Assembly (NCBI GenBank): GCA_044240055.1
Contig: JBIIAG010000010.1
Span: forward strand, 18,463 to 82,462
Origin: Crocinitomicaceae bacterium
GTDB lineage: Bacteria; Bacteroidota; Bacteroidia; Flavobacteriales_D; Crocinitomicaceae
Length of the DNA: 64,000 bases
Direction: 5' to 3'
Shown here: in pieces, positions 1 through 64,000 of the stretch
How the letters are laid out: every line of letters starts with the position of its first letter
Numbering within the stretch: the first letter of the stretch is position 1
Made by a program: the position numbers and the translations under genes
The notes under the pieces: model-generated
Databases searched by the model: none
The model's input: only the letters and a program-made list of their open reading frames with translations
Told to the model about the DNA's origin: nothing

Positions 1-935
1 CTTACAACTTTAATGGTGTTTCCCTTACTCAACCTGGTTCATTTCAATCCGTTTTAACTTCTCAAAATGGTTGTGATAGTATCGTAAACCTAAACTTGTC
101 GGTATCCCCTATCTATAGTCAAACACTTGCTCCCCAGATATGTAATGGAGAAACTTATCTGTTCAACAACCAATCTTTTTCCCAAGCAGGAAACTACTTA
201 GTGATCTTACCAACAATCAATGGTTGTGATAGTGCATTCACTATTAACTTAACAGTTAATTCAACCTATACAACCAATGTTTCAGAATCAATTTGTCAAG
301 GTGAAACCTATACAAACAACGGTGTCACGTTTAATCAAACTGGAAACTATACCTTAACTCTTCAAACGGTGAACGGCTGTGATAGTGTCATTTTAATAAA
401 CCTAATTGTTTATCCAATTCCTGCAGCACCCATTTTAACGACTAACCAGCCAGAATGCCCTGGTGATGAGCTTCAATTATCCGCAATTACAGGCGTAAAC
501 TCTGAATTGTTTTGGCAAGGACCAGAGGATTTTTATTCTAGTAATAATCCGATTTCAATTATTGCATCTGATTTAACTGTAGGCACCTACCTGGCCTATT
601 CAACCGAAAATGGTTGTGTTTCTGATACGACTTTTATTTTTACGTCAATCCTGAATCCTGAAGATTTTGAATCAAGAGATTTTCCGAATGTTATTACGCC
701 AAATGGTGATTTAATGAATGACGACTTAAATTTAAAAGAGATTTATAATACTTGTTTAGCCTATGAGTTAAGCATTTTTAATCGCTGGGGTAATCAGGTA
801 TATTTTCAGACAGACGTTACAGCTCCATTTAATGGCGAGTCACAAGATGGAATAGATTTAATAGAAGGAATTTATTTTTATAAATTAAATTATGCCACAG
901 GGCTGAAGTGTGGATTTTTTCATCTTATCAGATAA
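1..935 (+). CDS. T9SS cargo protein, 5'-truncated by the window edge; tandem NGCDS modules and a type B (gliding motility-associated) C-terminal sorting domain
   Basis: The frame of ORF 96..935 stays open back to base 3 (YNFNGVSLTQPGSFQSVLTSQNGCDS...), so the listed start is an artefact. Modules of about 50 aa ending in NGCDS recur at least 4 times. The C-terminus FPNVITPNGDLMNDDL...FNRWGNQVYF...GIYFYKL fits the type B CTD pattern. Confidence 0.8.
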   Translation, partial: YNFNGVSLTQPGSFQSVLTSQNGCDSIVNLNLSVSPIYSQTLAPQICNGETYLFNNQSFSQAGNYLVILPTINGCDSAFTINLTVNSTYTTNVSESICQGETYTNNGVTFNQTGNYTLTLQTVNGCDSVILINLIVYPIPAAPILTTNQPECPGDELQLSAITGVNSELFWQGPEDFYSSNNPISIIASDLTVGTYLAYSTENGCVSDTTFIFTSILNPEDFESRDFPNVITPNGDLMNDDLNLKEIYNTCLAYELSIFNRWGNQVYFQTDVTAPFNGESQDGIDLIEGIYFYKLNYATGLKCGFFHLIR

Positions 936-1064
936 GAGAAAAAACTCCGAAAAGTTTATGCTCCCAATATTTCCATGATTGACAGCAGGAACGCCATTCG
1001 CAGTATTTAAAATGAATGTCCCGTTGATCCTCTAGTCTCTCCCCTTTGGATAAAATTGGTATCT

Positions 1065-1535
1065 CTACTCCAACACCCTTCTTGCCTCTAATACGCGTTT
1101 CGCATAGTTGGTTCCGTTGAGATCAGAAATCACGACCCCGTAATGGCTTTTTGCACTGGAGCAATGAATGAATTTAATTTGTCCATCGGTATTTTCGACG
1201 ACGATGCCTACATGTCCTGCCCGACGATCAGCAGAATTGGTTCCGGTAAAAACCAAACAGTCTCCTTTTTTACATTCATTTAGTTCGACTTTCGTTCCAA
1301 AATTCACAAACTCACTGGACATTCTTGGACTGTTTAATCCGAATGAGCGGTATACAAAACTGGTAAATCCAGAACAATCAAATGATTTCCCTGGACTTGA
1401 TGTGCCGTATTTATAGGTAACTCCTAATTGCTTTTTGGCGAATGAGACCAACGAATCACCATCAAGTGTTATGGTACTTTGCGCCATCGAAAAACCAAAT
1501 AGAAAACAGGCGAAAGTGGTCAAAATGAATTTCAT
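1065..1535 (-). CDS. secreted C40 (NlpC/P60) family peptidoglycan endopeptidase
   Basis: 156 aa with a signal peptide (MKFILTTFACFLFGFSMAQ). It carries the catalytic Cys motif DCSGFTSFVYRSFG and the downstream His motif GHVGIV. Confidence 0.85.
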   Translation of the reverse strand: MKFILTTFACFLFGFSMAQSTITLDGDSLVSFAKKQLGVTYKYGTSSPGKSFDCSGFTSFVYRSFGLNSPRMSSEFVNFGTKVELNECKKGDCLVFTGTNSADRRAGHVGIVVENTDGQIKFIHCSSAKSHYGVVISDLNGTNYAKRVLEARRVLE

Positions 1536-1617
1536 AGCGTAAAAATACGACTTCTTTTAGGTGTGTGCAAAAGAGGTTTGAAGTTCTCCGATTTTAAGAA
1601 AAGTGATCCGTTATAAT

Positions 1618-2412
1618 CTATCTCCACAAAAAATCACTTGCATTTTTCCCTTCCCAGCTTCCCTCCATCTTATACGGGACAAAACGGACGAACATTTCTT
1701 CCTTGTACCAATTGAGTTGTCGGGTCAATGTGACAACTTCTCTGTGTTTTGTATTTTGATATGCATAATCGAGCATTTCTTTCTGCGTTTTCCAAATGCT
1801 GATTGTCGCCTGCTGTATCAAGGGCCATTCACCAATTCCAATCGATAATACGAGTCCATCGTAGCCATCCAAACTTTGACTTACAGAACCTACCCTACTC
1901 CAAAAGGACCAAAGTTTACGAAAACGGATACGCGCTCTGGTTAATACAACAATCGGTTGTTCTGGGTCCAACGACGCACTTTTCTGAAAAGGTTGCAATC
2001 CGTCCCAAAGTCCATGTGCTTCTGCCGAATGTAAATAAGCAGTAAACTGTTCGCTGCTTCGTTTTTTGTACGCAATAAAAAAAGGATGGTCTTGAAAAAA
2101 AGCTTCGGCGTGTTGCTCAGAATCCCACACACAAAAGAGCACATAGGTCCCGAAATTTGGAGTTGCACTGAAGCCATTTTTAGCTCCGGAGCCTAAAATT
2201 TTAAAAAACGTAAGTCCTAGAACATCTTCCAAGTGACGCTTTCCAAGCTGCATTTGTTTCAGTGCCCACCATTTGTTCGAAAATGTTTCTACCTTAAACA
2301 AGGTGCTTGTTGTTATTTGACTCACGGAATTCTCTTTTGAATGATGATTGGCACGGTACTTTCTCTTGAGTAAAATCGACAAAACTAACATTGTCGCATA
2401 GACCAATAGCAA
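1618..2412 (-). CDS. hypothetical protein, possibly of the CrtA (spheroidene monooxygenase)-like / DUF3291-like family
   Basis: 264-aa ORF. The segment FFKILGSGAKNGFSATPNFGTYVLFCVWDSEQHAEAFF resembles, from memory, the CrtA-like family signature. The start is uncertain (N-terminal hydrophobic stretch). Confidence 0.35.
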   Translation of the reverse strand: MLLVYATMLVLSILLKRKYRANHHSKENSVSQITTSTLFKVETFSNKWWALKQMQLGKRHLEDVLGLTFFKILGSGAKNGFSATPNFGTYVLFCVWDSEQHAEAFFQDHPFFIAYKKRSSEQFTAYLHSAEAHGLWDGLQPFQKSASLDPEQPIVVLTRARIRFRKLWSFWSRVGSVSQSLDGYDGLVLSIGIGEWPLIQQATISIWKTQKEMLDYAYQNTKHREVVTLTRQLNWYKEEMFVRFVPYKMEGSWEGKNASDFLWR

Positions 2413-2606
2413 GTGGAAAAGTAGTCATTTATTCTCGTTAACTACAGTGGATCAGGAAGTTTTTTTGTCTGTATAATTATACCTTAAAAGCACTAAAATT
2501 TCAATTTACTTTTCCGGTACCAAACCACACCGCTGGATTTACAATCCTGCCAAAACCATACCCTCGAAGTGAATTTTGTTTTTCTTCTTTTTCCTTTCAC
2601 TTTTGT

Positions 2607-2750
2607 CCGATAATCGGACCGAATATCGGACCAATCATCAGTTATCGATCTTCTATCTACGATAAATGAACATCGAACATCGAAAAACCTACAAGGGTCA
2701 ACGGAAATCGAAAAACGAAAAACGAACATCGGTCATCAAACATCGAATAG
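2607..2750. repeat. low-complexity intergenic block of short tandem words (ATCGGACC x2, GAACATC x2, CGAAAAA x2, CATCGAA x4)
   Basis: Read directly: tccgataatcggaccgaatatcggacc ... gaacatcgaacatcgaaaaac ... aaatcgaaaaacgaaaaacgaacatcggtcatcaaacatcgaatag. It lies upstream of the 2809 gene. Confidence 0.6.
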
Positions 2751-2808
2751 TGAACTCAGTTGAAATTGTTACCAATTACCTTTTTTTCATTATACCAAAA
2801 AGACGCCT

Positions 2809-3822
2809 ATGAAATCATTCTTCCTCCTCCTATTCGTTTTCCTGGGTTTTATAACTGCCGCACAAAGTCAAACCCAACGCTCACCGTACAATGTCATTGA
2901 TGCCTACATGCGTCATTGTCCCGCTACTTCTGAATATAGTATCGAAGATATTGCGTTTTACATCAATCGCTCAGCTCGAACGGATCTTGAAAAGGCTCGT
3001 GCTGTTTATGTTTGGATGACGGATAACGTTTCATACGACGATGAAGCTTTCAACACTGGAGATCTTGGTGATAATTCAGCGGAAAATGTATTGAGAACCC
3101 GAGTGGCCGTTTGCGCCGGATTCGCAAATTTATTTACAGAAATTGCGATCAAAACAGGCATTGAAGCAGTGACCGTATCTGGATACGCTAAAGGCTATGG
3201 TTATTCAGAAGGTGATTCATTTGGGGATGTCGATCATGCATGGAACGCCGTGAAAATTGATGGCGCTTGGAAAATCTACGATGCCACTTGGGGACAAGGT
3301 TCTGCATCTGAAGATAGTCGAGGTCGTATCCAATCCACAAAAAAGTTTGATGATCAATGGTTTAATGCCGACCCAAAACATTCCATTTTCACTCACTTAG
3401 CCGAAATTCCTTACCAAAATTTCCTACCTCAAACCATCAGCATGGCAGAATTCGAACGCCTACCACCATTCCGTCCAAAGGTATTTCAATATGGTCTTTT
3501 TTCAGCTGATGAATTATTGACACAAGTGAAAACAAAAAAGGCCTTCAAGCTTCCAGAAATGCACGCTGTATCTCTTCCATTTCAAATTGTCAGCGCACCT
3601 AAAACACGCACGATCAAACAAAAGGAGCGCATTACGATTGAAATTAAATCCATCGAAGATTTACATTTTAACCTAGTCGATGAACTTGGAGATTGGATTC
3701 CATTTGAGAAAAAAGAAGCTTCCTATGTCTTGAATTTTACCCCCTACAATTATGGCGAAATCCATATCACCGTAGAAACACCCGAAGGGTATTATCCGGT
3801 GCTTGGATATGAGGTGAAGTAA
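2809..3822 (+). CDS. secreted transglutaminase-like cysteine peptidase domain protein
   Basis: Signal peptide MKSFFLLLFVFLGFITAAQS. The Cys-His-Asp core reads VAVCAGFANLF ... DHAWNAVKIDGAWKIYDATWG. Confidence 0.8.
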   Translation: MKSFFLLLFVFLGFITAAQSQTQRSPYNVIDAYMRHCPATSEYSIEDIAFYINRSARTDLEKARAVYVWMTDNVSYDDEAFNTGDLGDNSAENVLRTRVAVCAGFANLFTEIAIKTGIEAVTVSGYAKGYGYSEGDSFGDVDHAWNAVKIDGAWKIYDATWGQGSASEDSRGRIQSTKKFDDQWFNADPKHSIFTHLAEIPYQNFLPQTISMAEFERLPPFRPKVFQYGLFSADELLTQVKTKKAFKLPEMHAVSLPFQIVSAPKTRTIKQKERITIEIKSIEDLHFNLVDELGDWIPFEKKEASYVLNFTPYNYGEIHITVETPEGYYPVLGYEVK

Positions 3823-3929
3823 TGGCCTTACTTATACTGGACATTTTATAGGATATTAAACGTTCTATATCCCTGTCACAAGATGTCTGGAGTCTATGTA
3901 TTTTTCAGAGACAGGAGTAATCTTAGCGC

Positions 3930-6554
3930 TTACTCCTTGATAATTTTAGCCGATTGGAAGTTTCCAGCGATTTGTAAAATATAAATGCCATTAGAAAGTC
4001 CTTGTAAATCAACTTCTGTAGAAAGTCCATTAAGTTTTCCGTTCAGAACCACTCTTCCTAATTGGTCATAGATTTCAAAACCTTGACTCAACATCTCTTC
4101 CCCTTTAATAGTCAAAGAGTTTGAAGTTGGATTTGGATAAATTAAGATTTGATGGTTTACACCACTTAGATCATTTACCGCCAAAACATTCACAAAACCT
4201 TCATAAATACGATGAATCGTAGTGTTGGTAAAGATGGGACTGTTGATGTCAAAATAGATAGCGGCCGTATTTTGAATTTCTGTTCCGGGAACTAAGTTTG
4301 GAACTTGCTCCACATGAAAGGTTACAAACCCATTACTTTCTACTTCATTGGTTGAACTATCCGGTAAATTGATATTAGTAAATGTCCATTCTAATACGCG
4401 CGGACCATACATTTTAAATTCATATGCATGACTTGCGACACCTGGTGTTACGGTGAAAATATTTAAATCAGTATCTAAGGTGTCTCGAATGATAACCGTA
4501 AAGGCTGTATCTGTTCCTGTATTTTGAAAACGTATGATGTATTGCAATTGTTGGTTCGCTTGAATATAATGTTGATCGGTCTGACCCAAAGGAAATCCAG
4601 TTTTATCATTTGGATCGTAGCTTGCGGTAATTACACCACAATAGGTATCGACATCTGGATCTGCATCATCAAGAGGAAATTCGTTAATTATGTTCGAAAT
4701 CAAGTTAGAGGTATCCCCACAAGCTTCAACATAGGCAATTGGATTCGAGTTACCCGGATGAAGTGGATGTTGGTCAACATTTAACATCCAGGTATCACCA
4801 TTTCCAAGGTACGATTGAATGACAGTTTGACCGGCAGGAATAATAATTGAGTCTGTGTACGTAAGCACCCCATTTACTGTTATCCATAAAGGAGCATAAC
4901 AATTCATTTCGCCAATTCCTGGAAGTCCATTGTTCGTAATTGAAAAGAATACACTGTCTCCTAGACACCATCCATCGACACTCAAACTACTCTGATCCCA
5001 TGGCGTTGAACAAGGAACTGGCAATCCATTAATTACCCCTCCGGTTCCGTTATTCATTACTGGAGTGCCGGGAATCACATCTAATGCACAAGCTTGTTCA
5101 GGATATAAGAATGCATCCATGCACAGTGTTAAACCTATTAAATTTTCACACGAAATCGTTGGAGAACTAATCGTAGTTGCAATGCTGATGTTTACGCAAT
5201 TCCCCGGATATATATCTCCAGTTTGAAACCTGTATACATTATTACCTAGAGAAGTATAAGGAATGGAAGTACTTGTAACAGACATTAATGGGTCAAGTTC
5301 AACATCGACATATGAACTTTCTAAAATATCATTAGCTGAATTTTGGTTACAAGCAGAAACATATACCATTTGATTTGGCAAGCAAGGTCTTAAAAAAGGA
5401 GCATAAATACTTACATCAGGATCCGTACAAGGATTAGAGTCAATTAACCCAAAATTTGGAATGGTTTGATTGTTCGCGTCAATGGTAAAACTTTGAGTCA
5501 CTGGACATGTAAGATTCCAATAAAGATTCGTGGTATCTATTGTTATTGTATAGTTATTGTATGGAAGAGAGTCTAATACCCAAAAACCTCCTTGATTCGT
5601 GGTCGCAACATAAGCGCCGGGGTCAATCGTAATATTCACGTTTGGAATACCAATATCTTGAAAATCTTTAATGCAGTTTTGATTGTAATCATAATAGACC
5701 ATACCATAGTTCTTACCGCAAGCCGCACTAGAATTAGACATGAAACTATTTGCTTTGAGCATTACGCCTGAATCGAATGATTGGTCACCAACATTCGCAA
5801 TGCCCATTTTGATGTGATAGACCTCTCCACATACCACATTATGTCCGGTAGACATTAGCGTAGTTGTGCCGTCATATTGAATCGCGTCTCCGTACGCAAT
5901 TCCGTTATCATTAAATACATAATACTGGGTGTTTGAAACATCACCTACCGAATTGATGGTAACAGGTGTGCCATCAGGCAAGGTAGCAAGATTTATTCCC
6001 CCATTTGGGTAACCACCTAATTGATATGGACCACTAATTGCAGGCCCCCATAAAAAGAAGCCAAATACATCATTAAATGAAGAAGGAGAGAACTCTGGGT
6101 ATTCTTCAGACCCGAAAATATAATTGAACGACATTGAATCCCCAACAGCAATAAAATCAAATTCAAGTACCATCCCATTCGTTACATTACCTGCAGCGAT
6201 TTGGCTTAGGTGCGGATCGCTTGAAACCATTGTTGTAGGAGGATTATTATTGGTAAAAGAAGTTGATGTATTTGGGCCTAAAGCTCCAGCTGAATTACCG
6301 GTTGTTAATAATAAACCAGAATTAATTGGGAAAAGGCTATTCGTATTCATGAAGCCTGCTAGATTTCCTGCCGTAAATGATGAATCAATGAGTGTACCAT
6401 TCACAGAAACATTAAAAACAGAAATACCTGCCCCAGAGAATCCTGAAAATTGATTGTTCACCAAATCTTGAACACTCGTATTTTGAACACTAATAGACTG
6501 AGCAAATGTCAGTTGAAAAATATGCAGCAATGCAATTAAGAGTAAATTTCGCAA
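3930..6554 (-). CDS. choice-of-anchor L domain surface protein with a type A T9SS C-terminal sorting domain
   Basis: 874 aa with a signal peptide. N-terminal choice-of-anchor L hallmarks are present (GLLLTTGN, LEFDFIAVGDSMSFNYIFGSEEYPEF, NDVFGFFLWGP, QYDGTT, HIKMGIANVGDQSFDSGVML). The C-terminus LIYPNPTSNSLTI...GIYILQI fits the type A (Por_Secre_tail) CTD. Confidence 0.85.
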   Translation of the reverse strand: MRNLLLIALLHIFQLTFAQSISVQNTSVQDLVNNQFSGFSGAGISVFNVSVNGTLIDSSFTAGNLAGFMNTNSLFPINSGLLLTTGNSAGALGPNTSTSFTNNNPPTTMVSSDPHLSQIAAGNVTNGMVLEFDFIAVGDSMSFNYIFGSEEYPEFSPSSFNDVFGFFLWGPAISGPYQLGGYPNGGINLATLPDGTPVTINSVGDVSNTQYYVFNDNGIAYGDAIQYDGTTTLMSTGHNVVCGEVYHIKMGIANVGDQSFDSGVMLKANSFMSNSSAACGKNYGMVYYDYNQNCIKDFQDIGIPNVNITIDPGAYVATTNQGGFWVLDSLPYNNYTITIDTTNLYWNLTCPVTQSFTIDANNQTIPNFGLIDSNPCTDPDVSIYAPFLRPCLPNQMVYVSACNQNSANDILESSYVDVELDPLMSVTSTSIPYTSLGNNVYRFQTGDIYPGNCVNISIATTISSPTISCENLIGLTLCMDAFLYPEQACALDVIPGTPVMNNGTGGVINGLPVPCSTPWDQSSLSVDGWCLGDSVFFSITNNGLPGIGEMNCYAPLWITVNGVLTYTDSIIIPAGQTVIQSYLGNGDTWMLNVDQHPLHPGNSNPIAYVEACGDTSNLISNIINEFPLDDADPDVDTYCGVITASYDPNDKTGFPLGQTDQHYIQANQQLQYIIRFQNTGTDTAFTVIIRDTLDTDLNIFTVTPGVASHAYEFKMYGPRVLEWTFTNINLPDSSTNEVESNGFVTFHVEQVPNLVPGTEIQNTAAIYFDINSPIFTNTTIHRIYEGFVNVLAVNDLSGVNHQILIYPNPTSNSLTIKGEEMLSQGFEIYDQLGRVVLNGKLNGLSTEVDLQGLSNGIYILQIAGNFQSAKIIKE

Positions 6555-6886
6555 AATATTAAGTATTAGAATTTGTATAAAATTACGTATTAAAACTTGT
6601 AATTAATTATTTTGAGCGACGTTATCAGACATTTGTAAAAATCAATTAGAAAAAATTCTGTAGCACATACGTTGAATTTCACTGCCAATTTGGCTGTCGT
6701 TAAATAAATATTAAATAATTATTGATTATTTTTTTTTCCTTTTACATCGTCTTGAATATTTTATAATTTTGTATAGAACTATTTTGTCTTTACAATTTTA
6801 AGTTTTTATATATATTAGAGTCCAGAAACTATCAAACGGGGCGGAACTGAAAAGCCATATGAGTAAGAAAAAATAAAAAAACTATT

Positions 6887-7591
6887 ATGAAAAAATTAAG
6901 TTTACTTGTTACTGCAGCATTTTGTGTTGCGATTGGTTTAAATTCATGTTCTGTTGAAAAAAGACTTTACCGTCAAGGATTGACAGTTGATTGGAATTCA
7001 GGAATTAAAAAATCTAAACAAGCAGTTGAAGAAGTTGAAGAATCAGAAATTGCATCGAATTCAGTTCAATCGGTATCTAAATCAGAAGTTGTGACATCTA
7101 TTTCTTTAAATGATGAAGCGTCAATCAACAATGAGTTTACTACAGAGACTGTTTCTACTACTGAATACACTCCATCTTACACGGAAAACTCAGCGAACAC
7201 AGAAGAAAATGTGAGCGAAACAAACGTTATCAACCATGATAAAGTGAATGTATCGCAAAACAAAAAGAAAGAAACTTCAAAAGTAATCACGAAAAATAAT
7301 CACAAAAAATCTGTAAAATCAACATCATCTGGATCCATGAGTGATGATGATCTTATTGGAATTATTTTGTGTTTGGTAGGATTAGCACCTTTTGGAGTAA
7401 TGGTTGCAAAAGGAAAAAGAAGTTCTGAATTTAAAACGAATTTGTTGCTTTGGCTTGGTGGATTTGCTTGTATTATTTTGGGTGTTGTACTTGCTATAGG
7501 TGGTTTGTACATTGGGGCAATATTTTCATATTTAGCTTACATTTTATTATTATCATCATTCATTCACGGCCTTCTTTCAATTTTAAGATAG
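6887..7591 (+). CDS. lipoprotein with an S/T/N/E-rich linker and a C-terminal two-TM YqaE/Pmp3-like segment
   Basis: Lipobox GLNSC. A long low-complexity acidic/Ser-Thr region follows. The C-terminal helices LIGIILCLVGLAPFGVMV and LLWLGGFACIILGVVLAIGG...FIHGLLSIL resemble UPF0057/Pmp3 proteolipids. Confidence 0.5.
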   Translation: MKKLSLLVTAAFCVAIGLNSCSVEKRLYRQGLTVDWNSGIKKSKQAVEEVEESEIASNSVQSVSKSEVVTSISLNDEASINNEFTTETVSTTEYTPSYTENSANTEENVSETNVINHDKVNVSQNKKKETSKVITKNNHKKSVKSTSSGSMSDDDLIGIILCLVGLAPFGVMVAKGKRSSEFKTNLLLWLGGFACIILGVVLAIGGLYIGAIFSYLAYILLLSSFIHGLLSILR

Positions 7592-7933
7592 AGGGATAAA
7601 TATTCCCGGTTTATTGCATTTGGATTGTTTGGATTTAATGCAATGAACATTGGAATCTCCTATTTTTACTGTAGCTTTATTATTCCCAATGGCGAAAACA
7701 CTTTTTCTGTTGGGAATATGCTACAAAGTTGCTTGAATTGTGATGATGATTGGTCTTACGAGCTCGTTTCTTTTATCGAACTAAAAATGATGTAATCGTA
7801 ACTTCCAGATTAAAAATTACGTATGTTGGGGCAAATAAAAGGAACAAAATCAAGTAGTGTGAGAGTCTAAATTAAAATTGGACTTTTTCTACTCAATCAA
7901 TCTCAACTCAATTTAAATTTAAAAAACTCATTA

Positions 7934-8596
7934 ATGAAACATTATTTAATTACAATTTTAACCATCTTATCGTGCAATTTGGTTAGTGCTCAAAAACAAG
8001 ATGAAGGGAATTATACCATTGAAATGGAATTGGCTCCTTTAGGTAGTGAACCCTTAAAAATCAATAGTATTCGATTAAGAAAATTCACTTCCGAGAATAT
8101 TGCTCTTCGACTAAGTACATTCATTGGTGGAAAAAGAACACCATCCATCACTCCCAATGGCACTGTGGATTTAAAAAGTGTGAATTCAAATTTTGATTTT
8201 TCAATCCGCCCAGGAATTGAAAAACATTTTGAAGGAACTAGTAAACTATCCCCATACATCGGCTCAGAATTATTTTTAGGATTAGGATCAACAAGTCAAT
8301 CATCCGAAAGTATTTGGGGTTCGAATCAAATCATGACGACTGCAACGAAAAGTAAATCTTCTTCTTTGGGATTGAATCTCGTTTGTGGGGCAGATTACTA
8401 TTTCTCCGATAAAATTTACTTAGGAATCGAAATGGGATATGGTTTTTTACGTGAGGGTAAAGGAAGTAATTCTACCAAATATACAAATCCATCTGACCCA
8501 TCATTGACCGATGACAAAACAAAAGGAAATTCAACAAATTTAAATTGGGGTCCAAATTATCAAGGCACCATTAGATTAGGCTTCTGCATAAAATAA
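7934..8596 (+). CDS. secreted protein, probably a small outer-membrane beta-barrel
   Basis: Signal peptide ending VSAQ. It shows an alternating hydrophobic pattern with aromatic-rich strands (GADYYFSDKIYLGIEMGYGFL, GTIRLGFCIK). Confidence 0.45.
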   Translation: MKHYLITILTILSCNLVSAQKQDEGNYTIEMELAPLGSEPLKINSIRLRKFTSENIALRLSTFIGGKRTPSITPNGTVDLKSVNSNFDFSIRPGIEKHFEGTSKLSPYIGSELFLGLGSTSQSSESIWGSNQIMTTATKSKSSSLGLNLVCGADYYFSDKIYLGIEMGYGFLREGKGSNSTKYTNPSDPSLTDDKTKGNSTNLNWGPNYQGTIRLGFCIK

Positions 8597-8601
8597 AGAT
8601 T

Positions 8602-9426
8602 ATGAAAAATATAGGAATTTTAGCTTTATTGATTTTATTTGGTTTAAACTCTTGTAACAAAAATCACACCTATGTTGCAAAAGAGGAAAAAATGACTTTA
8701 ACTCCAGAACAATACAAAAAGTTCAAGGATAAATTGTCTACTATGCCGATGATTATTAAAGTAAAAGATGAGGTGAATAATCGCTTCGTTGATTTTGATG
8801 TAAGAAATCAAACAGTAACGTTTAATAAATCTTGGAATTTTGCAAACCCTACACCCAATACAATCTATGCTCAAAACGGAAGTATTGTGGTTTATGTGTC
8901 CTCGAATAGCGCAGGATGGGGATCTGGATCACCTACACATACCGTGACTGCAGGAAACACAACATTAAACGTTCAAACATTATGTATGGCGGTTGATGCA
9001 AGCGCTTACGCTGCGATGTTTGCTGGTCAAACAGGATCTTTACCTATTGATGGGATTTCTATAGTAATGGGATTGGATGCTGATTTCAGTTTACTTGCAA
9101 ACTCAAATAGCACAAATTTTGCGAATTATTTTCATGGATTGGCATATTATCTAGTATATGATTTTAATGCTTCAGGTTCTTACGATGTAATTGATTGGAC
9201 AACGATGACATCTTTACCAAATTCTATTGCCTTTGCCATGTTATTTAGTTTTGACTACAACAGTTCAGGTGCATTTTATTTCTCTCAAGATGGTACAATT
9301 AATGTCAGCGGTGGAGATATGACCTTTAATGGAAACTATTGGGGGATTGAAATGGATTTCAACAATTTGAGTCAGTCTTTAACCTACAATTCATATCCAG
9401 GTTCAGGAACGATGGGTTGTCAATAA
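8602..9426 (+). CDS. hypothetical lipoprotein
   Basis: Lipobox GLNSC. It starts 5 nt after the stop of the previous gene. No domain recognised. Confidence 0.5.
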   Translation: MKNIGILALLILFGLNSCNKNHTYVAKEEKMTLTPEQYKKFKDKLSTMPMIIKVKDEVNNRFVDFDVRNQTVTFNKSWNFANPTPNTIYAQNGSIVVYVSSNSAGWGSGSPTHTVTAGNTTLNVQTLCMAVDASAYAAMFAGQTGSLPIDGISIVMGLDADFSLLANSNSTNFANYFHGLAYYLVYDFNASGSYDVIDWTTMTSLPNSIAFAMLFSFDYNSSGAFYFSQDGTINVSGGDMTFNGNYWGIEMDFNNLSQSLTYNSYPGSGTMGCQ

Positions 9427-9469
9427 ATAGCCCCTTAGCGTCGTCATTCATGTTACATTAGATTCAACA

Positions 9470-11332
9470 GTGTGTATTAGATCAACCATTGTAAAAAAAA
9501 TACTATTTCAAATACTGATGTTCATGGTATTTGAAGAAACCTTGAACGCTCAAAATTGTCCTAATTCAAATTTCTCACAGGGAAATTTTTCCAATTGGAC
9601 TGGAACAACCGGTAGTGTATTTACAATGGGGAGTCCTTATGATATTCCCGGCTTTGTTGCTGGACAACACGACATTATATCGGTATCAACACCAGACCCA
9701 AACACGGGAGGAGTTATCACAACAATTCCGCCTGGCGGAGTAAGCTCTTGCCGCTTAGGTAACGACATAGCAGGTTATGGCGCTGAAAGCATGACGTATA
9801 CGATAAACGTTGATATGAGTAATCGACTATTTGTCTATGAATATGCCATGATTTTACAAGACCCTTTGAATACGCCACATTCAGTAAGTGAAAGACCTCG
9901 TTTCATAGTGAAAACCATGGACAATTCAGGCCAAGTAATACCTGGAAACTGTAGCTATTATGAAACGTATGGAGGAGATCCGAATAATAACTTCACTTAT
10001 TTTACAAGCGAGATTACCTATTCAAATTGGAAAAAAGTTGCGATAGACCTTAGTGCATATGTAAACTCTCCCACTCCCATCCAAATTCAGTTCACTACCA
10101 CAGATTGTGGACTTGGTGCCCATTGGGGGTATGCCTATATCACAACGAGTTGTGGACCTTTTGAAATTGATATGCAAAAAGACTGTCAAGGTGACATCGT
10201 ATTAACGGCACCAGATGGATTTGATTCCTATTTATGGTCTCCCGGCGGAGAAACTACACGAATAATCACTGTAAGCAATCCTCCAACTGGTACATATACC
10301 TTTTCTTGTACCATGAATCCAATTGCGGGATTATCTTGTCCCTCCGTAGTTGATACCACATTTAATTTTATTGAAACGCCCGATTTTTCCGTTTTGGATA
10401 CAACGATTTGCCTTGGAGAAACAGTTACACTTACAACCGAATGTGAAGAAATTGGTGGAACCTATTTATGGGCGCCATCTGGTCAAACGACAGATAATAT
10501 CACCGTTACTCCTAATGCGACTTCAACCTATTATGTCAGTTATAGTGCTTTGAATAACTGTGTTTATACCGACACCGCAACAATCATTGTAAACCCATTA
10601 CCTGTTATTGACATTCCAGATTTTTATGTCTGCATTGGTAATGAGGCGACACTACAACCTTACCCGCCTTATTACGATTATGTCTGGGATGACGGCTTTT
10701 TTTCTAATGTACCATTTATCCCAACTATTCCAAGGTATTACACGGTCACCGCGACAGATACCGTCACATTATGTCAACAAACCGACAGCCTATTCATCGA
10801 TATAAAACCCCTTCCCGTAGCAGCGTTTTCAAGTATATGTGGCAGCATTCCAGCTCAATTCATTAATAGCTCATCAGGGGGATTAATTTATTATTGGAAT
10901 TTCGGAGATGGTTCTCCAATTTCCGTTGGTAATCATGTGACTCATCCTTATCTGGGGTATAATAATGATTCATACATGGTTACATTAATTGCCGAGTCTG
11001 TATATGGCTGTAAAGATACCGTTCAAAACATATTTAACTTACCATTAGTATTTTATAAACCGAATACTTTTACACCGGATGGAGATGAATTTAACAATGA
11101 ATTTAAACCAATATTTTCACACAATGAAAACGTAGGTTCGTATCATTTTTTAATCTACGATCGATGGGGTGAGGTCATTTTTGAAACCTATAATATTAAG
11201 TATGGTTGGGATGGCACCTATGATTTAAAAATGTCTCAGGATGATACGTATACTTGGGAGTTGATTTATGAGGACATATTATGTAACAGTGGTAAAAAAC
11301 ACATTTATGGCCATGTTAATTTAATTAAGTAA
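9470..11332 (+). CDS. T9SS cargo protein with a PKD-like domain and a type B (gliding motility-associated) C-terminal sorting domain
   Basis: 620 aa with an N-terminal signal (KKILFQILMFMVFEETLNAQ). PKD-like motif YYWNFGDGSP. The C-terminus KPNTFTPDGDEFNNEFKPIF...YDRWGEVIFE...GWDGT fits the type B CTD. The start is GTG per the ORF track. Confidence 0.8.
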   Translation: MCIRSTIVKKILFQILMFMVFEETLNAQNCPNSNFSQGNFSNWTGTTGSVFTMGSPYDIPGFVAGQHDIISVSTPDPNTGGVITTIPPGGVSSCRLGNDIAGYGAESMTYTINVDMSNRLFVYEYAMILQDPLNTPHSVSERPRFIVKTMDNSGQVIPGNCSYYETYGGDPNNNFTYFTSEITYSNWKKVAIDLSAYVNSPTPIQIQFTTTDCGLGAHWGYAYITTSCGPFEIDMQKDCQGDIVLTAPDGFDSYLWSPGGETTRIITVSNPPTGTYTFSCTMNPIAGLSCPSVVDTTFNFIETPDFSVLDTTICLGETVTLTTECEEIGGTYLWAPSGQTTDNITVTPNATSTYYVSYSALNNCVYTDTATIIVNPLPVIDIPDFYVCIGNEATLQPYPPYYDYVWDDGFFSNVPFIPTIPRYYTVTATDTVTLCQQTDSLFIDIKPLPVAAFSSICGSIPAQFINSSSGGLIYYWNFGDGSPISVGNHVTHPYLGYNNDSYMVTLIAESVYGCKDTVQNIFNLPLVFYKPNTFTPDGDEFNNEFKPIFSHNENVGSYHFLIYDRWGEVIFETYNIKYGWDGTYDLKMSQDDTYTWELIYEDILCNSGKKHIYGHVNLIK

Positions 11333-11498
11333 GCCCAAATAATGCGTTCATTGAAACAAGCTATTTGACTTCAAAAACTTCAAAAGGATTGTGTTCAATT
11401 TTAATAAATAAGATAGAGTAAATCATCCAATCGATAAAGAGTTAAGAATCTTCTCTATTTCCATTCTATCAAACTCGCTTTAATGAGAAAACAAATTA

Positions 11499-11544
11499 AA
11501 ATCCCTCGAGATGTAAAAATCAACTCGAGGGATTTATCGTTTTT
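11499..11544 (+). terminator. candidate Rho-independent terminator (12-bp perfect stem)
   Basis: AAATCCCTCGAG - 13-nt loop - CTCGAGGGATTT, followed by atcgttttt. It lies about 170 nt downstream of the 9470..11332 gene. Confidence 0.5.
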
Positions 11545-11720
11545 ACCAGTATTGAATATTCATAAACATCCATTCCAATTAGCCTTTTAAGTTAAAAAAC
11601 ACGCATTTTAACTTAAATCACCATGGGAAAAATAGTTCTCTTCGAAATGTATCCATATCTTCGCGCCTTGAAAACAAAATACTGATTCGGACATCGTTTC
11701 AGTTCGATACTAATGACCTT

Positions 11721-12173
11721 ATGAAACGCATCAACGAATACAAAAAATTATTTCAGATTGAAAACCAAATCGATTTGGCCGAATTAAAATTGACTTACCG
11801 CAAATTAGTAAAGCAATGGCATCCGGATAAATTTCAAGAGGGTGATCCAATGAAAGAAGAAGCGGCAATTATGGGTCAACAAGTGACTGATGGATACCAT
11901 TTTTTAGTAAGCATCGCACCTGAAACTAGAGAGGCTAATTTGGCAGAGTATACTGCAACAATCAATGAATGTATGATTGCAGACTACAAACACAAAGGAC
12001 TTCTGTTAGAAATTACGTTTACGGATGGTTCTACTTACGAGTACTTTGGTGTCAATGCGAATGTGTACAAAAAACTCATCAACTCTGATAAACAAGTTCG
12101 TTTTGCGAAGCGATTTATTTACGAAAGCTACACGTACCGTAAATCCAAAAAAGGAAATCAGTCGGAGGATTAA
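11721..12173 (+). CDS. J-domain (DnaJ-like) protein with a C-terminal KTSC domain
   Basis: J-domain core LTYRKLVKQWHPDKF. The C-terminal segment LLEITFTDGSTYEYFGVNANVYKKLINSD is typical of KTSC. Confidence 0.7.
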   Translation: MKRINEYKKLFQIENQIDLAELKLTYRKLVKQWHPDKFQEGDPMKEEAAIMGQQVTDGYHFLVSIAPETREANLAEYTATINECMIADYKHKGLLLEITFTDGSTYEYFGVNANVYKKLINSDKQVRFAKRFIYESYTYRKSKKGNQSED

Positions 12174-12336
12174 AAACCTACACTACTCAGCGCAGATGTA
12201 AATGCTGCATTTGATTTCATCACTTCTCAAGCAAACCTCGAAATAATTCATTGCAGGTTATTACTCCAACTTTAAAAAAGAAGTCAAAAACTACTTTTGG
12301 GCAATTTTTATTGTTTGAAAACGCTTGAATAGGATC

Positions 12337-13599
12337 CTATTGCCGAATAAGAACAGGCATTCCAATCACCACATTTTGGTAAACAATTGGGGCCATTTTA
12401 GGTGGAATGTTCACACAACCGTGAGAGCCGCCATTTTGGTAAATACTTGCACCGAAACGTCTCCTCCAAGTTGCATCATGAAGGCCATATCCTTTGTAGA
12501 ATGGCATCCAATAAGAAACAAAGGATTCATAACCTGGACCTTTTAATACCTTATCTCTTACCTTGAAAAGGATTTTGTAGTCACCTATCGGTGTGTTTCG
12601 CTCCAATTTTTCATTTCCAGTGACAACATCTGTTTCGAGAACCAAGCTCCCTCCTTTAAACAACCATAATTTTTGCTGTGTGATACTCACCTCTACAAAA
12701 TCCGATAATCCTTCTTTTATTCCTTTTGGTAAACCTCTCTGGACCAAAACAATATCTCTTTTTGCTGTTTTACCAGATGGAATCAATTTAATTAACTCAT
12801 CAATTTCACTTGGAATATTCATTCGGTAAAACTGCTCTTGATTTGTAGTATCCGCTGGATCTAATTTTGCCAATTCCTCTAACACCTCACCAAGTGGCTT
12901 TTCGACTTCCTTTGCTATTTTTTGCAAGTATGTTTGTGTGGAAATATAATCGACTTTCACCTTTAACTCCGCATTCAATGAAAGCCACGGACCAAAGGTA
13001 CGCTTGTCTAGGGTAAAACTTTTAGATTCAACGTTGATTTTAATGACCGCCTTTAACGATTCTACCAATGCTTTCTTGGCTGTTTTCAATTCCTCTGAAT
13101 CTTTTGTGTATTTCGGCTTTAAGTATAAATCTGCTTTTGTTAAATCTATAGCAGTACCCTTATGTTGAATCAATTTCATCATACGAATACGGAGCATAGC
13201 CGTATCTATTTCCGTTCCTTGAAATTCTTCTTCGAGACTGAAGTCTGTATCTTTGTAAATGTATGTTGCATTTCGTGAGGCTTCGAAAGGCAAATCATGA
13301 ATGATGCCTAAAAAATTAGTTAATCCGCTATCCAAGGAACCGCTTTTCCACGTTGAATCTTTCAAGTCTTTCTTGTCACCAACTTGATTCGTCTCAATTA
13401 AAAACTGGTATTTTTTCGATTTTTTAGTCGGTAATGCAACTGAAAATGCTACCTCTAAATGGTTACTTCCTGAAATTTGAATCGACAAGCTATTGGAAGG
13501 TAGTTTCCTTTTTTCATTTTTAGGTTTTTCTCGACCACAAGACAAAAAGCAGAAAATCGCAATGACACCAACAGTTAAATACTTGAAAAATTGAAACAT
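12337..13599 (-). CDS. L,D-transpeptidase (YkuD/ErfK family) lipoprotein
   Basis: Lipobox FLSC. The C-terminal catalytic region reads GLHDATWRRRFGASIYQNGGSHGCVNIP (SHGC active site). Confidence 0.85.
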   Translation of the reverse strand: MFQFFKYLTVGVIAIFCFLSCGREKPKNEKRKLPSNSLSIQISGSNHLEVAFSVALPTKKSKKYQFLIETNQVGDKKDLKDSTWKSGSLDSGLTNFLGIIHDLPFEASRNATYIYKDTDFSLEEEFQGTEIDTAMLRIRMMKLIQHKGTAIDLTKADLYLKPKYTKDSEELKTAKKALVESLKAVIKINVESKSFTLDKRTFGPWLSLNAELKVKVDYISTQTYLQKIAKEVEKPLGEVLEELAKLDPADTTNQEQFYRMNIPSEIDELIKLIPSGKTAKRDIVLVQRGLPKGIKEGLSDFVEVSITQQKLWLFKGGSLVLETDVVTGNEKLERNTPIGDYKILFKVRDKVLKGPGYESFVSYWMPFYKGYGLHDATWRRRFGASIYQNGGSHGCVNIPPKMAPIVYQNVVIGMPVLIRQ

Positions 13600-13761
13600 G
13601 AAGTAGAAATATTATTAGGTTTTCAATTCCCTTAATTAATTTTAAAAAGAAGTGAAAAGCAAAATTAAGACTATTAAACGTGATAAAAAAAATAGAAAGC
13701 TAACAATGAATGTTTTAGTCAAACTTCAATTAGATTTTTATTGTTTGAAGTTACCTAATTT

Positions 13762-16122
13762 TTAATCTATATAGTATTCAAAATACTTACATTCCCTTAT
13801 TATTTCTTGGTAAGTAGCTGTTCCATAATAATTCGAGGCTAAAAGTTGAAAGTTGCGCATGCTTCCAGATCTTTTCATTTCATCAAAGTAAGCCGTGAAA
13901 CCATCGCCGCCTTCATCCCAATCCGGAAAACCATCATTTTTGTACGAGTAACGGTTTTGCTCACATCTGGCTAGCATAAAATAAGCTTGGGCCTGTCTTT
14001 CTCTAGTGAGTCCCCCAAGAGTTAACGCTGTATTCAAATAACTTTCCGCTACACTCATATCGACATTTCCATCCGGAAAACTATAGATTCGAGCGTATGC
14101 CAATAACTTCCATTGCAATCCATAATAACTGCTATTATAATATGCGATACCCAACTGAAATGCATTTTCCGCAGTCAAAGGTTGCTCGATGAGTTGCTTT
14201 ACCTTTTTTGCAAAGGCCAATCGAGACATTTTTGGAAGTTGTTCTTGTATTTCATCGTGATGGCCAAAATTTGGAGTCTTGGAAGTATAGGAAAACGGAG
14301 ATCCATTTACAAAGTTTTCATTGATTAAATCAGCAGGTAAAGCATTGTAGATCGAAATAGCTTCATCTAATTTAGCAGGATTCCTAAGCAAAATGGTCGC
14401 CTTTAATTCCTTCAACATTTGCTCACATCGATTAAAATTCTGCTCTGAGATTTCGTCTGGTATTTGAAAATAATATGTAGCTGCAAAAAGAGATAATTTA
14501 CTTTCAGGCGTTCGGTTCAAATCCACAATAAATCGATTAATATCTGAAACCTTTATTTCAAAATCAGTTGAGTTACTTTGATCATTTTCTAACGAGCTTG
14601 CCGATTTTACACACAAATCAAAGAAAACCTCACCCGAAAAAATTAAATGGATGAACGAATTTGAATTGCGGTAACGGGCTGCTATTTTGCGGAAAATGAA
14701 CTCATTTATCGTGTTGTATTCCTCGATTAAAAAGCTCTCATTCCCGTACGCAGAACGAGTTGATTCACTCGTGCTTACAAAAGGATAGTTTGGATTGTTC
14801 TCATTGATCTCATACAGTTTTTCACCGATGATGTTTTCATCCTCAATGGAAAGCGAGGATCGTGAATCGACATAATTGATGACATAAATAATGTCATACT
14901 GCTTCTGAATTTCCAGACTTGAAGGCTGAATTTCATTCAAAACCTTTGTGCAATTTTCATGCTGTGCATCCAAGTAATACAAATAGGCCAAGGATAAATG
15001 CCAGAAATAATCCTTTTCATCTTGCGCCAACATTGCTTGGTTCATTTGAATCAATTCATTGATATAGGCTGGAACTTGATCCTTTAGCAGCATAAGTTCT
15101 TTGGTTCGTTCACTTAGGTATTCTTCATCTGAATCATTTTTCGTCAACAGTATTTTTTCCAATTTATTGATTTCATGCGACATCACTACGCGCGCATATT
15201 CGTGGTTCCCAAGTTTCTGCGTGATTTCTTTTAAATCAGCCATCGCTAAAGTTTTTGATTGCATTGCGTGAATGTAATAAAGCGCCATTTTTTCTTCCTC
15301 ATTCTGACATAAACTCAAGGTCTTACTGAAATCTGAAGGCGACTTCAATTTCATGCTTAAATAGGAGCTACTGCGTTTTTCTGGACAGTTTACATATACT
15401 TGCGCAAAATAATAGTTCGCTTCTGCTGTTCGTTTTAATTCTGATAGAACTCCAGCATAATGTTCCATCGCCCAGAAACTCAACATGCTTTTTTTACCTT
15501 CAAAGTACTTTTTAAAATTGGTAATGAAAGTCGTGTATTGTTTGCTGTAACGGTTTAATTTCAACAATTGAAAAGCATACCTTTCCTTTAAAAAAGCATC
15601 TTGACTGACGTTAATCTGAGCCATTGCTTGATTCATCAATGGACCAAAATCAGCAATCACAATTTTCTTTGGCTCATCCTCCCAAGGGTCCGGGGCATAA
15701 GCCTCTAACAATTTTTCTACTTTCAAAGCAAATACGATGCAATCCACAAATTGAGCTTCCTTTTGAGGCGACTTCAGTAGATTTAATCGGTTTCTTCTAA
15801 GGTTCAAAAGTTCCTTGTCTCGAGTGCTAAATTTAGACTCTCCCCGATAAATAAATGAGATTAAATCTTCTTTGCGGTAAGCACCCTCTAAAAAATCAGC
15901 CCAACTCTGTGCGTTTTGATTCTTTAAATTTTCATGGTTATAGAGTTCGGCATTGTAATACCACGCATTGAAACTGGTATTTTTCTTTGAGTAATTAAAC
16001 ACAAAATCCCTATCAAAGAGCATATCGTATTCCATAGATGGACTCCAAGCACATGAAATGGATTGAAAAGCAATAACAATACTAAGGAATAAGGCGATTG
16101 ATCGATGATAACGTGGATGCAT
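13762..16122 (-). CDS. large hypothetical lipoprotein (786 aa), predicted to be mainly alpha-helical
   Basis: Lipobox QSISC. No catalytic motif recognised. It overlaps the upstream gene by 41 nt. Confidence 0.5.
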   Translation of the reverse strand: MHPRYHRSIALFLSIVIAFQSISCAWSPSMEYDMLFDRDFVFNYSKKNTSFNAWYYNAELYNHENLKNQNAQSWADFLEGAYRKEDLISFIYRGESKFSTRDKELLNLRRNRLNLLKSPQKEAQFVDCIVFALKVEKLLEAYAPDPWEDEPKKIVIADFGPLMNQAMAQINVSQDAFLKERYAFQLLKLNRYSKQYTTFITNFKKYFEGKKSMLSFWAMEHYAGVLSELKRTAEANYYFAQVYVNCPEKRSSSYLSMKLKSPSDFSKTLSLCQNEEEKMALYYIHAMQSKTLAMADLKEITQKLGNHEYARVVMSHEINKLEKILLTKNDSDEEYLSERTKELMLLKDQVPAYINELIQMNQAMLAQDEKDYFWHLSLAYLYYLDAQHENCTKVLNEIQPSSLEIQKQYDIIYVINYVDSRSSLSIEDENIIGEKLYEINENNPNYPFVSTSESTRSAYGNESFLIEEYNTINEFIFRKIAARYRNSNSFIHLIFSGEVFFDLCVKSASSLENDQSNSTDFEIKVSDINRFIVDLNRTPESKLSLFAATYYFQIPDEISEQNFNRCEQMLKELKATILLRNPAKLDEAISIYNALPADLINENFVNGSPFSYTSKTPNFGHHDEIQEQLPKMSRLAFAKKVKQLIEQPLTAENAFQLGIAYYNSSYYGLQWKLLAYARIYSFPDGNVDMSVAESYLNTALTLGGLTRERQAQAYFMLARCEQNRYSYKNDGFPDWDEGGDGFTAYFDEMKRSGSMRNFQLLASNYYGTATYQEIIRECKYFEYYID

Positions 16123-17167
16123 TGTATTTATTTAGATGGTCTTGACTTAAATGGTAGAAAATAAGTTGGTGAAAGGTAAGGTTCGTTTTCTTAAAGTATT
16201 CTGCTATTTGAACTAATGATTTTGGAGGTGATGTTTCAAATCGGATTAAATCTCCTTTGCAAAAATTTGTTTCGTTGGCAACAATATCTTCTTTCACCTT
16301 GTAAGTATTCTCTCCTACCCTACTCAGAGATTTAGTTGGTAAATCCTGCATGGATAAATCGTTGGAAATGACACTCAATTTACCTAAACGAAAAATCAAT
16401 CCCCATTGATAAATAGGTAAGGCTAAATCTAATTGAATGGGGTATTTTGTGTCTTCATTCACATATTGCTTTAAAACTTTACTGGAAATAATGGAATTAG
16501 GCGTTGAAATACTTTCGATGTCATCCATGTTGTAACACATTAACAGTCCTTTTTCTACTGGAGGAATTCCCGAACTTTGTTGGTATTTTATTTGATGTAA
16601 GCGAATCGTACAAACCAATTTTGTTTGTCCCTGCAGGATTTTTAACTCCTCCAAAAAAGCAAAATAATCATCCCTTGTGACTTTTGTCCAATCACAATCA
16701 ATTTGAATCTCTTCTATTTTTAAAAATTGATGAACAGCGATTTCGTCGATTAAATGACTGATTTTTTTTGCCAAAGAATGAACATCATTTGCATAGCGAA
16801 AGACATCATTTTGGATGAAAACACATGGGATTACTTCTAGATTGGTTCGTTCTTTGAACTGAATCTTTGAAATCGGTTTCGGCTGATTATTTTCATCTAA
16901 CATGACATCAAAAAACTTCATGTAAATGCGTTCAGTCTTTGTTTCCTTCAGTAATTTTTGTTGTTCCTCCGTTAATTCTAAGGTCTGTTTCCAATAATAA
17001 AATGAAACGGGAACTTGTTTTTTCGATTGACACGAAAAAAGAAAAGTCAGCAGCAATAAAAGTAAGGTGCTTTGCTTAGGAAGGGTTGAATCCACGTTTA
17101 AATTTAGACGAATACATTTGAACAAGTGGACTAAAAACTTATTCAAAGTTTTTAATATACTCTGCAT
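16082..17167 (-). CDS. hypothetical lipoprotein, possibly a TIM-barrel-like fold
   Basis: Lipobox FLFSC. Periodic hydrophobic strand-like segments are present (IPCVFIQ, EIQIDCDW, LVCTIRLHQ, GLLMCYNM). It overlaps the upstream YARHG gene by 29 nt. Confidence 0.45.
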   Translation of the reverse strand: MQSILKTLNKFLVHLFKCIRLNLNVDSTLPKQSTLLLLLLTFLFSCQSKKQVPVSFYYWKQTLELTEEQQKLLKETKTERIYMKFFDVMLDENNQPKPISKIQFKERTNLEVIPCVFIQNDVFRYANDVHSLAKKISHLIDEIAVHQFLKIEEIQIDCDWTKVTRDDYFAFLEELKILQGQTKLVCTIRLHQIKYQQSSGIPPVEKGLLMCYNMDDIESISTPNSIISSKVLKQYVNEDTKYPIQLDLALPIYQWGLIFRLGKLSVISNDLSMQDLPTKSLSRVGENTYKVKEDIVANETNFCKGDLIRFETSPPKSLVQIAEYFKKTNLTFHQLIFYHLSQDHLNKYNASTLSSINRLIP

Positions 17168-17621
17168 TTTCCTTTTCTAACCAAGTCAATCGATTATTTA
17201 CGTCAACATATAATGGTTGGTACCAACGTTGAGTTGAAAAATGATTTTTCATGTCTTGGGTTTTAAATATATAACCGTACCGAGCAAAGATTTCATTACG
17301 CATGATTTTTAATTCAAATTTATTCAAGCGTGATACATCATCATAGGTTAATTTCCTTTCGGATGCTTCCGGGTAATCACCAAATCCTCGAGCGTGAAAG
17401 GTTTGTTGACTCGAAGCATTCGATGCTCCTTGATCTTTTAATCGTTCTAATTCTGCATTTTTCTCTGCTAATTCCTTTTCCAAATCTGCTTGTTTTTCTG
17501 CTTGCATGGCTTGTTCTTGCTGATTTAGCTTTTCTTCAAGTGCTTCAATTTTAGCGTCATCATTCCCGCAGGAAGAAATTGAAATACCGATTAATAAGGA
17601 GACAAACAATCTTTTCATCAT
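17139..17621 (-). CDS. YARHG domain-containing lipoprotein with a coiled-coil linker
   Basis: Lipobox SISSC. An E/K/Q-rich coiled-coil segment follows. The C-terminal segment LKIMRNEIFARYGYIFKTQDMKNHF..QRWY matches the YARHG domain. Confidence 0.75.
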   Translation of the reverse strand: MMKRLFVSLLIGISISSCGNDDAKIEALEEKLNQQEQAMQAEKQADLEKELAEKNAELERLKDQGASNASSQQTFHARGFGDYPEASERKLTYDDVSRLNKFELKIMRNEIFARYGYIFKTQDMKNHFSTQRWYQPLYVDVNNRLTWLEKENAEYIKNFE

Positions 17622-17720
17622 TGATTAATTTTTTAGAATACTTGTTAAAAGTAGAATAAATAGGCTATCATTAAGAAAATAAAATTTAAAATAATTAGTA
17701 AATTGCACAAAATTCAACCA

Positions 17721-18161
17721 ATGAAATCATTACTTTTTTTCGTTTCTTTAACGTTTTCCCAAAGTTCTTTCTTCGCACAAACCATTCGGGATTTCAAAGT
17801 TAAAAATGATGCCAACGTAAAAGAACGTACTCAAATGCTCGATCTGCTTCGGAATTCCATCAAAAACGACATCGAACAAGACGTGATATTTGTTGTGAAT
17901 CACTTTTTAGTTTCAGGGAATTACGCCTGGATGGAAGGAACCGTTCAAAGAAAGGATGGTAAAACACTACGTTTTCCTGATGATTATTATGATTGTTGTC
18001 ATGCAGAAGCACTCTTCAAAAAAGTGAATGGCGCATGGATATTAAAAGAAGAAGGTGCCTTTTCAACGGATGCTTGGTATTCTTGTATTCATGACCGATT
18101 TCCCGATGCTGACACACGAATTTTCTCTCAAAATGTTAAATCAATGATGAAGTGTGATTAA
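17721..18161 (+). CDS. hypothetical secreted protein
   Basis: Start refined to the ATG giving MKSLLFFVSLTFSQSSFFAQ. The 3' end overlaps the GTG start of the next gene. Confidence 0.5.
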   Translation: MKSLLFFVSLTFSQSSFFAQTIRDFKVKNDANVKERTQMLDLLRNSIKNDIEQDVIFVVNHFLVSGNYAWMEGTVQRKDGKTLRFPDDYYDCCHAEALFKKVNGAWILKEEGAFSTDAWYSCIHDRFPDADTRIFSQNVKSMMKCD

Positions 18162-18885
18162 TCTATTCAACCTCGTTTTATTTCTGTTTTCCTTTTATTT
18201 CACCAACGATTCATCGGTATTCCTTCGCGCCTATCCTGGAATTATTACGAAAATTGAACAGAATACCGTTACCTTCAAATCTGGAAAGAAAATTACGTAT
18301 GATGACTTTGCTAAGAAATCGACATCTGCTTTATTAGATAAACCGGACATCGAAGATCAACTTTATTACACCTACAATACGGAAGGACCAGAAAAAAACA
18401 ATGACGCTGGAAGGATTCGAAACGATGCATTTTTTAAGGAAATCTACGGGCATTCAAGAGAAGAAGTTGCTAAAAACCTTACAACCGTGACTTGGTGTCC
18501 CAAATTAGTTAATGTAAAACTAAATTTTTCGAAAGTAAATAATGCAAATATTGCCTTAACGAAGGTTTCCAAAGAATTAGATGAACATCCTGAATGGAAG
18601 AAATATTTAACAAATATTGGCGGCACCTTTAATTGGAGAACAATAAGCGGCACCAATCGATTGAGTGCGCATTCATTTGGAATTACAATTGATATCAATA
18701 CATCCTTTTCAAATTATTGGCAATGGGATTGTGGATGCAAGGATGAATCAAAATCTTTAGGCTACAAAAATAGAATCCCAATGGGTATTGTCGAAATATT
18801 CGAAAAACATGGTTTCATTTGGGGTGGACGATGGAAACATTACGATACCATGCATTTTGAATACCGTCCAGAGTTTTTTAAGTAA
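18154..18885 (+). CDS. M15 family (VanY / D-Ala-D-Ala carboxypeptidase-like) zinc peptidase
   Basis: Motifs SAHSFGITIDIN (SxHxxGxAxD) and HGFIWGGRWKHYDTMHFEYRP, with an N-terminal hydrophobic anchor. Confidence 0.75.
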   Translation: MINLFNLVLFLFSFYFTNDSSVFLRAYPGIITKIEQNTVTFKSGKKITYDDFAKKSTSALLDKPDIEDQLYYTYNTEGPEKNNDAGRIRNDAFFKEIYGHSREEVAKNLTTVTWCPKLVNVKLNFSKVNNANIALTKVSKELDEHPEWKKYLTNIGGTFNWRTISGTNRLSAHSFGITIDINTSFSNYWQWDCGCKDESKSLGYKNRIPMGIVEIFEKHGFIWGGRWKHYDTMHFEYRPEFFK

Positions 18886-18948
18886 GTTCCGGGACGTTTA
18901 ATCTGCTGAAAGGATATTCATTTAGCGATTTAGCGACTCAAATATGCA

Positions 18949-19515
18949 TTACATTAATTCAATCTCACTTAAAATCATCGTTCCATTTAAAAGGCATTCT
19001 AATTCGAACTCTTTGCAATCTATGGATTCAATTTCCAAGACATCACCTGTATTCAGCATTTGATCAAAGCAACGAAATCGTCCTGTGTGAATAAAAAGGA
19101 TGATTCGTTTACCAGATACGGAAACCGACTCTTGTTGCGATTCCTCCATCGTGAATGCACGGGTAGAACCAACTGCTTGTGCATTACACATGAGGTTGAA
19201 ATCTCGAACTTTCCCAATACTTTTTGTTGACCACGAACCATCGAATGTATCTTGATCGTAAGGATCCAATTGTTTTTGGTAACGTCCTTCATGAATCAGT
19301 GTGATGGATCCTTCCAAAACCATAAGGATGCGCGTCAAACCAGAAAAATCAGAAAAGGTACTTTCTTCCACTTCAACGGTTGCTGTACTTATGCGGAAAA
19401 TGAAATCACGCTTCAAGAAATCGCTTTCAGATGGGAATTTTACTAATTCTGTAGTCGTTCCGTTCGCCCAAGCTTTTGGAGAAAATTGATCAGCAGGTAG
19501 GTAGTTAATTTTCAT
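18949..19515 (-). CDS. HutD family protein
   Basis: 188 aa. WANGTTTELVKFP ... FIFRISTATVEVEESTFSDFSGLTRILMVLEGSITL follows the HutD/Ves signature (W.NG.G.T.E, RIS.A.V, FS.F.G..R). Confidence 0.6.
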   Translation of the reverse strand: MKINYLPADQFSPKAWANGTTTELVKFPSESDFLKRDFIFRISTATVEVEESTFSDFSGLTRILMVLEGSITLIHEGRYQKQLDPYDQDTFDGSWSTKSIGKVRDFNLMCNAQAVGSTRAFTMEESQQESVSVSGKRIILFIHTGRFRCFDQMLNTGDVLEIESIDCKEFELECLLNGTMILSEIELM

Positions 19516-19548
19516 GAGGGGAAATTATACTCAAAAGTAGTTTTTTTT

Positions 19549-19626
19549 AATGTTCCAATGTGCTAATGTTCCAATGTGCTAATGTGCTAATGTGCTCGTG
19601 TTTTTATGCCGTGGTGGAGTGCTAAT
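19549..19626 (+). repeat. phased octamer array (GTTCCAAT/GTGCTAAT) upstream of the LamG/T9SS gene
   Basis: Read directly: GTTCCAAT GTGCTAAT GTTCCAAT GTGCTAAT GTGCTAAT GTGCTCGT GTTTTTAT, plus one more GTGCTAAT out of phase at about 19619. Confidence 0.8.
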
Positions 19627-19696
19627 GATTTACAAGATGAAAACGATATAATTTAAGGACTAAAAATATTTCACTAACTTCGTTCAAACTTAAACA

Positions 19697-21835
19697 ATGA
19701 AACATTTACTACTATTAATCAGCGTATTTCTTTCCCTTGGACTTTGGTCACAAGTACCGAGTTATGTTCCACAATATGGACTTTTAGGATACTATCCTTT
19801 TAATGGCACACCGAATGATGTCAGTGCAAATGCAGCAAACTTAACGAACAATGGAGCTGTACTTACCGCAGATCGATTTGGTACTGCAAATGCAGCATAT
19901 TCCTTTAATGGTGTCAATCAAAACTTAATCAATAACACACCAAATTTCACATTTAATCCGACTTCAAGTTTCACGTATTCATTTTGGTATAATCGCAATG
20001 TGACATCATTAAACGGTGTCCTAATGATGAACGCAACAAATGCTGCAGGGAACTTTATTTGGATTTTTCAAGCTGGTGCAACGAATTCGCAATTCGGAAC
20101 CAACAAACAACAATCAGCTTGGATTTGGGCTCCAACAGCATCGACAACAAGTACTTGGACTCACATTGTCTGTGTTTACAATGCAGGGGCGATGACACTT
20201 TACAAGAATAATGTTCAAGTGGCAACAGCAACCTTTACCCACACAAACGTAACTAGCGCAACTTTACCACTTTATATTGGCCGAGGTGTTGGTGGAGATT
20301 TTTACAATGGTAAAATGGATGATATTGGCATCTGGAATAGAGCCTTAACTCCTTGTGAGATCAACGATTTATACAACAGTTCCAATTCATTAACAGGCGT
20401 AAGTGCTGGAGTAGATATAAATAGTTGTAACAACTCATCCATTACACTGAACGGATCAGGAGCACTTAATTATTTTTGGAATCAAAATGTGTCTAATGGT
20501 ATCCCATTTACGCCGGCTACTAACGGGACCTACCTTGTAACTGGATTCAATGCAAATGGTTGCTCTGCATGGGATGAAACCAATGTTACTTTGGGACAAT
20601 TAAGCATAAATGCCGGACAAGATTTAGCTGTTTGTCCAGGAGATACCGTAACACTTTCAGCAACGGGCGCACAAACCTACACATGGACAAATTCTGTCAC
20701 GAATAATCAACCTTTTGTTGCCACGCAAAGTGGAACGTACATAGCAACAGGTGTTGATGGAGCATGTACAGATACAGATACCTTACAGATTAATATCTTA
20801 CCGTTACCACAAATCAACGCAGGAAATGACACCGTACTTTGTGCCGGTGGAATTGTTACTTTGAATGCTACAGGCGGACAAAACTACCAATGGAATAATA
20901 ACGTGCAAAACGCTGTTCCATTTAGCGCGTTAAATAGCGCTTCCTACATCGTTACAGGATTCAGTCCGGCTGGATGTGCTAACGAAGATACAGTAGAAGT
21001 CATCGCGAATCCAGTTCCTAATATCAATGCTGGGAATGATGTTACTACTTGTTCAGGTCAATCCGTTGTACTAACAGCAATTGGTGGTTTCAATTTACAA
21101 TGGAACAATGGCGTGCAAGATGGTATTCCATTTTTCCCAAGTACAAACGGTACTTATATTGTAACAGGAATGAGTAACGATGGATGTTATGGAACAGACA
21201 CATTGGATTTAAGCGTCGGAACTTTACCGGATATTTCAGCAGGAAACGACCAAGTAATTTGTCAAGGTGACTCAGTTGTATTGGCTGCAAACGGTGGCTC
21301 TACCTACCAATGGATCAATGGCGTAACAAATGGCGGCATTTTTTCTCCAACACAGACCATCACCCTCGAAGTAACTGGTTTCAGTGGTGCTGGATGTAGC
21401 AACATCGATTCGATGACCATTACAGTGAATAATCCCAGTCAAAGTACTGTAACAGCAAATGGAATTGATGTGTATACATTCAATGGAATTGAATACACCA
21501 CATCAGGTACATTCACACAAGTAATTTCCAATTCAGCAGGATGCGATAGTACCATTACACTTGTTTTAAGTATGGAATATACCGGTCTATCTGAAGGGGA
21601 TTTTTCTTCTTTGAACGTTTATCCAAATCCAACGAATGGGGAACTATTCATACTTATTCCGGCAGATTTAATTGGTCAAAAAGCTAGTTTAAGAGATGTT
21701 TCCGGAAAGAAAATTGCATCGATTGAATTGAACGAAGGAACAAGCAATTTTAATTTGAACGGACTTTCCAACGGAACTTATTTTATCGTGATTGATCAGC
21801 TGAGTTTAGCTCCGATTCGAGTAGTGAAAGAGTAA
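19697..21835 (+). CDS. LamG (concanavalin A-like lectin) domain surface protein with tandem Ig-like repeats and a type A T9SS C-terminal sorting domain
   Basis: Signal peptide. LamG_3-like N-terminus (YPFNGTPNDVS...WTHIVCVYNAGAMTLYKNN...LYIGRG...FYNGKMDDIGIWNRALT). There are 5-6 repeats of about 70 aa (INAGND..C.G..V.L.A.GG..YQW.N.V.NG.PF). The C-terminus VYPNPTNGELFI...GTYFIVI fits the type A CTD. Confidence 0.85.
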   Translation: MKHLLLLISVFLSLGLWSQVPSYVPQYGLLGYYPFNGTPNDVSANAANLTNNGAVLTADRFGTANAAYSFNGVNQNLINNTPNFTFNPTSSFTYSFWYNRNVTSLNGVLMMNATNAAGNFIWIFQAGATNSQFGTNKQQSAWIWAPTASTTSTWTHIVCVYNAGAMTLYKNNVQVATATFTHTNVTSATLPLYIGRGVGGDFYNGKMDDIGIWNRALTPCEINDLYNSSNSLTGVSAGVDINSCNNSSITLNGSGALNYFWNQNVSNGIPFTPATNGTYLVTGFNANGCSAWDETNVTLGQLSINAGQDLAVCPGDTVTLSATGAQTYTWTNSVTNNQPFVATQSGTYIATGVDGACTDTDTLQINILPLPQINAGNDTVLCAGGIVTLNATGGQNYQWNNNVQNAVPFSALNSASYIVTGFSPAGCANEDTVEVIANPVPNINAGNDVTTCSGQSVVLTAIGGFNLQWNNGVQDGIPFFPSTNGTYIVTGMSNDGCYGTDTLDLSVGTLPDISAGNDQVICQGDSVVLAANGGSTYQWINGVTNGGIFSPTQTITLEVTGFSGAGCSNIDSMTITVNNPSQSTVTANGIDVYTFNGIEYTTSGTFTQVISNSAGCDSTITLVLSMEYTGLSEGDFSSLNVYPNPTNGELFILIPADLIGQKASLRDVSGKKIASIELNEGTSNFNLNGLSNGTYFIVIDQLSLAPIRVVKE

Positions 21836-21837
21836 TG

Positions 21838-22000
21838 ATGTGCTAATTGGGGAATGTGCTAATGTGCTAATGTTTCAATGTGCTAATGTTTCAATGTGCT
21901 AATGTTTCAATGTGCTAATGTTTTAATGTGCTAATGTTTCAATGTGCTAATGTTTCAATGTGCTAATGTTTTAATGTGCTAATTGGTGGAAGTGCTAATT
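21838..22000 (+). repeat. tandem array with a 16-bp unit GTGCTAATGTTTCAAT (8-bp sub-period GTnnnAAT), about 10 units
   Basis: The GTGCTAA core recurs at 21840, 21856, 21864, 21880, 21896, 21912, 21928, 21944, 21960, 21976 and 21992. That is an exact 16-bp phase from 21864 onward. Variants are GTTTTAAT and TGGGGAAT. The array starts 3 nt after the stop codon of the LamG gene. Confidence 0.9.
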
Positions 22001-22059
22001 CCTCTATTGACAATTAAATGAGTAATATTGCTGCTTCAAAATACTTAACCTGACATTTT

Positions 22060-22923
22060 GTGCAAGAATTCATCGCATACATAAATCACCATCCACTGAG
22101 GATTATTGCTATACTCGTTGTGATTTTCGCTATTCTAGTTACGCTATTTTTTGTTTTGAAAAAGGGTATAAAGAAATGGCTAACACTTGGACTATTAATC
22201 GTTTTTATTCCACTTGCATTTAGGATTGTTAAATTGACACCGATAAAACGCTTAAACTTTTTCCAAGAAACGAGCATCACCAAAGAAAACACAGACCTCT
22301 CATCCTATGAAAAAAATGGTGTTAAAACCTTTGGGATTGACATTTCACACCATCAAGGGACGCTAAATTGGGATTCATTAATCACCTCAAAACATCCCAT
22401 ACAATTTGTCATCATTCGAGCGACATATGGCTCCACAATATTGGACCGGGAATTTCATCGAAACTGGAATGAGAGCAGCGGAAAACCATACATCAGAGGC
22501 GTTTATCACTATTATCGTCCTGACCAATCATCCGCAAGCCAATTTGATTTCTTTAAAAGCCACGTTTACCTCAAAAAAGGAGATTTGCCACCCGTTTTGG
22601 ATATTGAAGAAAATAGTTCGTTTGGAAGCGAAAACTTACTGAAAGGCGTTAAAAACTGGTTGAAATTAGCGGAACAACACTACCGAATCAAACCAATCAT
22701 TTATGCCAACTTGAACTTTTATTTACGCTACTTCAATACACCCGATTTTAAAAAATACCATTTTTGGATTGCAGCCTATGCGGGACATCGGCGTGTAAAC
22801 AATATTCCATGGACCTTTCTTCAATTTTCTGAAAACATGAGGGTAAAAGGGACAAATGAAAATGTAGATGGAAATGATTTCAACGGAAACAGAAAGGATT
22901 TAGAGAAATTGACAATTCGTTAA
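22060..22923 (+). CDS. membrane-anchored GH25 family muramidase (lysozyme)
   Basis: Two N-terminal hydrophobic helices. GH25 motifs are present: FGIDISHHQG, FVIIRATYG, GVYHYYRP, LPPVLDIEE. The start is GTG per the ORF track. Confidence 0.8.
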   Translation: MQEFIAYINHHPLRIIAILVVIFAILVTLFFVLKKGIKKWLTLGLLIVFIPLAFRIVKLTPIKRLNFFQETSITKENTDLSSYEKNGVKTFGIDISHHQGTLNWDSLITSKHPIQFVIIRATYGSTILDREFHRNWNESSGKPYIRGVYHYYRPDQSSASQFDFFKSHVYLKKGDLPPVLDIEENSSFGSENLLKGVKNWLKLAEQHYRIKPIIYANLNFYLRYFNTPDFKKYHFWIAAYAGHRRVNNIPWTFLQFSENMRVKGTNENVDGNDFNGNRKDLEKLTIR

Positions 22924-22940
22924 ATCGTACCAAATTAACT

Positions 22941-22948
22941 TATCTTTG
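22941..22948 (+). promoter_or_regulatory. Bacteroidota sigma-A type -7 box (TAnnTTTG) for the GH3 gene
   Basis: TATCTTTG lies only 7 nt upstream of the ATG at 22956. Confidence 0.4.
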
Positions 22949-22955
22949 GATCGAG

Positions 22956-25574
22956 ATGAGAACATTCTACCTTTTGATATTCATCGGATTCACCTCCGTA
23001 CTTACGGCGCAAAACTATAAGGATCCAAATCAAGAAACCTCCATTCGCGTAAAGGATTTGCTATCGCGAATGACTTGGGAAGAAAAATGTTGGCAGTTAT
23101 TCATGGTGCCAGGCGATACGAACTTACTTCATGGACAACTTGTCAACGGGATCTTTGGTCTACAAGTCAGTGCGCAATCGGCAGGTGATGTAGCTGGTCA
23201 AGGGCTAAACTACCAAACATCTCACCCCGCTGCTATTCAAATGGAACGCCTCAATTCAATTCAAAAATATTGCATCGAAGAAACACGTTTAGGAATTCCA
23301 ATGCTGCCATTCGATGAAGCGTTACATGGACTTGTTCGAAATGGCGCAACTGCTTTTCCGCAGTCTATTGCTTTAGCTGCGACTTGGGACACTGAACTTG
23401 TTCATCAAGCTGCTTTGCATATTTCATATGAAACCAAACAACGTGGCATTCGACAAATATTGTCACCTGTGGTGAATTTAGCGACAGATGTCCGCTGGGG
23501 ACGAACGGAAGAAACCTATGGTGAAGATCCGTTTCTTAGTGCTCAAATGGGGGTAGCCTTCATGCGTGCGTTCGAAGAAAACGGCATCATTACCACACCA
23601 AAACATTTTATTGCCAACGTTGGCGATGGCGGACGAGACAGCTATCCAATTCACCTGAGTAAATGGTATTTGGAACGGATGCACCTCGCTCCCTTCGAAC
23701 GCGCCATAAAAAATGCGGGAAGTCGATCTATTATGACCTCCTACAATTCCTTGAATGGACAAGCATGCTCCTCAAATAAATGGTTATTAACCGATAAATT
23801 GAAAAAAGATTGGGGATTTCAAGGATTTGTCATTTCAGATGCTAATGCCGTTGGTGGAGAATTGGTCCTTCATCAAACTTCCGCAGGATATGTAGAAAGT
23901 GGCGTGCATGCCATCAACGCTGGTCTCGATGTGATTTTCCAAACGGATATTGCACATTTCCCCTTGTTTTTCCCAGTGTTTCCACCTAAGGAAATGGACA
24001 CGCTACGAATCAATGATGCCGTTTCACGCGTATTAAAAGCAAAATTTGAATTAGGCTTATTCGAACATCCGTATGCACAGCAAACGATGAATTTGGATTC
24101 ACTTTTAACGGCTGGACATCAACTTGCACAAAAAGTCGCTGAAGAATCCATCGTTTTACTTAAGAATGACGAGGCAATACTTCCTTTGAGTATGGATATT
24201 GAATCCATTTCTATCTTCGGGGAAGACGCCGTTTTAGGTCGATTGGGTGGGTATAGTGGACCCGGATTTCAAGTCATTTCCATTTTGGATGGCATCAAAG
24301 CAGCGTTTCCAGAAAAAGAAATTTCTTTCGAAAAAGGCGTCTTACTCAAAGATACAAGTATCCAAGTCATTTCTAGTCGCTCTATAACTCACAATGAGAA
24401 TCCTGGTTTTCTAGGCGAATACTTTAGTAACCCGAAATTAGAAGGAACTCCCGTATTCACACGAAGAGATGAGCAAATTGATTTTCATTGGACACTTTAT
24501 GGTCCACACACTTCTATGAACCCACATTTCTATAGTGTTCGTTGGACTGGAACTTATAAACCAGTAAAATCAGGAAATTTAACCCTCGGACTCGAAGGAA
24601 ATGATGGCTATCGACTTTTCATCAATGGAGAATTGTTAATAGACCGTTGGGAAAAACAATCTTATCACCAAGATTTGATCGAATATTCATTCAAAAAAGG
24701 TGTTGCGTACAATCTTCAAATTGAGTTCAAAGAAAGCCAAGGAAATGGATTGATAAAATTCATTTCGAAACATGTTGATGAAAAAGCAAAAAAAGCTCAA
24801 TTAAACCGAATCGTAAAGTGTTCAAAATCTGCAGCAACGAACATTGTTGTCGTAGGAATCGAGGAAGGAGAATTCAATGACCGAGCATCCTTAAGCGTGT
24901 CAAAACAACAAGAACAATTAATTCATACCGTAGCCAAAAACGGAAAGAACACCATCGTCATAATCGTTGGTGGTAGTGCCGTAAATATGGAATCTTGGAT
25001 TGAAGAAGTAAATGGAGTTCTCGCTGTTTGGTATCCGGGAGAAGCAGGTGGTAAAGCAGTAGCAAATATTCTAAACGGAACGGTGAATCCCTCTGGAAGA
25101 CTTCCGATTACCTACCCGCTTAATGAAGCACAATTACCACTCATTTATAATCATTTACCAACAGGTAGAGGCGATGATTATCGAAACCTCAGTGGCGAAC
25201 CCTTATTTCCTTTTGGATTTGGACTTAGCTATACCACATTTGACTATGCCATTGATGAAATAGAAAAAAACACATATCAACTTGGGGATACACTTAAAAT
25301 CAATCTTAAACTTACAAATACAGGATCAAGAAAAGGAACAGAGGTCGTTCAATGTTACTTAAAAAGCCTTCTGACGGATGAAATCAGGCCGGTTCAGGAG
25401 TTGATTCAATTTCAACGTATTCCTTTAAACGCTGACGAAACTTCGATACAAGAACTTCAATTTATCTTGAACCAAGACTTATCTACATTTGGACTCTCGC
25501 CAGGTGACTATGAAGTTCAAATTGGACATTCATCCAAAGACATTAGAAAAGTTATTCCTTTCAGGGTTCAATAG
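22956..25574 (+). CDS. bglX: GH3 beta-glucosidase with an inserted PA14 domain
   Basis: 872 aa with a signal peptide. GH3 motifs are LPFDEALHG, GRTEETYGEDP and KDWGFQGFVISDANAV (nucleophile Asp). The PA14-like segment reads GFLGEYFSNPKLEGTPVFTRRDEQIDFHW...GNDGYRLFINGELLID. Confidence 0.9.
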   Translation: MRTFYLLIFIGFTSVLTAQNYKDPNQETSIRVKDLLSRMTWEEKCWQLFMVPGDTNLLHGQLVNGIFGLQVSAQSAGDVAGQGLNYQTSHPAAIQMERLNSIQKYCIEETRLGIPMLPFDEALHGLVRNGATAFPQSIALAATWDTELVHQAALHISYETKQRGIRQILSPVVNLATDVRWGRTEETYGEDPFLSAQMGVAFMRAFEENGIITTPKHFIANVGDGGRDSYPIHLSKWYLERMHLAPFERAIKNAGSRSIMTSYNSLNGQACSSNKWLLTDKLKKDWGFQGFVISDANAVGGELVLHQTSAGYVESGVHAINAGLDVIFQTDIAHFPLFFPVFPPKEMDTLRINDAVSRVLKAKFELGLFEHPYAQQTMNLDSLLTAGHQLAQKVAEESIVLLKNDEAILPLSMDIESISIFGEDAVLGRLGGYSGPGFQVISILDGIKAAFPEKEISFEKGVLLKDTSIQVISSRSITHNENPGFLGEYFSNPKLEGTPVFTRRDEQIDFHWTLYGPHTSMNPHFYSVRWTGTYKPVKSGNLTLGLEGNDGYRLFINGELLIDRWEKQSYHQDLIEYSFKKGVAYNLQIEFKESQGNGLIKFISKHVDEKAKKAQLNRIVKCSKSAATNIVVVGIEEGEFNDRASLSVSKQQEQLIHTVAKNGKNTIVIIVGGSAVNMESWIEEVNGVLAVWYPGEAGGKAVANILNGTVNPSGRLPITYPLNEAQLPLIYNHLPTGRGDDYRNLSGEPLFPFGFGLSYTTFDYAIDEIEKNTYQLGDTLKINLKLTNTGSRKGTEVVQCYLKSLLTDEIRPVQELIQFQRIPLNADETSIQELQFILNQDLSTFGLSPGDYEVQIGHSSKDIRKVIPFRVQ

Positions 25575-25638
25575 AATGTGGGCTTAATTAGGTGAAATAT
25601 AAGGCCGACTTCCATTATGTTCCATTTGATATTTGTAG

Positions 25639-26931
25639 TTAAAACATCACCGAAATTGATTCAAAGTATTGCTCAAAATACTCATCAGTAAAAATCGGAT
25701 AATCAATTTTTGACCGGTAATATCGAAAATCTGATTGTAACTTTTCCGTTGACTCACCAAGTTTATAAGAGATTTGTAATTTAAAAAACGAAGTAAATAA
25801 TTCTATAAATTCTCGATATCCATGTCGAATGTGCCCATAAGGAATATCTTCAAGAATACTACTTGCTTGCGCGAATTGTCCATCTTCAATTAAACGTGAT
25901 GCTTGAAATACTCTGTGTATGGACACTTGTGAAAGGTGGTACCAAAATTTAATACTATTCACCAAGTGGGAATGATCAAGAACCAATTTCATTAAATCTG
26001 GATCGCGAGAAACCAAACATTGAACACAAGGCTCGTATAAAAGTTCTGTTGCAAATTGGGGTTCAGCATTCAAGCGAAGTTTTATTTTAGCAATCAAAGA
26101 ACGTCTAGAACTTTTATTTTTCGTTAAGAGTATTTTAAGTCCGAAAATTCTACCATATAAAATCGGGTGCTGACTTATATCGAGATCAGGTAACCGTCGG
26201 ATACTTTGTTGAACCATGTCCTCTTGCATTAAAAAACTGCGCCAATGTTCTAGACAGACAATAAATGTTTTTGTTTCCTGATCAAGATTCGTTTGATTCA
26301 TTAAGAAACGAATCCATTTACCATATTTTTGATTTAAACGCGAATAGTCGACAAATATCTTGAATACTAAGTCTCTAAAATTGGGTTCAAGAAGCAATTG
26401 CTCCTCTAATTCTTCATCGTCAAAATTCCTAAAATGCAGTCCGACCAAGACACCAATTTGCGCTACTTCATCGTAAGGCAATGCTGCAAATTGAAAATCT
26501 GGTTCGCGAAAGACCCGAAGTAATCCATTTAAATCTCTACGGTAAATTAACTCCCTAAGACCAATCGTAAGAGAAACCGTAAAATGATCATTATGACGTT
26601 TTCGAAAGCGTAATAATTCTATTAACTCAGTAGAATCCTCATGGGAAAGATCAACAAATAAACGTTCCCAAGTAGGCCATGTATCCACCTCCGCATATCG
26701 TTGACTGAAGTCCTTAAAGGAACGAAAACCACAATAAACGGAAAGTTGATCCAAGGTATTTTCTCTCGGTTTACGGTATTCTGCCAATCCAAAAAAACGA
26801 CGCAATGTGTTGTAAGAGAGTAGCGCATTTGTTTTTTCGTAAATATCTTGTACGAGCGCTTCACAATGACCTCTATCTGTGATTTTTCGATTAAAGGTTT
26901 TTTCAATTTCAAGTTTTAATTCATCAATCAT
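25639..26931 (-). CDS. hypothetical all-alpha protein with an N-terminal HTH-like segment (paralogue 1 of 2)
   Basis: 430 aa. It is colinear with ORF 30893..32176 over the full length, with many shared blocks: LSYNTLRRFFG / VSYNTFRRLFG, LRELIYRRDL, FRDLV.K.FVDYS.LN.KYG.WI, HPILYGRI, YPIFT.EYF..YF. Confidence 0.6.
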   Translation of the reverse strand: MIDELKLEIEKTFNRKITDRGHCEALVQDIYEKTNALLSYNTLRRFFGLAEYRKPRENTLDQLSVYCGFRSFKDFSQRYAEVDTWPTWERLFVDLSHEDSTELIELLRFRKRHNDHFTVSLTIGLRELIYRRDLNGLLRVFREPDFQFAALPYDEVAQIGVLVGLHFRNFDDEELEEQLLLEPNFRDLVFKIFVDYSRLNQKYGKWIRFLMNQTNLDQETKTFIVCLEHWRSFLMQEDMVQQSIRRLPDLDISQHPILYGRIFGLKILLTKNKSSRRSLIAKIKLRLNAEPQFATELLYEPCVQCLVSRDPDLMKLVLDHSHLVNSIKFWYHLSQVSIHRVFQASRLIEDGQFAQASSILEDIPYGHIRHGYREFIELFTSFFKLQISYKLGESTEKLQSDFRYYRSKIDYPIFTDEYFEQYFESISVMF

Positions 26932-27030
26932 GATGCAAATGTATCATTTGTGTATCATTTTGACACTTTATATTATTTAATATTATCCAAAATTTACATG
27001 AATTAATTAATATTTTAAATCTTAAAAAAA

Positions 27031-27645
27031 ATGAATAATTACATTATTGAAGGTTTTTTAGTGGAACAAAAGGTAGGGATACTCAGTAGTTCAAGCTATG
27101 CAAGAAGAAAAACTGGATTAGATTTTGCCATTGCAAAACTAAATGATCATTATGAAAACGGACTAACTTATGTATGTAATTACGATGCATACGTTCAGCT
27201 TAAACCTGGCTGTATGAGAAAAATCATCCGTTTCATACGAAAAAAAGACAAGGAAGAGCCTATTGAAATTAAATATAAATATGCCGTTTTCACGAAAAAT
27301 GAGCATAAGATATCAGGATTTAAATTCACGGAAATTCCTTCTGTTTGGACTTCCGTTACGCTCGGTGTATTTGACAAAAAACATATTCAAGACCCCTATT
27401 TAGAACAAGGGAAAATAGCAGTAGCCGATTTTATCAACAAAAATCCCCAAGTTAAACCTTACTGTGATCTTGAAGTTATGGTGAAATTTAAACCAGGCTT
27501 TTTTAGACGAATTTGGAATTTTATCACTGGAAAATCTTACAAAAACAAGTTTAGCTTTGATTATTTTTCATTTAATATCGCTCAAGATTTTAGAACAGAT
27601 AACTCAGAATTTGAAGGAAGTTTCCTGAAAAAACTACTTAAATAG
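27031..27645 (+). CDS. hypothetical soluble protein with an internal domain duplication
   Basis: 204 aa. Two halves of about 90 aa share the motif V.(L/F)KPG(C/F).R(K/R)I..FI..K (YVQLKPGCMRKIIRFIRKK versus VMVKFKPGFFRRIWNFITGK). It is transcribed divergently from 25639..26931. Confidence 0.55.
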   Translation: MNNYIIEGFLVEQKVGILSSSSYARRKTGLDFAIAKLNDHYENGLTYVCNYDAYVQLKPGCMRKIIRFIRKKDKEEPIEIKYKYAVFTKNEHKISGFKFTEIPSVWTSVTLGVFDKKHIQDPYLEQGKIAVADFINKNPQVKPYCDLEVMVKFKPGFFRRIWNFITGKSYKNKFSFDYFSFNIAQDFRTDNSEFEGSFLKKLLK

Positions 27646-27669
27646 GGTGAATGAAATAGCTGATAAAAA

Positions 27670-27879
27670 ATGAAGGTTATTTTCACCTATTTGATTAAAC
27701 GATATCAGAACAATAAGAAAGAAGATCATGTAGATTCGTGTATTTTCATACCATGTTGCTCTGAATATGCTCTACTAGCCTTGAAAAAACATAACTTTAT
27801 CAGGGCTAGTTTTTTAATTGTAAAAAGAATTTACAATTGTGATGTAAATAAGAGCTGCGGTGGTCATGACTATCCCTAA
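27670..27879 (+). CDS. YidD-like (membrane protein insertion efficiency factor family) small protein
   Basis: 69 aa. LIKRYQ...CIFIPCCSEYALLALKKHNFIRASFLIVKRIYNC....CGGHDYP aligns by eye with E. coli YidD LIRVYQ...[46 protein letters not shown]. Confidence 0.65.
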   Translation: MKVIFTYLIKRYQNNKKEDHVDSCIFIPCCSEYALLALKKHNFIRASFLIVKRIYNCDVNKSCGGHDYP

Positions 27880-27957
27880 AAAAGAACGTAAGTAACGATT
27901 TATTGAATTTTATGTTTATTTTCGTTTTACTCCTATTAATTAAAATTGATTCCATAA

Positions 27958-28755
27958 ATGTACAACGAACAAATTGACAAATTAATTGAAATGGCGCTCA
28001 TGGACGGAGAGCTAACGGAGAAAGAAAAACAAATTCTTTTCAAGAAAGCTGAATCCTTGGGTTTAGATTTAGATGAGTTCGAAATGGTTCTTGACGCCAA
28101 ACTATTTGAGAAAAAACAAGCGTCAAATTCCAATAATACTACAGCTAGTGCCGCTCCAGTTTCGGATAAACTAGGTGATGTAAAGAAATGTCCAGGATGT
28201 GGCGCAATAACAGAGTCATTTTCAACAAAATGTTCTGATTGTGGCACTGAATTCAGAAACATAAATGCTTCCCAAAACATTACGAAATTTTTTGACAAAC
28301 TAAATGAATTGGAAGCAGGGAGAGAAGAAAGTCTTTTTGGATCTCAAAAAATAAGTGGAAATATTGGTTGTGGAACCATCATAAAATGGTTTTTTTTATA
28401 CCCCATTTTAATCCCATATAATATTATCATTTTTGTCATCAACAAGTCAAAACCTCCTAAATGGTCTACGACCGATATTAGAAAAGAAGAAATGATCATG
28501 AATTTCCCCGTGCCCAACTCTAAAGAGGAAATTATTGAGTTTTTAACTCTCTCCACAAGCAAGATTCAGGAGGTTTCTTTGATCAATCGTTTCAACGAGG
28601 AAGGTAAATACATATCTAAATGGAATTCGATTTGGCGTAAAAAAGCAGAGCAAATATTTACCAAAGCAAAGTTATCAATGTCAAATGACAAAGCAACAAT
28701 ACAAGTAATTGAAAACATGCTGATTGATGCAAAAATAATTCATGTAAAAAAATAG
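27958..28755 (+). CDS. TerB-like N-terminal domain / zinc-ribbon / single-TM protein
   Basis: 265 aa. The N-terminus IDKLIEMALMDGELTEKEKQILFKKAESLGLDLDEF is TerB/DjlA-N-like. The zinc ribbon reads CPGCGAITESFSTKCSDCG. The TM helix is IIKWFFLYPILIPYNIIIFVI. The stop lies 2 nt before the next start. Confidence 0.6.
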   Translation: MYNEQIDKLIEMALMDGELTEKEKQILFKKAESLGLDLDEFEMVLDAKLFEKKQASNSNNTTASAAPVSDKLGDVKKCPGCGAITESFSTKCSDCGTEFRNINASQNITKFFDKLNELEAGREESLFGSQKISGNIGCGTIIKWFFLYPILIPYNIIIFVINKSKPPKWSTTDIRKEEMIMNFPVPNSKEEIIEFLTLSTSKIQEVSLINRFNEEGKYISKWNSIWRKKAEQIFTKAKLSMSNDKATIQVIENMLIDAKIIHVKK

Positions 28756-28757
28756 TT

Positions 28758-30092
28758 ATGGGACTTTTCAGCAAGAAAACAGAAGGCGGAATGATGGATG
28801 TGATTCGCTGCGATGAGCATGAATATTTAGTTTGGAAATGGAGTCCCTCTGGAGAAGCTAATTCCACAAAAAAAGAAAATGCCATCCGCTATGGAAGTAG
28901 TTTACGCGTGAAAGATGGTGAACTTGCTGTTTTCGTGTACCAACAAAAAGACGGTTCCATGCAGGACTTTATTGTAGGTCCTTTTGATCAAACCATTAAA
29001 TCAGCCAATTTCCCAATACTAACTTCCATTGTCGGTGCAGCTTTTGGCGGATCTTCTCCTTTTCAGGCTGAAATATACTTTATCAATTTAGCAGGAAATA
29101 TTCCAATTAAATTTGGCGTACCCTATTTCAATATTACCGACAGTAGATTGCCTGATTTTCCAGTTCCGATGTCTGTAAGGGGACAACTCATTTTTAATAT
29201 CACAGACTACAAATTATTTATTAAAAATACGCGACTAATTAATTTTGAGTTAGAAGACTTTAAAAATCTTGTTAAATCAGCTGTTACAAGTAGTGTAAAA
29301 TCTGGTGTAATGAATATTAACCGCACCAACCCACTGAACTTGGTTCAAATTGAGGAAAATCTTGATTTGATAAATGAGCATCTAAGGACCAAACTTAAAG
29401 ATATTTTTACTGAGGATTTCGGAGTCAACCTAAAACGCTTTGACATTGATTCTTTGGAATTAGATCAAGAAAGTGAAGGATTTAAAAAACTGATACAAGT
29501 AACCAGAAATCAGCAAGAAAAAACATTAACAGCTCAAACAGATGTTGCGATCAAAAACATGAATGACATGCAAGGTATGAATGCTGAAAACTTAGAAGAA
29601 ACCTTGCGTATCCAACGTGAAGAAGCTCAAAGGGCTCAGAAATTGCAAACCGAAACCAATTTTATTGGCGCTCATGCCCTGAACCAACAAACGGATGTTT
29701 TAAAAACCGGCGCTGAAAGTTTGGGTACTATGGGTGATATGAATTCAGGCGGTGGTATGAACCCTGCAGGAATGATGACGGGAATGATGATGGGAGGAGC
29801 CATGGGAAATCAAATGGCTGGTATGATGAACAATATGGGGCAAAATATGCAACAACAGCAAAATACACCACCTCCACCTCCCACAATTTCATATAGTGTT
29901 GCAATAAACGGTCAAACAGCTGGACCCTTTAATTTACAGCAATTACAACAAATGGTTCAAAATGGACAGCTGACTCAAAATACGCATGTGTGGAAGCAAG
30001 GAATGACCGCGTGGGAATTAGCTGGGAATGTACCAGAAATTAACACTTTATTCGCTGCAGTTCCTCCTCCACCTCCACCTCCGACACTATAA
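28758..30092 (+). CDS. YdjI/COG4260-type SPFH-like protein with an M/G/N/Q-rich disordered linker, poly-Pro tracts and a C-terminal GYF_2 domain
   Basis: 444 aa. The N-terminal ~300 aa resembles B. subtilis YdjI as I recall it (VIRCDEHEYLVWKW..., RVKDGELAVFV). The linker is GGMNPAGMMTGMMMGGAMGNQMAGMMNNMGQNMQQQQ and is followed by PPPPP. The GYF_2-like segment reads YSVAINGQTAGPFNLQQLQQMVQNGQLTQNTHVWKQGMTAWELAGNVPEI. The protein ends in PPPPPPPP. Confidence 0.65.
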   Translation: MGLFSKKTEGGMMDVIRCDEHEYLVWKWSPSGEANSTKKENAIRYGSSLRVKDGELAVFVYQQKDGSMQDFIVGPFDQTIKSANFPILTSIVGAAFGGSSPFQAEIYFINLAGNIPIKFGVPYFNITDSRLPDFPVPMSVRGQLIFNITDYKLFIKNTRLINFELEDFKNLVKSAVTSSVKSGVMNINRTNPLNLVQIEENLDLINEHLRTKLKDIFTEDFGVNLKRFDIDSLELDQESEGFKKLIQVTRNQQEKTLTAQTDVAIKNMNDMQGMNAENLEETLRIQREEAQRAQKLQTETNFIGAHALNQQTDVLKTGAESLGTMGDMNSGGGMNPAGMMTGMMMGGAMGNQMAGMMNNMGQNMQQQQNTPPPPPTISYSVAINGQTAGPFNLQQLQQMVQNGQLTQNTHVWKQGMTAWELAGNVPEINTLFAAVPPPPPPPTL

Positions 30093-30109
30093 ATTTTATT
30101 TTTTGATAA

Positions 30110-30457
30110 ATGGAAGATAACTTTTTTGCGATAGACAAACTTGTTGAGTTTGGCCTTAGTATGGCTGTTGCACAACAAATGGTAAAAACAATGAACCATA
30201 CGATGGAACATATGCACGTATCTGGACATCAGAATACACATCTAGCACCTATGCAAGTTCTGTATTATGCTGTTATTGATAACCAACAAGCTGGTCCTTT
30301 TTCCGAACATGAAATAAGTCGTTTAATCACGTCAAAAGAAATAACAAAAGAATCGTTTATCTGGAAGCCAGGCTTATCTAATTGGGTGCACGCTGAGCAA
30401 ATTCCTGAAATTTTAAAGCTTGTGATTCTTTGTCCACCAACACTACCAAAACCATAA
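30110..30457 (+). CDS. small GYF_2 (DUF4339) domain protein
   Basis: 115 aa. YYAVIDNQQAGPFSEHEISRLITSKEITKESFIWKPGLSNWVHAEQIPEI parallels the C-terminal domain of the preceding protein. Confidence 0.6.
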   Translation: MEDNFFAIDKLVEFGLSMAVAQQMVKTMNHTMEHMHVSGHQNTHLAPMQVLYYAVIDNQQAGPFSEHEISRLITSKEITKESFIWKPGLSNWVHAEQIPEILKLVILCPPTLPKP

Positions 30458-30462
30458 CTAAC

Positions 30463-30807
30463 ATGAAAATAAATTCAAGTTTCACGATAATATCCATTAT
30501 TTTAAGCGCTCTCATCTCTTATGGATTTTATTCCTATGCAAGTGAAGAAAGTAAGAATCTAATTACCATTGGCAGTTTTATTTCAATGGTGATTCCGCTT
30601 ATTTTTATGCTGTGTGTTCAATATGAATTACCACGAACAACAATGAACATTCGGGCAATCTCGTCCGTTTTTCTGATGCTTTTCATTTTCCTGAATTTTT
30701 TAGAAGTTATCGTTAAACTCTCGACTCCCTTGTACATTGTAAGTTCAGGAATTTTACTTTGTGTCTTTCTCATTCTATTGACTTCAATAAACCGTGCTAA
30801 GCAATAA
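30463..30807 (+). CDS. small integral membrane protein (about 4 TM helices)
   Basis: Start refined to the in-frame ATG (MKINSSFTIISIILSAL...), 5 nt after the preceding stop. Four hydrophobic stretches are present. Confidence 0.55.
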   Translation: MKINSSFTIISIILSALISYGFYSYASEESKNLITIGSFISMVIPLIFMLCVQYELPRTTMNIRAISSVFLMLFIFLNFLEVIVKLSTPLYIVSSGILLCVFLILLTSINRAKQ

Positions 30808-30892
30808 GTCAAGGAAGAATTAGTTTCTCAATAAGCCCATGAAGGCATTGTGAAATACTCATCGGTTCAAGTTGAAAATTTACATGTTCTGT

Positions 30893-32176
30893 TTAGGTAA
30901 TGAACTTCCTAAAATATTCCCTGAAATATTCCTCTGTGAAAATGGGATAATTTAAATATGCTACTTGATTTAATAATCGACGCCAAATTTCTTCCCGTTC
31001 CGTAGCATCTTGACACAGTTCGTGTTGGAACAAATAAACGAACAAAAGAAGAAATTCATCATAACCATAACGCAAATAACTAAGATCAATTTGATGCAAG
31101 TACGTTTTTGCATTTTTTGTTTGTCCTATAAAAAGGTGATGCTGTACTAATGATAGATAGTAGACATTCAACTGGGATAAATTGTACCAAAAATGGAGAT
31201 TTGCTGCATGTTTTTCAAAACTGGCTAAAAAATGAGAGAATTCCATGGAAGGAAAAACTAGACACTGTACATTTGAAACGAAAATATATTCCAACGTTCG
31301 CTCTGGACTCTTTTTAATCAAGTTTGACCAGTTACGAAATACCTGTTCTCGCTCGGACAATTCAGGTTTAATCAACAAGTTTAAAGCAGCGATTCTGCCA
31401 TACAAAATGGGGTGTAAATTCTCATGAAGTTTTGGCAAAAGGGCTATGTGCTCAGATGTGATTTCCATTCCATTTAGCAAATCTTTCCAAATCAACAAGC
31501 CATTGGTGAAAATCAAGGATTCCTCATCAAGGTTAGGTAATTGATTCACATATGAAATCCATCTCCCATACTTTTTATTCAACCCGGAATAATCAACAAA
31601 CATTTTCAAAACAAGATCCCGAAATAAGGGCAATTTGAGCAATTCATTTTCAAATTCCTCGTCCTCTATAAACCGAAATTGGCGTCCAACAACGACACCA
31701 ATCTTCAAAGCAATCTCATAAGGCAAATTTGAAAAAGACCATTCATCTTGAGATAAAACAACTTGTAAGGAGGGTAAATCTCGTCTATAAATCAATTCTC
31801 GCAACAGCACAGTAAACGAATAGGGGAAATCCTCTTTTTGAGAGAAACGGTATTTGAGGATACTCACCAATTCCGGCGCTTCACCTTCATCAATTCCAAA
31901 AAATAAATTCTCCCATTTGGGCCATTCATCTACGGAATGAAACCGATTAGTAAAATCACGATACGATGAAAACCCAATGTATTTCGACAAAGCATCTAAA
32001 GTGGATAAGCGTGGGACTCTGTATTCAATAATCCCAAACAAACGACGAAACGTATTGTAAGAAACAAAAATATTGGTCTTAGCGAATAAATCTAGTGCAA
32101 GTGTCTCACAATCTGACCTCTTTTGGATTTTATGTCCAAACACCTTTTCAACCTCTTGTTTTAATTCTTGAATCAC
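30893..32176 (-). CDS. hypothetical all-alpha protein with an N-terminal HTH-like segment (paralogue 2 of 2)
   Basis: 427 aa. It is colinear with ORF 25639..26931 and diverged, which rules out a recent duplicate. Confidence 0.6.
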   Translation of the reverse strand: MIQELKQEVEKVFGHKIQKRSDCETLALDLFAKTNIFVSYNTFRRLFGIIEYRVPRLSTLDALSKYIGFSSYRDFTNRFHSVDEWPKWENLFFGIDEGEAPELVSILKYRFSQKEDFPYSFTVLLRELIYRRDLPSLQVVLSQDEWSFSNLPYEIALKIGVVVGRQFRFIEDEEFENELLKLPLFRDLVLKMFVDYSGLNKKYGRWISYVNQLPNLDEESLIFTNGLLIWKDLLNGMEITSEHIALLPKLHENLHPILYGRIAALNLLIKPELSEREQVFRNWSNLIKKSPERTLEYIFVSNVQCLVFPSMEFSHFLASFEKHAANLHFWYNLSQLNVYYLSLVQHHLFIGQTKNAKTYLHQIDLSYLRYGYDEFLLLFVYLFQHELCQDATEREEIWRRLLNQVAYLNYPIFTEEYFREYFRKFIT

Positions 32177-32257
32177 GATTCAAATGTACCACTTATGTAC
32201 CAAATATTAAAAACACGTTTCTTAATTTTGAGGCCATTAAAAATTCTTCGTTTACCA

Positions 32258-32560
32258 ATGAAAAAAACAGCTATTTTAAATCTCATAGGTCTGTTATTAA
32301 TAGTCTTGTTCAGTTCGTGTGCTAAAAAAGCAGAGGACTATGCATACCTCGTTGATTCCTACAGGAAAATTTGCTGTAAGACACTAAGTTCAAACACAAT
32401 CCCCTTAGATGTAAGAAAACGGGCAATGCGAAAGAAAATAAAGCTTGAACAAGATTTCAAGGAAGCTTTAAGACATTTAAAACAAAATGGAAAAGAGAAG
32501 CTGACCAAGCAATGGTCAGAAGTGATTGTTGATGCCGAAAATGGAAAGTGCAAGTATTAA
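32258..32560 (+). CDS. small basic lipoprotein
   Basis: Start refined to the in-frame ATG giving MKKTAILNLIGLLLIVLFSSCAKK (lipobox). It is divergent from paralogue 2. Confidence 0.5.
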   Translation: MKKTAILNLIGLLLIVLFSSCAKKAEDYAYLVDSYRKICCKTLSSNTIPLDVRKRAMRKKIKLEQDFKEALRHLKQNGKEKLTKQWSEVIVDAENGKCKY

Positions 32561-32566
32561 AGTCCT

Positions 32567-33202
32567 TTAGTGCGCATCTTTCACCTTATTCATGGTCGTT
32601 AAAAACGTTTCCATTTCTTGCGCCCCACTAACCGCATATTTACGATCAAAAACGAAAAAAGGCACTCCTCTTACGCCGAATTGCTGAGCCAGGTTAATAT
32701 CTGAATCAATTTCTTGCGAATATTCTCCAGTTAAAATCTTTATATCCAAAGCTGTGGTGTTTAATCCTACCTCCGCTGCTAATTCAACCAGGATGTTTAC
32801 ATCATCAATGTTTTTCCCTTCCACGAAATGTGCTTCAAACAATCGCTCTTCCATTTCGTGTTGGAAGCCTTGTACTCGAGATTCGTGTAGTAATTGATGC
32901 GCTTTCATCGTATTTGCAAGTACAACATCACTGAATTGATAATCAAGTCCAACTGCACTACCAGATTCGGTGATGTGAGACGTCATTTGACGCGCTTGCT
33001 CTTCGGCAAACCCTTTATTTTCAGCTAAATACTGAAAAATGGATACTGTAGGATCACTTGTCAAATCGGGATTTAACAGAAATGATTTCCACTCAATTTC
33101 AACATCATCTTTTCCTGAAAACTGAGCTAACGCTAAATCAAATTTTCGTTTACCCAAGTAACAAAATGGACAAGCAATATCACTCCAAATTTCAATTTTC
33201 AT
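32567..33202 (-). CDS. DsbA family (FrnE-like) thiol oxidoreductase
   Basis: 211 aa. N-terminus IEIWSDIACPFCYLGKRKF (CPFC active site). C-terminus GVRGVPFFVFDRKYAVSGAQ. Confidence 0.8.
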   Translation of the reverse strand: MKIEIWSDIACPFCYLGKRKFDLALAQFSGKDDVEIEWKSFLLNPDLTSDPTVSIFQYLAENKGFAEEQARQMTSHITESGSAVGLDYQFSDVVLANTMKAHQLLHESRVQGFQHEMEERLFEAHFVEGKNIDDVNILVELAAEVGLNTTALDIKILTGEYSQEIDSDINLAQQFGVRGVPFFVFDRKYAVSGAQEMETFLTTMNKVKDAH

Positions 33203-33330
33203 TTCGCGTTTTTTTTAGTGGAAAAATTGGTTAAATCGGCTTTTTCGTAATTGGTGACGAATTTACGTAAAAGAAACCGCTGAGAATTAACAAATATGAG
33301 CTATTCTTGTTCTAAATTAAACGAAACAAC

Positions 33331-33960
33331 ATGGGACTCGTTCGAATAGACAGACCGCAAATTGAACAGATGGATAAAATCCAACGGTTAAACCTAATCA
33401 ATAGCTGCACGGGATATAAATCCGCGAATTTAATTGGCACGATTTCAAATTCAGGTAAAACCAACGTAGCCGTTTTCTCTAGCGTGACACACATCGGAAG
33501 TGATCCTGCGTTAATTGGATTTATTATTCGTCCAAGTTTCACTCCAAGGAATACATATTCGAACATTAAAGAATACGGATATTTCTCCATCAATCACATT
33601 TACAGTGACATCATTGAAGAGGCGCATCAATCCTCGGCAAACTATACAGAGGATGAAAGTGAATTTGATTTTACTAAGTTGGAAGCCGTTTACCATGGGG
33701 GATGTCCCGTTCCATTTGTCAAAGGAAGTCCCGTTAAAATTCTGTGTAAATTCGTAAATGAATACCACATCAAAGAAAATGATTGTAGGCATATTATTGC
33801 TTCAATCGAAGCAATATTCTATGAAGAAGCGCTTCTAGATCATGAACACCATTTACAGCTTGAAAAAGGAAATGTGGTTGCTATTTCTGGATTGAAAGCC
33901 TATTCCCTCCCCAAACTTTTGAAAGAATTTCCAAGAGCTATCATTCCAAAAACGAAGTAA
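33331..33960 (+). CDS. flavin reductase-like (FMN-binding split-barrel) protein
   Basis: 209 aa. LINSCTGYKSANLIGTISNSGKTNVAVFSSVTHIGSDPALIGFIIRP resembles the flavin reductase-like domain pattern. The call rests on motif memory only. Confidence 0.45.
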   Translation: MGLVRIDRPQIEQMDKIQRLNLINSCTGYKSANLIGTISNSGKTNVAVFSSVTHIGSDPALIGFIIRPSFTPRNTYSNIKEYGYFSINHIYSDIIEEAHQSSANYTEDESEFDFTKLEAVYHGGCPVPFVKGSPVKILCKFVNEYHIKENDCRHIIASIEAIFYEEALLDHEHHLQLEKGNVVAISGLKAYSLPKLLKEFPRAIIPKTK

Positions 33961-33961
33961 C

Positions 33962-34942
33962 TCACTTCACCTCTACACCGAATTCTCTGAATCGAGCAAG
34001 CAACATATCTAATTCATATGTGCGGTAAATATATAGTTCAACGACCATGTAATTTGGATGATCTACCACTATTCGTTGACTTCTATGCAACAAGCGCTCG
34101 CGGACGTACGACATTGCCCAATCCGTAAATTTAATTCGAATGTATTCAGGTTCGCTATCCTTGAAACGCGCCACTCCCAAACAATGTTTGAAATAATCTT
34201 TTAATCCAACTTTGTGGGCGAGGTCAGCATGGTGAAAATGGATTGTCCGAATCATTGAATTCCCTTCTTCAATCTCTAGCTGTGCCGGCGCTATGACATA
34301 ATCTTCAATCATGTCAAAGGCAAATATTTTAATGCTTCGCTTGAATTGATCTTCTGAATTATCCTTGTAATCCACAGCGACTAAATAAAACCTTCCATCG
34401 TAAAATTTCACTTGAAGCGGTGCGACAATCTGCAATTTAGATCGATAGGTGGTGTGAATTGGTTTATACCAAAACTGAATTGCTTCTTGCTCAAAAATGC
34501 TTTGGACAATTTCCTTCGCAAGGTTCATCGCCTTTCCTCCATCATCTAATGCGGAAAATGAGAAGGACAAAACAGATTCTAAATGAGATCCCTTAGCAGA
34601 AGTATCCTGCATGTGTTCGAGTCCAAGGTTTTTAGCCAGCTGATGTAGCATGAGTGAAGCGACATCTTGTTTTAATTCGGCTTGAATCCCATCGATTTCC
34701 ATTAGTTGATAGGAATGTCGTTTGGAAATATTGACGTGTTTTAAGGTGAGGCCAAGTTCCTCTCGAATAAACTGCAAATCAGATTCCAAGGTGCGGCGAC
34801 TGATTTTTTTCTGTTCCAACAAGGGTAATTGATCATTTAAGTGAGCCAACATTTCTAAAAATGTAGCACGCTTATTTACCTGTTCTCTCAAGAACTTCAG
34901 TAAAACTTGAATCCTTTTACTTTGTGCAGTTAATTGAAACAT
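33962..34942 (-). CDS. HTH + WYL domain transcriptional regulator
   Basis: 326 aa. The N-terminal winged-helix-like segment reads ISRRTLESDLQFIREELGL. The central WYL-like block reads IQFWYKPIHTTYRSKLQIVAPLQVKFYDGRFYLVAVDYKD...IKIFAFDMIED. Confidence 0.6.
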   Translation of the reverse strand: MFQLTAQSKRIQVLLKFLREQVNKRATFLEMLAHLNDQLPLLEQKKISRRTLESDLQFIREELGLTLKHVNISKRHSYQLMEIDGIQAELKQDVASLMLHQLAKNLGLEHMQDTSAKGSHLESVLSFSFSALDDGGKAMNLAKEIVQSIFEQEAIQFWYKPIHTTYRSKLQIVAPLQVKFYDGRFYLVAVDYKDNSEDQFKRSIKIFAFDMIEDYVIAPAQLEIEEGNSMIRTIHFHHADLAHKVGLKDYFKHCLGVARFKDSEPEYIRIKFTDWAMSYVRERLLHRSQRIVVDHPNYMVVELYIYRTYELDMLLARFREFGVEVK

Positions 34943-35053
34943 ATGTCGAAAGTACGTTTTATTCCGTAATAAAATTGCGGTGTACTATTTTTTTTACACT
35001 TTTGACGATCGAAAGAAAAAAATAAATATTTTTAGCACTATAAAAATGAAACC

Positions 35054-35224
35054 ATGGAACAACACGTAGAATTACAAGCGGAAATTGATCAGTTAAAGTC
35101 ACAATTAACAGGGGACTTATTTTCCGACATGGACATTAAAGATTCTATACACAACTTGGAAATGAAGTTGAATGGTGTGCGTCCAATGGACAGTCACATT
35201 GATTGTGTAGGTTGTGGTTCCTAG
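35054..35224 (+). CDS. candidate small ORF (56 aa) ending in CVGCGS
   Basis: Hand translation: MEQHVELQAEIDQLKSQLTGDLFSDMDIKDSIHNLEMKLNGVRPMDSHIDCVGCGS. It falls below the ORF-track size cutoff. It is divergent from the WYL regulator, and its stop overlaps the convergent VOC gene stop. Coordinates are hand-counted (+/- 1-2 nt). Confidence 0.25.
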   Translation: MEQHVELQAEIDQLKSQLTGDLFSDMDIKDSIHNLEMKLNGVRPMDSHIDCVGCGS

Positions 35225-36291
35225 TCTTTAATTCTAGAGAAACGCAAGAACTTCAGCATGAAATCCGGTAAGGGTTTCATCGGGTCTCTTTTCTCAACAT
35301 TTAAGAATAAGCCCCATTTCTCGACAATTGGAACTTTGAATACTTCTATCATTTCGATCAATGTTCCATCTGGATCATCAATGTAAACACAATGAACTTT
35401 TGTATTACCCATGCTTAATGCCGATTGACTATCGCATGTAAATGGGAATCCTTTTGCTGACATGTCTTTTTCCAAATCACGCATGCCTTTCACATCGAGT
35501 CCTAAGTGAACGAATCCATAATCTCCCCAGATGCGTCCTTTAAATATTTTTTGAGGAACTCGGTCTATTGCCTGAACCAATTCAATGTAATTTTTACCCG
35601 TTACTTTACCGAATCCACCACCAGTTGGTTTGGATTTTGTCAGTAAAACTCTGCGAAATCGTTCCATACCATTCGGCAATTCACTCCAATCAGAAAATAC
35701 AGCAGTTTGATCAAAAACGACCTCATCAAAACCCAAAATATCACGGTACAATTTCATGGATTCATCGGCATTCGCCACACCAATACTAAGTCCAAGCACA
35801 CCACCTGAATGATGTCCTGTATTCGAATAAAATTCATTGTTCTCCACAAATTGAAACAAATTTCCGTCAGAATCATTGATGAAAAATCCCTTTCGTTGAT
35901 CTGGTCCTGTTTGAATTGATTTTGTCGGTGTCAAATTTTTGACAAGCTCATGACTTTCTTGAATATTGCGTGATTTCATTTGAACCGCATTGATTCCTAA
36001 ATCTCCCCAAGCAAAGGTGTTTAGGTTTCCTTTTCCTTTAAACGATGTTGCTTCGATGACTTCCATCGCACAACCTCCTTGAAGGTTCATGATCATACTT
36101 GCTCGCTTGGTCATGGTGACACCATGTGTGTATACATCCATCAATGGAGCCGCCTGAACAGAATCGAAAAAGGGAATGTCCATTCCAAACAATTTTCGGT
36201 AAAGTGGAAGCATTTTATTCATATCACTTACAGCTACTCCGATGTGCTGCATACCATTGACGTTCACATATGTTGATTTCATGTGTTTCAA
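35221..36291 (-). CDS. multi-module VOC (glyoxalase/bleomycin resistance/dioxygenase) family protein
   Basis: 356 aa. The N-terminal module is MQHIGVAVSDMNKMLPLYRKLFGMD. The second module is GVLGLSIGVANADESMKLYRDILGFDEV, and the third is FVHLGLDVKGMRDL. Confidence 0.7.
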   Translation of the reverse strand: MKHMKSTYVNVNGMQHIGVAVSDMNKMLPLYRKLFGMDIPFFDSVQAAPLMDVYTHGVTMTKRASMIMNLQGGCAMEVIEATSFKGKGNLNTFAWGDLGINAVQMKSRNIQESHELVKNLTPTKSIQTGPDQRKGFFINDSDGNLFQFVENNEFYSNTGHHSGGVLGLSIGVANADESMKLYRDILGFDEVVFDQTAVFSDWSELPNGMERFRRVLLTKSKPTGGGFGKVTGKNYIELVQAIDRVPQKIFKGRIWGDYGFVHLGLDVKGMRDLEKDMSAKGFPFTCDSQSALSMGNTKVHCVYIDDPDGTLIEMIEVFKVPIVEKWGLFLNVEKRDPMKPLPDFMLKFLRFSRIKD

Positions 36292-36297
36292 ACTGTT

Positions 36298-37197
36298 TTA
36301 TTTCGTAATAAATTCATGTGTTTTTCTCAAAAAAGCAAGTGTTTCCGACTCCTCAGAACCTTCCTCTAATTCGAGGTTGTATTCCCAATTTGCACGCGGT
36401 GGCATGCTCATAAGGATAGACTCTGTTCGTCCTCCGGAATAAATTCCAAATTTAGTTCCTCGATCGTGCAGTAAGTTGAATTCGACATACCTACCTCTGC
36501 GCATCGCTTGCCAATTTAACTCTGTTTCCGTTGCTTCGTTTAATTTAATCGAATCTACTTGATGCTTGTATGCAACAGGAAACAACTTTCCAAGGGAAAG
36601 ACAATACTCAAAAATATCTTTTTTAGACAAACCACAAGTTTCATCCAAATGATCGAAGAAAATTCCGCCAATTCCACGCGACTCTTCACGATGAGGTAAA
36701 TAGAAATAACGGTCTGCCCATTCTTTGAACTTTGGATAAAAATCTGTTGAAAATTGATCCGATGTATCTTTTAATTGCTGATGAAAATCAACGGCTAACG
36801 TACGATCCACAAAATGCGGTGTCAAATCAATTCCACCACCGAACCAATACGTCGCACCATTATCCAACTCAAAATATCGAACATTCATGTGAATGATTGG
36901 ATGTCTCGGATGCTTTGGATGTAGGACAATCGAAACTCCGGTAGCAAAAAAGTGTTCGCCATCTAAATTCAATTGCTTTTTCATCGCTTCAGAAACAGGG
37001 CCATGTACTGCAGAGAAGGCAACGCCACCTTTTTCGAAAATTCGACCATTGCTAATCGTTCGCGTATATCCACCCCCGCCTTCTGCACGTGTCCATGGAT
37101 CTTCCATAAACGTTGCTTGTCCATCAATTACCTCTAAGGCTTGACAAATATGCAGCTGTAATCCTCTATAAGATTCCTCTATTTCTTTACGCGTCAT
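36298..37197 (-). CDS. hemF: oxygen-dependent coproporphyrinogen III oxidase
   Basis: Motifs GGGYTRT, FEKGGVAFS, FFATGVSIVLHPKHPRHPIIHMNVRYFE, WFGGGIDLTP and RRGRYVEFNL. The start is set at the ATG (MTRKEIE), giving 299 aa. The upstream TTG would overlap the preceding gene. Confidence 0.92.
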   Translation of the reverse strand: MTRKEIEESYRGLQLHICQALEVIDGQATFMEDPWTRAEGGGGYTRTISNGRIFEKGGVAFSAVHGPVSEAMKKQLNLDGEHFFATGVSIVLHPKHPRHPIIHMNVRYFELDNGATYWFGGGIDLTPHFVDRTLAVDFHQQLKDTSDQFSTDFYPKFKEWADRYFYLPHREESRGIGGIFFDHLDETCGLSKKDIFEYCLSLGKLFPVAYKHQVDSIKLNEATETELNWQAMRRGRYVEFNLLHDRGTKFGIYSGGRTESILMSMPPRANWEYNLELEEGSEESETLAFLRKTHEFITK

Positions 37198-37198
37198 G

Positions 37199-38938
37199 TT
37201 ATTCCGGCTTAGATTCAAATCCTTTATAATCTAAAATATATCCAGCAGTGTTTTGAAATCCATTACCTACCCCCTGTTGAATCAGTTGGTAATTACTAAT
37301 GATTCCTGTTTGCTTATTGGTTTGACTGATTAACTGTCTACAAATCATTAAGGTTGCGTCATAACCCAAACAAGCCATTCGAGTCAAATCAGACGAATAG
37401 GTTCTTCTGTATTTTTTGTGAAATGCCATTATATTGGGAGAATGATAGGAGAAATAAGTTGGACTAGCATAAGTAAACGCGTACGTGTTTTCTATCGTTC
37501 CACTTACTTCTTTCCACTCTAACCATTCTTTCAGTCCGAAAATTTGAACATGCTCATTAGACTTATATTTCTCTAACAAGGACAATACTTTTGCTTTATC
37601 CGTGCATAACACTACATAAATAATGTTCTCATTCATGAATTCATATTGCTTGTAATTTTTCCAAGTTGCCTCGATGATTTTCGCTTTTGAAATAGAAGAT
37701 GGAACATTGCGAAATGCCGTTAAAAACAACTGATCTAATTTTACATCCACTTCAGACTCACCCTTGATAAGCACCACTGTTTGATCATTGAAGTGCTGAT
37801 GTACACTCAAAGCCATTTGATCCATGAGATTTGAAGACGAGGGAGAAAGACAAATGGCATTTGGATTCCCGATGAGCTCACTTTCCTTCATCGCAACGGG
37901 AAAAGCAACGGTTAACTCATTCTTGCGTGCAAATGCACTTACCACTTCTGCTTCTCTTTGTTGCAAAGGAGAAAAAATAACATCCATGTTTAACAATTCT
38001 GGTTTAGCCAAAATCGCCGATAAATTTTCCGTAGCCGACTCATAATCATACACATGAAAAGTAGCATTTAATCCAAGATGGTTCAATGAATCCATGGCTA
38101 ATTTTGCTCCCATATAATATTCCAATGCCGCATTGGACACAAAACGGTTATACGTTGCTGTTGAATCTAGATTCAACGGTAAAAAAAGTGCAATTTCAAA
38201 TGATTTTCTTGCTTGAAACTGCAATTCATCCTTCATTTCCTCTTCTTTTTTCGGTGGAACTGGACGAATTTGAACGAGCTCGACTTTCTCCTTTTTAATG
38301 GGGATTTTCACGGTTTGTCCAGGATTTACACGACTTGATTTCAAGTTATTCAATGCTTGAAGCTCAGGAACGGGAACCATAAATCGCTTGGAAAGCGTGT
38401 AAAGTGATTCTTGTGGTAAAACAACATGTGAAACGACGGCATCAGAGAAGGAAATTTTAAATTTCGCTTGTGCAGCTGGACTTGGTTTTGGTATTTCTTG
38501 TTGTCTTACATCTGGTAAGGTTACCATTCGGTCTGTTTGAATCTGCGCTACCGCATTCGGAATGGTTAATCGTTGATTCAACTTCAAACCATTTTTTGCT
38601 GATGGATTATATTTTACAATACTATCCATTGACACGTCGTACATTCGAGAAACAGCATACAACGTTTCCTTTTCGATAACCGTATGTTTTACCGTGCGTC
38701 GTTGAACAGGAATAAACACCACTTCTCCGGTGGTGAATCCACGTTCAATTCCAGGATTCATGTTTAAGATATCTTCCGCTGGGCACGCATACATTTGCTG
38801 AAGCCCGTATAGATTATTCCCATCCGCTACAGTGTGAACGTAACATTTTTTACCTTCTCGTTCTGTAATTTGAGCATATTGCTGTCCATAAACGAACAAT
38901 GTACTAAACAACAAAAAGAACAACAAGGATTTTTTCAT
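37199..38938 (-). CDS. secreted protein with three LysM domains and a C-terminal periplasmic-binding-protein (type 1)-like domain
   Basis: Start refined by ORF-track arithmetic to the ATG giving MKKSLLFFLLFSTLFVYGQ. The three LysM repeats are YVHTVADGNNLYGLQQMY..., HTVIEKETLYAVSRMYDV... and HVVLPQESLYTLSKRFMV.... The C-terminal ~330 aa looks like an alpha/beta binding-protein fold. Confidence 0.7.
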   Translation of the reverse strand: MKKSLLFFLLFSTLFVYGQQYAQITEREGKKCYVHTVADGNNLYGLQQMYACPAEDILNMNPGIERGFTTGEVVFIPVQRRTVKHTVIEKETLYAVSRMYDVSMDSIVKYNPSAKNGLKLNQRLTIPNAVAQIQTDRMVTLPDVRQQEIPKPSPAAQAKFKISFSDAVVSHVVLPQESLYTLSKRFMVPVPELQALNNLKSSRVNPGQTVKIPIKKEKVELVQIRPVPPKKEEEMKDELQFQARKSFEIALFLPLNLDSTATYNRFVSNAALEYYMGAKLAMDSLNHLGLNATFHVYDYESATENLSAILAKPELLNMDVIFSPLQQREAEVVSAFARKNELTVAFPVAMKESELIGNPNAICLSPSSSNLMDQMALSVHQHFNDQTVVLIKGESEVDVKLDQLFLTAFRNVPSSISKAKIIEATWKNYKQYEFMNENIIYVVLCTDKAKVLSLLEKYKSNEHVQIFGLKEWLEWKEVSGTIENTYAFTYASPTYFSYHSPNIMAFHKKYRRTYSSDLTRMACLGYDATLMICRQLISQTNKQTGIISNYQLIQQGVGNGFQNTAGYILDYKGFESKPE

Positions 38939-38948
38939 GTAAAGAAGA

Positions 38949-40481
38949 TTATTCCCATTCAATAGTTGCCGGTGGCTTGGAACTAATGTCGTATGTAACA
39001 CGGTTAATTCCTTTTACTTGATTGATGATTCTGTTCGATATTTTCGCCAAGAATTCATATGGTAAATGACACCAATCTGCTGTCATTCCATCCGTAGATG
39101 TTACTGCTCTTAAAGCAACTGCATTTTCATATGTTCTTTCATCTCCCATGACACCAACAGATTGAATCGGTAAGAATATTGCTCCAGCTTGCCAAACATC
39201 ATCGTACAATCCATCCTCTTTTAGTCCATCAATGAAAATGGCATCAACATCTTGCAATATGCGTACTTTTTCCGCACTCACTTCTCCTAAAATTCGGATT
39301 CCAAGTCCAGGACCTGGAAACGGATGACGTCCCAGAATGCGCTCATCAATTTCTAGTGAACGTCCAATTCGACGAACCTCATCTTTAAACAATAAACGCA
39401 ATGGTTCTACTACCTGTAATTTCATGTAATCTGGAAGTCCGCCAACATTATGGTGAGACTTTATCGTTTGTGAAGGTCCACCCGTAGCTGAAACGGACTC
39501 AATCACATCAGGATAGATTGTTCCTTGTCCGAGCCACTTTGCCCCTTCCACTTTTTTAGATTCTTCATCAAAAACATCAATAAACACTTTACCAATGGCC
39601 TTGCGTTTTAGTTCAGGATCGCTTAGTCCACTTAAAGCCGCATAGAATTGACTAGAAGCATCCACTCCTTTTACATTTAATCCCATTCCTTTGTAGGATT
39701 CCAATACAGACTGGTATTCGTTCTTGCGAAGAAGACCATTATCAACAAAAATACAATGTAGATTTTCTCCAATCGCTTTGTGTAATAGAACGGCCGCAAC
39801 AGATGAATCCACGCCACCTGAAAGTCCGAGGATAACCTTGTCATCACCTAACTGCTCACGTAAACGTGCTGTTGTTTCTTCTACAAAAGAATCTGGAGTC
39901 CAATCACACGCGCAATGACAAATGTCCACGATGTAATTTTGCAAAAGAATCTTTCCTTCTGTTGAGTGATAAACTTCTGGATGAAATTGTATCCCGTATG
40001 TTTCTTCACCTTCGATATGGTATCCAGCAATTTCTACATCAGATGTACTCGCAATGATTTTGTAGTTGCTTGGAATTTTTTTAATGGTATCTCCATGAGA
40101 CATCCACACTTGAGAACCGTTTGTCATTCCTTTTGTAAGGATGTGACTTTCATCCACGTAAGATAAATGAGCACGGCCATATTCACGAATACTTGAAGGC
40201 AAAACTTCACCTCCAAAATGATGAGACAGATACTGCGCACCAAAACAAACACCTAAAAGTGGTAGTTTGCCTTTGATAGCATCTAGATTTGGTCTTGGAG
40301 AAGCTTCATCACGCACGGAAAAAGGACTTCCGGAAAGAATTACTCCTTTCACATTTGTGCCAATTTCCGGAATTTTATTCCACGGATGGATTTCACAATA
40401 AACATTCAACTCACGGATTCTACGCGCAATGAGCTGCGTATATTGAGATCCAAAATCTAAAATTAATATCATTTCATGCAT
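38949..40481 (-). CDS. guaA: GMP synthase (glutamine-hydrolysing)
   Basis: 510 aa. GATase motif [13 protein letters not shown]-PPase P-loop [10 protein letters not shown]. The C-terminus PPATIEWE is canonical. Confidence 0.97.
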
Positions 40482-40631
40482 GGGGCAAAGATAAGCATTA
40501 TTGCTAATTAGCCACCTCCGAAGCTTTGTTGATTTTTAGGCAATAAACCCTGCGAAACAACATTGTATTATTTTCTTATGAATAGTTGCAATTCAACCTA
40601 GTGAATGTCCTTAAGATTAACTAGAATTGAT

Positions 40632-40639
40632 TAACTTTG
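40632..40639 (+). promoter_or_regulatory. Bacteroidota -7 box (TAnnTTTG) upstream of secA
   Basis: TAACTTTG lies about 25 nt upstream of the secA ATG at 40664. Confidence 0.4.
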
Positions 40640-40663
40640 GTGCTTGCATTAAAGAGAAAAACA

Positions 40664-43600
40664 ATGATTGGAGATATCTTAAAATCCATTTTTGGAGATA
40701 AGAACGCGAAAGACAAGAAATTATACTGGCCTTACGTAGAGTTAGCAAATGCTGCTCATGAACACATAAAAACTTTATCTGACGAGGAATTACGTCAAAA
40801 ATCACGCGAATTCCAACACCAAATTCGTGAGGAAAAGGCAAGCCTTGAACAGCAGTTGGCAGATTTGCGCACCAAAGCAGAGAGCATTGAAACAAGTATC
40901 AACGAGAAAGAAGATTTATTCGATCGCATCGATAAATTAGAAAAAGAAGTTGATGCCCAAATCGAAGAAACACTAATTAAAATCCTTCCGGAAGCATTCG
41001 CTGTTGTGAAAGAAACAGCATATCGTTGGGCTTCAAACGGACAATTAGTCGTAACTGCTGAAGCATTTGACATTGACTTATCTAAGAAAAAAGACGGAAT
41101 CACCATTGATGGCGATAAAGCGATTTGGCATAATGAATGGACCGCTGCAGGTGGACACATCAAGTGGAACATGGTACATTACGATGTTCAATTAATGGGT
41201 GGAGCTGTATTGCACAAAGGAAATATTTCTGAAATGCAAACAGGTGAAGGAAAAACTTTGGTAGCAACCTTACCAGTTTACTTAAATGCACTTGCAGGAA
41301 AAGGTGTACACATTGTAACCGTTAATGATTACTTAGCAAAACGCGACTCTGAATGGATGGGTCCATTGTATCAATTCCATGGATTAAGCGTGGATTGCAT
41401 CGATAAACACCGTCCAAACTCCAAAGAAAGAAGACAAGCATATCTTGCGGATATTACCTTTGGAACAAATAACGAATTTGGTTTCGATTACTTGCGTGAC
41501 AACATGGCCGGACACATAGATGATTTGGTACAACGCAAACATCATTTTGCGATCGTCGATGAGGTCGATTCGGTATTGATTGATGATGCGCGTACGCCAT
41601 TGATTATTTCCGGTCCAACACCGAAAGGTGACGAACACGAATTCCACGAATTGAAACCACGCATCGAACGTGTAGTGGACGCTCAAAAACAATATGTGCA
41701 ACAATGCTTGGCTGAAGCAAAGAAATTATTGACCGTAATCAACGAAGCTCCAGAGGATAAAAACGAAGCGAAGCGCATGTTGGAAGAAGGTGGAATAGCT
41801 TTACTAAGAGCTCACCGAGGATTGCCAAAAAACCGCACACTCATTAAGTTTTTGTCTGAACCTGGAATCAAAGTTCACCTTCAAAAAACGGAGAATTTTT
41901 ACATGTCCGAGCAAGGTAAAAACATGAAAAAAATCGACGCAGAATTGTTTTTTGTGATTGATGAAAAAAATAATACGATTGAACTTACAGATAAAGGAAT
42001 TGATTTGGTGTCTGGAAAAGATGACCGTAATTTCTTCGTTATGCCAGATATCAGTGATGAAATCGCCAAATTGCAAAAACAAAACCTAGAGAAAGAATCA
42101 TACCTCGAACAAAAAGATGGATTAGTTCGTGAATACTCGATTAAGTCGGAACGCATTCACTCCATCAACCAATTGTTGAAAGCGTATACACTTTTCGAAA
42201 AAGAAGTGGAATATGTCATCCTTGATGGAAAAGTAAAAATTGTAGATGAGTCTACTGGACGTATCCTAGAAGGACGACGTTATTCAGATGGATTGCACCA
42301 AGCGATTGAAGCAAAAGAAAATGTAGAAGTTGAAGCTGCTACACAAACGTACGCAACGGTGACTTTACAAAATTACTTCCGTATGTACCACAAACTTGCG
42401 GGTATGACAGGAACAGCAGAAACGGAAGCAAAAGAATTCTGGGATATCTATAAACTAGATGTAGTCATCGTTCCAACAAACAGAGCCGTGTCTCGTAAAG
42501 ATCAAGACGATTTCGTTTACAAATCCGCACGTGAAAAATACAATGCGGTGATTTTAGAAGTAGAGGAATTAGTTGCCGCTGGACGTCCAGTTCTTGTCGG
42601 TACAACGACCGTGGAAATTTCTGAATTGGTTTCTAGAATGCTTCAAATGAAGAAAATCCCACACCAAGTATTGAATGCTAAATACCACCAAAAAGAGGCG
42701 GAAATTGTTGCAAATGCTGGACTAGCAGGTGCAGTAACGATTGCAACGAATATGGCTGGACGTGGAACCGATATCAAATTAGGTGAAGGCGTGAAAGAAG
42801 CTGGTGGACTTGCGATCATTGGAACGGAACGTCATGACTCACGTCGCGTGGATCGTCAGTTAAGAGGTCGCGCAGGACGTCAAGGAGATCCGGGTTCGTC
42901 TCGTTTCTTTGTCTCATTAGAAGATGATTTGATGCGTAAGTTTGGTTCAGAACGAATTGCAAAACTCATGGACCGTATGGGACTGAAAGAAGGTGAAGTA
43001 ATCTCTGCCGGAATGGTTTCTAAATCAATTGAGCGCGCACAGAAAAAGGTAGAAGAAAACAACTTTGGTGTGCGTAAAAACTTATTGGAATACGATGACG
43101 TAATGAACGCTCAACGTAAAGCAATCTACAAAAAACGTAAAAATGCACTATTCGGTGATCGCTTAGACATCGATATTGATAATATGTTCTTTGAATTGTG
43201 TGAGACAACGGTTAAACATCACAGCGGATCAGAATTCAATGACTTTGAAATGGAATTATTGCGCATAATTGGAATTGAATCTCCCATTAGCGCTGAGGAA
43301 TTTGAGAAAATCAGTAAGGAAGATTTGACGGAAAAGATTTATGCTTCCATGAAGGAATCTTATGAGCGCAAATGTGAGAAAATTGCGAACAGAGCCTTGC
43401 CACAAATCAAGCATGTACACGAAAACCTATCCGACAAATACAAAGACATGGTCTTCCCATTGTCAGATGGTCGTCGTGAGTTGCAATTAATTGTCAATAT
43501 CGAAGAAGCATACAAATCTGAAGGGAAACTCATTTCAAAAGCGTTCGAGAAAAATGTGATTTTATCCAAAATCGACGATGAATGGAAAGAACATTTACGT

Positions 43601-44008
43601 GAGATGGATGAATTACGTTCTGCTGTTCGAAATGCTTCCTATGAGCAAAAAGATCCACTTGTTGTGTACAAATTGGAATCGTATGAATTGTTCCGTTCTA
43701 TGTTGAATCGCTTAAACGAAGAAGCGGTTGAAATGTTGATGAAACTCGATGTGCCTATTGAACAAGCTGTTCAAGGTACAAACCAGGAATCGCGTCAAAA
43801 TAACTACCAACAAGCGCAAACAAATCAATCGACCTCGTCTACACCTACTCCATCTTTCGAAGGACGACAAGGTTACGATGAAGCGATAGCTAATTCTATG
43901 CCGCAAGCGGAAAAACGTCAACCTATCATCGCTGAACCGAAAGTGAATCGAAATGATGCGTGTCCTTGTGGAAGCGGAAAGAAATACAAACAGTGTCACG
44001 GTAAATAA
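40664..44008 (+). CDS. secA: preprotein translocase ATPase SecA
   Basis: Start refined to MIGDILKSIFGDKN. Walker A reads MQTGEGKT. The DEAD-like motif is DEVDSVLIDDARTPLIISG. The C-terminal zinc finger is CPCGSGKKYKQCHG. Confidence 0.97.
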   Translation: MIGDILKSIFGDKNAKDKKLYWPYVELANAAHEHIKTLSDEELRQKSREFQHQIREEKASLEQQLADLRTKAESIETSINEKEDLFDRIDKLEKEVDAQIEETLIKILPEAFAVVKETAYRWASNGQLVVTAEAFDIDLSKKKDGITIDGDKAIWHNEWTAAGGHIKWNMVHYDVQLMGGAVLHKGNISEMQTGEGKTLVATLPVYLNALAGKGVHIVTVNDYLAKRDSEWMGPLYQFHGLSVDCIDKHRPNSKERRQAYLADITFGTNNEFGFDYLRDNMAGHIDDLVQRKHHFAIVDEVDSVLIDDARTPLIISGPTPKGDEHEFHELKPRIERVVDAQKQYVQQCLAEAKKLLTVINEAPEDKNEAKRMLEEGGIALLRAHRGLPKNRTLIKFLSEPGIKVHLQKTENFYMSEQGKNMKKIDAELFFVIDEKNNTIELTDKGIDLVSGKDDRNFFVMPDISDEIAKLQKQNLEKESYLEQKDGLVREYSIKSERIHSINQLLKAYTLFEKEVEYVILDGKVKIVDESTGRILEGRRYSDGLHQAIEAKENVEVEAATQTYATVTLQNYFRMYHKLAGMTGTAETEAKEFWDIYKLDVVIVPTNRAVSRKDQDDFVYKSAREKYNAVILEVEELVAAGRPVLVGTTTVEISELVSRMLQMKKIPHQVLNAKYHQKEAEIVANAGLAGAVTIATNMAGRGTDIKLGEGVKEAGGLAIIGTERHDSRRVDRQLRGRAGRQGDPGSSRFFVSLEDDLMRKFGSERIAKLMDRMGLKEGEVISAGMVSKSIERAQKKVEENNFGVRKNLLEYDDVMNAQRKAIYKKRKNALFGDRLDIDIDNMFFELCETTVKHHSGSEFNDFEMELLRIIGIESPISAEEFEKISKEDLTEKIYASMKESYERKCEKIANRALPQIKHVHENLSDKYKDMVFPLSDGRRELQLIVNIEEAYKSEGKLISKAFEKNVILSKIDDEWKEHLREMDELRSAVRNASYEQKDPLVVYKLESYELFRSMLNRLNEEAVEMLMKLDVPIEQAVQGTNQESRQNNYQQAQTNQSTSSTPTPSFEGRQGYDEAIANSMPQAEKRQPIIAEPKVNRNDACPCGSGKKYKQCHGK

Positions 44009-44778
44009 TGGTGAACGAAAGAAAGATGCGTGTCGCTTTCATTGGCTCTGGAAAAGTTGCCACCGAACTTGCACTTATCTTTCGCTTTCATGGAATTGAA
44101 ATTACCGGTATATCAAGTAGAAATCACTTGAGTGGAACTGCGCTTTCGTCCCGTTTGAATTGTCCATTTGTGGAAGACCCAAACGATTTAGGGGCAGAAT
44201 TAATTATTATAGCAACCAATGATTCTTCGGTTAGAGCATTAAATCAATCACTTAAGAAGGAATCATTTGTTGTATATACTGCAGGCGCAGTGAATTTAGC
44301 CGATTTCCCAAATAAAAATTGGGGAGTGTTTTATCCGCTGCAAACATTCACAGAAAACCGCCATTTAACGATTGACGAAGTACCCATATTATTAGAATCA
44401 AATTCTTTTGAGCTTCGGGATAAACTTGAATCACTTTGCAAGTCAATTGGACTTCAATTTGATTATTGTTCTTCGGAAGACAGACAGAAATATCACCTAG
44501 CGGCAGTTTATGTGAATAATTTTGTCAATCACTTAATATACAAAGCACAAGTTCAATTGCTAGAAAGTAAGTTAAACTGGAACATGTTAAAACCTTTAAT
44601 TGAAGAAACAATTGCTAAACTAGACGACCTTACTGCCTTCGATGCACAAACTGGACCAGCGAGAAGGAATGACAAAAGTACCATTCAGACCCACCAATCT
44701 TTATTAAATAATGAAGAGTTAAACATGTATAATGTACTCACGAATAGCATTCAAAACACCTACAACAACCATGACTAG
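44008..44778 (+). CDS. Rossmann-like / DUF2520 domain protein
   Basis: RVAFIGSGKVATELA dinucleotide-binding N-terminus, with a C-terminal AQTGPARRND motif. The ATG overlaps the secA stop by 1 nt. An alternative start is MRVAFIG at 44026. Confidence 0.6.
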   Translation: MVNERKMRVAFIGSGKVATELALIFRFHGIEITGISSRNHLSGTALSSRLNCPFVEDPNDLGAELIIIATNDSSVRALNQSLKKESFVVYTAGAVNLADFPNKNWGVFYPLQTFTENRHLTIDEVPILLESNSFELRDKLESLCKSIGLQFDYCSSEDRQKYHLAAVYVNNFVNHLIYKAQVQLLESKLNWNMLKPLIEETIAKLDDLTAFDAQTGPARRNDKSTIQTHQSLLNNEELNMYNVLTNSIQNTYNNHD

Positions 44779-45289
44779 TTACAAACATGCATTGAACAAT
44801 ATAAATACCTTTATTTTCGATGTAGATGGTGTTTTCACAGATGGAAAAGTTTATCTGCTGAAAGATGAAATCGTTCGCACCTTAAATTCAAAAGATGGGT
44901 ATGCCGTTCAATACGCAGCAAAAATGGGCTATAAAATCTTTGCCATTACAGGAGGGAATTCAACGGAAGTTCGAGATCGATTACTCGGGTTAGGAATGAA
45001 TCGCGTATACCTAAGTGCGCACAGAAAAATGATTTGTTACGAGGAAATCAAGGCAGAATTTAACTTAACCGATCAAGAAATCGCCTACATGGGAGACGAC
45101 ATCCCGGATATCCCTGTGTTAAAAGTTGCCGGACTTTCAGCTTGTCCTCAAGATGCGGTCAGCGATGTGAAGAGCATTGTCGATTATCAAAGTCCATTTG
45201 ATGGAGGAAAAACCTGTGTCCGAGATATCATCGAACAAACATTACGCGTTCAAGGGAAATGGATGAGTGAGCTTGCTTTTCAATGGTAA
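44771..45289 (+). CDS. kdsC: 3-deoxy-D-manno-octulosonate-8-phosphate phosphatase (HAD-IIIA, YrbI family)
   Basis: Start refined to MTSYKHALNNINTFIFDVDGVFTDGKVYL. HAD motifs are FDVDGV, ITGG and MGDDIPDIPV. Confidence 0.85.
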   Translation: MTSYKHALNNINTFIFDVDGVFTDGKVYLLKDEIVRTLNSKDGYAVQYAAKMGYKIFAITGGNSTEVRDRLLGLGMNRVYLSAHRKMICYEEIKAEFNLTDQEIAYMGDDIPDIPVLKVAGLSACPQDAVSDVKSIVDYQSPFDGGKTCVRDIIEQTLRVQGKWMSELAFQW

Positions 45290-45291
45290 AT

Positions 45292-46325
45292 CTAATCGAT
45301 CTGACTGATTTCTTCTAATAATTGAAACTGATTTCTTGCTCTACGCAAGTTGTGATTTTCGTCCTCCACCCAATAATATTGATCCCCAATTAAGTAATCG
45401 CTTAGAAAACGTAGGCCCTGAATATAAATCACTGCCTTTGCTCCCAAAAGAAAATGTTCCCGTTCTAAATCACTAAGATGGTCGTTCATTGGACCTTGAA
45501 CATACCCATTAATTAATTCCTTTAATATGAGCGGATTAAACACATTCTCCTGCTGTGTATCCTCTGTTCCAACTTGACAAAAAGAACGAACCATATCCCC
45601 GAAATCATAGAGAATACTTCCCACCATGATGGTGTCCCAATCAATAAGTGCACGAACCTCCACCCCATTTGAATCAAATAAAAAATTACTTAATTTGGGA
45701 TCCGCATGTATGATTCGCTTCGGAATCTTTGGCAATAATGCAAGGTATCGTGTTAATACCTCCTCGTACTCCACCATTTTCTTAATCAAATAACTAGCTT
45801 GAGTTCGACGGTATGGAATAGCGACTTTTAAAGAATGTTGATAATCTTTTCTTCTCTTATTGAAATCTAGAAACCCCGGAATGCTTTCTTGGATTTGATT
45901 TTTTGGGAAGTCTAGTAAGTAGGAGTGAAATTCACTCAACGCCTTCGCTGCCTCGAATGCCTGTACATTCTTCGTGAGGACATCTAAACTTTTACTTGGA
46001 TGAATGGCATGAAACATGCGCCATGTTTGTCCTTTATGGTCTTGAAGCAAATAATTTTGATCGGCATTTTTTACAAGCGTTAAACACGATTTTGGATAGC
46101 CTTTTTTTTCTAAAAACTGTGCAATACGCAGTTGATTCATCACTACCAAGTTTGGATTGCTAAATACATGAGTGTTCACTCCTTGAAGAACATAAAACGC
46201 ATCGTTCATTGCCTCAACTAAAAATGTTTTGTGGATGAGGCCGCCTTTTAATAGACTAATCCGCTGGACTTTTGTCTCCAGGGACTTTAAAAAGTCGTTC
46301 GCTACCGATCGTTCCAATTGCCTAT

Positions 46326-46329
<4 letters not shown>
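45292..46329 (-). CDS. APH-fold sugar/small-molecule kinase (NahK/AmgK-like anomeric N-acetylhexosamine kinase candidate)
   Basis: Start refined to an ATG that forms an ATGA overlap with the upstream stop. The Brenner-type catalytic motif is IIHADPKLSNFLFD, followed by LIDWDTIMVG. Length is about 345 aa, typical of NahK/AmgK. Confidence 0.6.
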
Positions 46330-48603
<2,274 letters not shown>

Positions 48604-48643
48604 CTAAAAAAGTTCAGCCGATAGGTCGAACATACCGGCTGAA
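48604..48643 (-). terminator. Rho-independent terminator closing the dab/sulP operon
   Basis: Minus-strand transcript: TTCAGCCG - 15-nt loop - CGGCTGAA, followed by CTTTTTT. It lies about 20 nt past the stop at 48665. Confidence 0.6.
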
Positions 48644-48664
48644 TTATGCTTAAAAAGCATGGAT

Positions 48665-49423
48665 TTATTTTTTAGTAAAATCCAAATTATAGCTTGTAGA
48701 AATCCACAAAGTATGGTTTCGCTCCATTTTTAATCCATCCGCTTTTACAACGAACTGATTCAAGTAACCCACTTGAACATTGAAATTCTTGTCGAAACGC
48801 CATCCCAAAGCTGCAATGAATCGATTTTGGTCCATGATGTTTTTCCCAATTCCAGAACCGAACCCTAAAAACACCTCATCGTTCACATTCAAGAACAAGG
48901 TGTGATCAGTCAGTTCTTTTCGCGACAATGGTATCATGGCAATGGCTCTGTAGCGCAAGCGCTGACGAAAAATCGGATCCACTTGAACGGTATTATTCGC
49001 CGCGTTATTCGCATATTGCTCCATGAAACGTTGTTCCAAACGATATCGGTGTTGCACTTCTACGTTACCGATTTTACTTTTTAAATTTACTTGTTCAAAA
49101 ATTCGGTTTTCGTCAAACACATGAATAATCGGCTGTTCCCCGTATGGAAAAGTTTTTACCCAAGCATATCCAGCCATAACTGAAACATTTGGATTCACTT
49201 GGTATTCCAATCCGAAACGCAATAGAGATTGCTGCCAAGTCTTGAACCCATCCGCTCGACGCCATTGGTATTCCGTCATCAAACTAAATTTTTCCGTCAG
49301 TTTATGGGTTCCAACATACATCGCCCATCCATGCGTTTGTGGACTAATTACTTTTTGGGCAAACATCGTGGTTGGGCAATAGATTCCAACTAAAATCGCG
49401 AGGGTCATTCCAATTTTACTCAT
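48665..49423 (-). CDS. secreted beta-barrel protein (DUF2490-like)
   Basis: Signal peptide ending MFAQ. Amphipathic strand periodicity rich in Y/W/R (RFGLEYQVNPNVSVMAGYAWV, RYRLEQRF, LRYRAIAMIPL). The start overlaps the sulP stop by 4 nt. Confidence 0.5.
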   Translation of the reverse strand: MSKIGMTLAILVGIYCPTTMFAQKVISPQTHGWAMYVGTHKLTEKFSLMTEYQWRRADGFKTWQQSLLRFGLEYQVNPNVSVMAGYAWVKTFPYGEQPIIHVFDENRIFEQVNLKSKIGNVEVQHRYRLEQRFMEQYANNAANNTVQVDPIFRQRLRYRAIAMIPLSRKELTDHTLFLNVNDEVFLGFGSGIGKNIMDQNRFIAALGWRFDKNFNVQVGYLNQFVVKADGLKMERNHTLWISTSYNLDFTKK

Positions 49424-51021
49424 TTCTTTTTACGTGTAGCGGAATGATGAACAGATCCATGAACATTTTTAAAATATTGCAGGCCAATAACATCTAACAT
49501 TCCATCATTTAGTTTAAATTCTGCTTGTAACTGTTGAATGGACTCAATGGCATTGTGATCGATAAAATGGCATTTTGTTACATCTAAATGTATTTGTTCG
49601 GATAAATCAAACGTTCGAAGTTTTGTTTGAATTTTCAAATAGTTTGTAAAAACAATCGCTCCATCCACAACAATTACATTCTTATCCACTTTACATTTTA
49701 GTTTAAATAAATTTTTGAATCCAACACCACGAAATAAATGTAGGATTATTTCGGTAATAATCCCCATGCCAATTCCAATTAATAAATCGCTCATCAAAGT
49801 CACGACAATTGTCACCAAGAAAACCACCAATTGATCGGCACCAATTTTAAACATGTGTCCGAATTCTTTCGGATGAGCCAATTTCCATCCCACTCCAATT
49901 AACATCGCTGCTAAAGCCGACATTGGGATCAAATTACTGAAGGACACTGCAAAAATCAAGAAAATGAAAATGAAAATACCGTGAAATAAATTCGCCCATC
50001 GAGTACGTCCGCCACCATTTACATTCGCTGATGATCGAGCAACTTCGGAAATCATGGGTAATCCACCAAAAATTCCCGCAAGAATATTTCCGAATCCAAC
50101 GGCCATTAGGTCTTTGTTATAATTTGACTTGCGTTTGTAGGGATCCATCATATCAATGGCTTTGACCGTCAACAATGCCTCCAGGGAACCTACAAGTGCA
50201 AACATGATGACATACTTGATAAACGTCCCCAAATGCTGGAAACCGTCAAAACTAACATTGATACCAAGGATATCAAAAAATCCTTTATCGAATGTCAATA
50301 ATGGCTTGAAATTTCCTGAGTTCTCCATTCCGAATGCTATGGCCATCAAAATAGACACTACTAAAACAACTAATGGTGCTGGAATTCTTTTCAAGAAATT
50401 CACTTTCAACATAGGCCAACCAAAAACAATGGCAAGTGATGTTAACCCAATCACCGCAACTTCTGTATGTTCAAAGAAATTAGGAATGGTTGATTTAAGT
50501 AAGAATAACAAATCCAACGGCTCTACCATGGCTTTACCATCGAATGTAAGTGGAGTTACACCTGCGAGAATATGAATTTGCTTACTCATAATGATGATTC
50601 CGATGGCTGCTAACATTCCGTGGACAGCTGAAAGAGGGAAAATATCACTGAATTTTCCGAATTTCAATGCACCAAAAAGTACTTGAATGATTCCTGCCAC
50701 GACCACTGCGCCAAGAGCTAAGTGCCAGCCCAACTCTGCGTTACCGTGTCCTAATTCATGAACGGAACCGGCAACAATGACAATGAGTCCAGCTGCTGGA
50801 CCTTTAATTGTTAATGGTGAGCCAGCAATGAAGCTGACTACAATTCCACCAATCAAGGCAGTTAAAAGACCATAAATAGGTGGAAATTCACTTGCCTTTG
50901 CAATTCCCAAGCTCAAGGGCAATGCGAGTAAAAAAACGAGAAAACCGGACAATGCATCGGCAGAGAAATTCTCTTTCAAACCTTGCCATCCGTCTTTAGG
51001 GATTAATGATTTATTATTCAT
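49420..51021 (-). CDS. SulP family anion (bicarbonate/sulfate-type) transporter with a C-terminal STAS domain
   Basis: 533 aa. The N-terminus DALSGFLVFLLALPLSLGIAKASEFPPIYGLLTALIGGIV is the SulP signature. There are more than 10 TM helices. The C-terminal STAS-like segment reads VIVVDGAIVFTNYLKI...LDVTKCHFIDHNAIESI. Confidence 0.85.
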   Translation of the reverse strand: MNNKSLIPKDGWQGLKENFSADALSGFLVFLLALPLSLGIAKASEFPPIYGLLTALIGGIVVSFIAGSPLTIKGPAAGLIVIVAGSVHELGHGNAELGWHLALGAVVVAGIIQVLFGALKFGKFSDIFPLSAVHGMLAAIGIIIMSKQIHILAGVTPLTFDGKAMVEPLDLLFLLKSTIPNFFEHTEVAVIGLTSLAIVFGWPMLKVNFLKRIPAPLVVLVVSILMAIAFGMENSGNFKPLLTFDKGFFDILGINVSFDGFQHLGTFIKYVIMFALVGSLEALLTVKAIDMMDPYKRKSNYNKDLMAVGFGNILAGIFGGLPMISEVARSSANVNGGGRTRWANLFHGIFIFIFLIFAVSFSNLIPMSALAAMLIGVGWKLAHPKEFGHMFKIGADQLVVFLVTIVVTLMSDLLIGIGMGIITEIILHLFRGVGFKNLFKLKCKVDKNVIVVDGAIVFTNYLKIQTKLRTFDLSEQIHLDVTKCHFIDHNAIESIQQLQAEFKLNDGMLDVIGLQYFKNVHGSVHHSATRKKK

Positions 51022-51043
51022 AGCTAATTCTGTTAAAATGAGT

Positions 51044-52924
51044 TTAAGAAGAGCGTTTTGCTACTTCGTGATATGTTTTAATGTGTGGACCTAGAAACAC
51101 GCGGGCGTATATCCGAACGGTTGCGAGTCCATTAATAACGAGACTTAATGCGGTAAAAAATGCCAAACCGATTTGATCTTCGTGAATGTGTGAAAAGATT
51201 AAATCTTCACCAATGAAGGAAGGCGAAATCGGAAATCCTGCCAATCCCAAACTACAAATCAAAAAGATGATTGCGGCTTTTGGATGTTCGTAAACGTGGC
51301 CATAAAATTGATCCAGACTTATCCATTCTTCACGTTTTCTTAAATAGTTTATGACCATTAATCCCACGAACCAACTCACAAGGATTCCACTCAAATACCA
51401 TAAATTGTGCATGAAATCGTACTGCTCATTGAAGGAAATCGCAATGGCAATAGCCACATGGTTCAACATGATTAAAGTCAAACTTTTTCGCACACTGTCT
51501 TTTTCTGTGTAGGCTTTCACCACAATTAAAAATCCCGAGAAAGCAAAGAAAAAGGGCAATTGATGACGAAGGATTGCCGGCATTTGGTCTCGGAATTGAA
51601 TCGCAATTAATCCCGAAAGAATGACAAATCCAATAAAATAAAAAACGTACTTAAAATTTAATATTTGCCAATTGCGTCCGATTTTTTTCAATGGATTCCA
51701 AAGGATTGTGTACATCAAATTGTCCAGGTTCCACTCTTTCAAATTCAAGATGTAAAACGCGTATTCAAAGCGTTTCGGCCAAGAATCCTCCAAGGTAGCG
51801 GGCTTGCGTTTGAAGTGGTAAAACTGCTCGCGAATCTTGGAACTGACAACCGAAGGAGAGATTAACAGCTGATAAGTGCGTAAAAACGCATTTCCTGTAA
51901 TATGAACCAGCGCAAACACTTCCCACCCCAAAGCAATCTCCATAAAAATCAAACCAATCTGTGCAATAGATGCATAAGCAATTTGAGATTTAATAGAACT
52001 TTGAACACGGCTAATAAAGGTGGCTATGATCGCTGTTAAGAGTCCGGAGAAGATCAAGAAGACCTTGAAAATGATTTGATTTTCCCAAAAATGGATGGTT
52101 CTCAACATCAAAAAAGCTCCAATATGCACCGACAAGGAACCATAGAAAATCGCACTAGATGGTGTTGGTCCTTCCATCGCTCTCGGCAACCAAGATGAAA
52201 AAGGCAATTGCGCCGATTTCGCTGCAGCGGAAATGTAAAACATAAACGCAATGGATAGTCCCACTAAGGAATTTTGAATGATGTGATCATGCACCAACTC
52301 AGCATTGTGCAATTTCGCAAAAGAAATATTTTCATGCCACAAATGATGTGATAACCACATGGCCAAAATGATTCCAACATCTCCGATTCGATAAACAGAA
52401 AAGACTTTGATTGCATTTTTCACCGGTAAATAACGGTCGCGGTAGAACGCTATGAGTAAGAAGGAAGAGATTCCTAATACTTCCCAACCGATGAACATAG
52501 TTTCTAGATTACCAGCAAAAATGATGATGATAAATCCAAGGAAAAAGAACAAAATCGTGTTAAAGAATCGTTTGTATCCTTCTTCTCTATGTAAATAATA
52601 CCGAGAGTAAATCGTTATTAAAAAGGTTAATGATGAACCCAATAACAAGTAAACCATCGTTAACATATCAAAGTAGAAATCTAAATAGAATTCATAACTA
52701 CCATTGCGATAAACAGAGAATTCTTTCAGATTAATTTCATGAAAACCATGAATCGCCCATTGATACGTGAAGAAAATACTCACCAAAAGCTGTAGTCCCA
52801 CAGACGTGTACGCCAAAATGGAAAGTGCATTCTCCTTCTTTTTTGGAATAAATAAGCTCAATGTAAAACTTACCAAAGGAAGAAGAATGAAAAAATGAAT
52901 GAAGAATTTAAATGTAAGTTCCAA
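51044..52924 (-). CDS. dabB: DabB: proton-conducting membrane transporter (NuoL/MrpA-like, PF00361-type) subunit of a DAB inorganic-carbon pump
   Basis: 626 aa and polytopic. NuoL-like motifs are present (GWEVLGISSFLLIAFY, AAAKSAQLPFSSWLPRAMEGPTPSSAIFYGSLSVHIG). There are no other nuo genes nearby, and it sits 6 nt downstream of a DUF2309 gene. The start is TTG per the ORF track. Confidence 0.8.
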   Translation of the reverse strand: MELTFKFFIHFFILLPLVSFTLSLFIPKKKENALSILAYTSVGLQLLVSIFFTYQWAIHGFHEINLKEFSVYRNGSYEFYLDFYFDMLTMVYLLLGSSLTFLITIYSRYYLHREEGYKRFFNTILFFFLGFIIIIFAGNLETMFIGWEVLGISSFLLIAFYRDRYLPVKNAIKVFSVYRIGDVGIILAMWLSHHLWHENISFAKLHNAELVHDHIIQNSLVGLSIAFMFYISAAAKSAQLPFSSWLPRAMEGPTPSSAIFYGSLSVHIGAFLMLRTIHFWENQIIFKVFLIFSGLLTAIIATFISRVQSSIKSQIAYASIAQIGLIFMEIALGWEVFALVHITGNAFLRTYQLLISPSVVSSKIREQFYHFKRKPATLEDSWPKRFEYAFYILNLKEWNLDNLMYTILWNPLKKIGRNWQILNFKYVFYFIGFVILSGLIAIQFRDQMPAILRHQLPFFFAFSGFLIVVKAYTEKDSVRKSLTLIMLNHVAIAIAISFNEQYDFMHNLWYLSGILVSWFVGLMVINYLRKREEWISLDQFYGHVYEHPKAAIIFLICSLGLAGFPISPSFIGEDLIFSHIHEDQIGLAFFTALSLVINGLATVRIYARVFLGPHIKTYHEVAKRSS

Positions 52925-52930
52925 AGCGCT

Positions 52931-55399
52931 TTAAAGTGTTAATTCAACAACAGGTAAATTCTTGGCTTCATTCGTTACAAATGGCATCACTTCATCAACA
53001 TGATTTAGTGCTCTTTGAGGTAAATCATAAGGTGTAAATCTTCCATTTGCGAATTGATAGAACTGTTTCTCCAACGGATGGAATGCCACCAAATTCACCC
53101 AACTATTCAAGAACCATTCATAGGTCGTAGGATTCGTTTGAATGGTATTCAAAACCACTTCAGGAAAATGTTCCACAATAACTAACATCCTCATCGGATC
53201 GTGTACCTCTATCATTTGACTAGGTAATCCCGTACGTAAATCCCCATCGATTCCATTCGCCACCCCAATAAGTCCCATGACATTATGTGGCAACTTCGTT
53301 CCTGCCCCCAACTTTTGGTTATCCACCCGTGAGAAATAATATTCTAAGTTGATTCCCCCACAAACGGGCGCTACCGCATTTAGAATTCCCAACAAGTAAT
53401 TTCCATCTGGATCAACTTCGTAATCAAAGGAATTTAAAAAGGAACGTCGATCTAGGAACAATCCTCTTGAGAAGGAACGTCGACCCACAATGCACAAAGC
53501 ATTTGTTGCGTGATTCAACTCAGGTCGAGGTTCGAAAAGAGATACCGAGCGCAATTTCACGTTCTCATGCACCTTTTTTACTGCTTTTCTTGAATTCATT
53601 ACAACAAATCTTCTCGATCTTTCGGTTGCATTAAAATCTAAGGCTTGATCGAATAACCGCTTGTTGACTTGATGTCTCTCTTTATTTCGTTTGGTTAATG
53701 GTTCAACATCAAAGTATGTAAACTCATCCCGACTGGTATCATGTAAAACGGGAACAAATTGAGTGCTTTCTGGAAGTTCAATGCCACGTTCTTTAAGCTT
53801 TTTTCGAACGATTGGATGGTTTCCAATATAACTAAGTACACGAGCATTGACCGATCCCGGACGTCCAGAACACGCTCCACAGTCGTATCCTGCGTAGTGT
53901 GTATTGTTCGAGCTGCTTGACCCATGTCCAACCACATAAATGAGCGGCGCGAAAGCTTGATTTAAGCCAATACTCATTAACAAGGCATGAATACGATCTG
54001 TCATTTCGTCGACATTGTATCCAACGCTCAAACCGTCCTCGGTCAGTTGTCCATTCGTATTTTCAATCAACAAAGTCGAATCTGCACACATGTGTCCGCT
54101 TGAAGAAACTGCCACGGTATTCATGGATGGTTTAAAAATAGCTAATGCTAATTTAAGTGCAGACCAGAATCCCATGGTATGCGTTAAAATCCAACCGAAA
54201 ACCAGTCCGTAGGACCTGGCATGAAAGTGATATTCTTTATCCGATTTCGCATTATTCGCGATTTCTTTGATTAAGAATTTTGGCGAAACTGGCGCTGGAC
54301 AAACCTTGGTTCTAAACGTAGATCCGTATGGTTGGAAATAAAACTCCACTCCGAAGAATCCAGCAGTGCCAAAAGTCTGAACACCGGGATGTCCTTCCTC
54401 GATGTATCGTCGAATGGAGCATTCACGGTCATCAATGCAGAAAACACCTTGTAATTCAGGTTTTTTTTCCTCCGCAACGATCTTTTCTTTTAATCCGTTG
54501 AGTACTTCGTTGTAATAGGTCCACTCATAGGCTTCTTGCCAAATGCGTTTGACTTCATCTAATTCTGTCATTTCAACAGGAGCAAACAAATCGCGAATGG
54601 GCCTTGCATCTTGACCAATTGGCATCCAAATTTCGCCAAACTGTGCATCCAGGGCATCTATCTCCAATAAACATTCGAAAATCATCCAGTCAACAAAGTC
54701 TATTTGACGTGAGTCAATTAAAGCTTGTGCGTCCCCGGAAAGGACTGAAACCATACCCGAGTAACCGGGGTGAGCAAATTGTTGATCGAACAGGTAACGC
54801 TCAAAAAGTTCTTCCTTACCTACTAAAATAGCCAGGCAATCTTCGATGTGAAGCGCTGGATTCTTTAACAGTTCTTTTGCACGACGCCTTTTGAAAAAGC
54901 TCACCGAACCGTTGGACTCTAGATGCCTCATGGCAGCTAGAAATCCCAAATCTTTGATTGGGAAATTCCAGACGGAAATCCCTTGATCTAAATAACTACT
55001 TGTAATTCTAAAAAGAGTCGAATGCGTATAGTTATCTAAATCAATTTTATACTGTGATTTCCATTGCACACGTAGCTCCCCTATACGTGGAGTCGTTTGT
55101 TCGCTATGCTCTTTGTCCAGTAAACAAGATATCCAATACGATTTATCTTCCGAAGGAATAAAGCGGTCTAAGATTAGTTTATTGATTTTACCTTCCTGGA
55201 ATAATTGACGGTATTCACTTAGTTGCAAATACGTTTTATACCCAAATAATTCACTCGATTTTTTCAATCCCTTATGGAACGAATCATGCTGAAAGGCATG
55301 AAGCGTATTGTGGTGAATAAAATCTTTCAGTGGTGACTGAGACGGGAGGTAATGACTTAACTTTTCTACAACTTTTTCAAGTTGAAAGGTGTTTTTCAT
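52931..55399 (-). CDS. dabA: DabA: DUF2309 (PF10070-type) subunit of a DAB inorganic-carbon pump
   Basis: 822 aa. The N-terminus LSHYLPSQSPLKDFIHHNTLHAF is typical of DUF2309. It carries a beta-carbonic-anhydrase-like CxDxR motif (FCIDDRECS) and a His/Cys pair 15 residues apart (GHGSSSSNNTHYAGYDC). Confidence 0.85.
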   Translation of the reverse strand: MKNTFQLEKVVEKLSHYLPSQSPLKDFIHHNTLHAFQHDSFHKGLKKSSELFGYKTYLQLSEYRQLFQEGKINKLILDRFIPSEDKSYWISCLLDKEHSEQTTPRIGELRVQWKSQYKIDLDNYTHSTLFRITSSYLDQGISVWNFPIKDLGFLAAMRHLESNGSVSFFKRRRAKELLKNPALHIEDCLAILVGKEELFERYLFDQQFAHPGYSGMVSVLSGDAQALIDSRQIDFVDWMIFECLLEIDALDAQFGEIWMPIGQDARPIRDLFAPVEMTELDEVKRIWQEAYEWTYYNEVLNGLKEKIVAEEKKPELQGVFCIDDRECSIRRYIEEGHPGVQTFGTAGFFGVEFYFQPYGSTFRTKVCPAPVSPKFLIKEIANNAKSDKEYHFHARSYGLVFGWILTHTMGFWSALKLALAIFKPSMNTVAVSSSGHMCADSTLLIENTNGQLTEDGLSVGYNVDEMTDRIHALLMSIGLNQAFAPLIYVVGHGSSSSNNTHYAGYDCGACSGRPGSVNARVLSYIGNHPIVRKKLKERGIELPESTQFVPVLHDTSRDEFTYFDVEPLTKRNKERHQVNKRLFDQALDFNATERSRRFVVMNSRKAVKKVHENVKLRSVSLFEPRPELNHATNALCIVGRRSFSRGLFLDRRSFLNSFDYEVDPDGNYLLGILNAVAPVCGGINLEYYFSRVDNQKLGAGTKLPHNVMGLIGVANGIDGDLRTGLPSQMIEVHDPMRMLVIVEHFPEVVLNTIQTNPTTYEWFLNSWVNLVAFHPLEKQFYQFANGRFTPYDLPQRALNHVDEVMPFVTNEAKNLPVVELTL

Positions 55400-55451
55400 T
55401 CAAATAGTTATTTGTTAAACAATTGATTTTAGGGTCAATGCTCAACAAATA

Positions 55452-55817
55452 CTATATTCTGAAATTCTGAAATTGAATGAAAAGTGGAAGTTTCTCCCAT
55501 CGGTGGTGGTGGGTGAAATAGGAATATTTTGAACTCGTTAAAGTACTGAATGTAAGTATTGGACTTTCAATGCTTGATGAAACCAAGTCCATATCTTGAT
55601 CGAAGTCTCCCCCATCTTCGTCCAATTCGACGTCTTCTTCGAATTCAAAGGCATTCAAATTTACATCACCCGAAACTTTACGTAAGATGATTTGCTTGTT
55701 TTCTGAATGAGATTTGGAAGAAGTTATGACAGCACCAAAAACGATATTGCCCAACGTTACATTGAGGAAAACACCCAATGCACAGAAAAACAGACAGAAA
55801 CGACGTATCACATTCAC
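55452..55817 (-). CDS. hypothetical membrane-anchored acidic protein
   Basis: 121 aa with a GTG start. It has an N-terminal hydrophobic anchor and an acidic stretch (EFEEDVELDEDGGDFDQDMD). It lies 52 nt upstream of dabA on the same strand. Confidence 0.4.
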   Translation of the reverse strand: MNVIRRFCLFFCALGVFLNVTLGNIVFGAVITSSKSHSENKQIILRKVSGDVNLNAFEFEEDVELDEDGGDFDQDMDLVSSSIESPILTFSTLTSSKYSYFTHHHRWEKLPLFIQFQNFRI

Positions 55818-55890
55818 GATGCAAAGTTAAATCATAATAACATCCGATCGCTTAATAAACTTGTTAATTTAAATTCACATTTCTAATTCC

Positions 55891-55898
55891 TATCTTTG
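55891..55898 (+). promoter_or_regulatory. Bacteroidota -7 box (TAnnTTTG) upstream of rocD
   Basis: TATCTTTG lies about 30 nt upstream of the ATG at 55929. Confidence 0.45.
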
Positions 55899-55928
55899 TC
55901 ATCAAATCATCAACGTTTATTCGCAATT

Positions 55929-57194
55929 ATGAATCAAGCAAACCAACACATCACATTAGAAGACCAATACGGAGCACACAACTACCATCCACTACCTGTT
56001 GTTTTAACAAAAGGAGAAGGTGTTTTTGTTTGGGATGTGGACGGAAAAAAATATTTTGATTTCCTCTCTGCTTACTCTGCGGTAAACCAAGGACACTGTC
56101 ATCCAAAAATCACACAAGCATTAATAGATCAAGCGCAAACCTTGGCTTTGACTTCGCGTGCTTTTTACAATGACTCGCTTGGACACTACGAGAAATTTGT
56201 GACGGAAACATTCGGTTTTGACAAAGTACTTCCAATGAATACGGGTGCAGAAGCCGTTGAAACAGCGATTAAATTATGCCGCAAATGGGCCTATGAGAAA
56301 AAGGGAATCGCAGAAAATGAGGCAGTAATCATTGTGTGTGAAGGAAACTTCCACGGACGCACAACAACCATCGTGTCGTTTTCGAGTGATCCGGATTCCT
56401 ACCAGAATTTTGGACCTTTCCCTGCTGGATTCGTTTCTATTCCATATGATGACATTTCTGCGCTTGAAGTAGCGTTGAAAGGAAAAAATGTAGCGGGATT
56501 CCTAGTAGAACCGATTCAAGGGGAAGCTGGAGTTTATACACCAGGTGAGATGTTCCTGAGCGAAGCAAAACGACTTTGTACGGAAAACAATGTGCTTTTT
56601 ATCGCGGATGAAGTTCAAACAGGCATCGCACGTACGGGAAGTTTATTAGCGACGTGTGGAAACTGTACCTGCGAACACAAATGTGAGCGTCAAACAGCAA
56701 CATACAATCGTCCGGATATCCTCATTCTAGGAAAAGCACTTTCAGGAGGTGTTTATCCAGTTTCTGCTGTGCTAGCAGACGACGAAATCATGATGGTCAT
56801 CAAACCTGGACAACACGGTTCAACCTTTGGTGGAAATCCCATTGCAGCGAAAGTTGCCATTGCAGCGTTAGAAGTAGTGTATGAAGAAAACCTGATCCAA
56901 AATGCCCGCAAACTTGGCTCCTTATTTCGAAAAGAAATGAACCGAATCATCGAAACGAATGATTTGATTCTTCAAGTGCGTGGAAAAGGATTGTTAAACG
57001 CGATTGTCGTGAACGATTCTCCAGATAGCCAAACGGCTTGGAATTTATGTGTGGCGTTAAAAGAAAATGGACTTTTAGCGAAACCGACACATGGAAACAT
57101 CATTCGCTTTGCACCACCTTTGGTTATTACCGAAGAACAGTTGATGGATTGCGTTGCAATCATTGAAAACACGATTCGCGCGTTCTCGAAGTAA
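55929..57194 (+). CDS. rocD: ornithine--oxo-acid aminotransferase
   Basis: Start refined to [26 protein letters not shown]. Class-III aminotransferase motifs are [14 protein letters not shown] and ILGKALSGG (PLP lysine). It is colinear with eukaryotic and bacterial OAT apart from a Cys-rich insertion. Confidence 0.9.
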
Positions 57195-57253
57195 AAAAGT
57201 AAGGGGCGTTTATTAATCTCATTCACCTCGAATTTTTTCCTGCTAATTTCCCT

Positions 57254-57261
57254 ATCTTTGC
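57254..57261 (+). promoter_or_regulatory. Bacteroidota -7 box (TAnnTTTG) upstream of the phosphohexomutase gene
   Basis: TATCTTTG lies 20 nt upstream of the TTG start at 57281. Confidence 0.45.
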
Positions 57262-57280
57262 CTCATTAAAATCAATCAAT

Positions 57281-58690
57281 TTGGCACAGAAAATTAAATT
57301 TGGAACGGACGGATGGCGAGCCATCATTGCCGATGACTTTACCGTGGAAAACGTCGCTCGCGTAACCGAAGCAACCGGAATCTGGTTAAAAAATAATTAC
57401 GAGAATCCTTCCGTTATCGTTGGACACGATTGTCGTTTTGCAGGAGAATTGTTCATGGAAACAGCCGTGAAAGTACTCGTTGCTCAAGGAATTCCTGTTC
57501 GCATGTCACGTGGATTCGTTTCCACTCCCATGATATCACTTGCAGCGTATCAATTTCAATGTGAAGTAGGTATCATCCTAACCGCAAGCCATAATCCTCC
57601 TTCTTACAATGGATTCAAGTTAAAAGCATTCTTTGGTGGACCATTGGAACCAGAGAAAGTGCAAGAAGTAGAGGACATCATTCCAGATATTTGTACGATT
57701 GATTACAAGTCCGTAAACATTGATGCAGGGATTGAAGCTGGAAAAATAGAAATCGTAGACATTGAAACACGCTACGTGGAACACGTGAAAAAGAACTTTG
57801 ACCTTGACGCGATTTCAAATTCTGGATTGAACCTAGTGTACGATGCCATGTACGGCGCTGGTCAACGCGTAATGCCTTTGATTTTGCCAAAAACACAGTT
57901 GTTGCATTGTGACCACAATCCATCTTTCCGTGGACAAGCACCAGAACCGATTGCAAAAAACCTTCAGGAATTAGAAGCGTTCATCAAAGCAGATGGAACT
58001 ATTTCCTGTGCCTTGGCAACTGACGGTGATGCTGATCGCATTGGACTATACAATGGAAAAGGTGAATTCATCGATTCTCACCACATCATCCTCTTGTTGA
58101 TTCACTACATGGTGAAATACAAACAAATGACTGGAAAAGTAGTCATTGCTTTCAGTGTGACACCTCGTGTAGAGAAATTGTGTGCGCATTATGGACTCGA
58201 AATTCAAACCACAAAAATTGGATTCAAAGAAATTGCGTCCATCATGATCAAGGACGATGTTCTACTTGGTGGAGAAGAATCCGGAGGAATTGCTGTAAAA
58301 GGACACATTCCAGAACGCGATGGAATTTGGATGGGATTAATTATCTGGGAATTCATGGCGAAATCAGGTAAGTCACTCGATGAGTTGATTGATGAAGTAT
58401 ATGAAATCGTAGGCCCATTTAAATTTGAACGCAACGACCTTCACATCACCGAGGAATTAAAACAAAAAATCATTGCGAATTGCAAAGCAAATAATTACAC
58501 GTCCTTTGGGAAATACCAAGTCGCTGACTTGAAAACCATCGACGGATTCAAGTATTTCTTCGACGACAATCGTTGGGTCATGATTCGTCCTTCTGGAACG
58601 GAACCTGTTCTTCGTACGTATGCAGAAGCACCAACATTGGAGGAAGTACGTGAAATATTGAAAGCAACAGAAGAAACGATTTGTCAATAA
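57281..58690 (+). CDS. alpha-D-phosphohexomutase (phosphoglucomutase/phosphomannomutase family)
   Basis: 469 aa. N-terminus FGTDGWRAII. The active-site serine loop is LTASHNPPSYNGFK. The metal loop is ATDGDADR. The sugar loop is GGEESGG. Confidence 0.9.
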   Translation: MAQKIKFGTDGWRAIIADDFTVENVARVTEATGIWLKNNYENPSVIVGHDCRFAGELFMETAVKVLVAQGIPVRMSRGFVSTPMISLAAYQFQCEVGIILTASHNPPSYNGFKLKAFFGGPLEPEKVQEVEDIIPDICTIDYKSVNIDAGIEAGKIEIVDIETRYVEHVKKNFDLDAISNSGLNLVYDAMYGAGQRVMPLILPKTQLLHCDHNPSFRGQAPEPIAKNLQELEAFIKADGTISCALATDGDADRIGLYNGKGEFIDSHHIILLLIHYMVKYKQMTGKVVIAFSVTPRVEKLCAHYGLEIQTTKIGFKEIASIMIKDDVLLGGEESGGIAVKGHIPERDGIWMGLIIWEFMAKSGKSLDELIDEVYEIVGPFKFERNDLHITEELKQKIIANCKANNYTSFGKYQVADLKTIDGFKYFFDDNRWVMIRPSGTEPVLRTYAEAPTLEEVREILKATEETICQ

Positions 58691-58711
58691 GATAATTTCA
58701 AATTCAGATGT

Positions 58712-58750
58712 GAGCCTCGACAGTATCGTCGGGGCTTTTTTTTTGTTTTT
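58712..58750 (+). terminator. Rho-independent terminator after the phosphohexomutase gene
   Basis: GAGCCTCGAC - loop - GTCGGGGCTT (one mismatch), followed by a long T-run (tttttttttgtttttt). Confidence 0.6.
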
Positions 58751-58825
58751 TGAAAATGATTTACTATATTTAGATTATATAAATATATTATAACAACATT
58801 CACAAGCTCACTTCCAGAAAGTCTA

Positions 58826-59026
58826 TTGCAACAATTGCAGGATAAATCGAAAGAATTCGGAATTCCTAAAAATAAAATCATTGAAAAGGCTCTCACCCTG
58901 TACTTGGAAGAATTGAACAAAGCGGCCTATGTTCGTTCGTATAAAGAAATGAGCGAGGATACCAATCTTTTTCAAATCGCCGAGGAAGGAATAGCTGAAT
59001 ACCACAAGCAACTGAAAGATCCTTAA
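58826..59026 (+). CDS. ribbon-helix-helix (CopG/MazE-like) antitoxin
   Basis: IPKNKIIEKALTLYLEE is an RHH helix pattern. It sits 5 nt upstream of a MazF-family gene. The frame is open upstream to about 58760, and the expected N-terminal beta-strand (SLPESLL) lies before the listed TTG. The true start is therefore unclear. Confidence 0.65.
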   Translation: MQQLQDKSKEFGIPKNKIIEKALTLYLEELNKAAYVRSYKEMSEDTNLFQIAEEGIAEYHKQLKDP

Positions 59027-59031
59027 TCACT

Positions 59032-59364
59032 ATGAAACAGGGAGAACTTTGGTTTGCCAATTTGAATCTGGTCAAAGGAAGCGAACAGGCTGGAATGCGT
59101 CCGGTCGTTATTGTGAGTGGAAACTTACTCAATACGTATTTGAACACGGTTATTTGTTGTCCACTGACGACAAAAATCAAGCATTACAAAGGTGAAGTGG
59201 TCCTTGAGCCAACGGAGCAAAACGGACTCACCACCGAATCAGAAATTCTGACGCATCACATTCGCTCCATATCGAAAGACCGACTTACAAAACGCATAGG
59301 CGTCATCGAAGAAAAGGAAGTTCAGTTAATCAAAAAGTACTTGAATGAAATCATGACGTATTAA
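59032..59364 (+). CDS. mazF: MazF/PemK family type II toxin endoribonuclease
   Basis: 110 aa. GELWFANLNLVKGSEQAGMRPVVIVSGNLLN....VICCPLTTK is the PemK/MazF signature. Confidence 0.85.
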   Translation: MKQGELWFANLNLVKGSEQAGMRPVVIVSGNLLNTYLNTVICCPLTTKIKHYKGEVVLEPTEQNGLTTESEILTHHIRSISKDRLTKRIGVIEEKEVQLIKKYLNEIMTY

Positions 59365-59367
59365 GAT

Positions 59368-60192
59368 TTAGCCCAAGGCCACATCTAAAATCATCATCAC
59401 GAGAAATCCACCGATGAAACCGAGAACAGCGACATCTGTGTATTTGTCCCGCTGGGTTTCCGGAATCACTTCCTCTACCACCACGAAAATCATTGCTCCA
59501 GCGGCAAACGAAAGCGCGAAAGGCAAAATGGGCTCCATGTAGATCACGGCTACAGCTCCAATAACGCCCGCTATTGGCTCAACAATCGCTGATAGTTGTC
59601 CATACATGAAACTTTTAAAACGACTCGCTCCTGCCCTTCTTAATGGCATGGCAACGGCAAATCCTTCCGGGAAATTCTGAATACCAATTCCGATTGCTAA
59701 TGCAATTGCTCCGGCGATAGTTGCTCCTTCCATTCCATGTGCTGCGGCGCCAAAAAGTACTCCGACTGCTAGTCCTTCGGGAATGTTGTGTAAGGTAATG
59801 GCAAGAACCAACAAGGTTGTTTTGTGCAATTGCGTTTTCACGCCTTCGGACTCTTCTTCCTTAAAGTTGATGTGTAAATGCGGGAGTTTTTTGTCTAAAA
59901 AGAACAAAAACAAGGCTCCAACAAGGAATCCAACGGCTGCTGGCATCCATGACATTGTCGGATATAGTCGTTCGGAAAGTTCGATGGAGGGCAGTAACAA
60001 GGACCAAAAACTAGCAGCTACCATCACACCACCTGTGAAACCTAACATGCCATCGAGGAGTCCACGGTGCATGTTTTTAAAGAAGAAAACCAAGGAAGCT
60101 CCAGCTGCAGTGACAAGCCAGGTAAAGGTTGTTGCGAGAAATGCCGCAAAAACTGGATCAATGTGTTGGAAGTAATGTTCGAGTTCTTTCAT
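59368..60192 (-). CDS. ZIP family divalent metal transporter (ZupT-like)
   Basis: 274 aa and polytopic. Signature LHNIPEGLAVG and QNFPEGFAVAMPL. Confidence 0.85.
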   Translation of the reverse strand: MKELEHYFQHIDPVFAAFLATTFTWLVTAAGASLVFFFKNMHRGLLDGMLGFTGGVMVAASFWSLLLPSIELSERLYPTMSWMPAAVGFLVGALFLFFLDKKLPHLHINFKEEESEGVKTQLHKTTLLVLAITLHNIPEGLAVGVLFGAAAHGMEGATIAGAIALAIGIGIQNFPEGFAVAMPLRRAGASRFKSFMYGQLSAIVEPIAGVIGAVAVIYMEPILPFALSFAAGAMIFVVVEEVIPETQRDKYTDVAVLGFIGGFLVMMILDVALG

Positions 60193-60235
60193 AGCTGATT
60201 CTTACACAAATGTAAGCATCAAATGAATCGAAAAA

Positions 60236-61348
60236 TCAATTAAACCCGTTCAAAACAGCTTTTTCCTTTAAACTTTTAGAAACCGCAGTACCGAAATCGT
60301 CTTTGACATCGGTTGTTTGCCCGGTTTGGGTAGTCTTTACTTGTTGAATAAACCCATCGCGTTGCTTTCCTAATTGCCCGATTTCACTTTGGATTTTCGC
60401 ACGTTCTTCACTTTTCTGTTTGATGTACGCTTCTTTTTCCTGCGTGGATTTTCCTTTGAGTTCCTCTGGCAATTCCTCATCTTTCAATTTCCCAACAATC
60501 GTTGAATCCATTTTCGCCGCGTCTACCATGTCCCAACTCATATTATTATACACGGATTTCGATTTCACCAAGGCGCGTTCAGAAGAAACAGCAACACCTT
60601 GCAACAAGGCATTGTCATCTTCACGTTTTTGTTTCATGCGGTTTTCTTTTCCTAAACTACCATAGGAAATGTAGGTTTGATTTAATTGGATATTCAATTG
60701 ATTGATTTGTTCATCGTATGGTGTTTGAATCGCAACGATTTGTTCGTTGGAATTGATGTTAAAATAATCGCCACGAGAGCAGTTTGCACCATCCTTCCAA
60801 TTCTCACGAATTCCTTGTTCCAATGCTCCACAATAAATCGTATTGACGAATACGTTTTTGGTATTTGCTAATTGACAGGCATTCTTGTAACTCACCGGAC
60901 CTTGATTGAAAGGCTCATTTCCTGCGATATAAATCATTTTGAGGTCCGCTGGATCATTCGACCAATTAAGTTGCTGCAAAGAGGTTTGAATTACCGCTCC
61001 GCAGTATTCCGATCCACCGTTCGTACGCAAACCAAAAAGTTTTTCCGAAACCAAATCCAAATCACTGGTAAAAGGCAATTGTTGACGGATAAAATTACTT
61101 TCCGCGCTGAGTTCAGCATTTCCATAATCATACATTGCAATTTCAAGCAAGGGCGTTTGACCTTGGTACTGCAATCCACTCGCTTCATTTATAATTGCCC
61201 AAATGCGCGATTTTGCCTGATTGATCAATCCATCCATGCTATTGGAAGTGTCAAACAGTATCACTAATTGGATTTTTCGCGAACTAATTTGGGCGTAACT
61301 CACTTGACATAACGCAAGTACTAAAAAGGTAAAAAAGAACTGTTTCAT
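60236..61348 (-). CDS. secreted von Willebrand factor type A (vWA) domain protein
   Basis: Start refined to MKQFFFTFLVLALCQVSYAQ. The MIDAS motif is LVILFDTSNSMDG. The C-terminal region is coiled-coil and charged. Confidence 0.75.
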   Translation of the reverse strand: MKQFFFTFLVLALCQVSYAQISSRKIQLVILFDTSNSMDGLINQAKSRIWAIINEASGLQYQGQTPLLEIAMYDYGNAELSAESNFIRQQLPFTSDLDLVSEKLFGLRTNGGSEYCGAVIQTSLQQLNWSNDPADLKMIYIAGNEPFNQGPVSYKNACQLANTKNVFVNTIYCGALEQGIRENWKDGANCSRGDYFNINSNEQIVAIQTPYDEQINQLNIQLNQTYISYGSLGKENRMKQKREDDNALLQGVAVSSERALVKSKSVYNNMSWDMVDAAKMDSTIVGKLKDEELPEELKGKSTQEKEAYIKQKSEERAKIQSEIGQLGKQRDGFIQQVKTTQTGQTTDVKDDFGTAVSKSLKEKAVLNGFN

Positions 61349-61416
61349 CGTTGTTGGACTTTTGTTTTTTGTCTGGTACAACGAAGAAGTAAAAAGGTTC
61401 AGAGGAAAGTGGAATT

Positions 61417-61830
61417 TTATTTTAGCGACTCAAAATAACCCAGCGCCAATTCATATCCCTTCATGCCAAATCCAAAAATGCAACCAGCGCAAACTGTACT
61501 CAACATGGATTCGTGGCGGAAAGATTCACGTGCGGTGATGTTGGAAATATGTACTTCGACAACCGGTGTGGAAATCGCTGCAATGCAATCGCGCAAAGCA
61601 ACACTCGTGTGGGTGTATCCACCGGCATTGAGGATGATTCCATCGGCGTCGGCTTCCTGTAGGATATTGATCAATTCTCCTTCCACATTGGACTGAAAAT
61701 AGGAGATTTCAGCACTAGATTTCGATTTCAATTCCGTTAAAAAGTCTGCAAACGAAACATTCCCATATATTTGTGTTTCACGGGAACCGAGTAAATTTAA
61801 ATTTGGACCGTTTACAATCAGAATTTTCAT
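61417..61830 (-). CDS. aroQ: type II 3-dehydroquinate dehydratase
   Basis: 137 aa. MKILIVNGPNLNLLGSRETQIYG, NAGGYTHTSVALRD and VEVHISNI. Confidence 0.95.
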   Translation of the reverse strand: MKILIVNGPNLNLLGSRETQIYGNVSFADFLTELKSKSSAEISYFQSNVEGELINILQEADADGIILNAGGYTHTSVALRDCIAAISTPVVEVHISNITARESFRHESMLSTVCAGCIFGFGMKGYELALGYFESLK

Positions 61831-61832
61831 AG

Positions 61833-62738
61833 ATGTCGAATTGGGAACGCTATATTAAGGATTTTGTTTCATACTTGAAAATCGAGAAGGGATTGGCTGA
61901 GAATTCCATCTTGGCGTATCAAAACGATGTCGATAAATTAAAAGACTTTTCAGGGGGAATTGGGAAGACAGCGGATCAACTCAATTACGAGGACCTCAAA
62001 CAATTTCTTTCCACGCTTTTCGACTTCGGACTCAGTGCTAGAAGTCAAGCACGAATCATTTCAGGCATCAAACAGTTTTACGGATTTCTCATCCTAGAAA
62101 ACTTGGTAAAAGTGGATCCAAGTGAGCTCTTGGAACAACCCAAACTTGGACGCAAACTTCCGGAGGTTTTGTCCATCGAAGAAATCGATGCCTTGCTCGC
62201 AGCAATTGACTTGAGTAAAAACGAAGGGCACCGCAATCGCGCCATGCTAGAAACGTTGTATAGTTGTGGCTTGCGTGTGAGTGAACTCGTTGGACTCCGT
62301 TTTTCAGACCTCTTTTTTGAGGAAGGATTTATCCGTGTGATTGGTAAAGGAAATAAGGAACGCTTAGTACCGGTGAGTCCCCAAGTTCAGAAAGAAATCG
62401 AGATTTATCAACAGCACATTCGGAACCATTTGAACATCCAAAAGGGAAGTGAAAACATCGTTTTTTTAAACCGAAGAGGTGCACAATTGACCCGTGTCAT
62501 GGTCTTTACGATCATCAAAAATTTGGCAGAATCCATCGGACTCAAAAAGAACATTTCACCGCATACCTTTCGACATAGTTTTGCGACGCATTTGATTGAA
62601 GGAGGTGCCAATTTACGGGCGATTCAGGAGATGTTGGGACACGAATCCATCACAACGACCGAGATCTACACACACTTAGATCAACGCTTCCTGAGGGATG
62701 CTATTTTGTCGTTTCATCCACGAAATGCCAAAGCGTAA
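61833..62738 (+). CDS. xerD: site-specific tyrosine recombinase XerD
   Basis: 301 aa. N-terminal SAM-like domain (YLKIEKGLAENSILAYQNDV). The catalytic region includes RNRAMLETLYSCGLRVSE, PHTFRHSFATHLIEGGANLRAIQEMLGHESITTTEIYTH. Confidence 0.9.
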   Translation: MSNWERYIKDFVSYLKIEKGLAENSILAYQNDVDKLKDFSGGIGKTADQLNYEDLKQFLSTLFDFGLSARSQARIISGIKQFYGFLILENLVKVDPSELLEQPKLGRKLPEVLSIEEIDALLAAIDLSKNEGHRNRAMLETLYSCGLRVSELVGLRFSDLFFEEGFIRVIGKGNKERLVPVSPQVQKEIEIYQQHIRNHLNIQKGSENIVFLNRRGAQLTRVMVFTIIKNLAESIGLKKNISPHTFRHSFATHLIEGGANLRAIQEMLGHESITTTEIYTHLDQRFLRDAILSFHPRNAKA

Positions 62739-62791
62739 TTCCAGCAAAAAAGAAGGATCAAAAGTTTTTTTTGGGAATATTCGTAAAATCG

Positions 62792-62822
62792 TTTGTGGAA
62801 TTTCAAAAGTTTGTTACCTTTG
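62792..62822 (+). promoter_or_regulatory. Bacteroidota sigma-A promoter (-33 TTTG, 19-nt spacer, -7 TACCTTTG) for rpmB-rpmG-DUF4295
   Basis: gTTTGtggaatttcaaaagtttgtTACCTTTG ends about 38 nt upstream of the rpmB ATG. Confidence 0.5.
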
Positions 62823-62859
62823 CATCCGCTTTTTTACATTTATAAGTAATTTTAAAGAC

Positions 62860-63096
62860 ATGTCAAGAGTTTGTCAATTAACAGGTAAGTCAGTAATGGT
62901 TGGGAACAATGTTTCTCACTCCAATCGTAAAACCAAACGTAGATTTTACCCAAATTTGGTTACGAAAAAGTTTTTTCTTCCAGAAGAAGAAGCTTACATC
63001 ACATTAAAAATTTCAACTTCTGCACTTCGCACGATTAACAAGAAAGGTATTGCCGCTTGTATCAAAGAAGCTCGTCAGAAAGGTTTTTTAAAATAA
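62860..63096 (+). CDS. rpmB: 50S ribosomal protein L28
   Basis: Start refined to MSRVCQLTGKSVMVGNNVSHSNRKTKRRFYPNL (78 aa). The upstream part of ORF 62698..63096 is non-coding. Confidence 0.95.
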   Translation: MSRVCQLTGKSVMVGNNVSHSNRKTKRRFYPNLVTKKFFLPEEEAYITLKISTSALRTINKKGIAACIKEARQKGFLK

Positions 63097-63128
63097 AACT
63101 GTTGCGAAACAGATAAAATAAGAAGAAA

Positions 63129-63317
63129 ATGGCTAAGAAGAGTAAAGGTAACCGCATCCAAGTAATTTTAGAGTGCACTGAGCACAAAGATTCAGGCATG
63201 GCAGGTACGTCGCGTTACATCACGACGAAAAACCGTAAAAACACACCGGATCGTATGGAGATTAAAAAATTCAATCCGATCTTAAAGAGAATGACTGTTC
63301 ATAAAGAAATTAAATAA
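63129..63317 (+). CDS. rpmG: 50S ribosomal protein L33
   Basis: [62 protein letters not shown]. Confidence 0.95.
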
Positions 63318-63324
63318 CTAGGAC

Positions 63325-63480
63325 ATGGCAAAGAAAGTTGTAGCTTCCCTACAAAAAGGTGGCGGTAAAGAACATACGAAAGTGATTAAAATGGTAAAAT
63401 CCGAGAAATCGAATTCTTACACATTCAAAGAGGAAATCGTTCATAACGATAAAGTAAAAGAATGGTTCGCTAAGAACTAA
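63325..63480 (+). CDS. DUF4295 family small protein
   Basis: Hand-translated 51 aa: MAKKVVASLQKGGGKEHTKVIKMVKSEKSNSYTFKEEIVHNDKVKEWFAKN. It occupies the conserved position after rpmG in Bacteroidota. It falls below the ORF-track cutoff. Confidence 0.75.
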   Translation: MAKKVVASLQKGGGKEHTKVIKMVKSEKSNSYTFKEEIVHNDKVKEWFAKN

Positions 63481-63499
63481 TCCTCAAAAAACCTTGTAA

Positions 63500-63529
63500 A
63501 AAGCTTCCACATCAGGGAGCTTTTTTTTT
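63500..63529 (+). terminator. Rho-independent terminator after the ribosomal-protein operon
   Basis: AAGCTTCC - ACATCA - GGGAGCTT (8-bp stem with one G-U pair), followed by a T9 run. Confidence 0.6.
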
Positions 63530-63540
63530 ATCTTTAATCT

Positions 63541-64000
63541 ATGGGACTATTTGATTTTTTCTCGAAATCTAAAAAAGAAACGCTAGACCAAGGCCTAGAG
63601 AAGACGAAACAATCGTTTTTCTCTAAAATTGCACGCGTCCTAGTTGGTAAATCACATGTTGACGAGGAAGTACTGGATGATTTAGAGGAAATGCTTATCA
63701 CTTCCGATGTCGGTGTGGAAACAACCTTGAAAATCATTGAACGCATTCAAGCGAGGGTCTCCAAAGATAAGGTCATGGGTTCCGATGAACTAAACCGTGT
63801 CCTAAGAGAAGAAATCATTGCCTTATTGGAAGAAAACAATTCCAATCAAAACGGCAACCTAGAAATAGAAAAACCTGCGGATGGAAATCCATACGTAATC
63901 ATGGTGGTAGGTGTCAATGGAGTTGGTAAAACAACCACTATTGGAAAACTTGCACACCAATTCAAAGCTTCTGGATTAAAAGTAGTTCTTGGAGCAGCAG
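63541..64000 (+). CDS. ftsY: signal recognition particle receptor FtsY (3'-truncated by the window edge)
   Basis: Hand translation: [33 protein letters not shown]...[18 protein letters not shown]...[20 protein letters not shown] (GTPase G1 loop). The frame is open to the end of the window. Confidence 0.9.

Follow-up and report, generated by a model that had tools for sequence, protein, structure and literature searches.

Oriented octamer arrays on both sides of a LamG/T9SS surface-protein gene are probably ordinary members of a dispersed intergenic repeat family

Tandem arrays of short units that recur in numerous intergenic regions of the same genome are known from heterocystous cyanobacteria as the STRR heptamer repeats. 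The heptamers GGGAATC of Xanthomonas and GGGGA(C/T)T of Nostoc/Anabaena are found nearer to the ORF on their 5′ side, whichever way that ORF points, and occupy the coding strand after stop codons and the non-coding strand before start codons; the functions of the neighbouring genes are unrelated, and array length and sequence vary between species at shared spacers (Rehm et al. 2015, PMC4692102). TAACTGA heptamer repeats have been described in Beggiatoaceae, Cyanobacteria and five Bacteroidetes (MacGregor 2015, PMC4679880), and the multicopy tandem octanucleotide and heptanucleotide sites of Geobacter metallireducens, fixed at four to five units, have been read as regulator sites (PMC2700814). 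Literature searches by sequence, using GTGCTAAT, ATTAGCAC and their dimers, returned primers and unrelated matches only, and a search for octanucleotide repeats in Bacteroidetes returned the MacGregor paper only.

The window (the whole 64-kb stretch of DNA analysed here) contains 16 exact copies of the core octamer GTGCTAAT against 1.74 expected, a count that none of 100 shuffles reached, and 15 of these copies fall within two arrays flanking a LamG gene (Table 1). The existence of the two arrays, claimed by the original prediction, was borne out by core enrichment and by Tandem Repeats Finder (TRF); their common orientation is seen in the core positions, and the Laminin_G_3 and Por_Secre_tail domains agree with the earlier identification of a LamG/T9SS surface protein. 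The core had not been noticed elsewhere in the window, but one isolated copy lies on the minus strand. In the upstream array, which has the divergent HutD gene on its 5′ side, strict 8-nt phase is kept by the exact cores at 19560, 19576 and 19584, with GTTCCAAT interleaved at 19552 and 19568, and the degenerate unit GTGCTCGT follows at 19592. An intervening decayed GC-hairpin module puts the fourth exact core, at 19619, 3 nt out of phase; the predicted strict phase and interleaving thus hold for three exact cores, whereas the predicted "at least 5" cores number four. This module differs by 4 mismatches from the terminal module of the family, TTCCGCCGCGGCGGA-GTGCTAAT, and the same +3 offset of the terminal core occurs at 4 other arrays of the genome.

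The downstream array contains 11 exact cores within 21840-21999, and TRF delimits a block at 21861-21983 with a period of 16, 7.7 copies, 97% matches and a score of 232, corresponding to 7-8 dimers of GTGCTAAT and GTTT(C/T)AAT. The 16-nt period was therefore as predicted, but not the "about 10" units. Its degenerate first slot, GTAATGAT (21832-21839), contains the LamG stop codon TAA (21833-21835), so that the first exact core begins 4 nt past the stop rather than the 3 nt given earlier for the start of the array. The last 16 nt (TGGTGGAA-GTGCTAAT) resemble the 3′ half of the hairpin module. CRISPR arrays have 23-47-nt repeats and unique spacers of similar length, whereas here the period is 8 or 16 nt and the interleaved octamer is itself repeated, in line with the initial view that this is not a CRISPR locus. 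A GH25 gene also occurs in a distant species (G048), without an adjacent LamG gene, on a 4.8-kb contig with different neighbours, and is therefore uninformative as to a loss of LamG.

Table 1. Features of the LamG locus and the isolated core elsewhere in the window
Feature	Position	Strand	Remarks
Isolated single GTGCTAAT core	7381..7388	-	outside any array
HutD-family gene	18949..19515	-	PF05962, 1.4e-27
Probable HutD promoter -7 box, TACTTTTG	19532..19539	-	minus strand, fits TAnnTTTG; between array 5′ end and HutD ATG
Upstream octamer array	19548..19599	+	~6 in-phase slots, TAATGTTC register; units GTTCCAAT / GTGCTAAT / GTGCTCGT; TRF period 8 and 16
Decayed GC-hairpin module GCCGTGGTGGA, then terminal core GTGCTAAT	19600..19626	+	core offset +3 from array phase
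Probable LamG promoter -7 box, TAACTTCG	19675..19682	+	14 nt before ATG, ~50 nt downstream of array
LamG gene (Laminin_G_3 + Por_Secre_tail, T9SS C-terminal sorting domain)	19697..21835	+	
Downstream octamer array	21832..21999	+	21 slots
GH25 muramidase gene	22060..22923	+	60 nt downstream of array 3′ end

Across the 2.47-Mb genome (G000), about 22 such arrays were found, all of them intergenic (22 when up to one mismatch is allowed; 18 clusters of exact cores), while the reversed core used as a control gave five clusters of 3 and none larger. Their neighbours are diverse and include genes for PIG-L, a TonB receptor, HMA, an amidotransferase, a Kdo transferase, gmd, an M28 peptidase, an FAD oxidase, AraC, a nitroreductase, an aldehyde dehydrogenase and OmpA, among others; Pfam annotation of about 33 flanking genes revealed no functional theme, and most are housekeeping genes. 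An association with T9SS or LamG genes was also considered, but only 3 of about 96 Por_Secre_tail (T9SS-cargo) genes abut an array, which is no enrichment worth claiming. Among the possibilities first raised, that of a genome-wide intergenic minisatellite family is thus the one that the genome-wide count, an analysis the original prediction had called for, upheld. The same prediction had tied a locus-specific role to the repeat not being scattered through intergenic regions, and by that standard such a role is ruled out. We consider it likely that both tracts are ordinary members of a family of dispersed, oriented, non-coding octamer arrays, (GTGCTAAT. NNNNTAAT)n, which occupy spacers that are not translated.

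The arrays follow a polarity rule. Read in the GTGCTAAT orientation, the 5′ end lies directly against the nearest coding sequence; arrays are sense behind stop codons and antisense ahead of start codons or core promoters, and the stop at the array start is often the in-phase TAA, TGA or TAG of a "zeroth" unit. The 3′ end is set back from the next gene by tens to hundreds of nt, broadly 70-130 nt, and a GC palindrome is frequent there. In G000, the 5′ gap is at most 20 nt in 18 of 22 arrays, 14 of them after a co-oriented stop and 4 (of 5) facing a divergent start, where distances may be somewhat flattered by the use of the longest ORFs; the 3′ gap is at most 20 nt in just 6 of 22. Among 80 other genomes, the median 5′ gap is 8 nt (39/68 within 15 nt) and the median 3′ gap 128 nt (3/64 within 15 nt). 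Of 38 stop codons, 21 fall at unit positions 5-7, against about 5 expected, arrays at stop codons are sense rather than antisense by 21:3, and viral contigs obey the same rule. Selection for a stop codon in every unit was considered and rejected: TGG shows no depletion, occurring 6 times at unit positions 5-7 against 4.7 expected, and CAAT-type alternate octamers also lack stops.

Under the family rule, we would assign the upstream array to the start/promoter side of HutD, not to LamG, and the downstream array to the LamG stop. The HutD element TACTTTTG, which we take to be a -7 box from general knowledge of Bacteroidota promoters, has the counterpart TATTTTTG in the nearest species found (G475), and the putative LamG -7 block is kept as TAnnTTCG in G475, G046 and G072. 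The upstream array starts 9 nt beyond the putative HutD box and ends about 50 nt before the putative LamG one. Like the simple sequence repeats of contingency loci, the arrays are hypermutable short tandem repeats beside a surface-protein gene; they differ in lying outside coding sequence, the downstream one starting at the stop codon, and in belonging to a family that is not enriched at surface genes. Since they lie outside coding sequence and, if the promoter assignments are right, the upstream one lies outside the promoter core, changes in unit number should be unable to shift a reading frame or promoter spacing.

All four features that mark the class described by Rehm (2015) and MacGregor (2015) are present here: a dispersed short unit, the 5′-neighbour rule, shared spacers with variable units, and the absence of a gene theme. 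The arrays resemble the Rehm heptamers in being dispersed intergenic tandem arrays that obey this rule beside unrelated genes and vary between species. They differ in a unit of 8 nt that is AT-rich and without a G-tract, hence without G-quadruplex potential, in showing no preference for four units, in a GC palindrome that often caps the 3′ end, and in their Bacteroidota hosts. With the TAACTGA repeats they share an intergenic, stop-containing unit in fixed orientation a few nt from start codons, and a patchy cross-phylum distribution with long arrays in some Bacteroidetes (PMC4679880), but the period is 8 rather than 7, the unit is another, and most arrays are sense after stops. As with the Geobacter sites and the STRR repeats, short-unit tandem arrays are reused at many intergenic sites, although units and taxa differ, and in contrast to the fixed Geobacter sites the number of units has no set limit and ranges from 3 to more than 25.

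Comparison with the sister species G475 showed the arrays to be stable in place and labile in content. At nine orthologous spacers examined in G000 and G475, arrays stay in place while unit number and composition differ, and among the eight with unit numbers (G000/G475: 14/10, 7/28, 17/10, 14/13, 7/10, 7/7, 6/14 and 21/12), seven differ. The array-specific alternate octamer turns over between these sister species. LamG orthologues are found in G475, G046, G007, G072 and G002, that is, in all five relatives inspected, whether arrays are present (G475, where both flank LamG as well), partly present (G046) or absent (G007). Other unit mixtures, heptamers included, occupy the LamG stop in G046 and G007, and CACTGNN and CACTAGT heptamer arrays, akin to the TAACTGA type, adjoin octamers in G046, G007 and G072. 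Locus-specific words had no match in two metagenome scans, which may omit the window's own lineage.

The original prediction had proposed that the direct arrays allow recombination or slippage to excise or restore the 2.1-kb LamG/T9SS cassette, as an on/off switch or copy-number control. The co-orientation of the arrays and their conservation on both sides of LamG in G475 speak for such a switch, as does a second locus, C26:72380-74635, where a 2.3-kb cassette (a T9SS-cargo gene with DOMON/PKD/CTD and an ankyrin gene) lies between two direct arrays. This cassette is present in G046, G002 and G072, and absent both in G007 and in G475, where a single merged array joins the flanks. At the LamG locus, however, the upstream array belongs to HutD by the family rule, the longest run of identity between the two arrays, as judged by eye, measures only about 21 nt across 2.2 kb, and no LamG-less deletion junction was found among the genus genomes carrying the locus. 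Moreover, since arrays mostly adjoin housekeeping genes, whole-gene indels in array-rich regions would end in arrays anyway. We therefore regard a LamG switch as very improbable, and the proposal is unsupported at this locus. The C26 cassette nevertheless suggests that, over evolutionary time, insertions and deletions of gene cassettes can end in arrays.

Beyond this Crocinitomicaceae genome, the array family occurs patchily in Bacteroidota and their phages. Other genomes contain at least 119 stretches with GTGCTAAT at 16-nt spacing, almost all of them from Bacteroidota, and 33 viral contigs (a redundant set) carry it too. Within the genus, 3 of 24 other species carry arrays; none was detected in 16 other genera of the order, and a phylum-wide sample gave 8 of 401 genomes, with no match for the reversed control. 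The octamer GTGCTAAT is conserved over distant families, while the interleaved octamer varies freely. This contrast, together with the strict placement relative to start and stop codons, would suit multivalent sites, with GTGCTAAT every 16 nt, for a DNA- or RNA-binding protein, conserved in Bacteroidota, that regulates the transcription, mRNA stability or translation of neighbouring genes; binders of the S1, Csp or CsrA type have been proposed for TAACTGA repeats (PMC4679880). Such regulation fits poorly with a distribution limited to about 2% of sampled species, with copy numbers that vary wildly at orthologous sites, and with other species carrying different units, heptamers included, at the same site; the adjacent genes have no functional theme and no candidate protein was found. 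We consider a binding-site function unlikely, and no observation speaks in particular for the phased protein-binding array of the original prediction.

The terminal palindrome, TTCCGC-NNNN-GCGGAG, recurs in the family, but as a 14-16-nt sequence it accompanies no more than about 10 of 22 arrays, and the two arrays of the LamG locus have a vestige of it or none. In being dispersed and extragenic, often at gene ends, and in carrying a small GC-rich palindrome, the arrays recall REP/BIME elements; their body is a tandem direct octamer rather than an imperfect palindrome of 20-40 nt, and no RAYT gene was found in the genome. Mobility of the REP/BIME or MITE type, driven for example by a RAYT transposase (IS200/IS605 Y1), would account for the dispersed intergenic family, the recurring palindrome and a burst-like distribution of copy number among species. 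Yet Y1_Tnp (PF01797) has no match in G000, which is 99.5% complete, while control genomes were positive, and we rejected this transposase as a driver. Many arrays, the downstream LamG array among them, lack the palindrome, arrays sit at orthologous positions in different species and are not new insertions, and neither terminal inverted repeats nor target duplications were established. We give mobility of this kind almost no credence.

Array RNAs folded no better than shuffled sequences (z = +0.7, +2.5 and +1.7), no canonical intrinsic terminator was found after LamG or beside the arrays in 19400-22200, and no Rfam covariance model came near its gathering score in 18800-22400. The GC hairpin has G.U-type pairs in the array orientation only, which hints at a strand-specific role, as RNA or single-stranded DNA, beyond that of filler. 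On a bolder reading, the GTGCTAAT arrays would be a Bacteroidota-wide, strand-specific untranslated element, read as RNA or single-stranded DNA with a YNMG-type GC hairpin and placed in phase with stops and against starts by a directional mechanism, whose direct copies drive the gain and loss of cassettes, T9SS surface proteins included; we hold this to be quite doubtful.

For the preferred reading, as ordinary members of a dispersed family, we envisage that arrays gain and lose units of 8 and 16 nt by slippage during replication or by unequal exchange, the block of 16-mers downstream of LamG, with its 97% identity, probably being a recent expansion. Tolerance of untranslated filler that is poor in structure and rich in stops may account for their persistence, and they would have no LamG-specific role. 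The sense strand presents AUG and GUG every 8 nt and the antisense strand none; such start codons would be harmful in a leader and may partly explain the orientation rule. Serving as endpoints for the deletion or insertion of whole gene cassettes would be a by-product. Neutral slippage does not account for the recurrence of one octamer in distant Bacteroidota families or for the pinning of the 5′ rather than the 3′ end to coding sequence, and avoidance of upstream AUG does not account for the sense bias at stops.

Taken together, the original interpretation is partly supported. The two tracts should not be taken for a switch specific to LamG, for a CRISPR relic or for a site where a regulator of LamG acts. 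Gene borders in many Bacteroidota and in their phages carry one recurring octamer that keeps phase with stop codons; it follows the polarity rule published for heptamers of Xanthomonas, Nostoc and Beggiatoaceae, which now spans several phyla and unit lengths. Such arrays break assemblies, and they may mark hotspots of cassette insertion and deletion.

The core octamer GTGCTAAT occurs in 16 exact copies in the window against 1.74 expected, a number that no shuffle reached, and the octamer tracts around the LamG gene are visible in the sequence itself. The gene between them was correctly recognized as encoding a LamG/T9SS protein. The unit counts of the original prediction proved too high, the upstream tract holding 4 exact cores instead of five or more and the downstream tract 7-8 dimers instead of about 10 units; the core had also not been noticed elsewhere in the window, where one isolated copy was found. 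The in-phase slots of the upstream tract are followed by a GC-rich remnant and a final core at 19619, 3 nt off phase. The downstream tract was described by Tandem Repeats Finder as 7.7 copies of a 16-nt period with 97% matches (score 232, the top among the window's arrays), and the LamG stop codon (21833-21835) sits within its degenerate first slot.

Coordinates of octamer arrays and associated features in the window, in other contigs of the same genome (C numbers) and in related genomes (L047-L049)
Feature	Position	Strand	Description
Upstream tract	19548-19599 (in-phase slots)		GTTCCAAT, GTGCTAAT, GTTCCAAT, GTGCTAAT, GTGCTAAT, GTGCTCGT
Downstream tract	21832-21999		11 exact cores
Isolated core GTGCTAAT	7381-7388	minus	outside both tracts
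Putative HutD -7 box	19532-19539	minus	TAnnTTTG-type; kept in G475
Putative LamG -7 box	19675-19682		kept as TAnnTTCG in four species
Gene between tracts	19697-21835		Laminin_G_3 and T9SS sorting domain
Left neighbour of LamG gene			HutD gene, divergent
Right of LamG gene			GH25 and GH3 genes
Two-gene cassette	C26:72380-74635 (L023:8380-10636)		2.3 kb, outside the window
Cassette gene 1			T9SS cargo; DOMON, Ig, PKD and CTD domains
Cassette gene 2			ankyrin-repeat gene
Opposed arrays	C26:78617-78855; C26:74628-74859; C4:151315-151510		foldbacks
Array between dehydrogenase-type ORFs	C26:20112-22574 (L025)		array and hairpin
Tandem repeat	C14:1-350		70 bp, at least 3 copies
Short arrays near tRNA	C44:150-265 (L030); C47:28730-28800 (L033)		common ~45-nt segment
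Heptamers at LamG, relatives	L047:5270-5340 (G046); L048 rc (G007); L049:1740-1800 (G072)		CACTGNN; CACTGNN; decayed CACTAGT

A genome-wide count placed these tracts in a dispersed family. In the 2.47-Mb genome (38% GC, 67 contigs; the window is C55:18463-82462), exact cores group in 18 clusters, and allowing one mismatch gave 22 arrays, each with 3 to 11 cores and all in strict 8-nt phase; the reversed-core control yielded five clusters of 3 only, none bigger. Contig C26 carries 11 of the arrays, seven of them within 68-79 kb. Units of GTGCTAAT alternate within every array with a second octamer that is peculiar to that array and ends in (T/C)AAT (GTTTCAAT in the window; TATCTAAT, TGGTTAAT, TGACTAAT, GGACTAAT and TATTCAAT at other arrays), which indicates that 16-nt dimers probably expanded locally. 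About ten arrays are capped by a GC palindrome (hairpin; consensus TTCCGCCGCGGCGGA) followed by GTGCTAAT, with a phase offset of +3. Since the final 16 nt of the downstream array (21984-21999, TGGTGGAA GTGCTAAT) resemble the 3′ half of this module (GGTGGA-GTGCTAAT), the 5′ half of a hairpin may have been lost or overwritten there during 16-mer expansion.

The flanking genes are functionally unrelated to one another, including those for a PIG-L deacetylase, TonB receptor, HMA protein, amidotransferase, Kdo transferase, GDP-mannose dehydratase, M28 peptidase, FAD oxidase, AraC regulator, nitroreductase, aldehyde dehydrogenases, OmpA/PD40 and AcrB, among others, and only 3 of ~96 Por_Secre_tail genes touch an array. 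By the refutation criterion set in the original prediction, these findings exclude a locus-specific role; the tracts exist as described, but a function tied to this locus has no support.

Three further features were noted. Array and hairpin occupy all 144 nt that separate a full-length aldehyde dehydrogenase gene (481 aa) from an Aldedh-family ORF of 290 aa (profile positions 6-233 of 461), a pair that may represent a split or truncated paralogue. The tandem repeat at the start of C14 contains a related GC palindrome, TTCCGCCGGGGCGGA, in every copy; we rejected it as a CRISPR array because the full 70 bp is repeated. Two short arrays, each near a contig end and with a tRNA gene or tRNA 3′ end a few hundred nucleotides upstream, follow a common segment (GGGATCA-GAGCG-CAGCGAGTAATCCC) that may be a repeated element or integration-site remnant.

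With arrays oriented as GTGCTAAT and the gap to the closest ORF measured on both sides, 18 of the 22 arrays had a coding sequence no more than 20 nt from their 5′ end (14 after a co-oriented stop, 4 next to a divergent gene's start), and just 6 had one that close to their 3′ end; several arrays fill their spacer completely, leaving 0-9 nt on either side. Across 80 loci in other genomes, the median gap was 8 nt at the 5′ end (≤15 nt in 39/68) and 128 nt at the 3′ end (≤15 nt in 3/64), with coding-sequence starts within 15 nt divided 18:0 and stops 21:3 between the 5′ and 3′ ends. Viral contigs, which are redundant, obey the same polarity (median 5′ gap 3 nt). Of 38 stop codons, TGA and TAG included, 21 fell in phase with TAAT, at unit positions 5-7, against ~5 expected, so that in many cases a gene's own stop is the "zeroth" unit of its array. 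Under this rule, the upstream array goes with HutD, its 5′ end lying 9 nt past the putative HutD -7 box and its 3′ end separated from the putative LamG -7 box by ~50 nt, and the downstream array goes with the LamG stop; the apparent direct-orientation flanking of LamG arises because HutD and LamG are divergent. At three sites, sense and antisense arrays oppose each other across 30-80 nt as foldbacks with octamer-array arms, each arm fitting the polarity rule for its own adjacent gene.

Array position is stable and array content labile, because orthologous spacers stay occupied while unit numbers differ. In the nearest relative found (G475, 79-81% nucleotide identity), all seven orthologous C26 spacers bear arrays as in our genome; unit numbers (our genome/G475) were 14/10, 7/28, 17/10, 14/13, 7/10 and 7/7 in six of them, and 6/14 and 21/12 in the two window spacers. 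Its LamG gene has arrays on both sides, the upstream one of 14 units with alternate GTTTCAAT, the downstream one of 12 units with different alternates and an intact hairpin. In G046, the upstream array is absent, and after the LamG stop come a small number of octamer units, then three hairpins, then heptamers; G007 has heptamers alone after the stop, and G072 has them upstream of the gene. Octamer and heptamer arrays thus use the same gene-end spacers, and the LamG gene with its C-terminus IRVVKE is kept across the relatives compared.

Flanked in our genome by two sense arrays in direct orientation, the C26 cassette is present in G046, G002 and G072 and absent from G475 and G007; at its junction, G475 has one continuous, merged array. 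If G475 is sister to our genome, this difference represents a deletion between arrays. Arrays can therefore be indel endpoints; switch action is not demonstrated by this case, because it is single and every spacer there is array-filled.

Pairs of cores at 16-nt spacing were found in 3 of 24 further species from the genus, in 0 of 16 further genera from its order and in 8 of 401 genomes of a phylum sample, where the reversed control gave zero. A species-representative collection contains at least 119 stretches with three such cores; nearly all of those listed are Bacteroidota (Chitinophagaceae, Saprospiraceae, Bacteroidales, Flavobacteriales and Sphingobacteriales), isolates of Phocaeicola, Longitalea and Flaviaesturariibacter among them, and a few are non-Bacteroidota. 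A further 33 matching stretches are viral. At many matching loci, other octamer or heptamer arrays adjoin those of GTGCTAAT.

The arrays folded no better than shuffles (z = +0.7, +2.5 and +1.7), matched no Rfam family and were followed by no canonical terminator. A Y1/RAYT transposase was rejected as driver, since the genome encodes none. The sense strand presents AUG and GUG every 8 nt (AAU|GUG), and the antisense strand, AUUAGCAC, has no start codon; this would fit the absence of sense arrays near downstream starts but fails to account for their preference for stop codons. No selection to keep a stop in each unit was detectable (TGG 6 seen versus 4.7 expected). Hairpin G.U-type pairs occur solely in the array orientation, with loops including CGCG, CUCG and UGCG, and, read by eye, UUCG and UACG, which points weakly to a possible strand-specific role. 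The best reading is that the arrays would be slippage-driven, tolerated untranslated filler; it does not explain the 5′ anchoring, and any function beyond filler is one that we infer.

A literature search by sequence and by words found no paper on GTGCTAAT. G-rich heptamers (Rehm et al. 2015, PMC4692102) share with the octamer arrays the neighbour rule, unrelated neighbour functions and inter-species variability, and stable position with labile content was reported for those of Xanthomonas. TAACTGA heptamers adjoin start codons, with long arrays in a few Bacteroidetes (MacGregor 2015, PMC4679880); a rotation of this unit differs by one base from the CACTGAT heptamer of the relatives. Multicopy sites of octa- and heptanucleotides are known from Geobacter. 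The octamer is thus a Bacteroidota case newly added to a known repeat class that lacks a mechanistic explanation. The LamG locus itself is of modest interest, and the octamer unit and its polarity would matter more only if they are due to a dedicated mechanism.

Follow-up and report, generated by a model that had tools for sequence, protein, structure and literature searches.

One of the closest described systems to the locus examined here is pspA-ydjGHI (samGHI) of B. subtilis. Its YdjI/SamI, a soluble member of the Band_7_1 SPFH family, carries a low-complexity linker and, at the C-terminus, a small adaptor domain; it is recruited by two membrane proteins, YdjG, which combines a zinc ribbon with a transmembrane (TM) segment, and YdjH (PMC8581546; bioRxiv 10.64898/2026.02.06.704340). 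A fusion of SPFH/Band7 and GYF domains with flanking proline tracts and neighbouring TM proteins is drawn in a figure of the fold survey of Balaji & Aravind 2007 (PMC2034487; example gi 32472385), where proline-peptide binding by bacterial GYF domains was inferred from these same features. The membrane-anchored SPFH proteins, such as HflK/C, QmcA, the flotillins and stomatin, have a TM segment or hairpin of their own and belong to Band_7 (PF01145).

The window, a 64,000-nucleotide stretch of a Crocinitomicaceae contig, holds six plus-strand genes (g1 to g6), and a recount of the open reading frames confirmed the gaps of 24, 78, 2, 17 and 5 nt between them. A preliminary description took them to be a single membrane module whose composition matched no described system. 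The composition is not wholly undescribed, as the fusion of an SPFH protein with GYF, the flanking proline-rich stretches and the adjacency of TM-protein genes are common to the locus and the architecture in that figure; the main text of PMC2034487 contains no four-gene Bacteroidota operon, g3 or g6 families, phylum-wide synteny or YidD-like cassettes. No experiment on any of the six genes was found in the literature. We consider it fairly probable that the locus is two separable things, a conserved SPFH scaffold operon (g3-g6) and a rare mobile cassette (g1-g2).

Conservation of the Four-Gene Core

Of 80 species-level loci, 66 have the complete set of four core genes, and in 64 their order and strand are also preserved; most of the loci that lack the full ordered set are interrupted by contig ends. 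Synteny in 64 of 80 independent loci is far beyond chance. The core occurs in Flavobacteriales, Chitinophagales, Bacteroidales and Kapaibacteria, in at least four orders, with g4 identities of 58-95%, and the conserved order and strand, together with median gaps of 17, 20 and 4 nt, mark genes 3-6 as a functional unit. Individually, g3 lies directly 5' of g4 in 72 loci (median gap 17 nt), g5 orthologues were found by tblastn in 80 of 80 loci (the match in L033 lying within g4's own GYF domain), and a g6 orthologue follows g5 on its 3' side in 74 of 74 (median gap 4 nt). The median identity to the window proteins is 70.5% for g4, 57.7% for g5, 43.5% for g3 and 38.8% for g6. The earlier proposal of a unit around a YdjI-type (Band_7_1) SPFH protein is upheld, and g3-g6 is a widely conserved, uncharacterised operon of Bacteroidota that probably encodes a membrane scaffold.

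No neighbour recurs beside the core, and no single family accounts for more than 6 of the 144 flanking ORFs. PspA is neither in the operon nor among the recurrent families in that census, so that "PspA-less" was an apt description. In L079 (Alistipes) only g4 and g5 remain, and neither g3 nor g6 can therefore be strictly indispensable. Two IMG/VR contigs bear a g3-like and g4-like gene as a minimal pair, and one unannotated GenBank phage record matches g4.

The SPFH-GYF Fusion and the Standalone GYF Protein

The g4 protein (28758-30092; 444 aa) has the predicted design of a YdjI-type SPFH domain, a linker and a GYF_2 domain. Band_7_1 (PF13421, E 2e-20) covers residues 38-240 (nt 28869-29477); beyond it lie a coiled-coil region, a linker rich in Met, Gly, Asn and Gln, and GYF_2 (E 1.7e-18, residues 381-427, nt 29898-30038). 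This two-domain architecture is common to thousands of homologues, with the best 120 homologue clusters at least 84% identical. The conservation of g4, which greatly exceeds that of the other three core proteins, would suit a central component that self-assembles into a cage with many interfaces. As in HflK/C, QmcA, flotillins and stomatin, the SPFH domain precedes a coiled coil, and a large membrane homo-oligomer would be expected; unlike these anchored cages, g4 is matched by Band_7_1 alone and lacks any hydrophobic segment, and hydropathy likewise revealed none in g1, g2 or g5. Polyproline tracts bracket GYF_2 at 29868-29885 and 30069-30086 on the plus strand, and both sides are kept in nearly all of the approximately 80 orthologues, with TPPPPP preceding the domain and VPPPPPPP coming after it phylum-wide. 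The DNA repeat CCACCTCCACCTCC is present at both tracts.

The g5 protein (30110-30457, plus strand; 115 aa) is, as had been described, a standalone GYF_2 protein (E 2e-16) and is a small soluble adaptor. It has a conserved Met-rich N-terminal helix, RLVEFGMGMAVAQQMV, and a conserved C-terminus, LKLVAL-x-PPPF, and the APPPF after its GYF domain is kept across the phylum, as are the GYF signatures GPF and W-x3-G-x3-W in g4 and g5.

The closest solved structure to the GYF domain of g4 is a gliding protein of M. xanthus (7z3c, E 0.002), and the NCBIfam GltJ model gives weak matches to g4 and g5. As zinc-ribbon and GYF domains also occur together in the operon, its products might act in the cytoplasm as an adaptor that regulates a motility or secretion machine, on the model of Myxococcus GltJ, in which a zinc ribbon and a GYF domain switch focal-adhesion assembly. 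The likeness to GltJ is confined to the GYF domain, though, at 21-25 bits against a cut-off of 450 bits, and no gld, spr or T9SS core gene is recurrent nearby. Gut Bacteroidales MAGs under the labels Prevotella, Alistipes and Bacteroides also have the operon, and none of these groups is known to glide. Such an adaptor is accordingly the most improbable of the functions that were weighed.

The Membrane Partners g3 and g6

The g3 protein (27958-28755, plus strand; 265 aa) begins with a three-helix TerB-like hairpin (residues 4-58), followed by a zinc ribbon, CPxCG...CxxCG (residues 76-100), with cysteines C78, C81, C92 and C95 invariant in alignment A1. Its single hydrophobic helix, proline-kinked, spans residues 141-163 and is the predicted anchor; after it comes a conserved helical domain (residues 171-257). 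In the phage version, and in paralogues that lack a TM helix, this same domain is clearly on the side of the zinc ribbon, which counts against the membrane arrangement proposed below. The preliminary description had called g3 a TerB-N-like, zinc-ribbon, single-TM protein, and the zinc ribbon and the one hydrophobic helix stand. TerB_N itself has no match in g3 or in the 40 homologues examined; what the window protein resembles is the C-terminal hairpin of TerB (PF05099, profile 78-114), at 17.3 bits, below the threshold of 24.4. Among the 40 homologues, 28 match TerB and 33 match Zn_ribbon_3. Every one of 1846 g3 homologues is named "hypothetical", and the AF2 model (pLDDT 72.9) has no structural relative in Foldseek or PDB searches.

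For g6 (30463-30807, plus strand), the mechanical ORF begins upstream at a TTG (30430); the ATG at 30463, from which 114 aa are counted, was adopted because every orthologue begins MK(I/V)N. Hydropathy gives three strong hydrophobic segments and a weaker N-terminal one, in agreement with the four TM segments first described, and g6 is a four-helix integral membrane protein. The loop between helices 2 and 3 carries a conserved PRTTTNIR. No family match survived scrutiny: a SLATT or 2TM-effector assignment was rejected as noise.

Those weak matches (SLATT_4, E 0.047; PADLOC 2TM effector, E 5e-4) are the starting point for reading the locus as an anti-phage or abortive-infection system in which SPFH/GYF senses infection and g6 is a membrane-disrupting effector. 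Variable genes, toxin-antitoxin pairs and helicase/PIN genes near some cassette loci, and the rapid turnover of the partner genes of YidD-like ORFs, would also suit it. Only 2 of 61 g6 orthologues match the effector model, though, which indicates compositional noise, and PADLOC matches none of the other proteins, so that the check for a known defence system gave no real hit, as had been expected. The breadth, g4 identity and fixed synteny of the core are the opposite of a patchy, fast-evolving defence distribution, and rare phages themselves bear the g3- and g4-like pair. The suggested phage trigger is unsupported. A defence role is very unlikely on this evidence.

Comparison with ydjGHI and a Proposed Mechanism

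Like pspA-ydjGHI, the operon encodes a soluble Band_7_1 SPFH protein that carries a low-complexity linker and, at the C-terminus, a small adaptor domain. In both systems its gene lies next to those for a zinc-ribbon membrane protein and one further membrane protein, and for both an assembly at the cytoplasmic membrane is presumed. The operon differs in having no PspA gene in or near it, in the adaptor domain (a C-terminal zinc finger in YdjI, a polyproline-flanked GYF_2 in g4), in the additional standalone GYF_2 protein and in its setting, a Gram-negative Bacteroidota host with no sigma-W context. Homology of g3 or g6 to YdjG or YdjH was not detectable. Unlike YdjG, g3 has no TF_Zn_Ribbon match and bears TerB-like and novel helical domains, and g6 is without a family match, so that the "relative of ydjGHI" in the preliminary description holds for the SPFH protein alone and is, for its partners, an analogy and not a homology.

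The best reading of g3-g6 is a cytoplasmic-face SPFH scaffold that would be analogous, though not homologous, to YdjGHI/SamGHI. As with other SPFH proteins, g4 would self-assemble into a large oligomer at the cytoplasmic face of the inner membrane. Since g4 has no anchor of its own, it would need a partner to hold it there, and this could be g3, the proposed membrane receptor for g4, the four-helix g6, or both. In g4 and g5, GYF_2 may bind the conserved polyproline tracts flanking each GYF domain. Such contacts, which we infer from sequence features, could cross-link protomers or cap the assembly; the tracts probably mediate assembly. The likely role is in cytoplasmic membrane organisation or surveillance.

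The g1-g2 Cassette

The g1 protein (27031-27645, plus strand; 204 aa) is predicted to be soluble, with two alpha/beta repeats. The internal duplication reported for it is real, though short: the motif C-x3-(A/E)-x-V-x2-KPGC-x-(R/K) occurs once in each half, and the halves align to each other with a BLASTP E of 3e-5. The protein is rare, with just 10 clusters in a set of 5.8e9 proteins and 4 representative clusters in another of 1.84e9, and identities of 48-89% across the members of alignment A2 show that g1 is a real gene. One of five AF2 models was confident (pLDDT 78, pTM 0.72), and its fold has no match in PDB or BFVD. The g2 protein (27670-27879, plus strand; 69 aa) is YidD-like as proposed, over both curated cut-offs (PF01809, E 1.7e-15; TIGR00278, 51.9 bits against 40). 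It keeps C-x3-P-x-C-S-x-Y and R-x3-C, with C24, P28, C30, S31, Y33, R53 and C57 invariant. Unlike YidD, g2 is not beside rnpA or yidC, is embedded in SPFH loci, and is strictly paired with an orphan gene, while similar pairs have other partners.

A YidD-like ORF follows g1 in 10 of 10 g1 loci. The cassette lies 5' of the core in the window, in the close relatives L087-L089 and in the diverged L083 (g4 71% and g1 49% identical). The preliminary description had made synteny of all six genes in another genome a test of its idea, and such synteny was found, because the layout recurs in these loci, which represent two diverged lineages. This recurrence, the tight gaps at g1 and g2 (24 and 78 nt) on one strand with the core, the YidD-like ORFs that 5 of 80 loci have within or next to the core, and the occurrence of the cassette beside a second Band_7_1 type argue for one integrated stress module with the YidD-like and duplicated-domain proteins as obligate parts. 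Against it, not one of the 80 core loci has g1, and 75 have no YidD-like ORF. The close relatives L003 and L024 (g4 83-87% identical) possess the core but lack the cassette, and L081 has the cassette, next to a toxin-antitoxin pair, but no SPFH gene. In L009, an unrelated 231-aa protein and a YidD-like ORF occupy the position between g3 and the divergent gene, so that the partner gene was swapped. An obligate six-gene module is thus unlikely, although less so than defence or motility, and g1-g2 behaves as a rare accessory cassette separate from the core. In the window's lineage, the mobile g1-g2 would have docked 5' of the scaffold operon.

The cassette belongs to a looser theme, in which pairs of a variable partner and a YidD-like ORF are plugged into Band_7_1 loci. 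In L009, L017, L032, L038 and L058, a YidD-like ORF with an unrelated partner lies within the core or next to it, and in L085/L086 the cassette is 5' of a different protein of YdjI-like architecture (Band_7_1, linker, multiple zinc ribbons). L084 and L085 may be a single locus, once with and once without an insertion. The linkage of cassette and SPFH genes is represented by very few independent loci.

Flanking Paralogues

The six genes lie between two minus-strand proteins, a divergent one upstream (25639-26931; 430 aa) and a convergent one downstream (30893-32176; 427 aa). At 39% identity they are the paralogues they were said to be; nothing supports their being regulators, neither has a Pfam, NCBIfam or PDB match, and the position is not conserved. 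The downstream paralogue is present in L001 but cannot be counted among the conserved components, because L087-L089 hold only a 49-codon remnant of it. The upstream protein, of no known family, is a loosely associated neighbour: 13 of 80 loci have a homologue of it no more than 8 kb from the core. The loci in which such a homologue is directly divergent from either g3 or the cassette are L009, L022, L024, L033, L061, L066 and L087.

A conserved four-gene operon

The locus holds an uncharacterised four-gene SPFH-GYF operon that extends across the phylum, accompanied by a rare YidD-like cassette. The preliminary description had presented six ORFs as one membrane-stress unit, and the ORFs themselves were found where it had placed them, all on the plus strand: g1 (27031-27645), g2 (27670-27879), g3 (27958-28755), g4 (28758-30092), g5 (30110-30457) and g6 (30463-30807), with spacing of 24, 78, 2, 17 and 5 nt. 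The last of these gaps presupposes a g6 ATG at 30463, a start that was accepted because MK(I/V)N opens all g6 orthologues. The observation was confirmed, and the interpretation was partly supported: g3-g6 (the core) are a conserved operon, while g1-g2 (the cassette) lie outside the conserved machine. No compositional island was seen in the GC profile, no tRNA genes were found within the window and no Rfam matches between 25000 and 33000. Scans for sigma-70 promoters, terminators and the Bacteroidota -7 motif TAnnTTTG returned hits at or below chance, which left the transcription units undefined.

A one-genome-per-species scan yielded 424 loci encoding a relative, and the best 80 were compared. 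Their labels include Flavobacteriales, Crocinitomicaceae, Chitinophagaceae, Cyclobacteriaceae, Saprospiraceae, Kapaibacterium and Bacteroidales, the latter with Prevotella, Alistipes and Bacteroides sp. 214. When the window proteins were used in tblastn searches of these best 80 of 424 loci, g3, g4, g5 and g6 were all found in 66, with order and strand kept in 64; the incomplete loci are mostly cut by contig ends. The median gaps are 17 nt (g3-g4), 20 nt (g4-g5) and 4 nt (g5-g6), and the median identity to the window in the same 80 loci is 70.5% for g4, 57.7% for g5, 43.5% for g3 and 38.8% for g6; g4 is by a wide margin the best conserved of the four. Homologues of g4 number in the thousands, and the 120 best clusters, at least 84% identical, are without exception Band_7_1 plus GYF_2 proteins.

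Nothing else travels regularly with the core. Clustering of the flanking ORFs of the 80 loci gave no family present in more than 8 loci, and in a Pfam census of 144 of these ORFs PspA was absent and every family had six members at most. In loci with an interval between g4 and g5, accessory genes fill it, among them those for a bPH_1 protein, a 334-aa unknown protein and small TM proteins, and a YidD-like ORF with a 372-aa partner. The bPH_1 insert (PF08000, a bacterial PH-domain protein; E 1e-47) is found in eight loci (L004:9416-9793, L005:2436-2813 and six more) and is another membrane-associated accessory of the operon. The commonest neighbour of the core, in 8 of 80 loci, is a CASTOR/POLLUX-type RCK ion-channel-like gene (Castor_Poll_mid, E 2e-33; L034:7880-9778, L029:10524-12428 and six more), an adjacency that probably reflects lineage synteny.

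Anatomy of the core proteins

The central protein, g4, is a Band_7_1 or YdjI-type SPFH member, matching PF13421 over residues 38-240 (73.8 bits against a cut-off of 24, E 2e-20), with no match listed to Band_7 (PF01145). Both g4 and g5 are GYF_2 members (PF14237, cut-off 25.8), with 66.5 bits and E 1.7e-18 for g4 and 59.8 bits and E 2e-16 for g5, and the orthologues of each retain the signature residues GPF and W...G...W. The fusion of an SPFH-like to a GYF_2 domain in g4 and the standalone GYF_2 in g5 had been read correctly at first sight, as had the Met/Gly/Asn/Gln-rich linker of g4, which lies between the coiled-coil region and the GYF_2 side. The full layout of g4 is SPFH domain, coiled-coil region, linker, TPPPPP tract, GYF_2 and a C-terminal VPPPPPPP tract, with both polyproline tracts and the GYF signature residues kept in nearly every orthologue. 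In g5, a conserved Met-rich N-terminal helix precedes the GYF_2 domain and a conserved ...APPPF tail follows it. The match of g4 to the PDB is limited to the GYF domain (entry 7z3c). As for membrane anchors, g4 has none of its own, no 19-residue hydrophobic stretch in it coming up to 1.6. By hydropathy, g1, g2, g4 and g5 lack any hydrophobic helix and g3 has a single one; of the four in g6, three are strong and the fourth is weaker.

The AF2 model of g3 (pLDDT 72.9) is made up of five parts: an N-terminal three-helix unit, a Zn ribbon, a helix, a hydrophobic helix of 27 residues with conserved prolines, and a helical C-terminal domain. The Zn ribbon, of low confidence in the model and sub-threshold in the window protein, has four invariant cysteines and is nevertheless matched as Zn_ribbon_3 by 33 of 40 family members. 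The "TerB-N-like" label fared less well, as TerB_N was never matched. What was matched is TerB (PF05099), at 17.3 bits against a gathering threshold of 24.4 and over profile positions 78-114 of 118. Since this partial coverage amounts to the last hairpin of the profile, and since 28 of 40 family members match it at E <0.01, g3 is taken to contain a TerB-like helical hairpin and no full TerB domain; membership of TerB was rejected, the match being sub-threshold and confined to the hairpin. Foldseek of the model found no structural relatives of g3 in the PDB (best E 0.6), and sequence and profile searches of the PDB with g3, g6 and the flanking family gave matches no better than chance.

In eight loci (L028:1679-2395, L016:7186-7998 and six more), g3 is adjoined by a paralogue that has no hydrophobic segment and whose TerB and Zn-ribbon matches are stronger than those of g3. 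These TM-less paralogues bear on the topology of g3. A periplasmic position of the C-terminal domain would follow if the hydrophobic helix crosses the membrane, yet this same domain lies on the Zn-ribbon side in the phage version and the TM-less paralogues. A proline-kinked monotopic anchor, of the stomatin kind, would reconcile the sidedness of the domain.

The g6 protein has a conserved PRTTTNIR loop and no significant Pfam or NCBIfam match. A role as a SLATT/2TM defence effector was considered for it and rejected: SLATT_4 was reached at a sub-threshold E of 0.047, and the PADLOC 2TM model matched 2 of 61 orthologues. PADLOC gave nothing significant for g1-g5, and after searches of eight proteins and the 61 g6 orthologues no match was left standing, as had been expected.

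Comparison with the pspA-ydjGHI system

The core had been likened to a PspA-less relative of Bacillus subtilis ydjGHI. The first half of this proposal agrees with the searches, PspA being unmatched in the six proteins, the two flanking proteins and the families present in at least two of the 144 flanking ORFs. Membership of that system was not upheld: PspA is missing, the SPFH protein does not end in a Zn finger, and the Pfam and NCBIfam matches of g3 and g6 showed no homology to YdjG or YdjH. PspA is part of the operon in pspA-ydjGHI and is lacking here; YdjI ends in a zinc finger, whereas g4 ends in GYF_2 and polyproline; YdjG combines TF_Zn_Ribbon with a TM, and g3 a Zn ribbon with a hydrophobic anchor, TF_Zn_Ribbon not being among the Pfam matches of g3 or 40 homologues. 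A YdjI-like architecture does exist in the same phylum, in another gene (L085:1627-2880).

[quoted passage not shown] By analogy, the operon may function in the way of that system. Through self-oligomerisation, SPFH domains build large rings or cages associated with membranes (reviews cited in bioRxiv 10.64898/2026.02.06.704340; PMC10936438). The SPFH-GYF architecture is not new, since Balaji & Aravind 2007 (PMC2034487) record an SPFH/Band7 fusion to GYF with flanking proline stretches and adjacent TM-protein genes. In the literature on Band_7_1, COG4260, DUF4339/GYF_2 and SPFH proteins of Bacteroides and Flavobacterium, nothing was found on the four-gene operon, the families of g3 and g6 or the YidD-like cassettes.

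The YidD-like cassette

By the cut-offs of PF01809 (57 bits against 27, E 1.7e-15) and TIGR00278 (51.9 bits against 40), g2 is a YidD member, as first described; its neighbours g1 and g3 match no rnpA or yidC family in Pfam or NCBIfam. The internal duplication reported for g1 was recovered as a short repeated C...KPGC-x-(R/K) motif, the two halves matching each other in BLASTP at E 3e-5. Homologues of g1 form 10 clusters among 5.8 billion proteins and 4 representative clusters among 1.84 billion, and as these are 48-89% identical to g1, it represents a genuine, very narrow family. The g1 model has no Foldseek match in the PDB or BFVD. A metagenome scan for further contexts gave four loci and a viral scan none, and with so few additional loci and clusters the statistics of the cassette are thin.

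A YidD-like ORF directly follows g1 in every g1 locus (L081-L090), in varied surroundings. The cassette precedes the core in the window and in L087-L089, which are closely related to it, as well as in L083, a diverged locus (g4 71% and g1 49% identical to the window). In L085 and L086, it lies upstream of a different Band_7_1 protein, one that has the YdjI architecture in combining a Gly/Met/Gln-rich linker with several Zn ribbons and that is followed by a 236-aa multi-TM protein. In L081, its neighbour is a DUF2683/YoeB toxin-antitoxin pair, and an SPFH gene is lacking. Through the cassette, two contigs from sister samples are 99.5% identical (L084:93-1339 and L085:116-1361), and they are divergent afterwards, L084 continuing into AAA_11/AAA_12 helicase and PIN_4 proteins and L085 into the Band_7_1 multi-Zn-ribbon gene; they are probably one locus with an insertion polymorphism, or else an assembly chimera.

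In tblastn searches, g1 was absent from all 80 core loci (the best 80 of 424). The slot of g1-g2 is taken by a 231-aa protein and a YidD-like ORF in L009, a locus with 84% identity to the window in g4. From this absence, the varied contexts and the slot swap, g1-g2 is judged an exchangeable add-on. Other YidD-like ORFs, 34-43% identical to g2, are paired in or beside the core at L009:5985-6908, L032:5925-6822, L038:5943-6879, L017:3042-4417 and L058:9377-10707, with partners that belong to the 231-aa or 372-aa families, have no Pfam match and are unrelated to g1. A distant relationship between g1 and the 231-aa protein occupying the same slot in L009, L032 and L038 was tried with hhalign and dismissed (probability 1%). 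Together, the pairs suggest a family of exchangeable "partner plus YidD-like" cassettes, and the recurrence of the cassette at Band_7_1 loci is suggestive. YidD-family ORFs 32-48% identical to g2 also occur in 54 viral or prophage IMG/VR contigs (L094-L147), in none of which is there a Band_7_1 gene within 5 kb.

Phage copies of g3 and g4

In two phage-like contigs of IMG/VR (L093:7217-9275 and L092:6579-8732), the core is represented by two genes, for a g3-like and a g4-like protein, with neither g5 nor g6. The g3-like protein has a double Zn ribbon, the g3-type C-terminal domain and C-terminal TMs, and the g4-like protein, 45% identical to g4, is Band_7_1 plus GYF_2. Such versions lacking g5 and g6 mark g3 and g4 as the minimal pair. 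From a reading of the translations only, the neighbouring genes resemble the phage genes ThyX, MazG and VRR-NUC. An unannotated phage record in GenBank (MT835670.1, 14466-15446) has 48% identity to g4.

A possible mechanism and its significance

SPFH proteins are present in all domains of life, with bacterial functions that are poorly defined, and the interaction of GYF domains with polyproline has so far been studied mainly in eukaryotes. To our knowledge, the only Band_7_1 member to have been studied is B. subtilis YdjI/SamI, which is partnered with PspA. By analogy with these systems, g4 would be an assembling scaffold and g3, g6 or both could serve as its membrane receptors, while the GYF_2 domains of g4 and g5 might bind the polyproline tracts next to them, whether in cis or in trans, so that assembly is regulated or cross-linked. 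The boldest reading is of a phylum-wide, PspA-independent SPFH machine assembled through GYF and polyproline, on which exchanged YidD-like cassettes dock and of which rare phages copy g3 and g4 to manipulate the host membrane; taken as a whole, we consider it improbable. If true, the YidD family would have a further function, in which an SPFH scaffold is linked to the insertion or quality control of membrane proteins, and the cassettes, with their variable partners, would be exchanged rapidly.

The operon extends the logic of a soluble SPFH protein with putative membrane receptors across a whole Gram-negative phylum, with no linked PspA, and the recurrence of YidD-like cassettes hints that the YidD family and SPFH modules are connected in a way not recognised before. 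Its main value is as an experimental system, offering a tractable handle on the recruitment and assembly of SPFH scaffolds and on the ligands and proline recognition of bacterial GYF domains. The built-in GYF/polyproline system is directly testable with peptides, and orthologues of the operon occur in lineages with genetic tools, among them genomes labelled Flavobacterium and Bacteroides.

Flanking paralogues and the wider neighbourhood

The six genes lie between minus-strand genes for proteins of 430 aa (25639-26931) and 427 aa (30893-32176), which had been called paralogous putative regulators. Their paralogy was confirmed (39% identity); the regulator label found no library support, neither protein having a family or structure match in Pfam, NCBIfam or the PDB. 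In 13 of the 80 loci, homologues of this flanking family lie no more than 8 kb from the core, and a member is directly divergent from g3 or the cassette in L009, L022, L024, L033, L061, L066 and L087. The association with the core is loose and lineage-restricted, and the downstream copy is not conserved, being reduced to a 49-codon remnant in L087-L089.

Among relatives with long flanks L087 is the closest, and there g1-g6 are enclosed by the two copies of a direct repeat (about 143-185 nt, 81% identical), at L087:7761-7941 and L087:11867-12047. The repeated sequence covers the start of the divergent 427-aa gene of L087 (its 5' end) together with the region upstream of it. The downstream copy is the 49-codon remnant, which forms a 143-nt repeat with the 5' end of the upstream gene, and at the remnant's position the window holds the full-length, only 39%-identical paralogue.

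In L003, L009 and L024, the gene that immediately follows g6 encodes a WYL-domain protein. In the window, the downstream paralogue, a flavin reductase gene (32567-33202, minus strand) and a DsbA-like gene (33331-33960, plus strand) intervene between g6 and the WYL-domain gene (33962-34942, minus strand), and in L003 the flavin reductase gene lies instead upstream of the divergent gene. These shifted positions indicate that the flanks of the operon have been rearranged. The genes further upstream in the window (19697-25574), which show synteny with L087, encode a Laminin_G_3 protein bearing a T9SS C-terminal sorting domain, a GH25 muramidase and a GH3/PA14 beta-glucosidase, and are consistent with a Flavobacteriales-type Bacteroidota genome of about 38% GC.

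Follow-up and report, generated by a model that had tools for sequence, protein, structure and literature searches.

A dabAB pair of a putative distinct 'His-type' DAB class, linked to a SulP transporter gene in a Crocinitomicaceae bacterium

The window, that is the whole 64-kb stretch of DNA analysed, has its closest contigs among Crocinitomicaceae (Flavobacteriales) MAGs (90-91% identity), which agrees with the Bacteroidota host presumed before from the letters alone. Type IX secretion cargo domains are encoded in the same window. The gene dabA (ATG start) is followed after 6 nt by dabB, whose TTG start is the sole canonical in-frame start 5' of TM1 (Table 1). The sequence-only reading had described an 822-aa DUF2309-type ORF and, 6 nt further, a 626-aa NuoL-like ORF, and both the coordinates and the PF10070 and PF00361 matches agree with this. 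Its interval, 51044-55399, covered dabA and dabB and missed the conserved downstream sulP and the DUF2490 gene, which probably belong to the same unit. Actually, the dabB-sulP gap is of 22 nt, the DUF2490 gene start overlaps the sulP stop (ATGA), and no terminators above chance were found between the four genes. We infer that 48665-55399 is a four-gene operon, dabA-dabB-sulP-DUF2490, which would be co-transcribed. The DUF2490 gene is present in 25 of 80 related loci and its product is predicted, from its sequence, to be an outer-membrane beta-barrel. The small ORF upstream of dabA had no match in Pfam or NCBIfam, and its conservation does not extend beyond the closest relatives (L001-L008, L013 and L014; 37-85% identity). 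When nearly every ORF of 110 aa or more in the window was compared with Pfam, no carbonic anhydrase (CA), RuBisCO or carboxysome gene came up, nor another complex I subunit, the latter as noted earlier.

Table 1. Position of the genes and motifs of the dabAB-sulP locus in the window.
Feature	Position	Strand	Basis or remark
dabA, His-type (822 aa; cytoplasmic beta-carbonic-anhydrase-like subunit)	52931..55399	-	PF10070 E=8e-212; 9rd0_A E=5e-60; AF2
dabB, long form (626 aa; NuoL-like ion-translocating membrane subunit)	51044..52924	-	PF00361 + PF00662
sulP (SulP/SLC26 anion transporter, 533 aa)	49420..51021	-	PF00916 E=8e-65; 22 nt 3' of dabB
DUF2490 protein (252 aa, signal peptide)	48665..49423	-	PF10677 E=1e-49
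Small ORF (121 aa, GTG start)	55452..55817	-	52 nt upstream of dabA; unit membership uncertain
CIDDR, residues 321-325: Zn ligand C321 and D323-R325 dyad	54425..54439	-	Invariant, 197/197 clade members
HGSSSSNNTHYAGYDCGAC: Zn ligands H492, C507 (plus C510)	53870..53926	-	Matches DabA2 H524/C539; clade-invariant
Lid motif GTAGFFG, residues 344-350	54350..54370	-	Corresponds to DAB1 GI(A/G)GFFG (10.64898/2026.05.01.722082)
Hydrophobic 'finger/elbow' helix, residues 399-422	54134..54205	-	AF2 single helix, low confidence
RPELNH: H630 at DabA2 Leu658 / DabA1 Leu825 position	53510..53527	-	His in 197/197 clade members
DabB E148 (TM5 Glu) = NuoL E144; DabB2 Ile151 here	52481..52483	-	phmmer alignment to 7z7r_L
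DabB Y261...H267	52124..52144	-	Tyr at NuoL H254 / DabB2 H260 (TM8); His six residues on
DabB TM11 HITGNAFLR	51878..51904	-	H341-x3-N345-x3-R349 replaces NuoL H334/H338/K342
GFPISPSFIGEDLI: TM12-like broken-helix motif, invariant D574, tentative	51197..51238	-	Weak NuoM/MrpD TM12 match, E=0.04-0.05

DabA is a member of the DAB family and its zinc site is intact. The PF10070 match spans the full profile (1-747 of 747), residues 310-744 align with H. neapolitanus DabA2 (9rd0_A, 206 bits, phmmer against the PDB), and the AF2 model has a pLDDT of 83 and a pTM of 0.86. All the zinc-site residues match, C321, D323, R325, H492 and C507 falling onto DabA2 C351, D353, R355, H524 and C539. The two motifs pointed out previously, CIDDR and a His/Cys pair 15 residues apart, are both present. 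DAB2 (H. neapolitanus; PDB 9rd0/9rd8/9rd9; Desmarais et al. 2019; Lo et al. 2026) is likewise a two-gene unit of PF10070 and PF00361 proteins. Both systems have the Cys2His zinc site (C321/H492/C507) with the Asp-Arg dyad (D323/R325), the GxxGFFG lid, the DAB-specific NNxxxxxxDCGAC loop, an RPE motif with R625 (R653 in DabA2), H553 and D558 (H585 and D590), the DabB pair K236/D182 (K235/D185) and a hydrophobic DabA helix at the membrane finger site. With DAB1 (DabABC; Thermocrinis albus / H. neapolitanus; Phillips et al. 2026 preprint) the window system has the family and the zinc site in common; in each, the active site is buried and carries lid and loop motifs, and the partner is NuoL-like. 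However, DAB1 DabA is of about 1000 aa, with NNPYESALDCGACGG and DW(xxx)RPEWGL ending at Leu825, and DAB1 requires a third subunit, DabC, whereas the window shows no small DabC-like membrane gene next to dabA and dabB or between them.

The pair had been considered not to be a new system type, with an implied equivalence to H. neapolitanus DAB2 and S. aureus MpsAB. Neither view is supported, for five features part the window DAB from the characterised DAB1 and DAB2: the DabA His at the Leu658/Leu825 position, the absence of a Glu444 equivalent, the DabB Tyr in place of an essential His, the retained TM5 Glu of DabB and the reversed gene order (dabA then dabB in the loci examined, as opposed to LysR, dabB, dabA for DAB2). 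By its sequence, the dabAB pair falls into a separate 'His-type' class of the family, apart from DAB1 and DAB2. The RPELNH motif with this His reads RPEWGL in five DAB2-type plasmid loci, whose DabAs have 26-31% identity to the window DabA over the aligned stretches. Compared with DabA2, there is also Leu628 for Trp656 and Glu326 for Ser356. Regarding the finger, clade conservation gave no acidic residue (Glu or Asp), the conserved positions being T406, H407/Q, W412, K416/R and K423/R. DabB2 H260 and DabA2 Glu444 and Leu658 are among the residues reported as essential or strictly conserved in DAB1/DAB2, and their replacement by Tyr261, absence and replacement by His, respectively, count against a carbon-pump reading.

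These differences might be neutral drift in one mechanism, the pair being an ordinary DAB/MpsAB equivalent and sulP a co-regulated neighbour without mechanistic link, which we consider quite improbable. In its favour, none of the catalytic residues of the zinc site has been lost, nor have the lid and loop motifs specific to DAB, and homologues in heterotrophs and Bacteroidetes have already been published (PMC6689103; bioRxiv 10.1101/476713), therefore that part is not new. Furthermore, changing DAB2 Leu658 to Gln, Asn, Ala or Gly left in vivo function unimpaired (10.64898/2026.03.13.711513), and the proton-transfer role of the finger/elbow is disputed in the DAB1 structure paper (10.64898/2026.05.01.722082), so two of the differences may not matter. 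However, H630 is invariant not only in the 197 clade members but also in all of the 150 best 50%-identity representatives, from several phyla, which indicates selection and not drift. Drift is also hard to reconcile with DabB: it has Tyr in place of a His whose mutation leaves DAB1 and DAB2 inactive, and it retains the Glu lost in DabB2, where its re-introduction halves DAB2 function (10.64898/2026.03.13.711513; 10.64898/2026.05.01.722082).

DabB resembles NuoL more closely than it does DabB2 (E. coli NuoL, E=2e-43; DabB2, 8e-26 and 94 bits), and NuoL is also the top Foldseek match of its AF2 model (pLDDT 71). PF00361 matches with 129 bits over profile positions 1-224 of 294 only, together with PF00662, and the NCBIfam NdhF3 model gives 96 bits, below its cutoff of 589. 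The protein is 626 aa long, whereas DabB2 has 551 aa, and it has about 75 extra C-terminal residues with the TM12-like GEDL motif; there D574 is at least 95% conserved and AF2 gives a broken helix (548-561 / 568-578). This full length is kept in 69 loci. E148 is invariant in the clade and absent from the DAB2-type DabBs, the NuoL-like ion-pair residues R179/D182/K236 are retained, and in alignment A2 neither Y261 nor H267 varies, the Methylococcaceae homologue showing the like pattern. On TM11, DabB carries H/N/R where DabB2 has H/H/K. A more NuoL-like DabB with other channel residues suggests that the details of coupling probably differ from DAB1 and DAB2.

Such a DabB could even serve a function which is not primarily carbon supply, either cation (Na+ or H+) translocation, as a membrane-potential or pH-homeostasis device, or that of a membrane anchor for a reversible carbonic anhydrase in which the His restores ordinary beta-CA chemistry. 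S. aureus MpsABC was reportedly first proposed as a cation-translocating or membrane-potential device. The retained E148 and ion-pair residues fit this, and the altered TM8/TM11 residues (Tyr, Asn, Arg) could reflect another coupling ion. In addition, H630 lies at the site of the proposed proton-shuttle His of CsoSCA, and the DAB authors argue that Leu at this position blocks HCO3- binding (10.64898/2026.03.13.711513; 10.64898/2026.05.01.722082). Nevertheless, we find it very unlikely: at ambient CO2, growth turned out to depend on MpsAB itself (PMC6689103), the genes conserved alongside dabAB are for anion transporters and, at one locus, a beta-CA, and not for cation homeostasis, and no feature of the sequence points to a particular ion.

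The His-type branch is large, with members in Bacteroidota, Planctomycetota, Acidobacteriota, Myxococcota and others. Our search of the literature for this branch found no description of it, and we know of no experimentally characterised member. It is thus an unstudied DAB branch that differs at several residues thought essential, with a SulP anion transporter as its companion and sometimes as its fusion partner. Of 80 related loci, 77 have dabB directly 3' of dabA, and in 44 of the 54 loci with both flanks sulP lies beside dabAB, no more than 1.6 kb away and in the same orientation. Beyond Bacteroidota the linkage was found at one Methylococcaceae locus and one other locus. The remaining 10 fully flanked loci have no sulP, and at one sulP-less locus a beta-CA adjoins dabB, which ties the neighbourhood to inorganic carbon. 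A SulP-DabA fusion of 1390 aa with N-terminal SulP occurs in Saprospiraceae (P0122; seven cluster members from independent assemblies), and another fusion, CitMHS-DabA, is followed by dabB. These two independent fusions argue for a physical link, against sulP as a mere neighbour. Moreover, the Methylococcaceae contig L087 carries two adjoining His-type sets, one with sulP, dabA and a 626-aa dabB as in the window, the other with a 1066-aa DabA and a NuoM/N-like PF00361 protein; two such unlike sets argue for functional differentiation within the branch and not for one ordinary mechanism.

Regarding the SulP, its best PDB sequence match is BicA (6ki1, E=3e-23). However, the sodium site of BicA is not reproduced in it, D258/T262/T302 being E/T/V, and this counts against a bicarbonate role. 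An explanation that we regard as unlikely is bicarbonate-powered anion uptake, in which DabAB would raise cytoplasmic HCO3- above equilibrium as the counter-ion of a SulP importing sulfate, dicarboxylate or similar from dilute fresh water, carbon supply being secondary; it would be analogous to an SLC26-carbonic anhydrase transport metabolon. The binding-site motifs are of the generic SulP/DauA/sulfate type (Glu, VARSSAN), and the NCBIfam general sulP and DauA models score 188 bits each, above the 142 bits of the BicA model (cutoff 880). The Saprospiraceae protein joins SulP and DabA physically, and the CitMHS fusion, with a different anion permease, suggests that the partner is 'an anion transporter' and not bicarbonate-specific. 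The translational coupling of the signal-peptide DUF2490 protein to sulP would also fit an outer-membrane anion route. On the other hand, the Pfam survey found no sulfur-assimilation or dicarboxylate genes in the window, and the lack of sulP at 10 of 54 loci, with the beta-CA at one, means that dabAB has its own role. Furthermore, anion/HCO3- exchange by bacterial SulP is not established, and SulP-CA fusions have been read as bicarbonate transporters (Felce and Saier 2004, as cited in PMC10219603).

We favour, with middling confidence, the reading that the dabA-dabB-sulP-DUF2490 operon supplies cytoplasmic bicarbonate in a freshwater heterotroph; this role, already suggested in the sequence-only reading, appears the most reasonable one. 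DabA would be a zinc beta-carbonic-anhydrase-like enzyme, with a CsoSCA-like active-site His kept in the His-type class, docked on the NuoL-like cation-translocating DabB, and the flow of a cation (H+ or Na+) via DabB would drive net CO2 hydration to intracellular HCO3-, as in DAB/MpsAB. CA-null E. coli is rescued by both DAB2 and MpsAB (10.1101/476713; PMC6689103). SulP would most likely import HCO3-, so the module may bring in CO2 as well as HCO3- and recover CO2 that leaks out, analogous to cyanobacterial BicA plus NDH-1/Cup.

Among the known systems, MpsAB (S. aureus; Fan et al. 2019), compared by description, is a DAB-family pair in a heterotroph, required for growth in air, with the physiological role proposed here; however, mpsA (membrane subunit) precedes mpsB and a SulP partner is not described. 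DAB2 lacks the sulP linkage too. In SulP-CA fusions and BicA (Felce and Saier 2004; Price et al. 2004; PDB 6ki1) a SulP/SLC26 protein is joined genetically or physically to a beta-CA-type enzyme, as here, although in the window the enzyme would be DabA, energy-coupled and paired with a membrane subunit of its own, instead of a soluble beta-CA domain. A further difference is that SulP precedes DabA in the P0122 fusion, and BicA D258 and T302 are not conserved. Cyanobacterial NDH-1(3/4) CupA/CupB follow a like concept, a zinc CO2-hydrating protein on an NdhF/NuoL-like antiporter subunit with separate HCO3- transporters alongside, but CupA/B are unrelated to DabA and sit on a whole NDH-1 complex, whose genes are absent from the window.

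Finally, the misannotation that had been predicted for such genes does occur, since close relatives carry the public names 'NADH-quinone oxidoreductase subunit L', 'hypothetical protein' and 'YbcC/DUF2309'.

The dabA-dabB pair lies as the sequence-only reading had described it, with both genes on the minus strand and 6 nt apart. The start codon of dabA is ATG and that of dabB is TTG, the sole canonical start ahead of its first transmembrane helix. In the Pfam search DabA matched PF10070 over the complete profile (1-747/747; E=8e-212, 706 bits against a cutoff of 25), and the 626-aa protein matched PF00361 with 129 bits, plus PF00662. The zinc-site residues proposed from the sequence were also recovered: CIDDR occupies DabA residues 321-325, H492 and C507 are spaced 15 residues apart, and C321/D323/R325/H492/C507 align with C351/D353/R355/H524/C539 of DabA2 from Halothiobacillus neapolitanus. 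The pair had been regarded as standing apart from complex I, and a Pfam survey of nearly all other ORFs of at least 110 aa in the 64 kb indeed revealed neither further complex I genes nor Mrp genes. As judged from its sequence, the safest statement is that this locus truly belongs to the DAB family and has its catalytic centre intact. DAB homologues in heterotrophs (bioRxiv 10.1101/476713) and MpsAB homologues in Bacteroidetes (PMC6689103) have already been reported and therefore a DAB in heterotrophic Bacteroidota is not, as such, new.

Features of the window and of related contigs, with their coordinates
Feature	Location	Strand	Length (aa)	Remarks
dabA	52931-55399	-	822
dabB	51044-52924	-	626
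sulP	49420-51021	-	533	downstream of dabB
DUF2490 gene	48665-49423	-	252	downstream of dabB
GH109-like, nucleotidyltransferase and APH-type kinase genes	45292-48579	-		directly downstream of dabAB-sulP-DUF2490
Acidic ORF	55452-55817	-	121	52 nt upstream of dabA
ZIP-family zinc transporter	59368-60192	-		4 kb from dabA
MazF/PemK-type toxin gene	59032-59364	+		near window 3' end
XerC/D-like tyrosine recombinase	61833-62738	+		near window 3' end
SPFH/Band-7 and GYF_2 proteins	28758-30457	+
Sorting-domain proteins (four)	96-935, 3930-6554, 9470-11332, 19697-21835
Peptidoglycan-active genes	1065-1535, 12337-13599, 18154-18885, 22060-22923, 37199-39001
Large ORFs with no Pfam match (E<=0.001)	13762-17167, 25639-26931, 30893-32176	-	786, 361, 430, 427
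CitMHS-DabA fusion, then dabB	L086:314-7529		1224 (fusion)	short contig
Two His-type sets	L087:4880-16592			Methylococcaceae, JGI 3300033416
dabA, then two PF00361 genes	L089:6001-11521		936 (DabA)	Bryobacteraceae
dabA, then two PF00361 genes	L090:6001-12016		1039 (DabA)	Phycisphaerales

Regarding the active site, phmmer aligned DabA residues 310-744 with residues 340-778 of DabA2 (PDB 9rd0) at E=5e-60; the PDB entries for H. neapolitanus DabA2/DabB2 are 9rd0, 9rd8 and 9rd9. The DabA2 segment was rebuilt from the printed alignment, and its numbering reproduces all the residues named in the DAB2 structure paper (10.64898/2026.03.13.711513, also PMC13144422). According to that paper and the one on DAB1, the DabABC type of Thermocrinis albus and H. 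neapolitanus, the studied DABs have a Cys2His zinc site with an Asp-Arg dyad, a lid GI(A/G)GFFG, a loop NNP....DCGACGG and, at the beta-CA Gln/His position within DW(xxx)RPEWGL, Leu658 or Leu825 (10.64898/2026.03.13.711513; 10.64898/2026.05.01.722082). We aligned 197 DabA relatives (46-92% identical) with the DabA2 segment. The beta-CA-like zinc site (C321, H492, C507 and the D323-R325 dyad) was invariant in these 197 relatives, and H553/D558 (H585/D590 in DabA2) and R625 (R653) were invariant or nearly so. The lid GTAGFFG (344-350) and the loop NNTHYAGYDCGACSG (498-512) are retained, with conservative changes with respect to the DAB1/DAB2 motifs. The third motif is SLFEPRPELNH, whereas DAB1/DAB2 have DW(xxx)RPEWGL; compared with DabA2, Trp656 is replaced by Leu, Gly657 by Asn and Leu658 by His630, which is present in 197/197 relatives.

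The DAB authors argued that the Leu disfavours HCO3- binding, and CsoSCA, which structurally is closest to DabA, has at this position the His that is its proposed proton shuttle (10.64898/2026.03.13.711513; 10.64898/2026.05.01.722082). Substitutions of Leu658 left DAB2 function in vivo unabolished (10.64898/2026.03.13.711513), so that His630 may alter the kinetics and not the principle.

The second departure concerns the membrane finger/elbow, which in DAB2 carries Glu444, with both E444A and E444Q inactive (10.64898/2026.03.13.711513). Across residues 398-436 the clade of the window DabA conserves no acidic position, in a region of uncertain alignment where phmmer pairs E444 with K416 and MAFFT pairs it with N427. 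The polar residues conserved there are T406, H407/Q, K416/R, K423/R and H436, and the AlphaFold2 model (pLDDT 83 and pTM 0.86 overall) predicts, locally at low confidence, that a hydrophobic helix spans 399-422. With this model, Foldseek gave no match at E<=0.001 in a PDB library reaching to 2026-04-08 and apparently lacking 9rd0; therefore the likeness of DabA to DabA2 rests on sequence.

In order to describe how far the His state extends, we searched 1.84 billion representatives exhaustively with HMMER and obtained 3729 family members (E<=1e-3). The best 150 of these 3729, of 390-1390 aa and 34-60% identity, all had the His in (R)PE-x-[GN]-H, and nearly all of the same 150 had the motif FC[ILV]D[DE]RE. 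A profile search with 30 of the best 150 reached proteins of Acidobacteriota, Planctomycetota, Verrucomicrobiota, Myxococcota, Bdellovibrionota and Methylococcaceae; by motif pattern, 105 of the 114 newly returned DabA proteins had His and one had Leu, the pattern being unmatched in the other 8. On this motif evidence the His state marks a large branch and is no Bacteroidota oddity, and the window locus can be assigned to a distinct DAB class. Within the literature searched, we found no account of this His-type arrangement, nor of SulP together with DabA/DUF2309/MpsAB. Two representatives from the HMMER search, P0141 and P0171, have lost the zinc ligands (CCSDSPES; GH-TSGAQELYQAAHNCAFC and similar) and are possibly pseudo-enzymes inside the branch.

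We also found five plasmid-borne loci of the Leu type, in Pantoea, Phaeobacter, Halobaculum, Salinivibrio and a Dysgonomonadaceae, all five with CID[VT]RSE and DWxxxRPEWGL and with the gene order LysR, dabB (455-521 aa), dabA. A division of Leu and His between autotrophs and heterotrophs was discarded, since Pantoea, Phaeobacter, Salinivibrio and Halobaculum, which are heterotrophs, carry the Leu type on plasmids; with one Bacteroidota among the hosts, it is not a simple phylum split either. In the His-type loci that we read dabA comes first, namely in 77/80 Bacteroidota-type loci, in a Methylococcaceae locus and in other lineages. Longer His-type DabAs, of 900-1100 aa, have two PF00361 genes after them, not one. 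On the Bryobacteraceae and Phycisphaerales contigs these genes encode about 450 and 460-500 aa and stand in place of one long DabB. The Methylococcaceae contig contains two differing His-type sets next to each other: one shows the window architecture of sulP, dabA (863 aa) and dabB (626 aa), with a 66-aa ORF after sulP, and the second has a NuoM/N-like PF00361 gene (507 aa), a 108-aa ORF and dabA (1066 aa). Their presence together suggests that the variants are not interchangeable.

DabB matched E. coli NuoL (E=2e-43) better than DabB2 (8e-26), and only residues 10-367 aligned. The public annotation as respiratory complex I NuoL was rejected, because the protein scored 211 bits against a cutoff of 556 for NF005141 and 198 against 407 for TIGR01974, only residues 10-362 matched, and there are no nuo genes nearby. 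In the studied DabBs the TM8 His is essential, being H260 in DabB2 and H229 in T. albus (10.64898/2026.03.13.711513; 10.64898/2026.05.01.722082), and in DabB2, where Ile151 replaces NuoL Glu144, one ion pair is left, with K235/D185 as a pair (10.64898/2026.03.13.711513).

Channel residues of NuoL and DAB2-type proteins and their counterparts in the window DabB
Position	NuoL	DabB2 or DAB2-type	Window DabB
TM5	E144	Ile151 (A/T/L/V in DAB2-type)	E148
Ion pair	R175/D178	D185	R179/D182
TM7	K229	K235	K236
TM8	H254	H260 (essential)	Y261
TM10	K305		K312
TM11	H334/H338/K342	H-x3-H-x3-K (DAB2-type)	H341/N345/R349

The five DAB2-type DabBs compared lack the TM5 Glu and have the TM8 His and H-x3-H-x3-K, unlike the window DabB. 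In the latter, Tyr261 aligns with the NuoL His and with the TM8 His of these five proteins, and a conserved His follows six residues on. E148, Y261, N345, R349 and this His 267 were invariant in a 45-sequence alignment (A2), and a Methylococcaceae DabB 37% identical had the same pattern of channel residues.

The C-terminal 260 residues of DabB are conserved at full length in 69 loci, with about six predicted helices. Near the C-terminus we found the motif GFPISPSFIGEDLI, in which D574 is conserved at least 95%; it matched the broken TM12 of NuoM/MrpD weakly (E=0.04-0.05), and the AlphaFold2 model (pLDDT 71, pTM 0.76) has a broken helix at 548-561 / 568-578. As a hypothesis only, DabB would supply its own TM12 acidic residue, which would fit a DabA finger without Glu. 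In Foldseek the model matched NuoL with about the first 350 residues superposing (rmsd 2.3 Å), but the full-length rmsd was >20 Å and therefore the idea of a TM12 half-channel in the C-terminus remains at the level of motifs. We consider it very unlikely that the complex serves chiefly for cation or pH control, or as a reversible carbonic anhydrase anchored in the membrane.

The DAB1 subtype has a third small membrane subunit, DabC (10.64898/2026.05.01.722082). No ORF for a DabC-like third small membrane subunit was found in the gap between dabA and dabB or directly next to the pair, which is followed by sulP. It starts 22 nt past dabB and encodes a PF00916 protein (E=8e-65), and its stop overlaps (ATGA) the start of the DUF2490 gene, whose product has a signal peptide. 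Co-transcription of dabA-dabB-sulP-DUF2490 is suggested from spacing only; sigma-70 promoter-like and terminator-like sites were no commoner than in shuffled sequence, and an RNA-Seq-labelled run (X4) had DNA-like flat coverage over genes and spacers. Co-oriented adjacency of dabA and dabB was retained in 77/80 related loci. Among the 54 related loci in which both flanks were sufficiently covered, 44 (81%) had a same-strand sulP within 1.6 kb of dabAB, downstream in 38 and upstream in 6, and the DUF2490 gene was present in 25/80. Furthermore, sulP adjoins His-type dabAB in Methylococcaceae and in another lineage. That sulP is incidental, and that the residue differences in DabA and DabB are neutral, is distinctly unlikely.

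Fusions of DabA with transporters were also found. A Saprospiraceae protein of 1390 aa (P0122) joins SulP (10-528) and DabA (548-1357) in one polypeptide, with 51% and 46% identity respectively to the window proteins. Seven proteins, of which five are full length, make up its cluster, each recorded on a separate contig (among them NCBI MDP4998064.1, MDP4822134.1 and MDP4710609.1; others from JGI and ENA). A second fusion (P0334, 1224 aa) joins a CitMHS permease with DabA and is followed by a dabB start. Just upstream of it, on the same short contig, are CorA and a porin of the phosphate-selective type (Porin_O_P). In one locus without sulP, a beta-carbonic anhydrase comes directly after dabB.

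The most likely reading, to which we would give about an even chance, is that the locus would perform ion-gradient-driven CO2 hydration supplying carboxylases with bicarbonate, with SulP as a bicarbonate importer in the same operon. The importer role would follow the analogies of cyanobacterial BicA and Cup complexes and of SulP-CA fusions. Assignment of the window SulP to the BicA type was rejected, with 142 bits for NCBIfam BicA against a cutoff of 880, and the BicA Na+ site Asp258/Thr262/Thr302 is Glu/Thr/Val in the window protein. A real alternative, albeit an unlikely one, is that SulP imports another anion in exchange for bicarbonate made by the DAB. It is favoured by the CitMHS-DabA fusion and by the generic SulP motifs: VARSSAN, present in 32/38 dabAB-linked SulPs, is presumably of generic SulP type, like the motifs of DauA and sulfate transporters.

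Beyond bicarbonate supply with SulP as importer, we tentatively suggest, as a possibility that we hold with some doubt, that the dabA-first His-type loci are a third, mechanistically distinct DAB class, a transporter-wired complex of SulP, DabA and DabB (with an outer-membrane DUF2490 protein). The more NuoL-like DabB, with its own second half-channel, would couple ion flow to a DabA that keeps the CsoSCA-type His, and the wiring of enzyme to transporter would serve uptake of CO2 and HCO3- or a bicarbonate-driven anion exchange. The mechanism proposals of 2026, drawn from two structures, lean on the active-site Leu, the finger Glu and the TM8 His. If the third class is true, these models, with the Leu blocking HCO3- binding, would fit one branch only, and current accounts of DAB vectoriality would cover just that branch of the family.

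To our knowledge, DAB complexes are the only carbonic anhydrases driven by the proton motive force. They are candidates for engineering carbon uptake in crops and industrial microbes. The His-type branch, carried by freshwater and soil Bacteroidota, Planctomycetota, Acidobacteriota, Myxococcota and others, is large and natural and lacks the active-site Leu, the finger Glu and the TM8 His while the zinc site is still strongly conserved; it is a ready natural test of which features vectorial CO2 hydration needs. The SulP and CitMHS fusions point to an unrecognised enzyme-transporter partnership, which would give many SulP genes now labelled 'sulfate permease' a function. In these phyla, annotations as 'NADH dehydrogenase subunit L' or 'hypothetical/YbcC' are wrong or empty in thousands of cases.

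The window comes from a bacterium of the Crocinitomicaceae (Flavobacteriales), and related MAG contigs are 90-91% identical over the locus and have flanking genes in common; near-identical DNA occurs in metagenomes of lake, river and wastewater. Pfam found no carbonic anhydrase, RuBisCO or carboxysome genes among nearly all ORFs >=110 aa of the 64-kb window, and neither ARAGORN nor Rfam gave RNA features of note, 44000-60000 being without an Rfam match. The ORF upstream of dabA has no family match, is hydrophobic at its N-terminus and very acidic in its middle part, and is kept only in the nearest relatives (37-85% identity). The gene set downstream of the DUF2490 gene encodes a GH109-like oxidoreductase/glycosidase together with a nucleotidyltransferase and an APH-type kinase that resemble an AmgK/MurU-type MurNAc recycling pair, and stays with dabAB only in closer relatives. 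The zinc transporter near a zinc enzyme gene is probably a coincidence.

Elsewhere in the window, the four sorting-domain proteins have type IX secretion C-terminal domains (CHU_C or Por_Secre_tail), which fits a gliding/T9SS Bacteroidota host. Peptidoglycan-active genes are unusually dense, comprising NlpC/P60, YkuD L,D-transpeptidase, M15 carboxypeptidase, GH25 lysozyme and a LysM protein. The SPFH/Band-7 protein contains a GYF_2 domain and is followed by a second, small GYF_2 protein.
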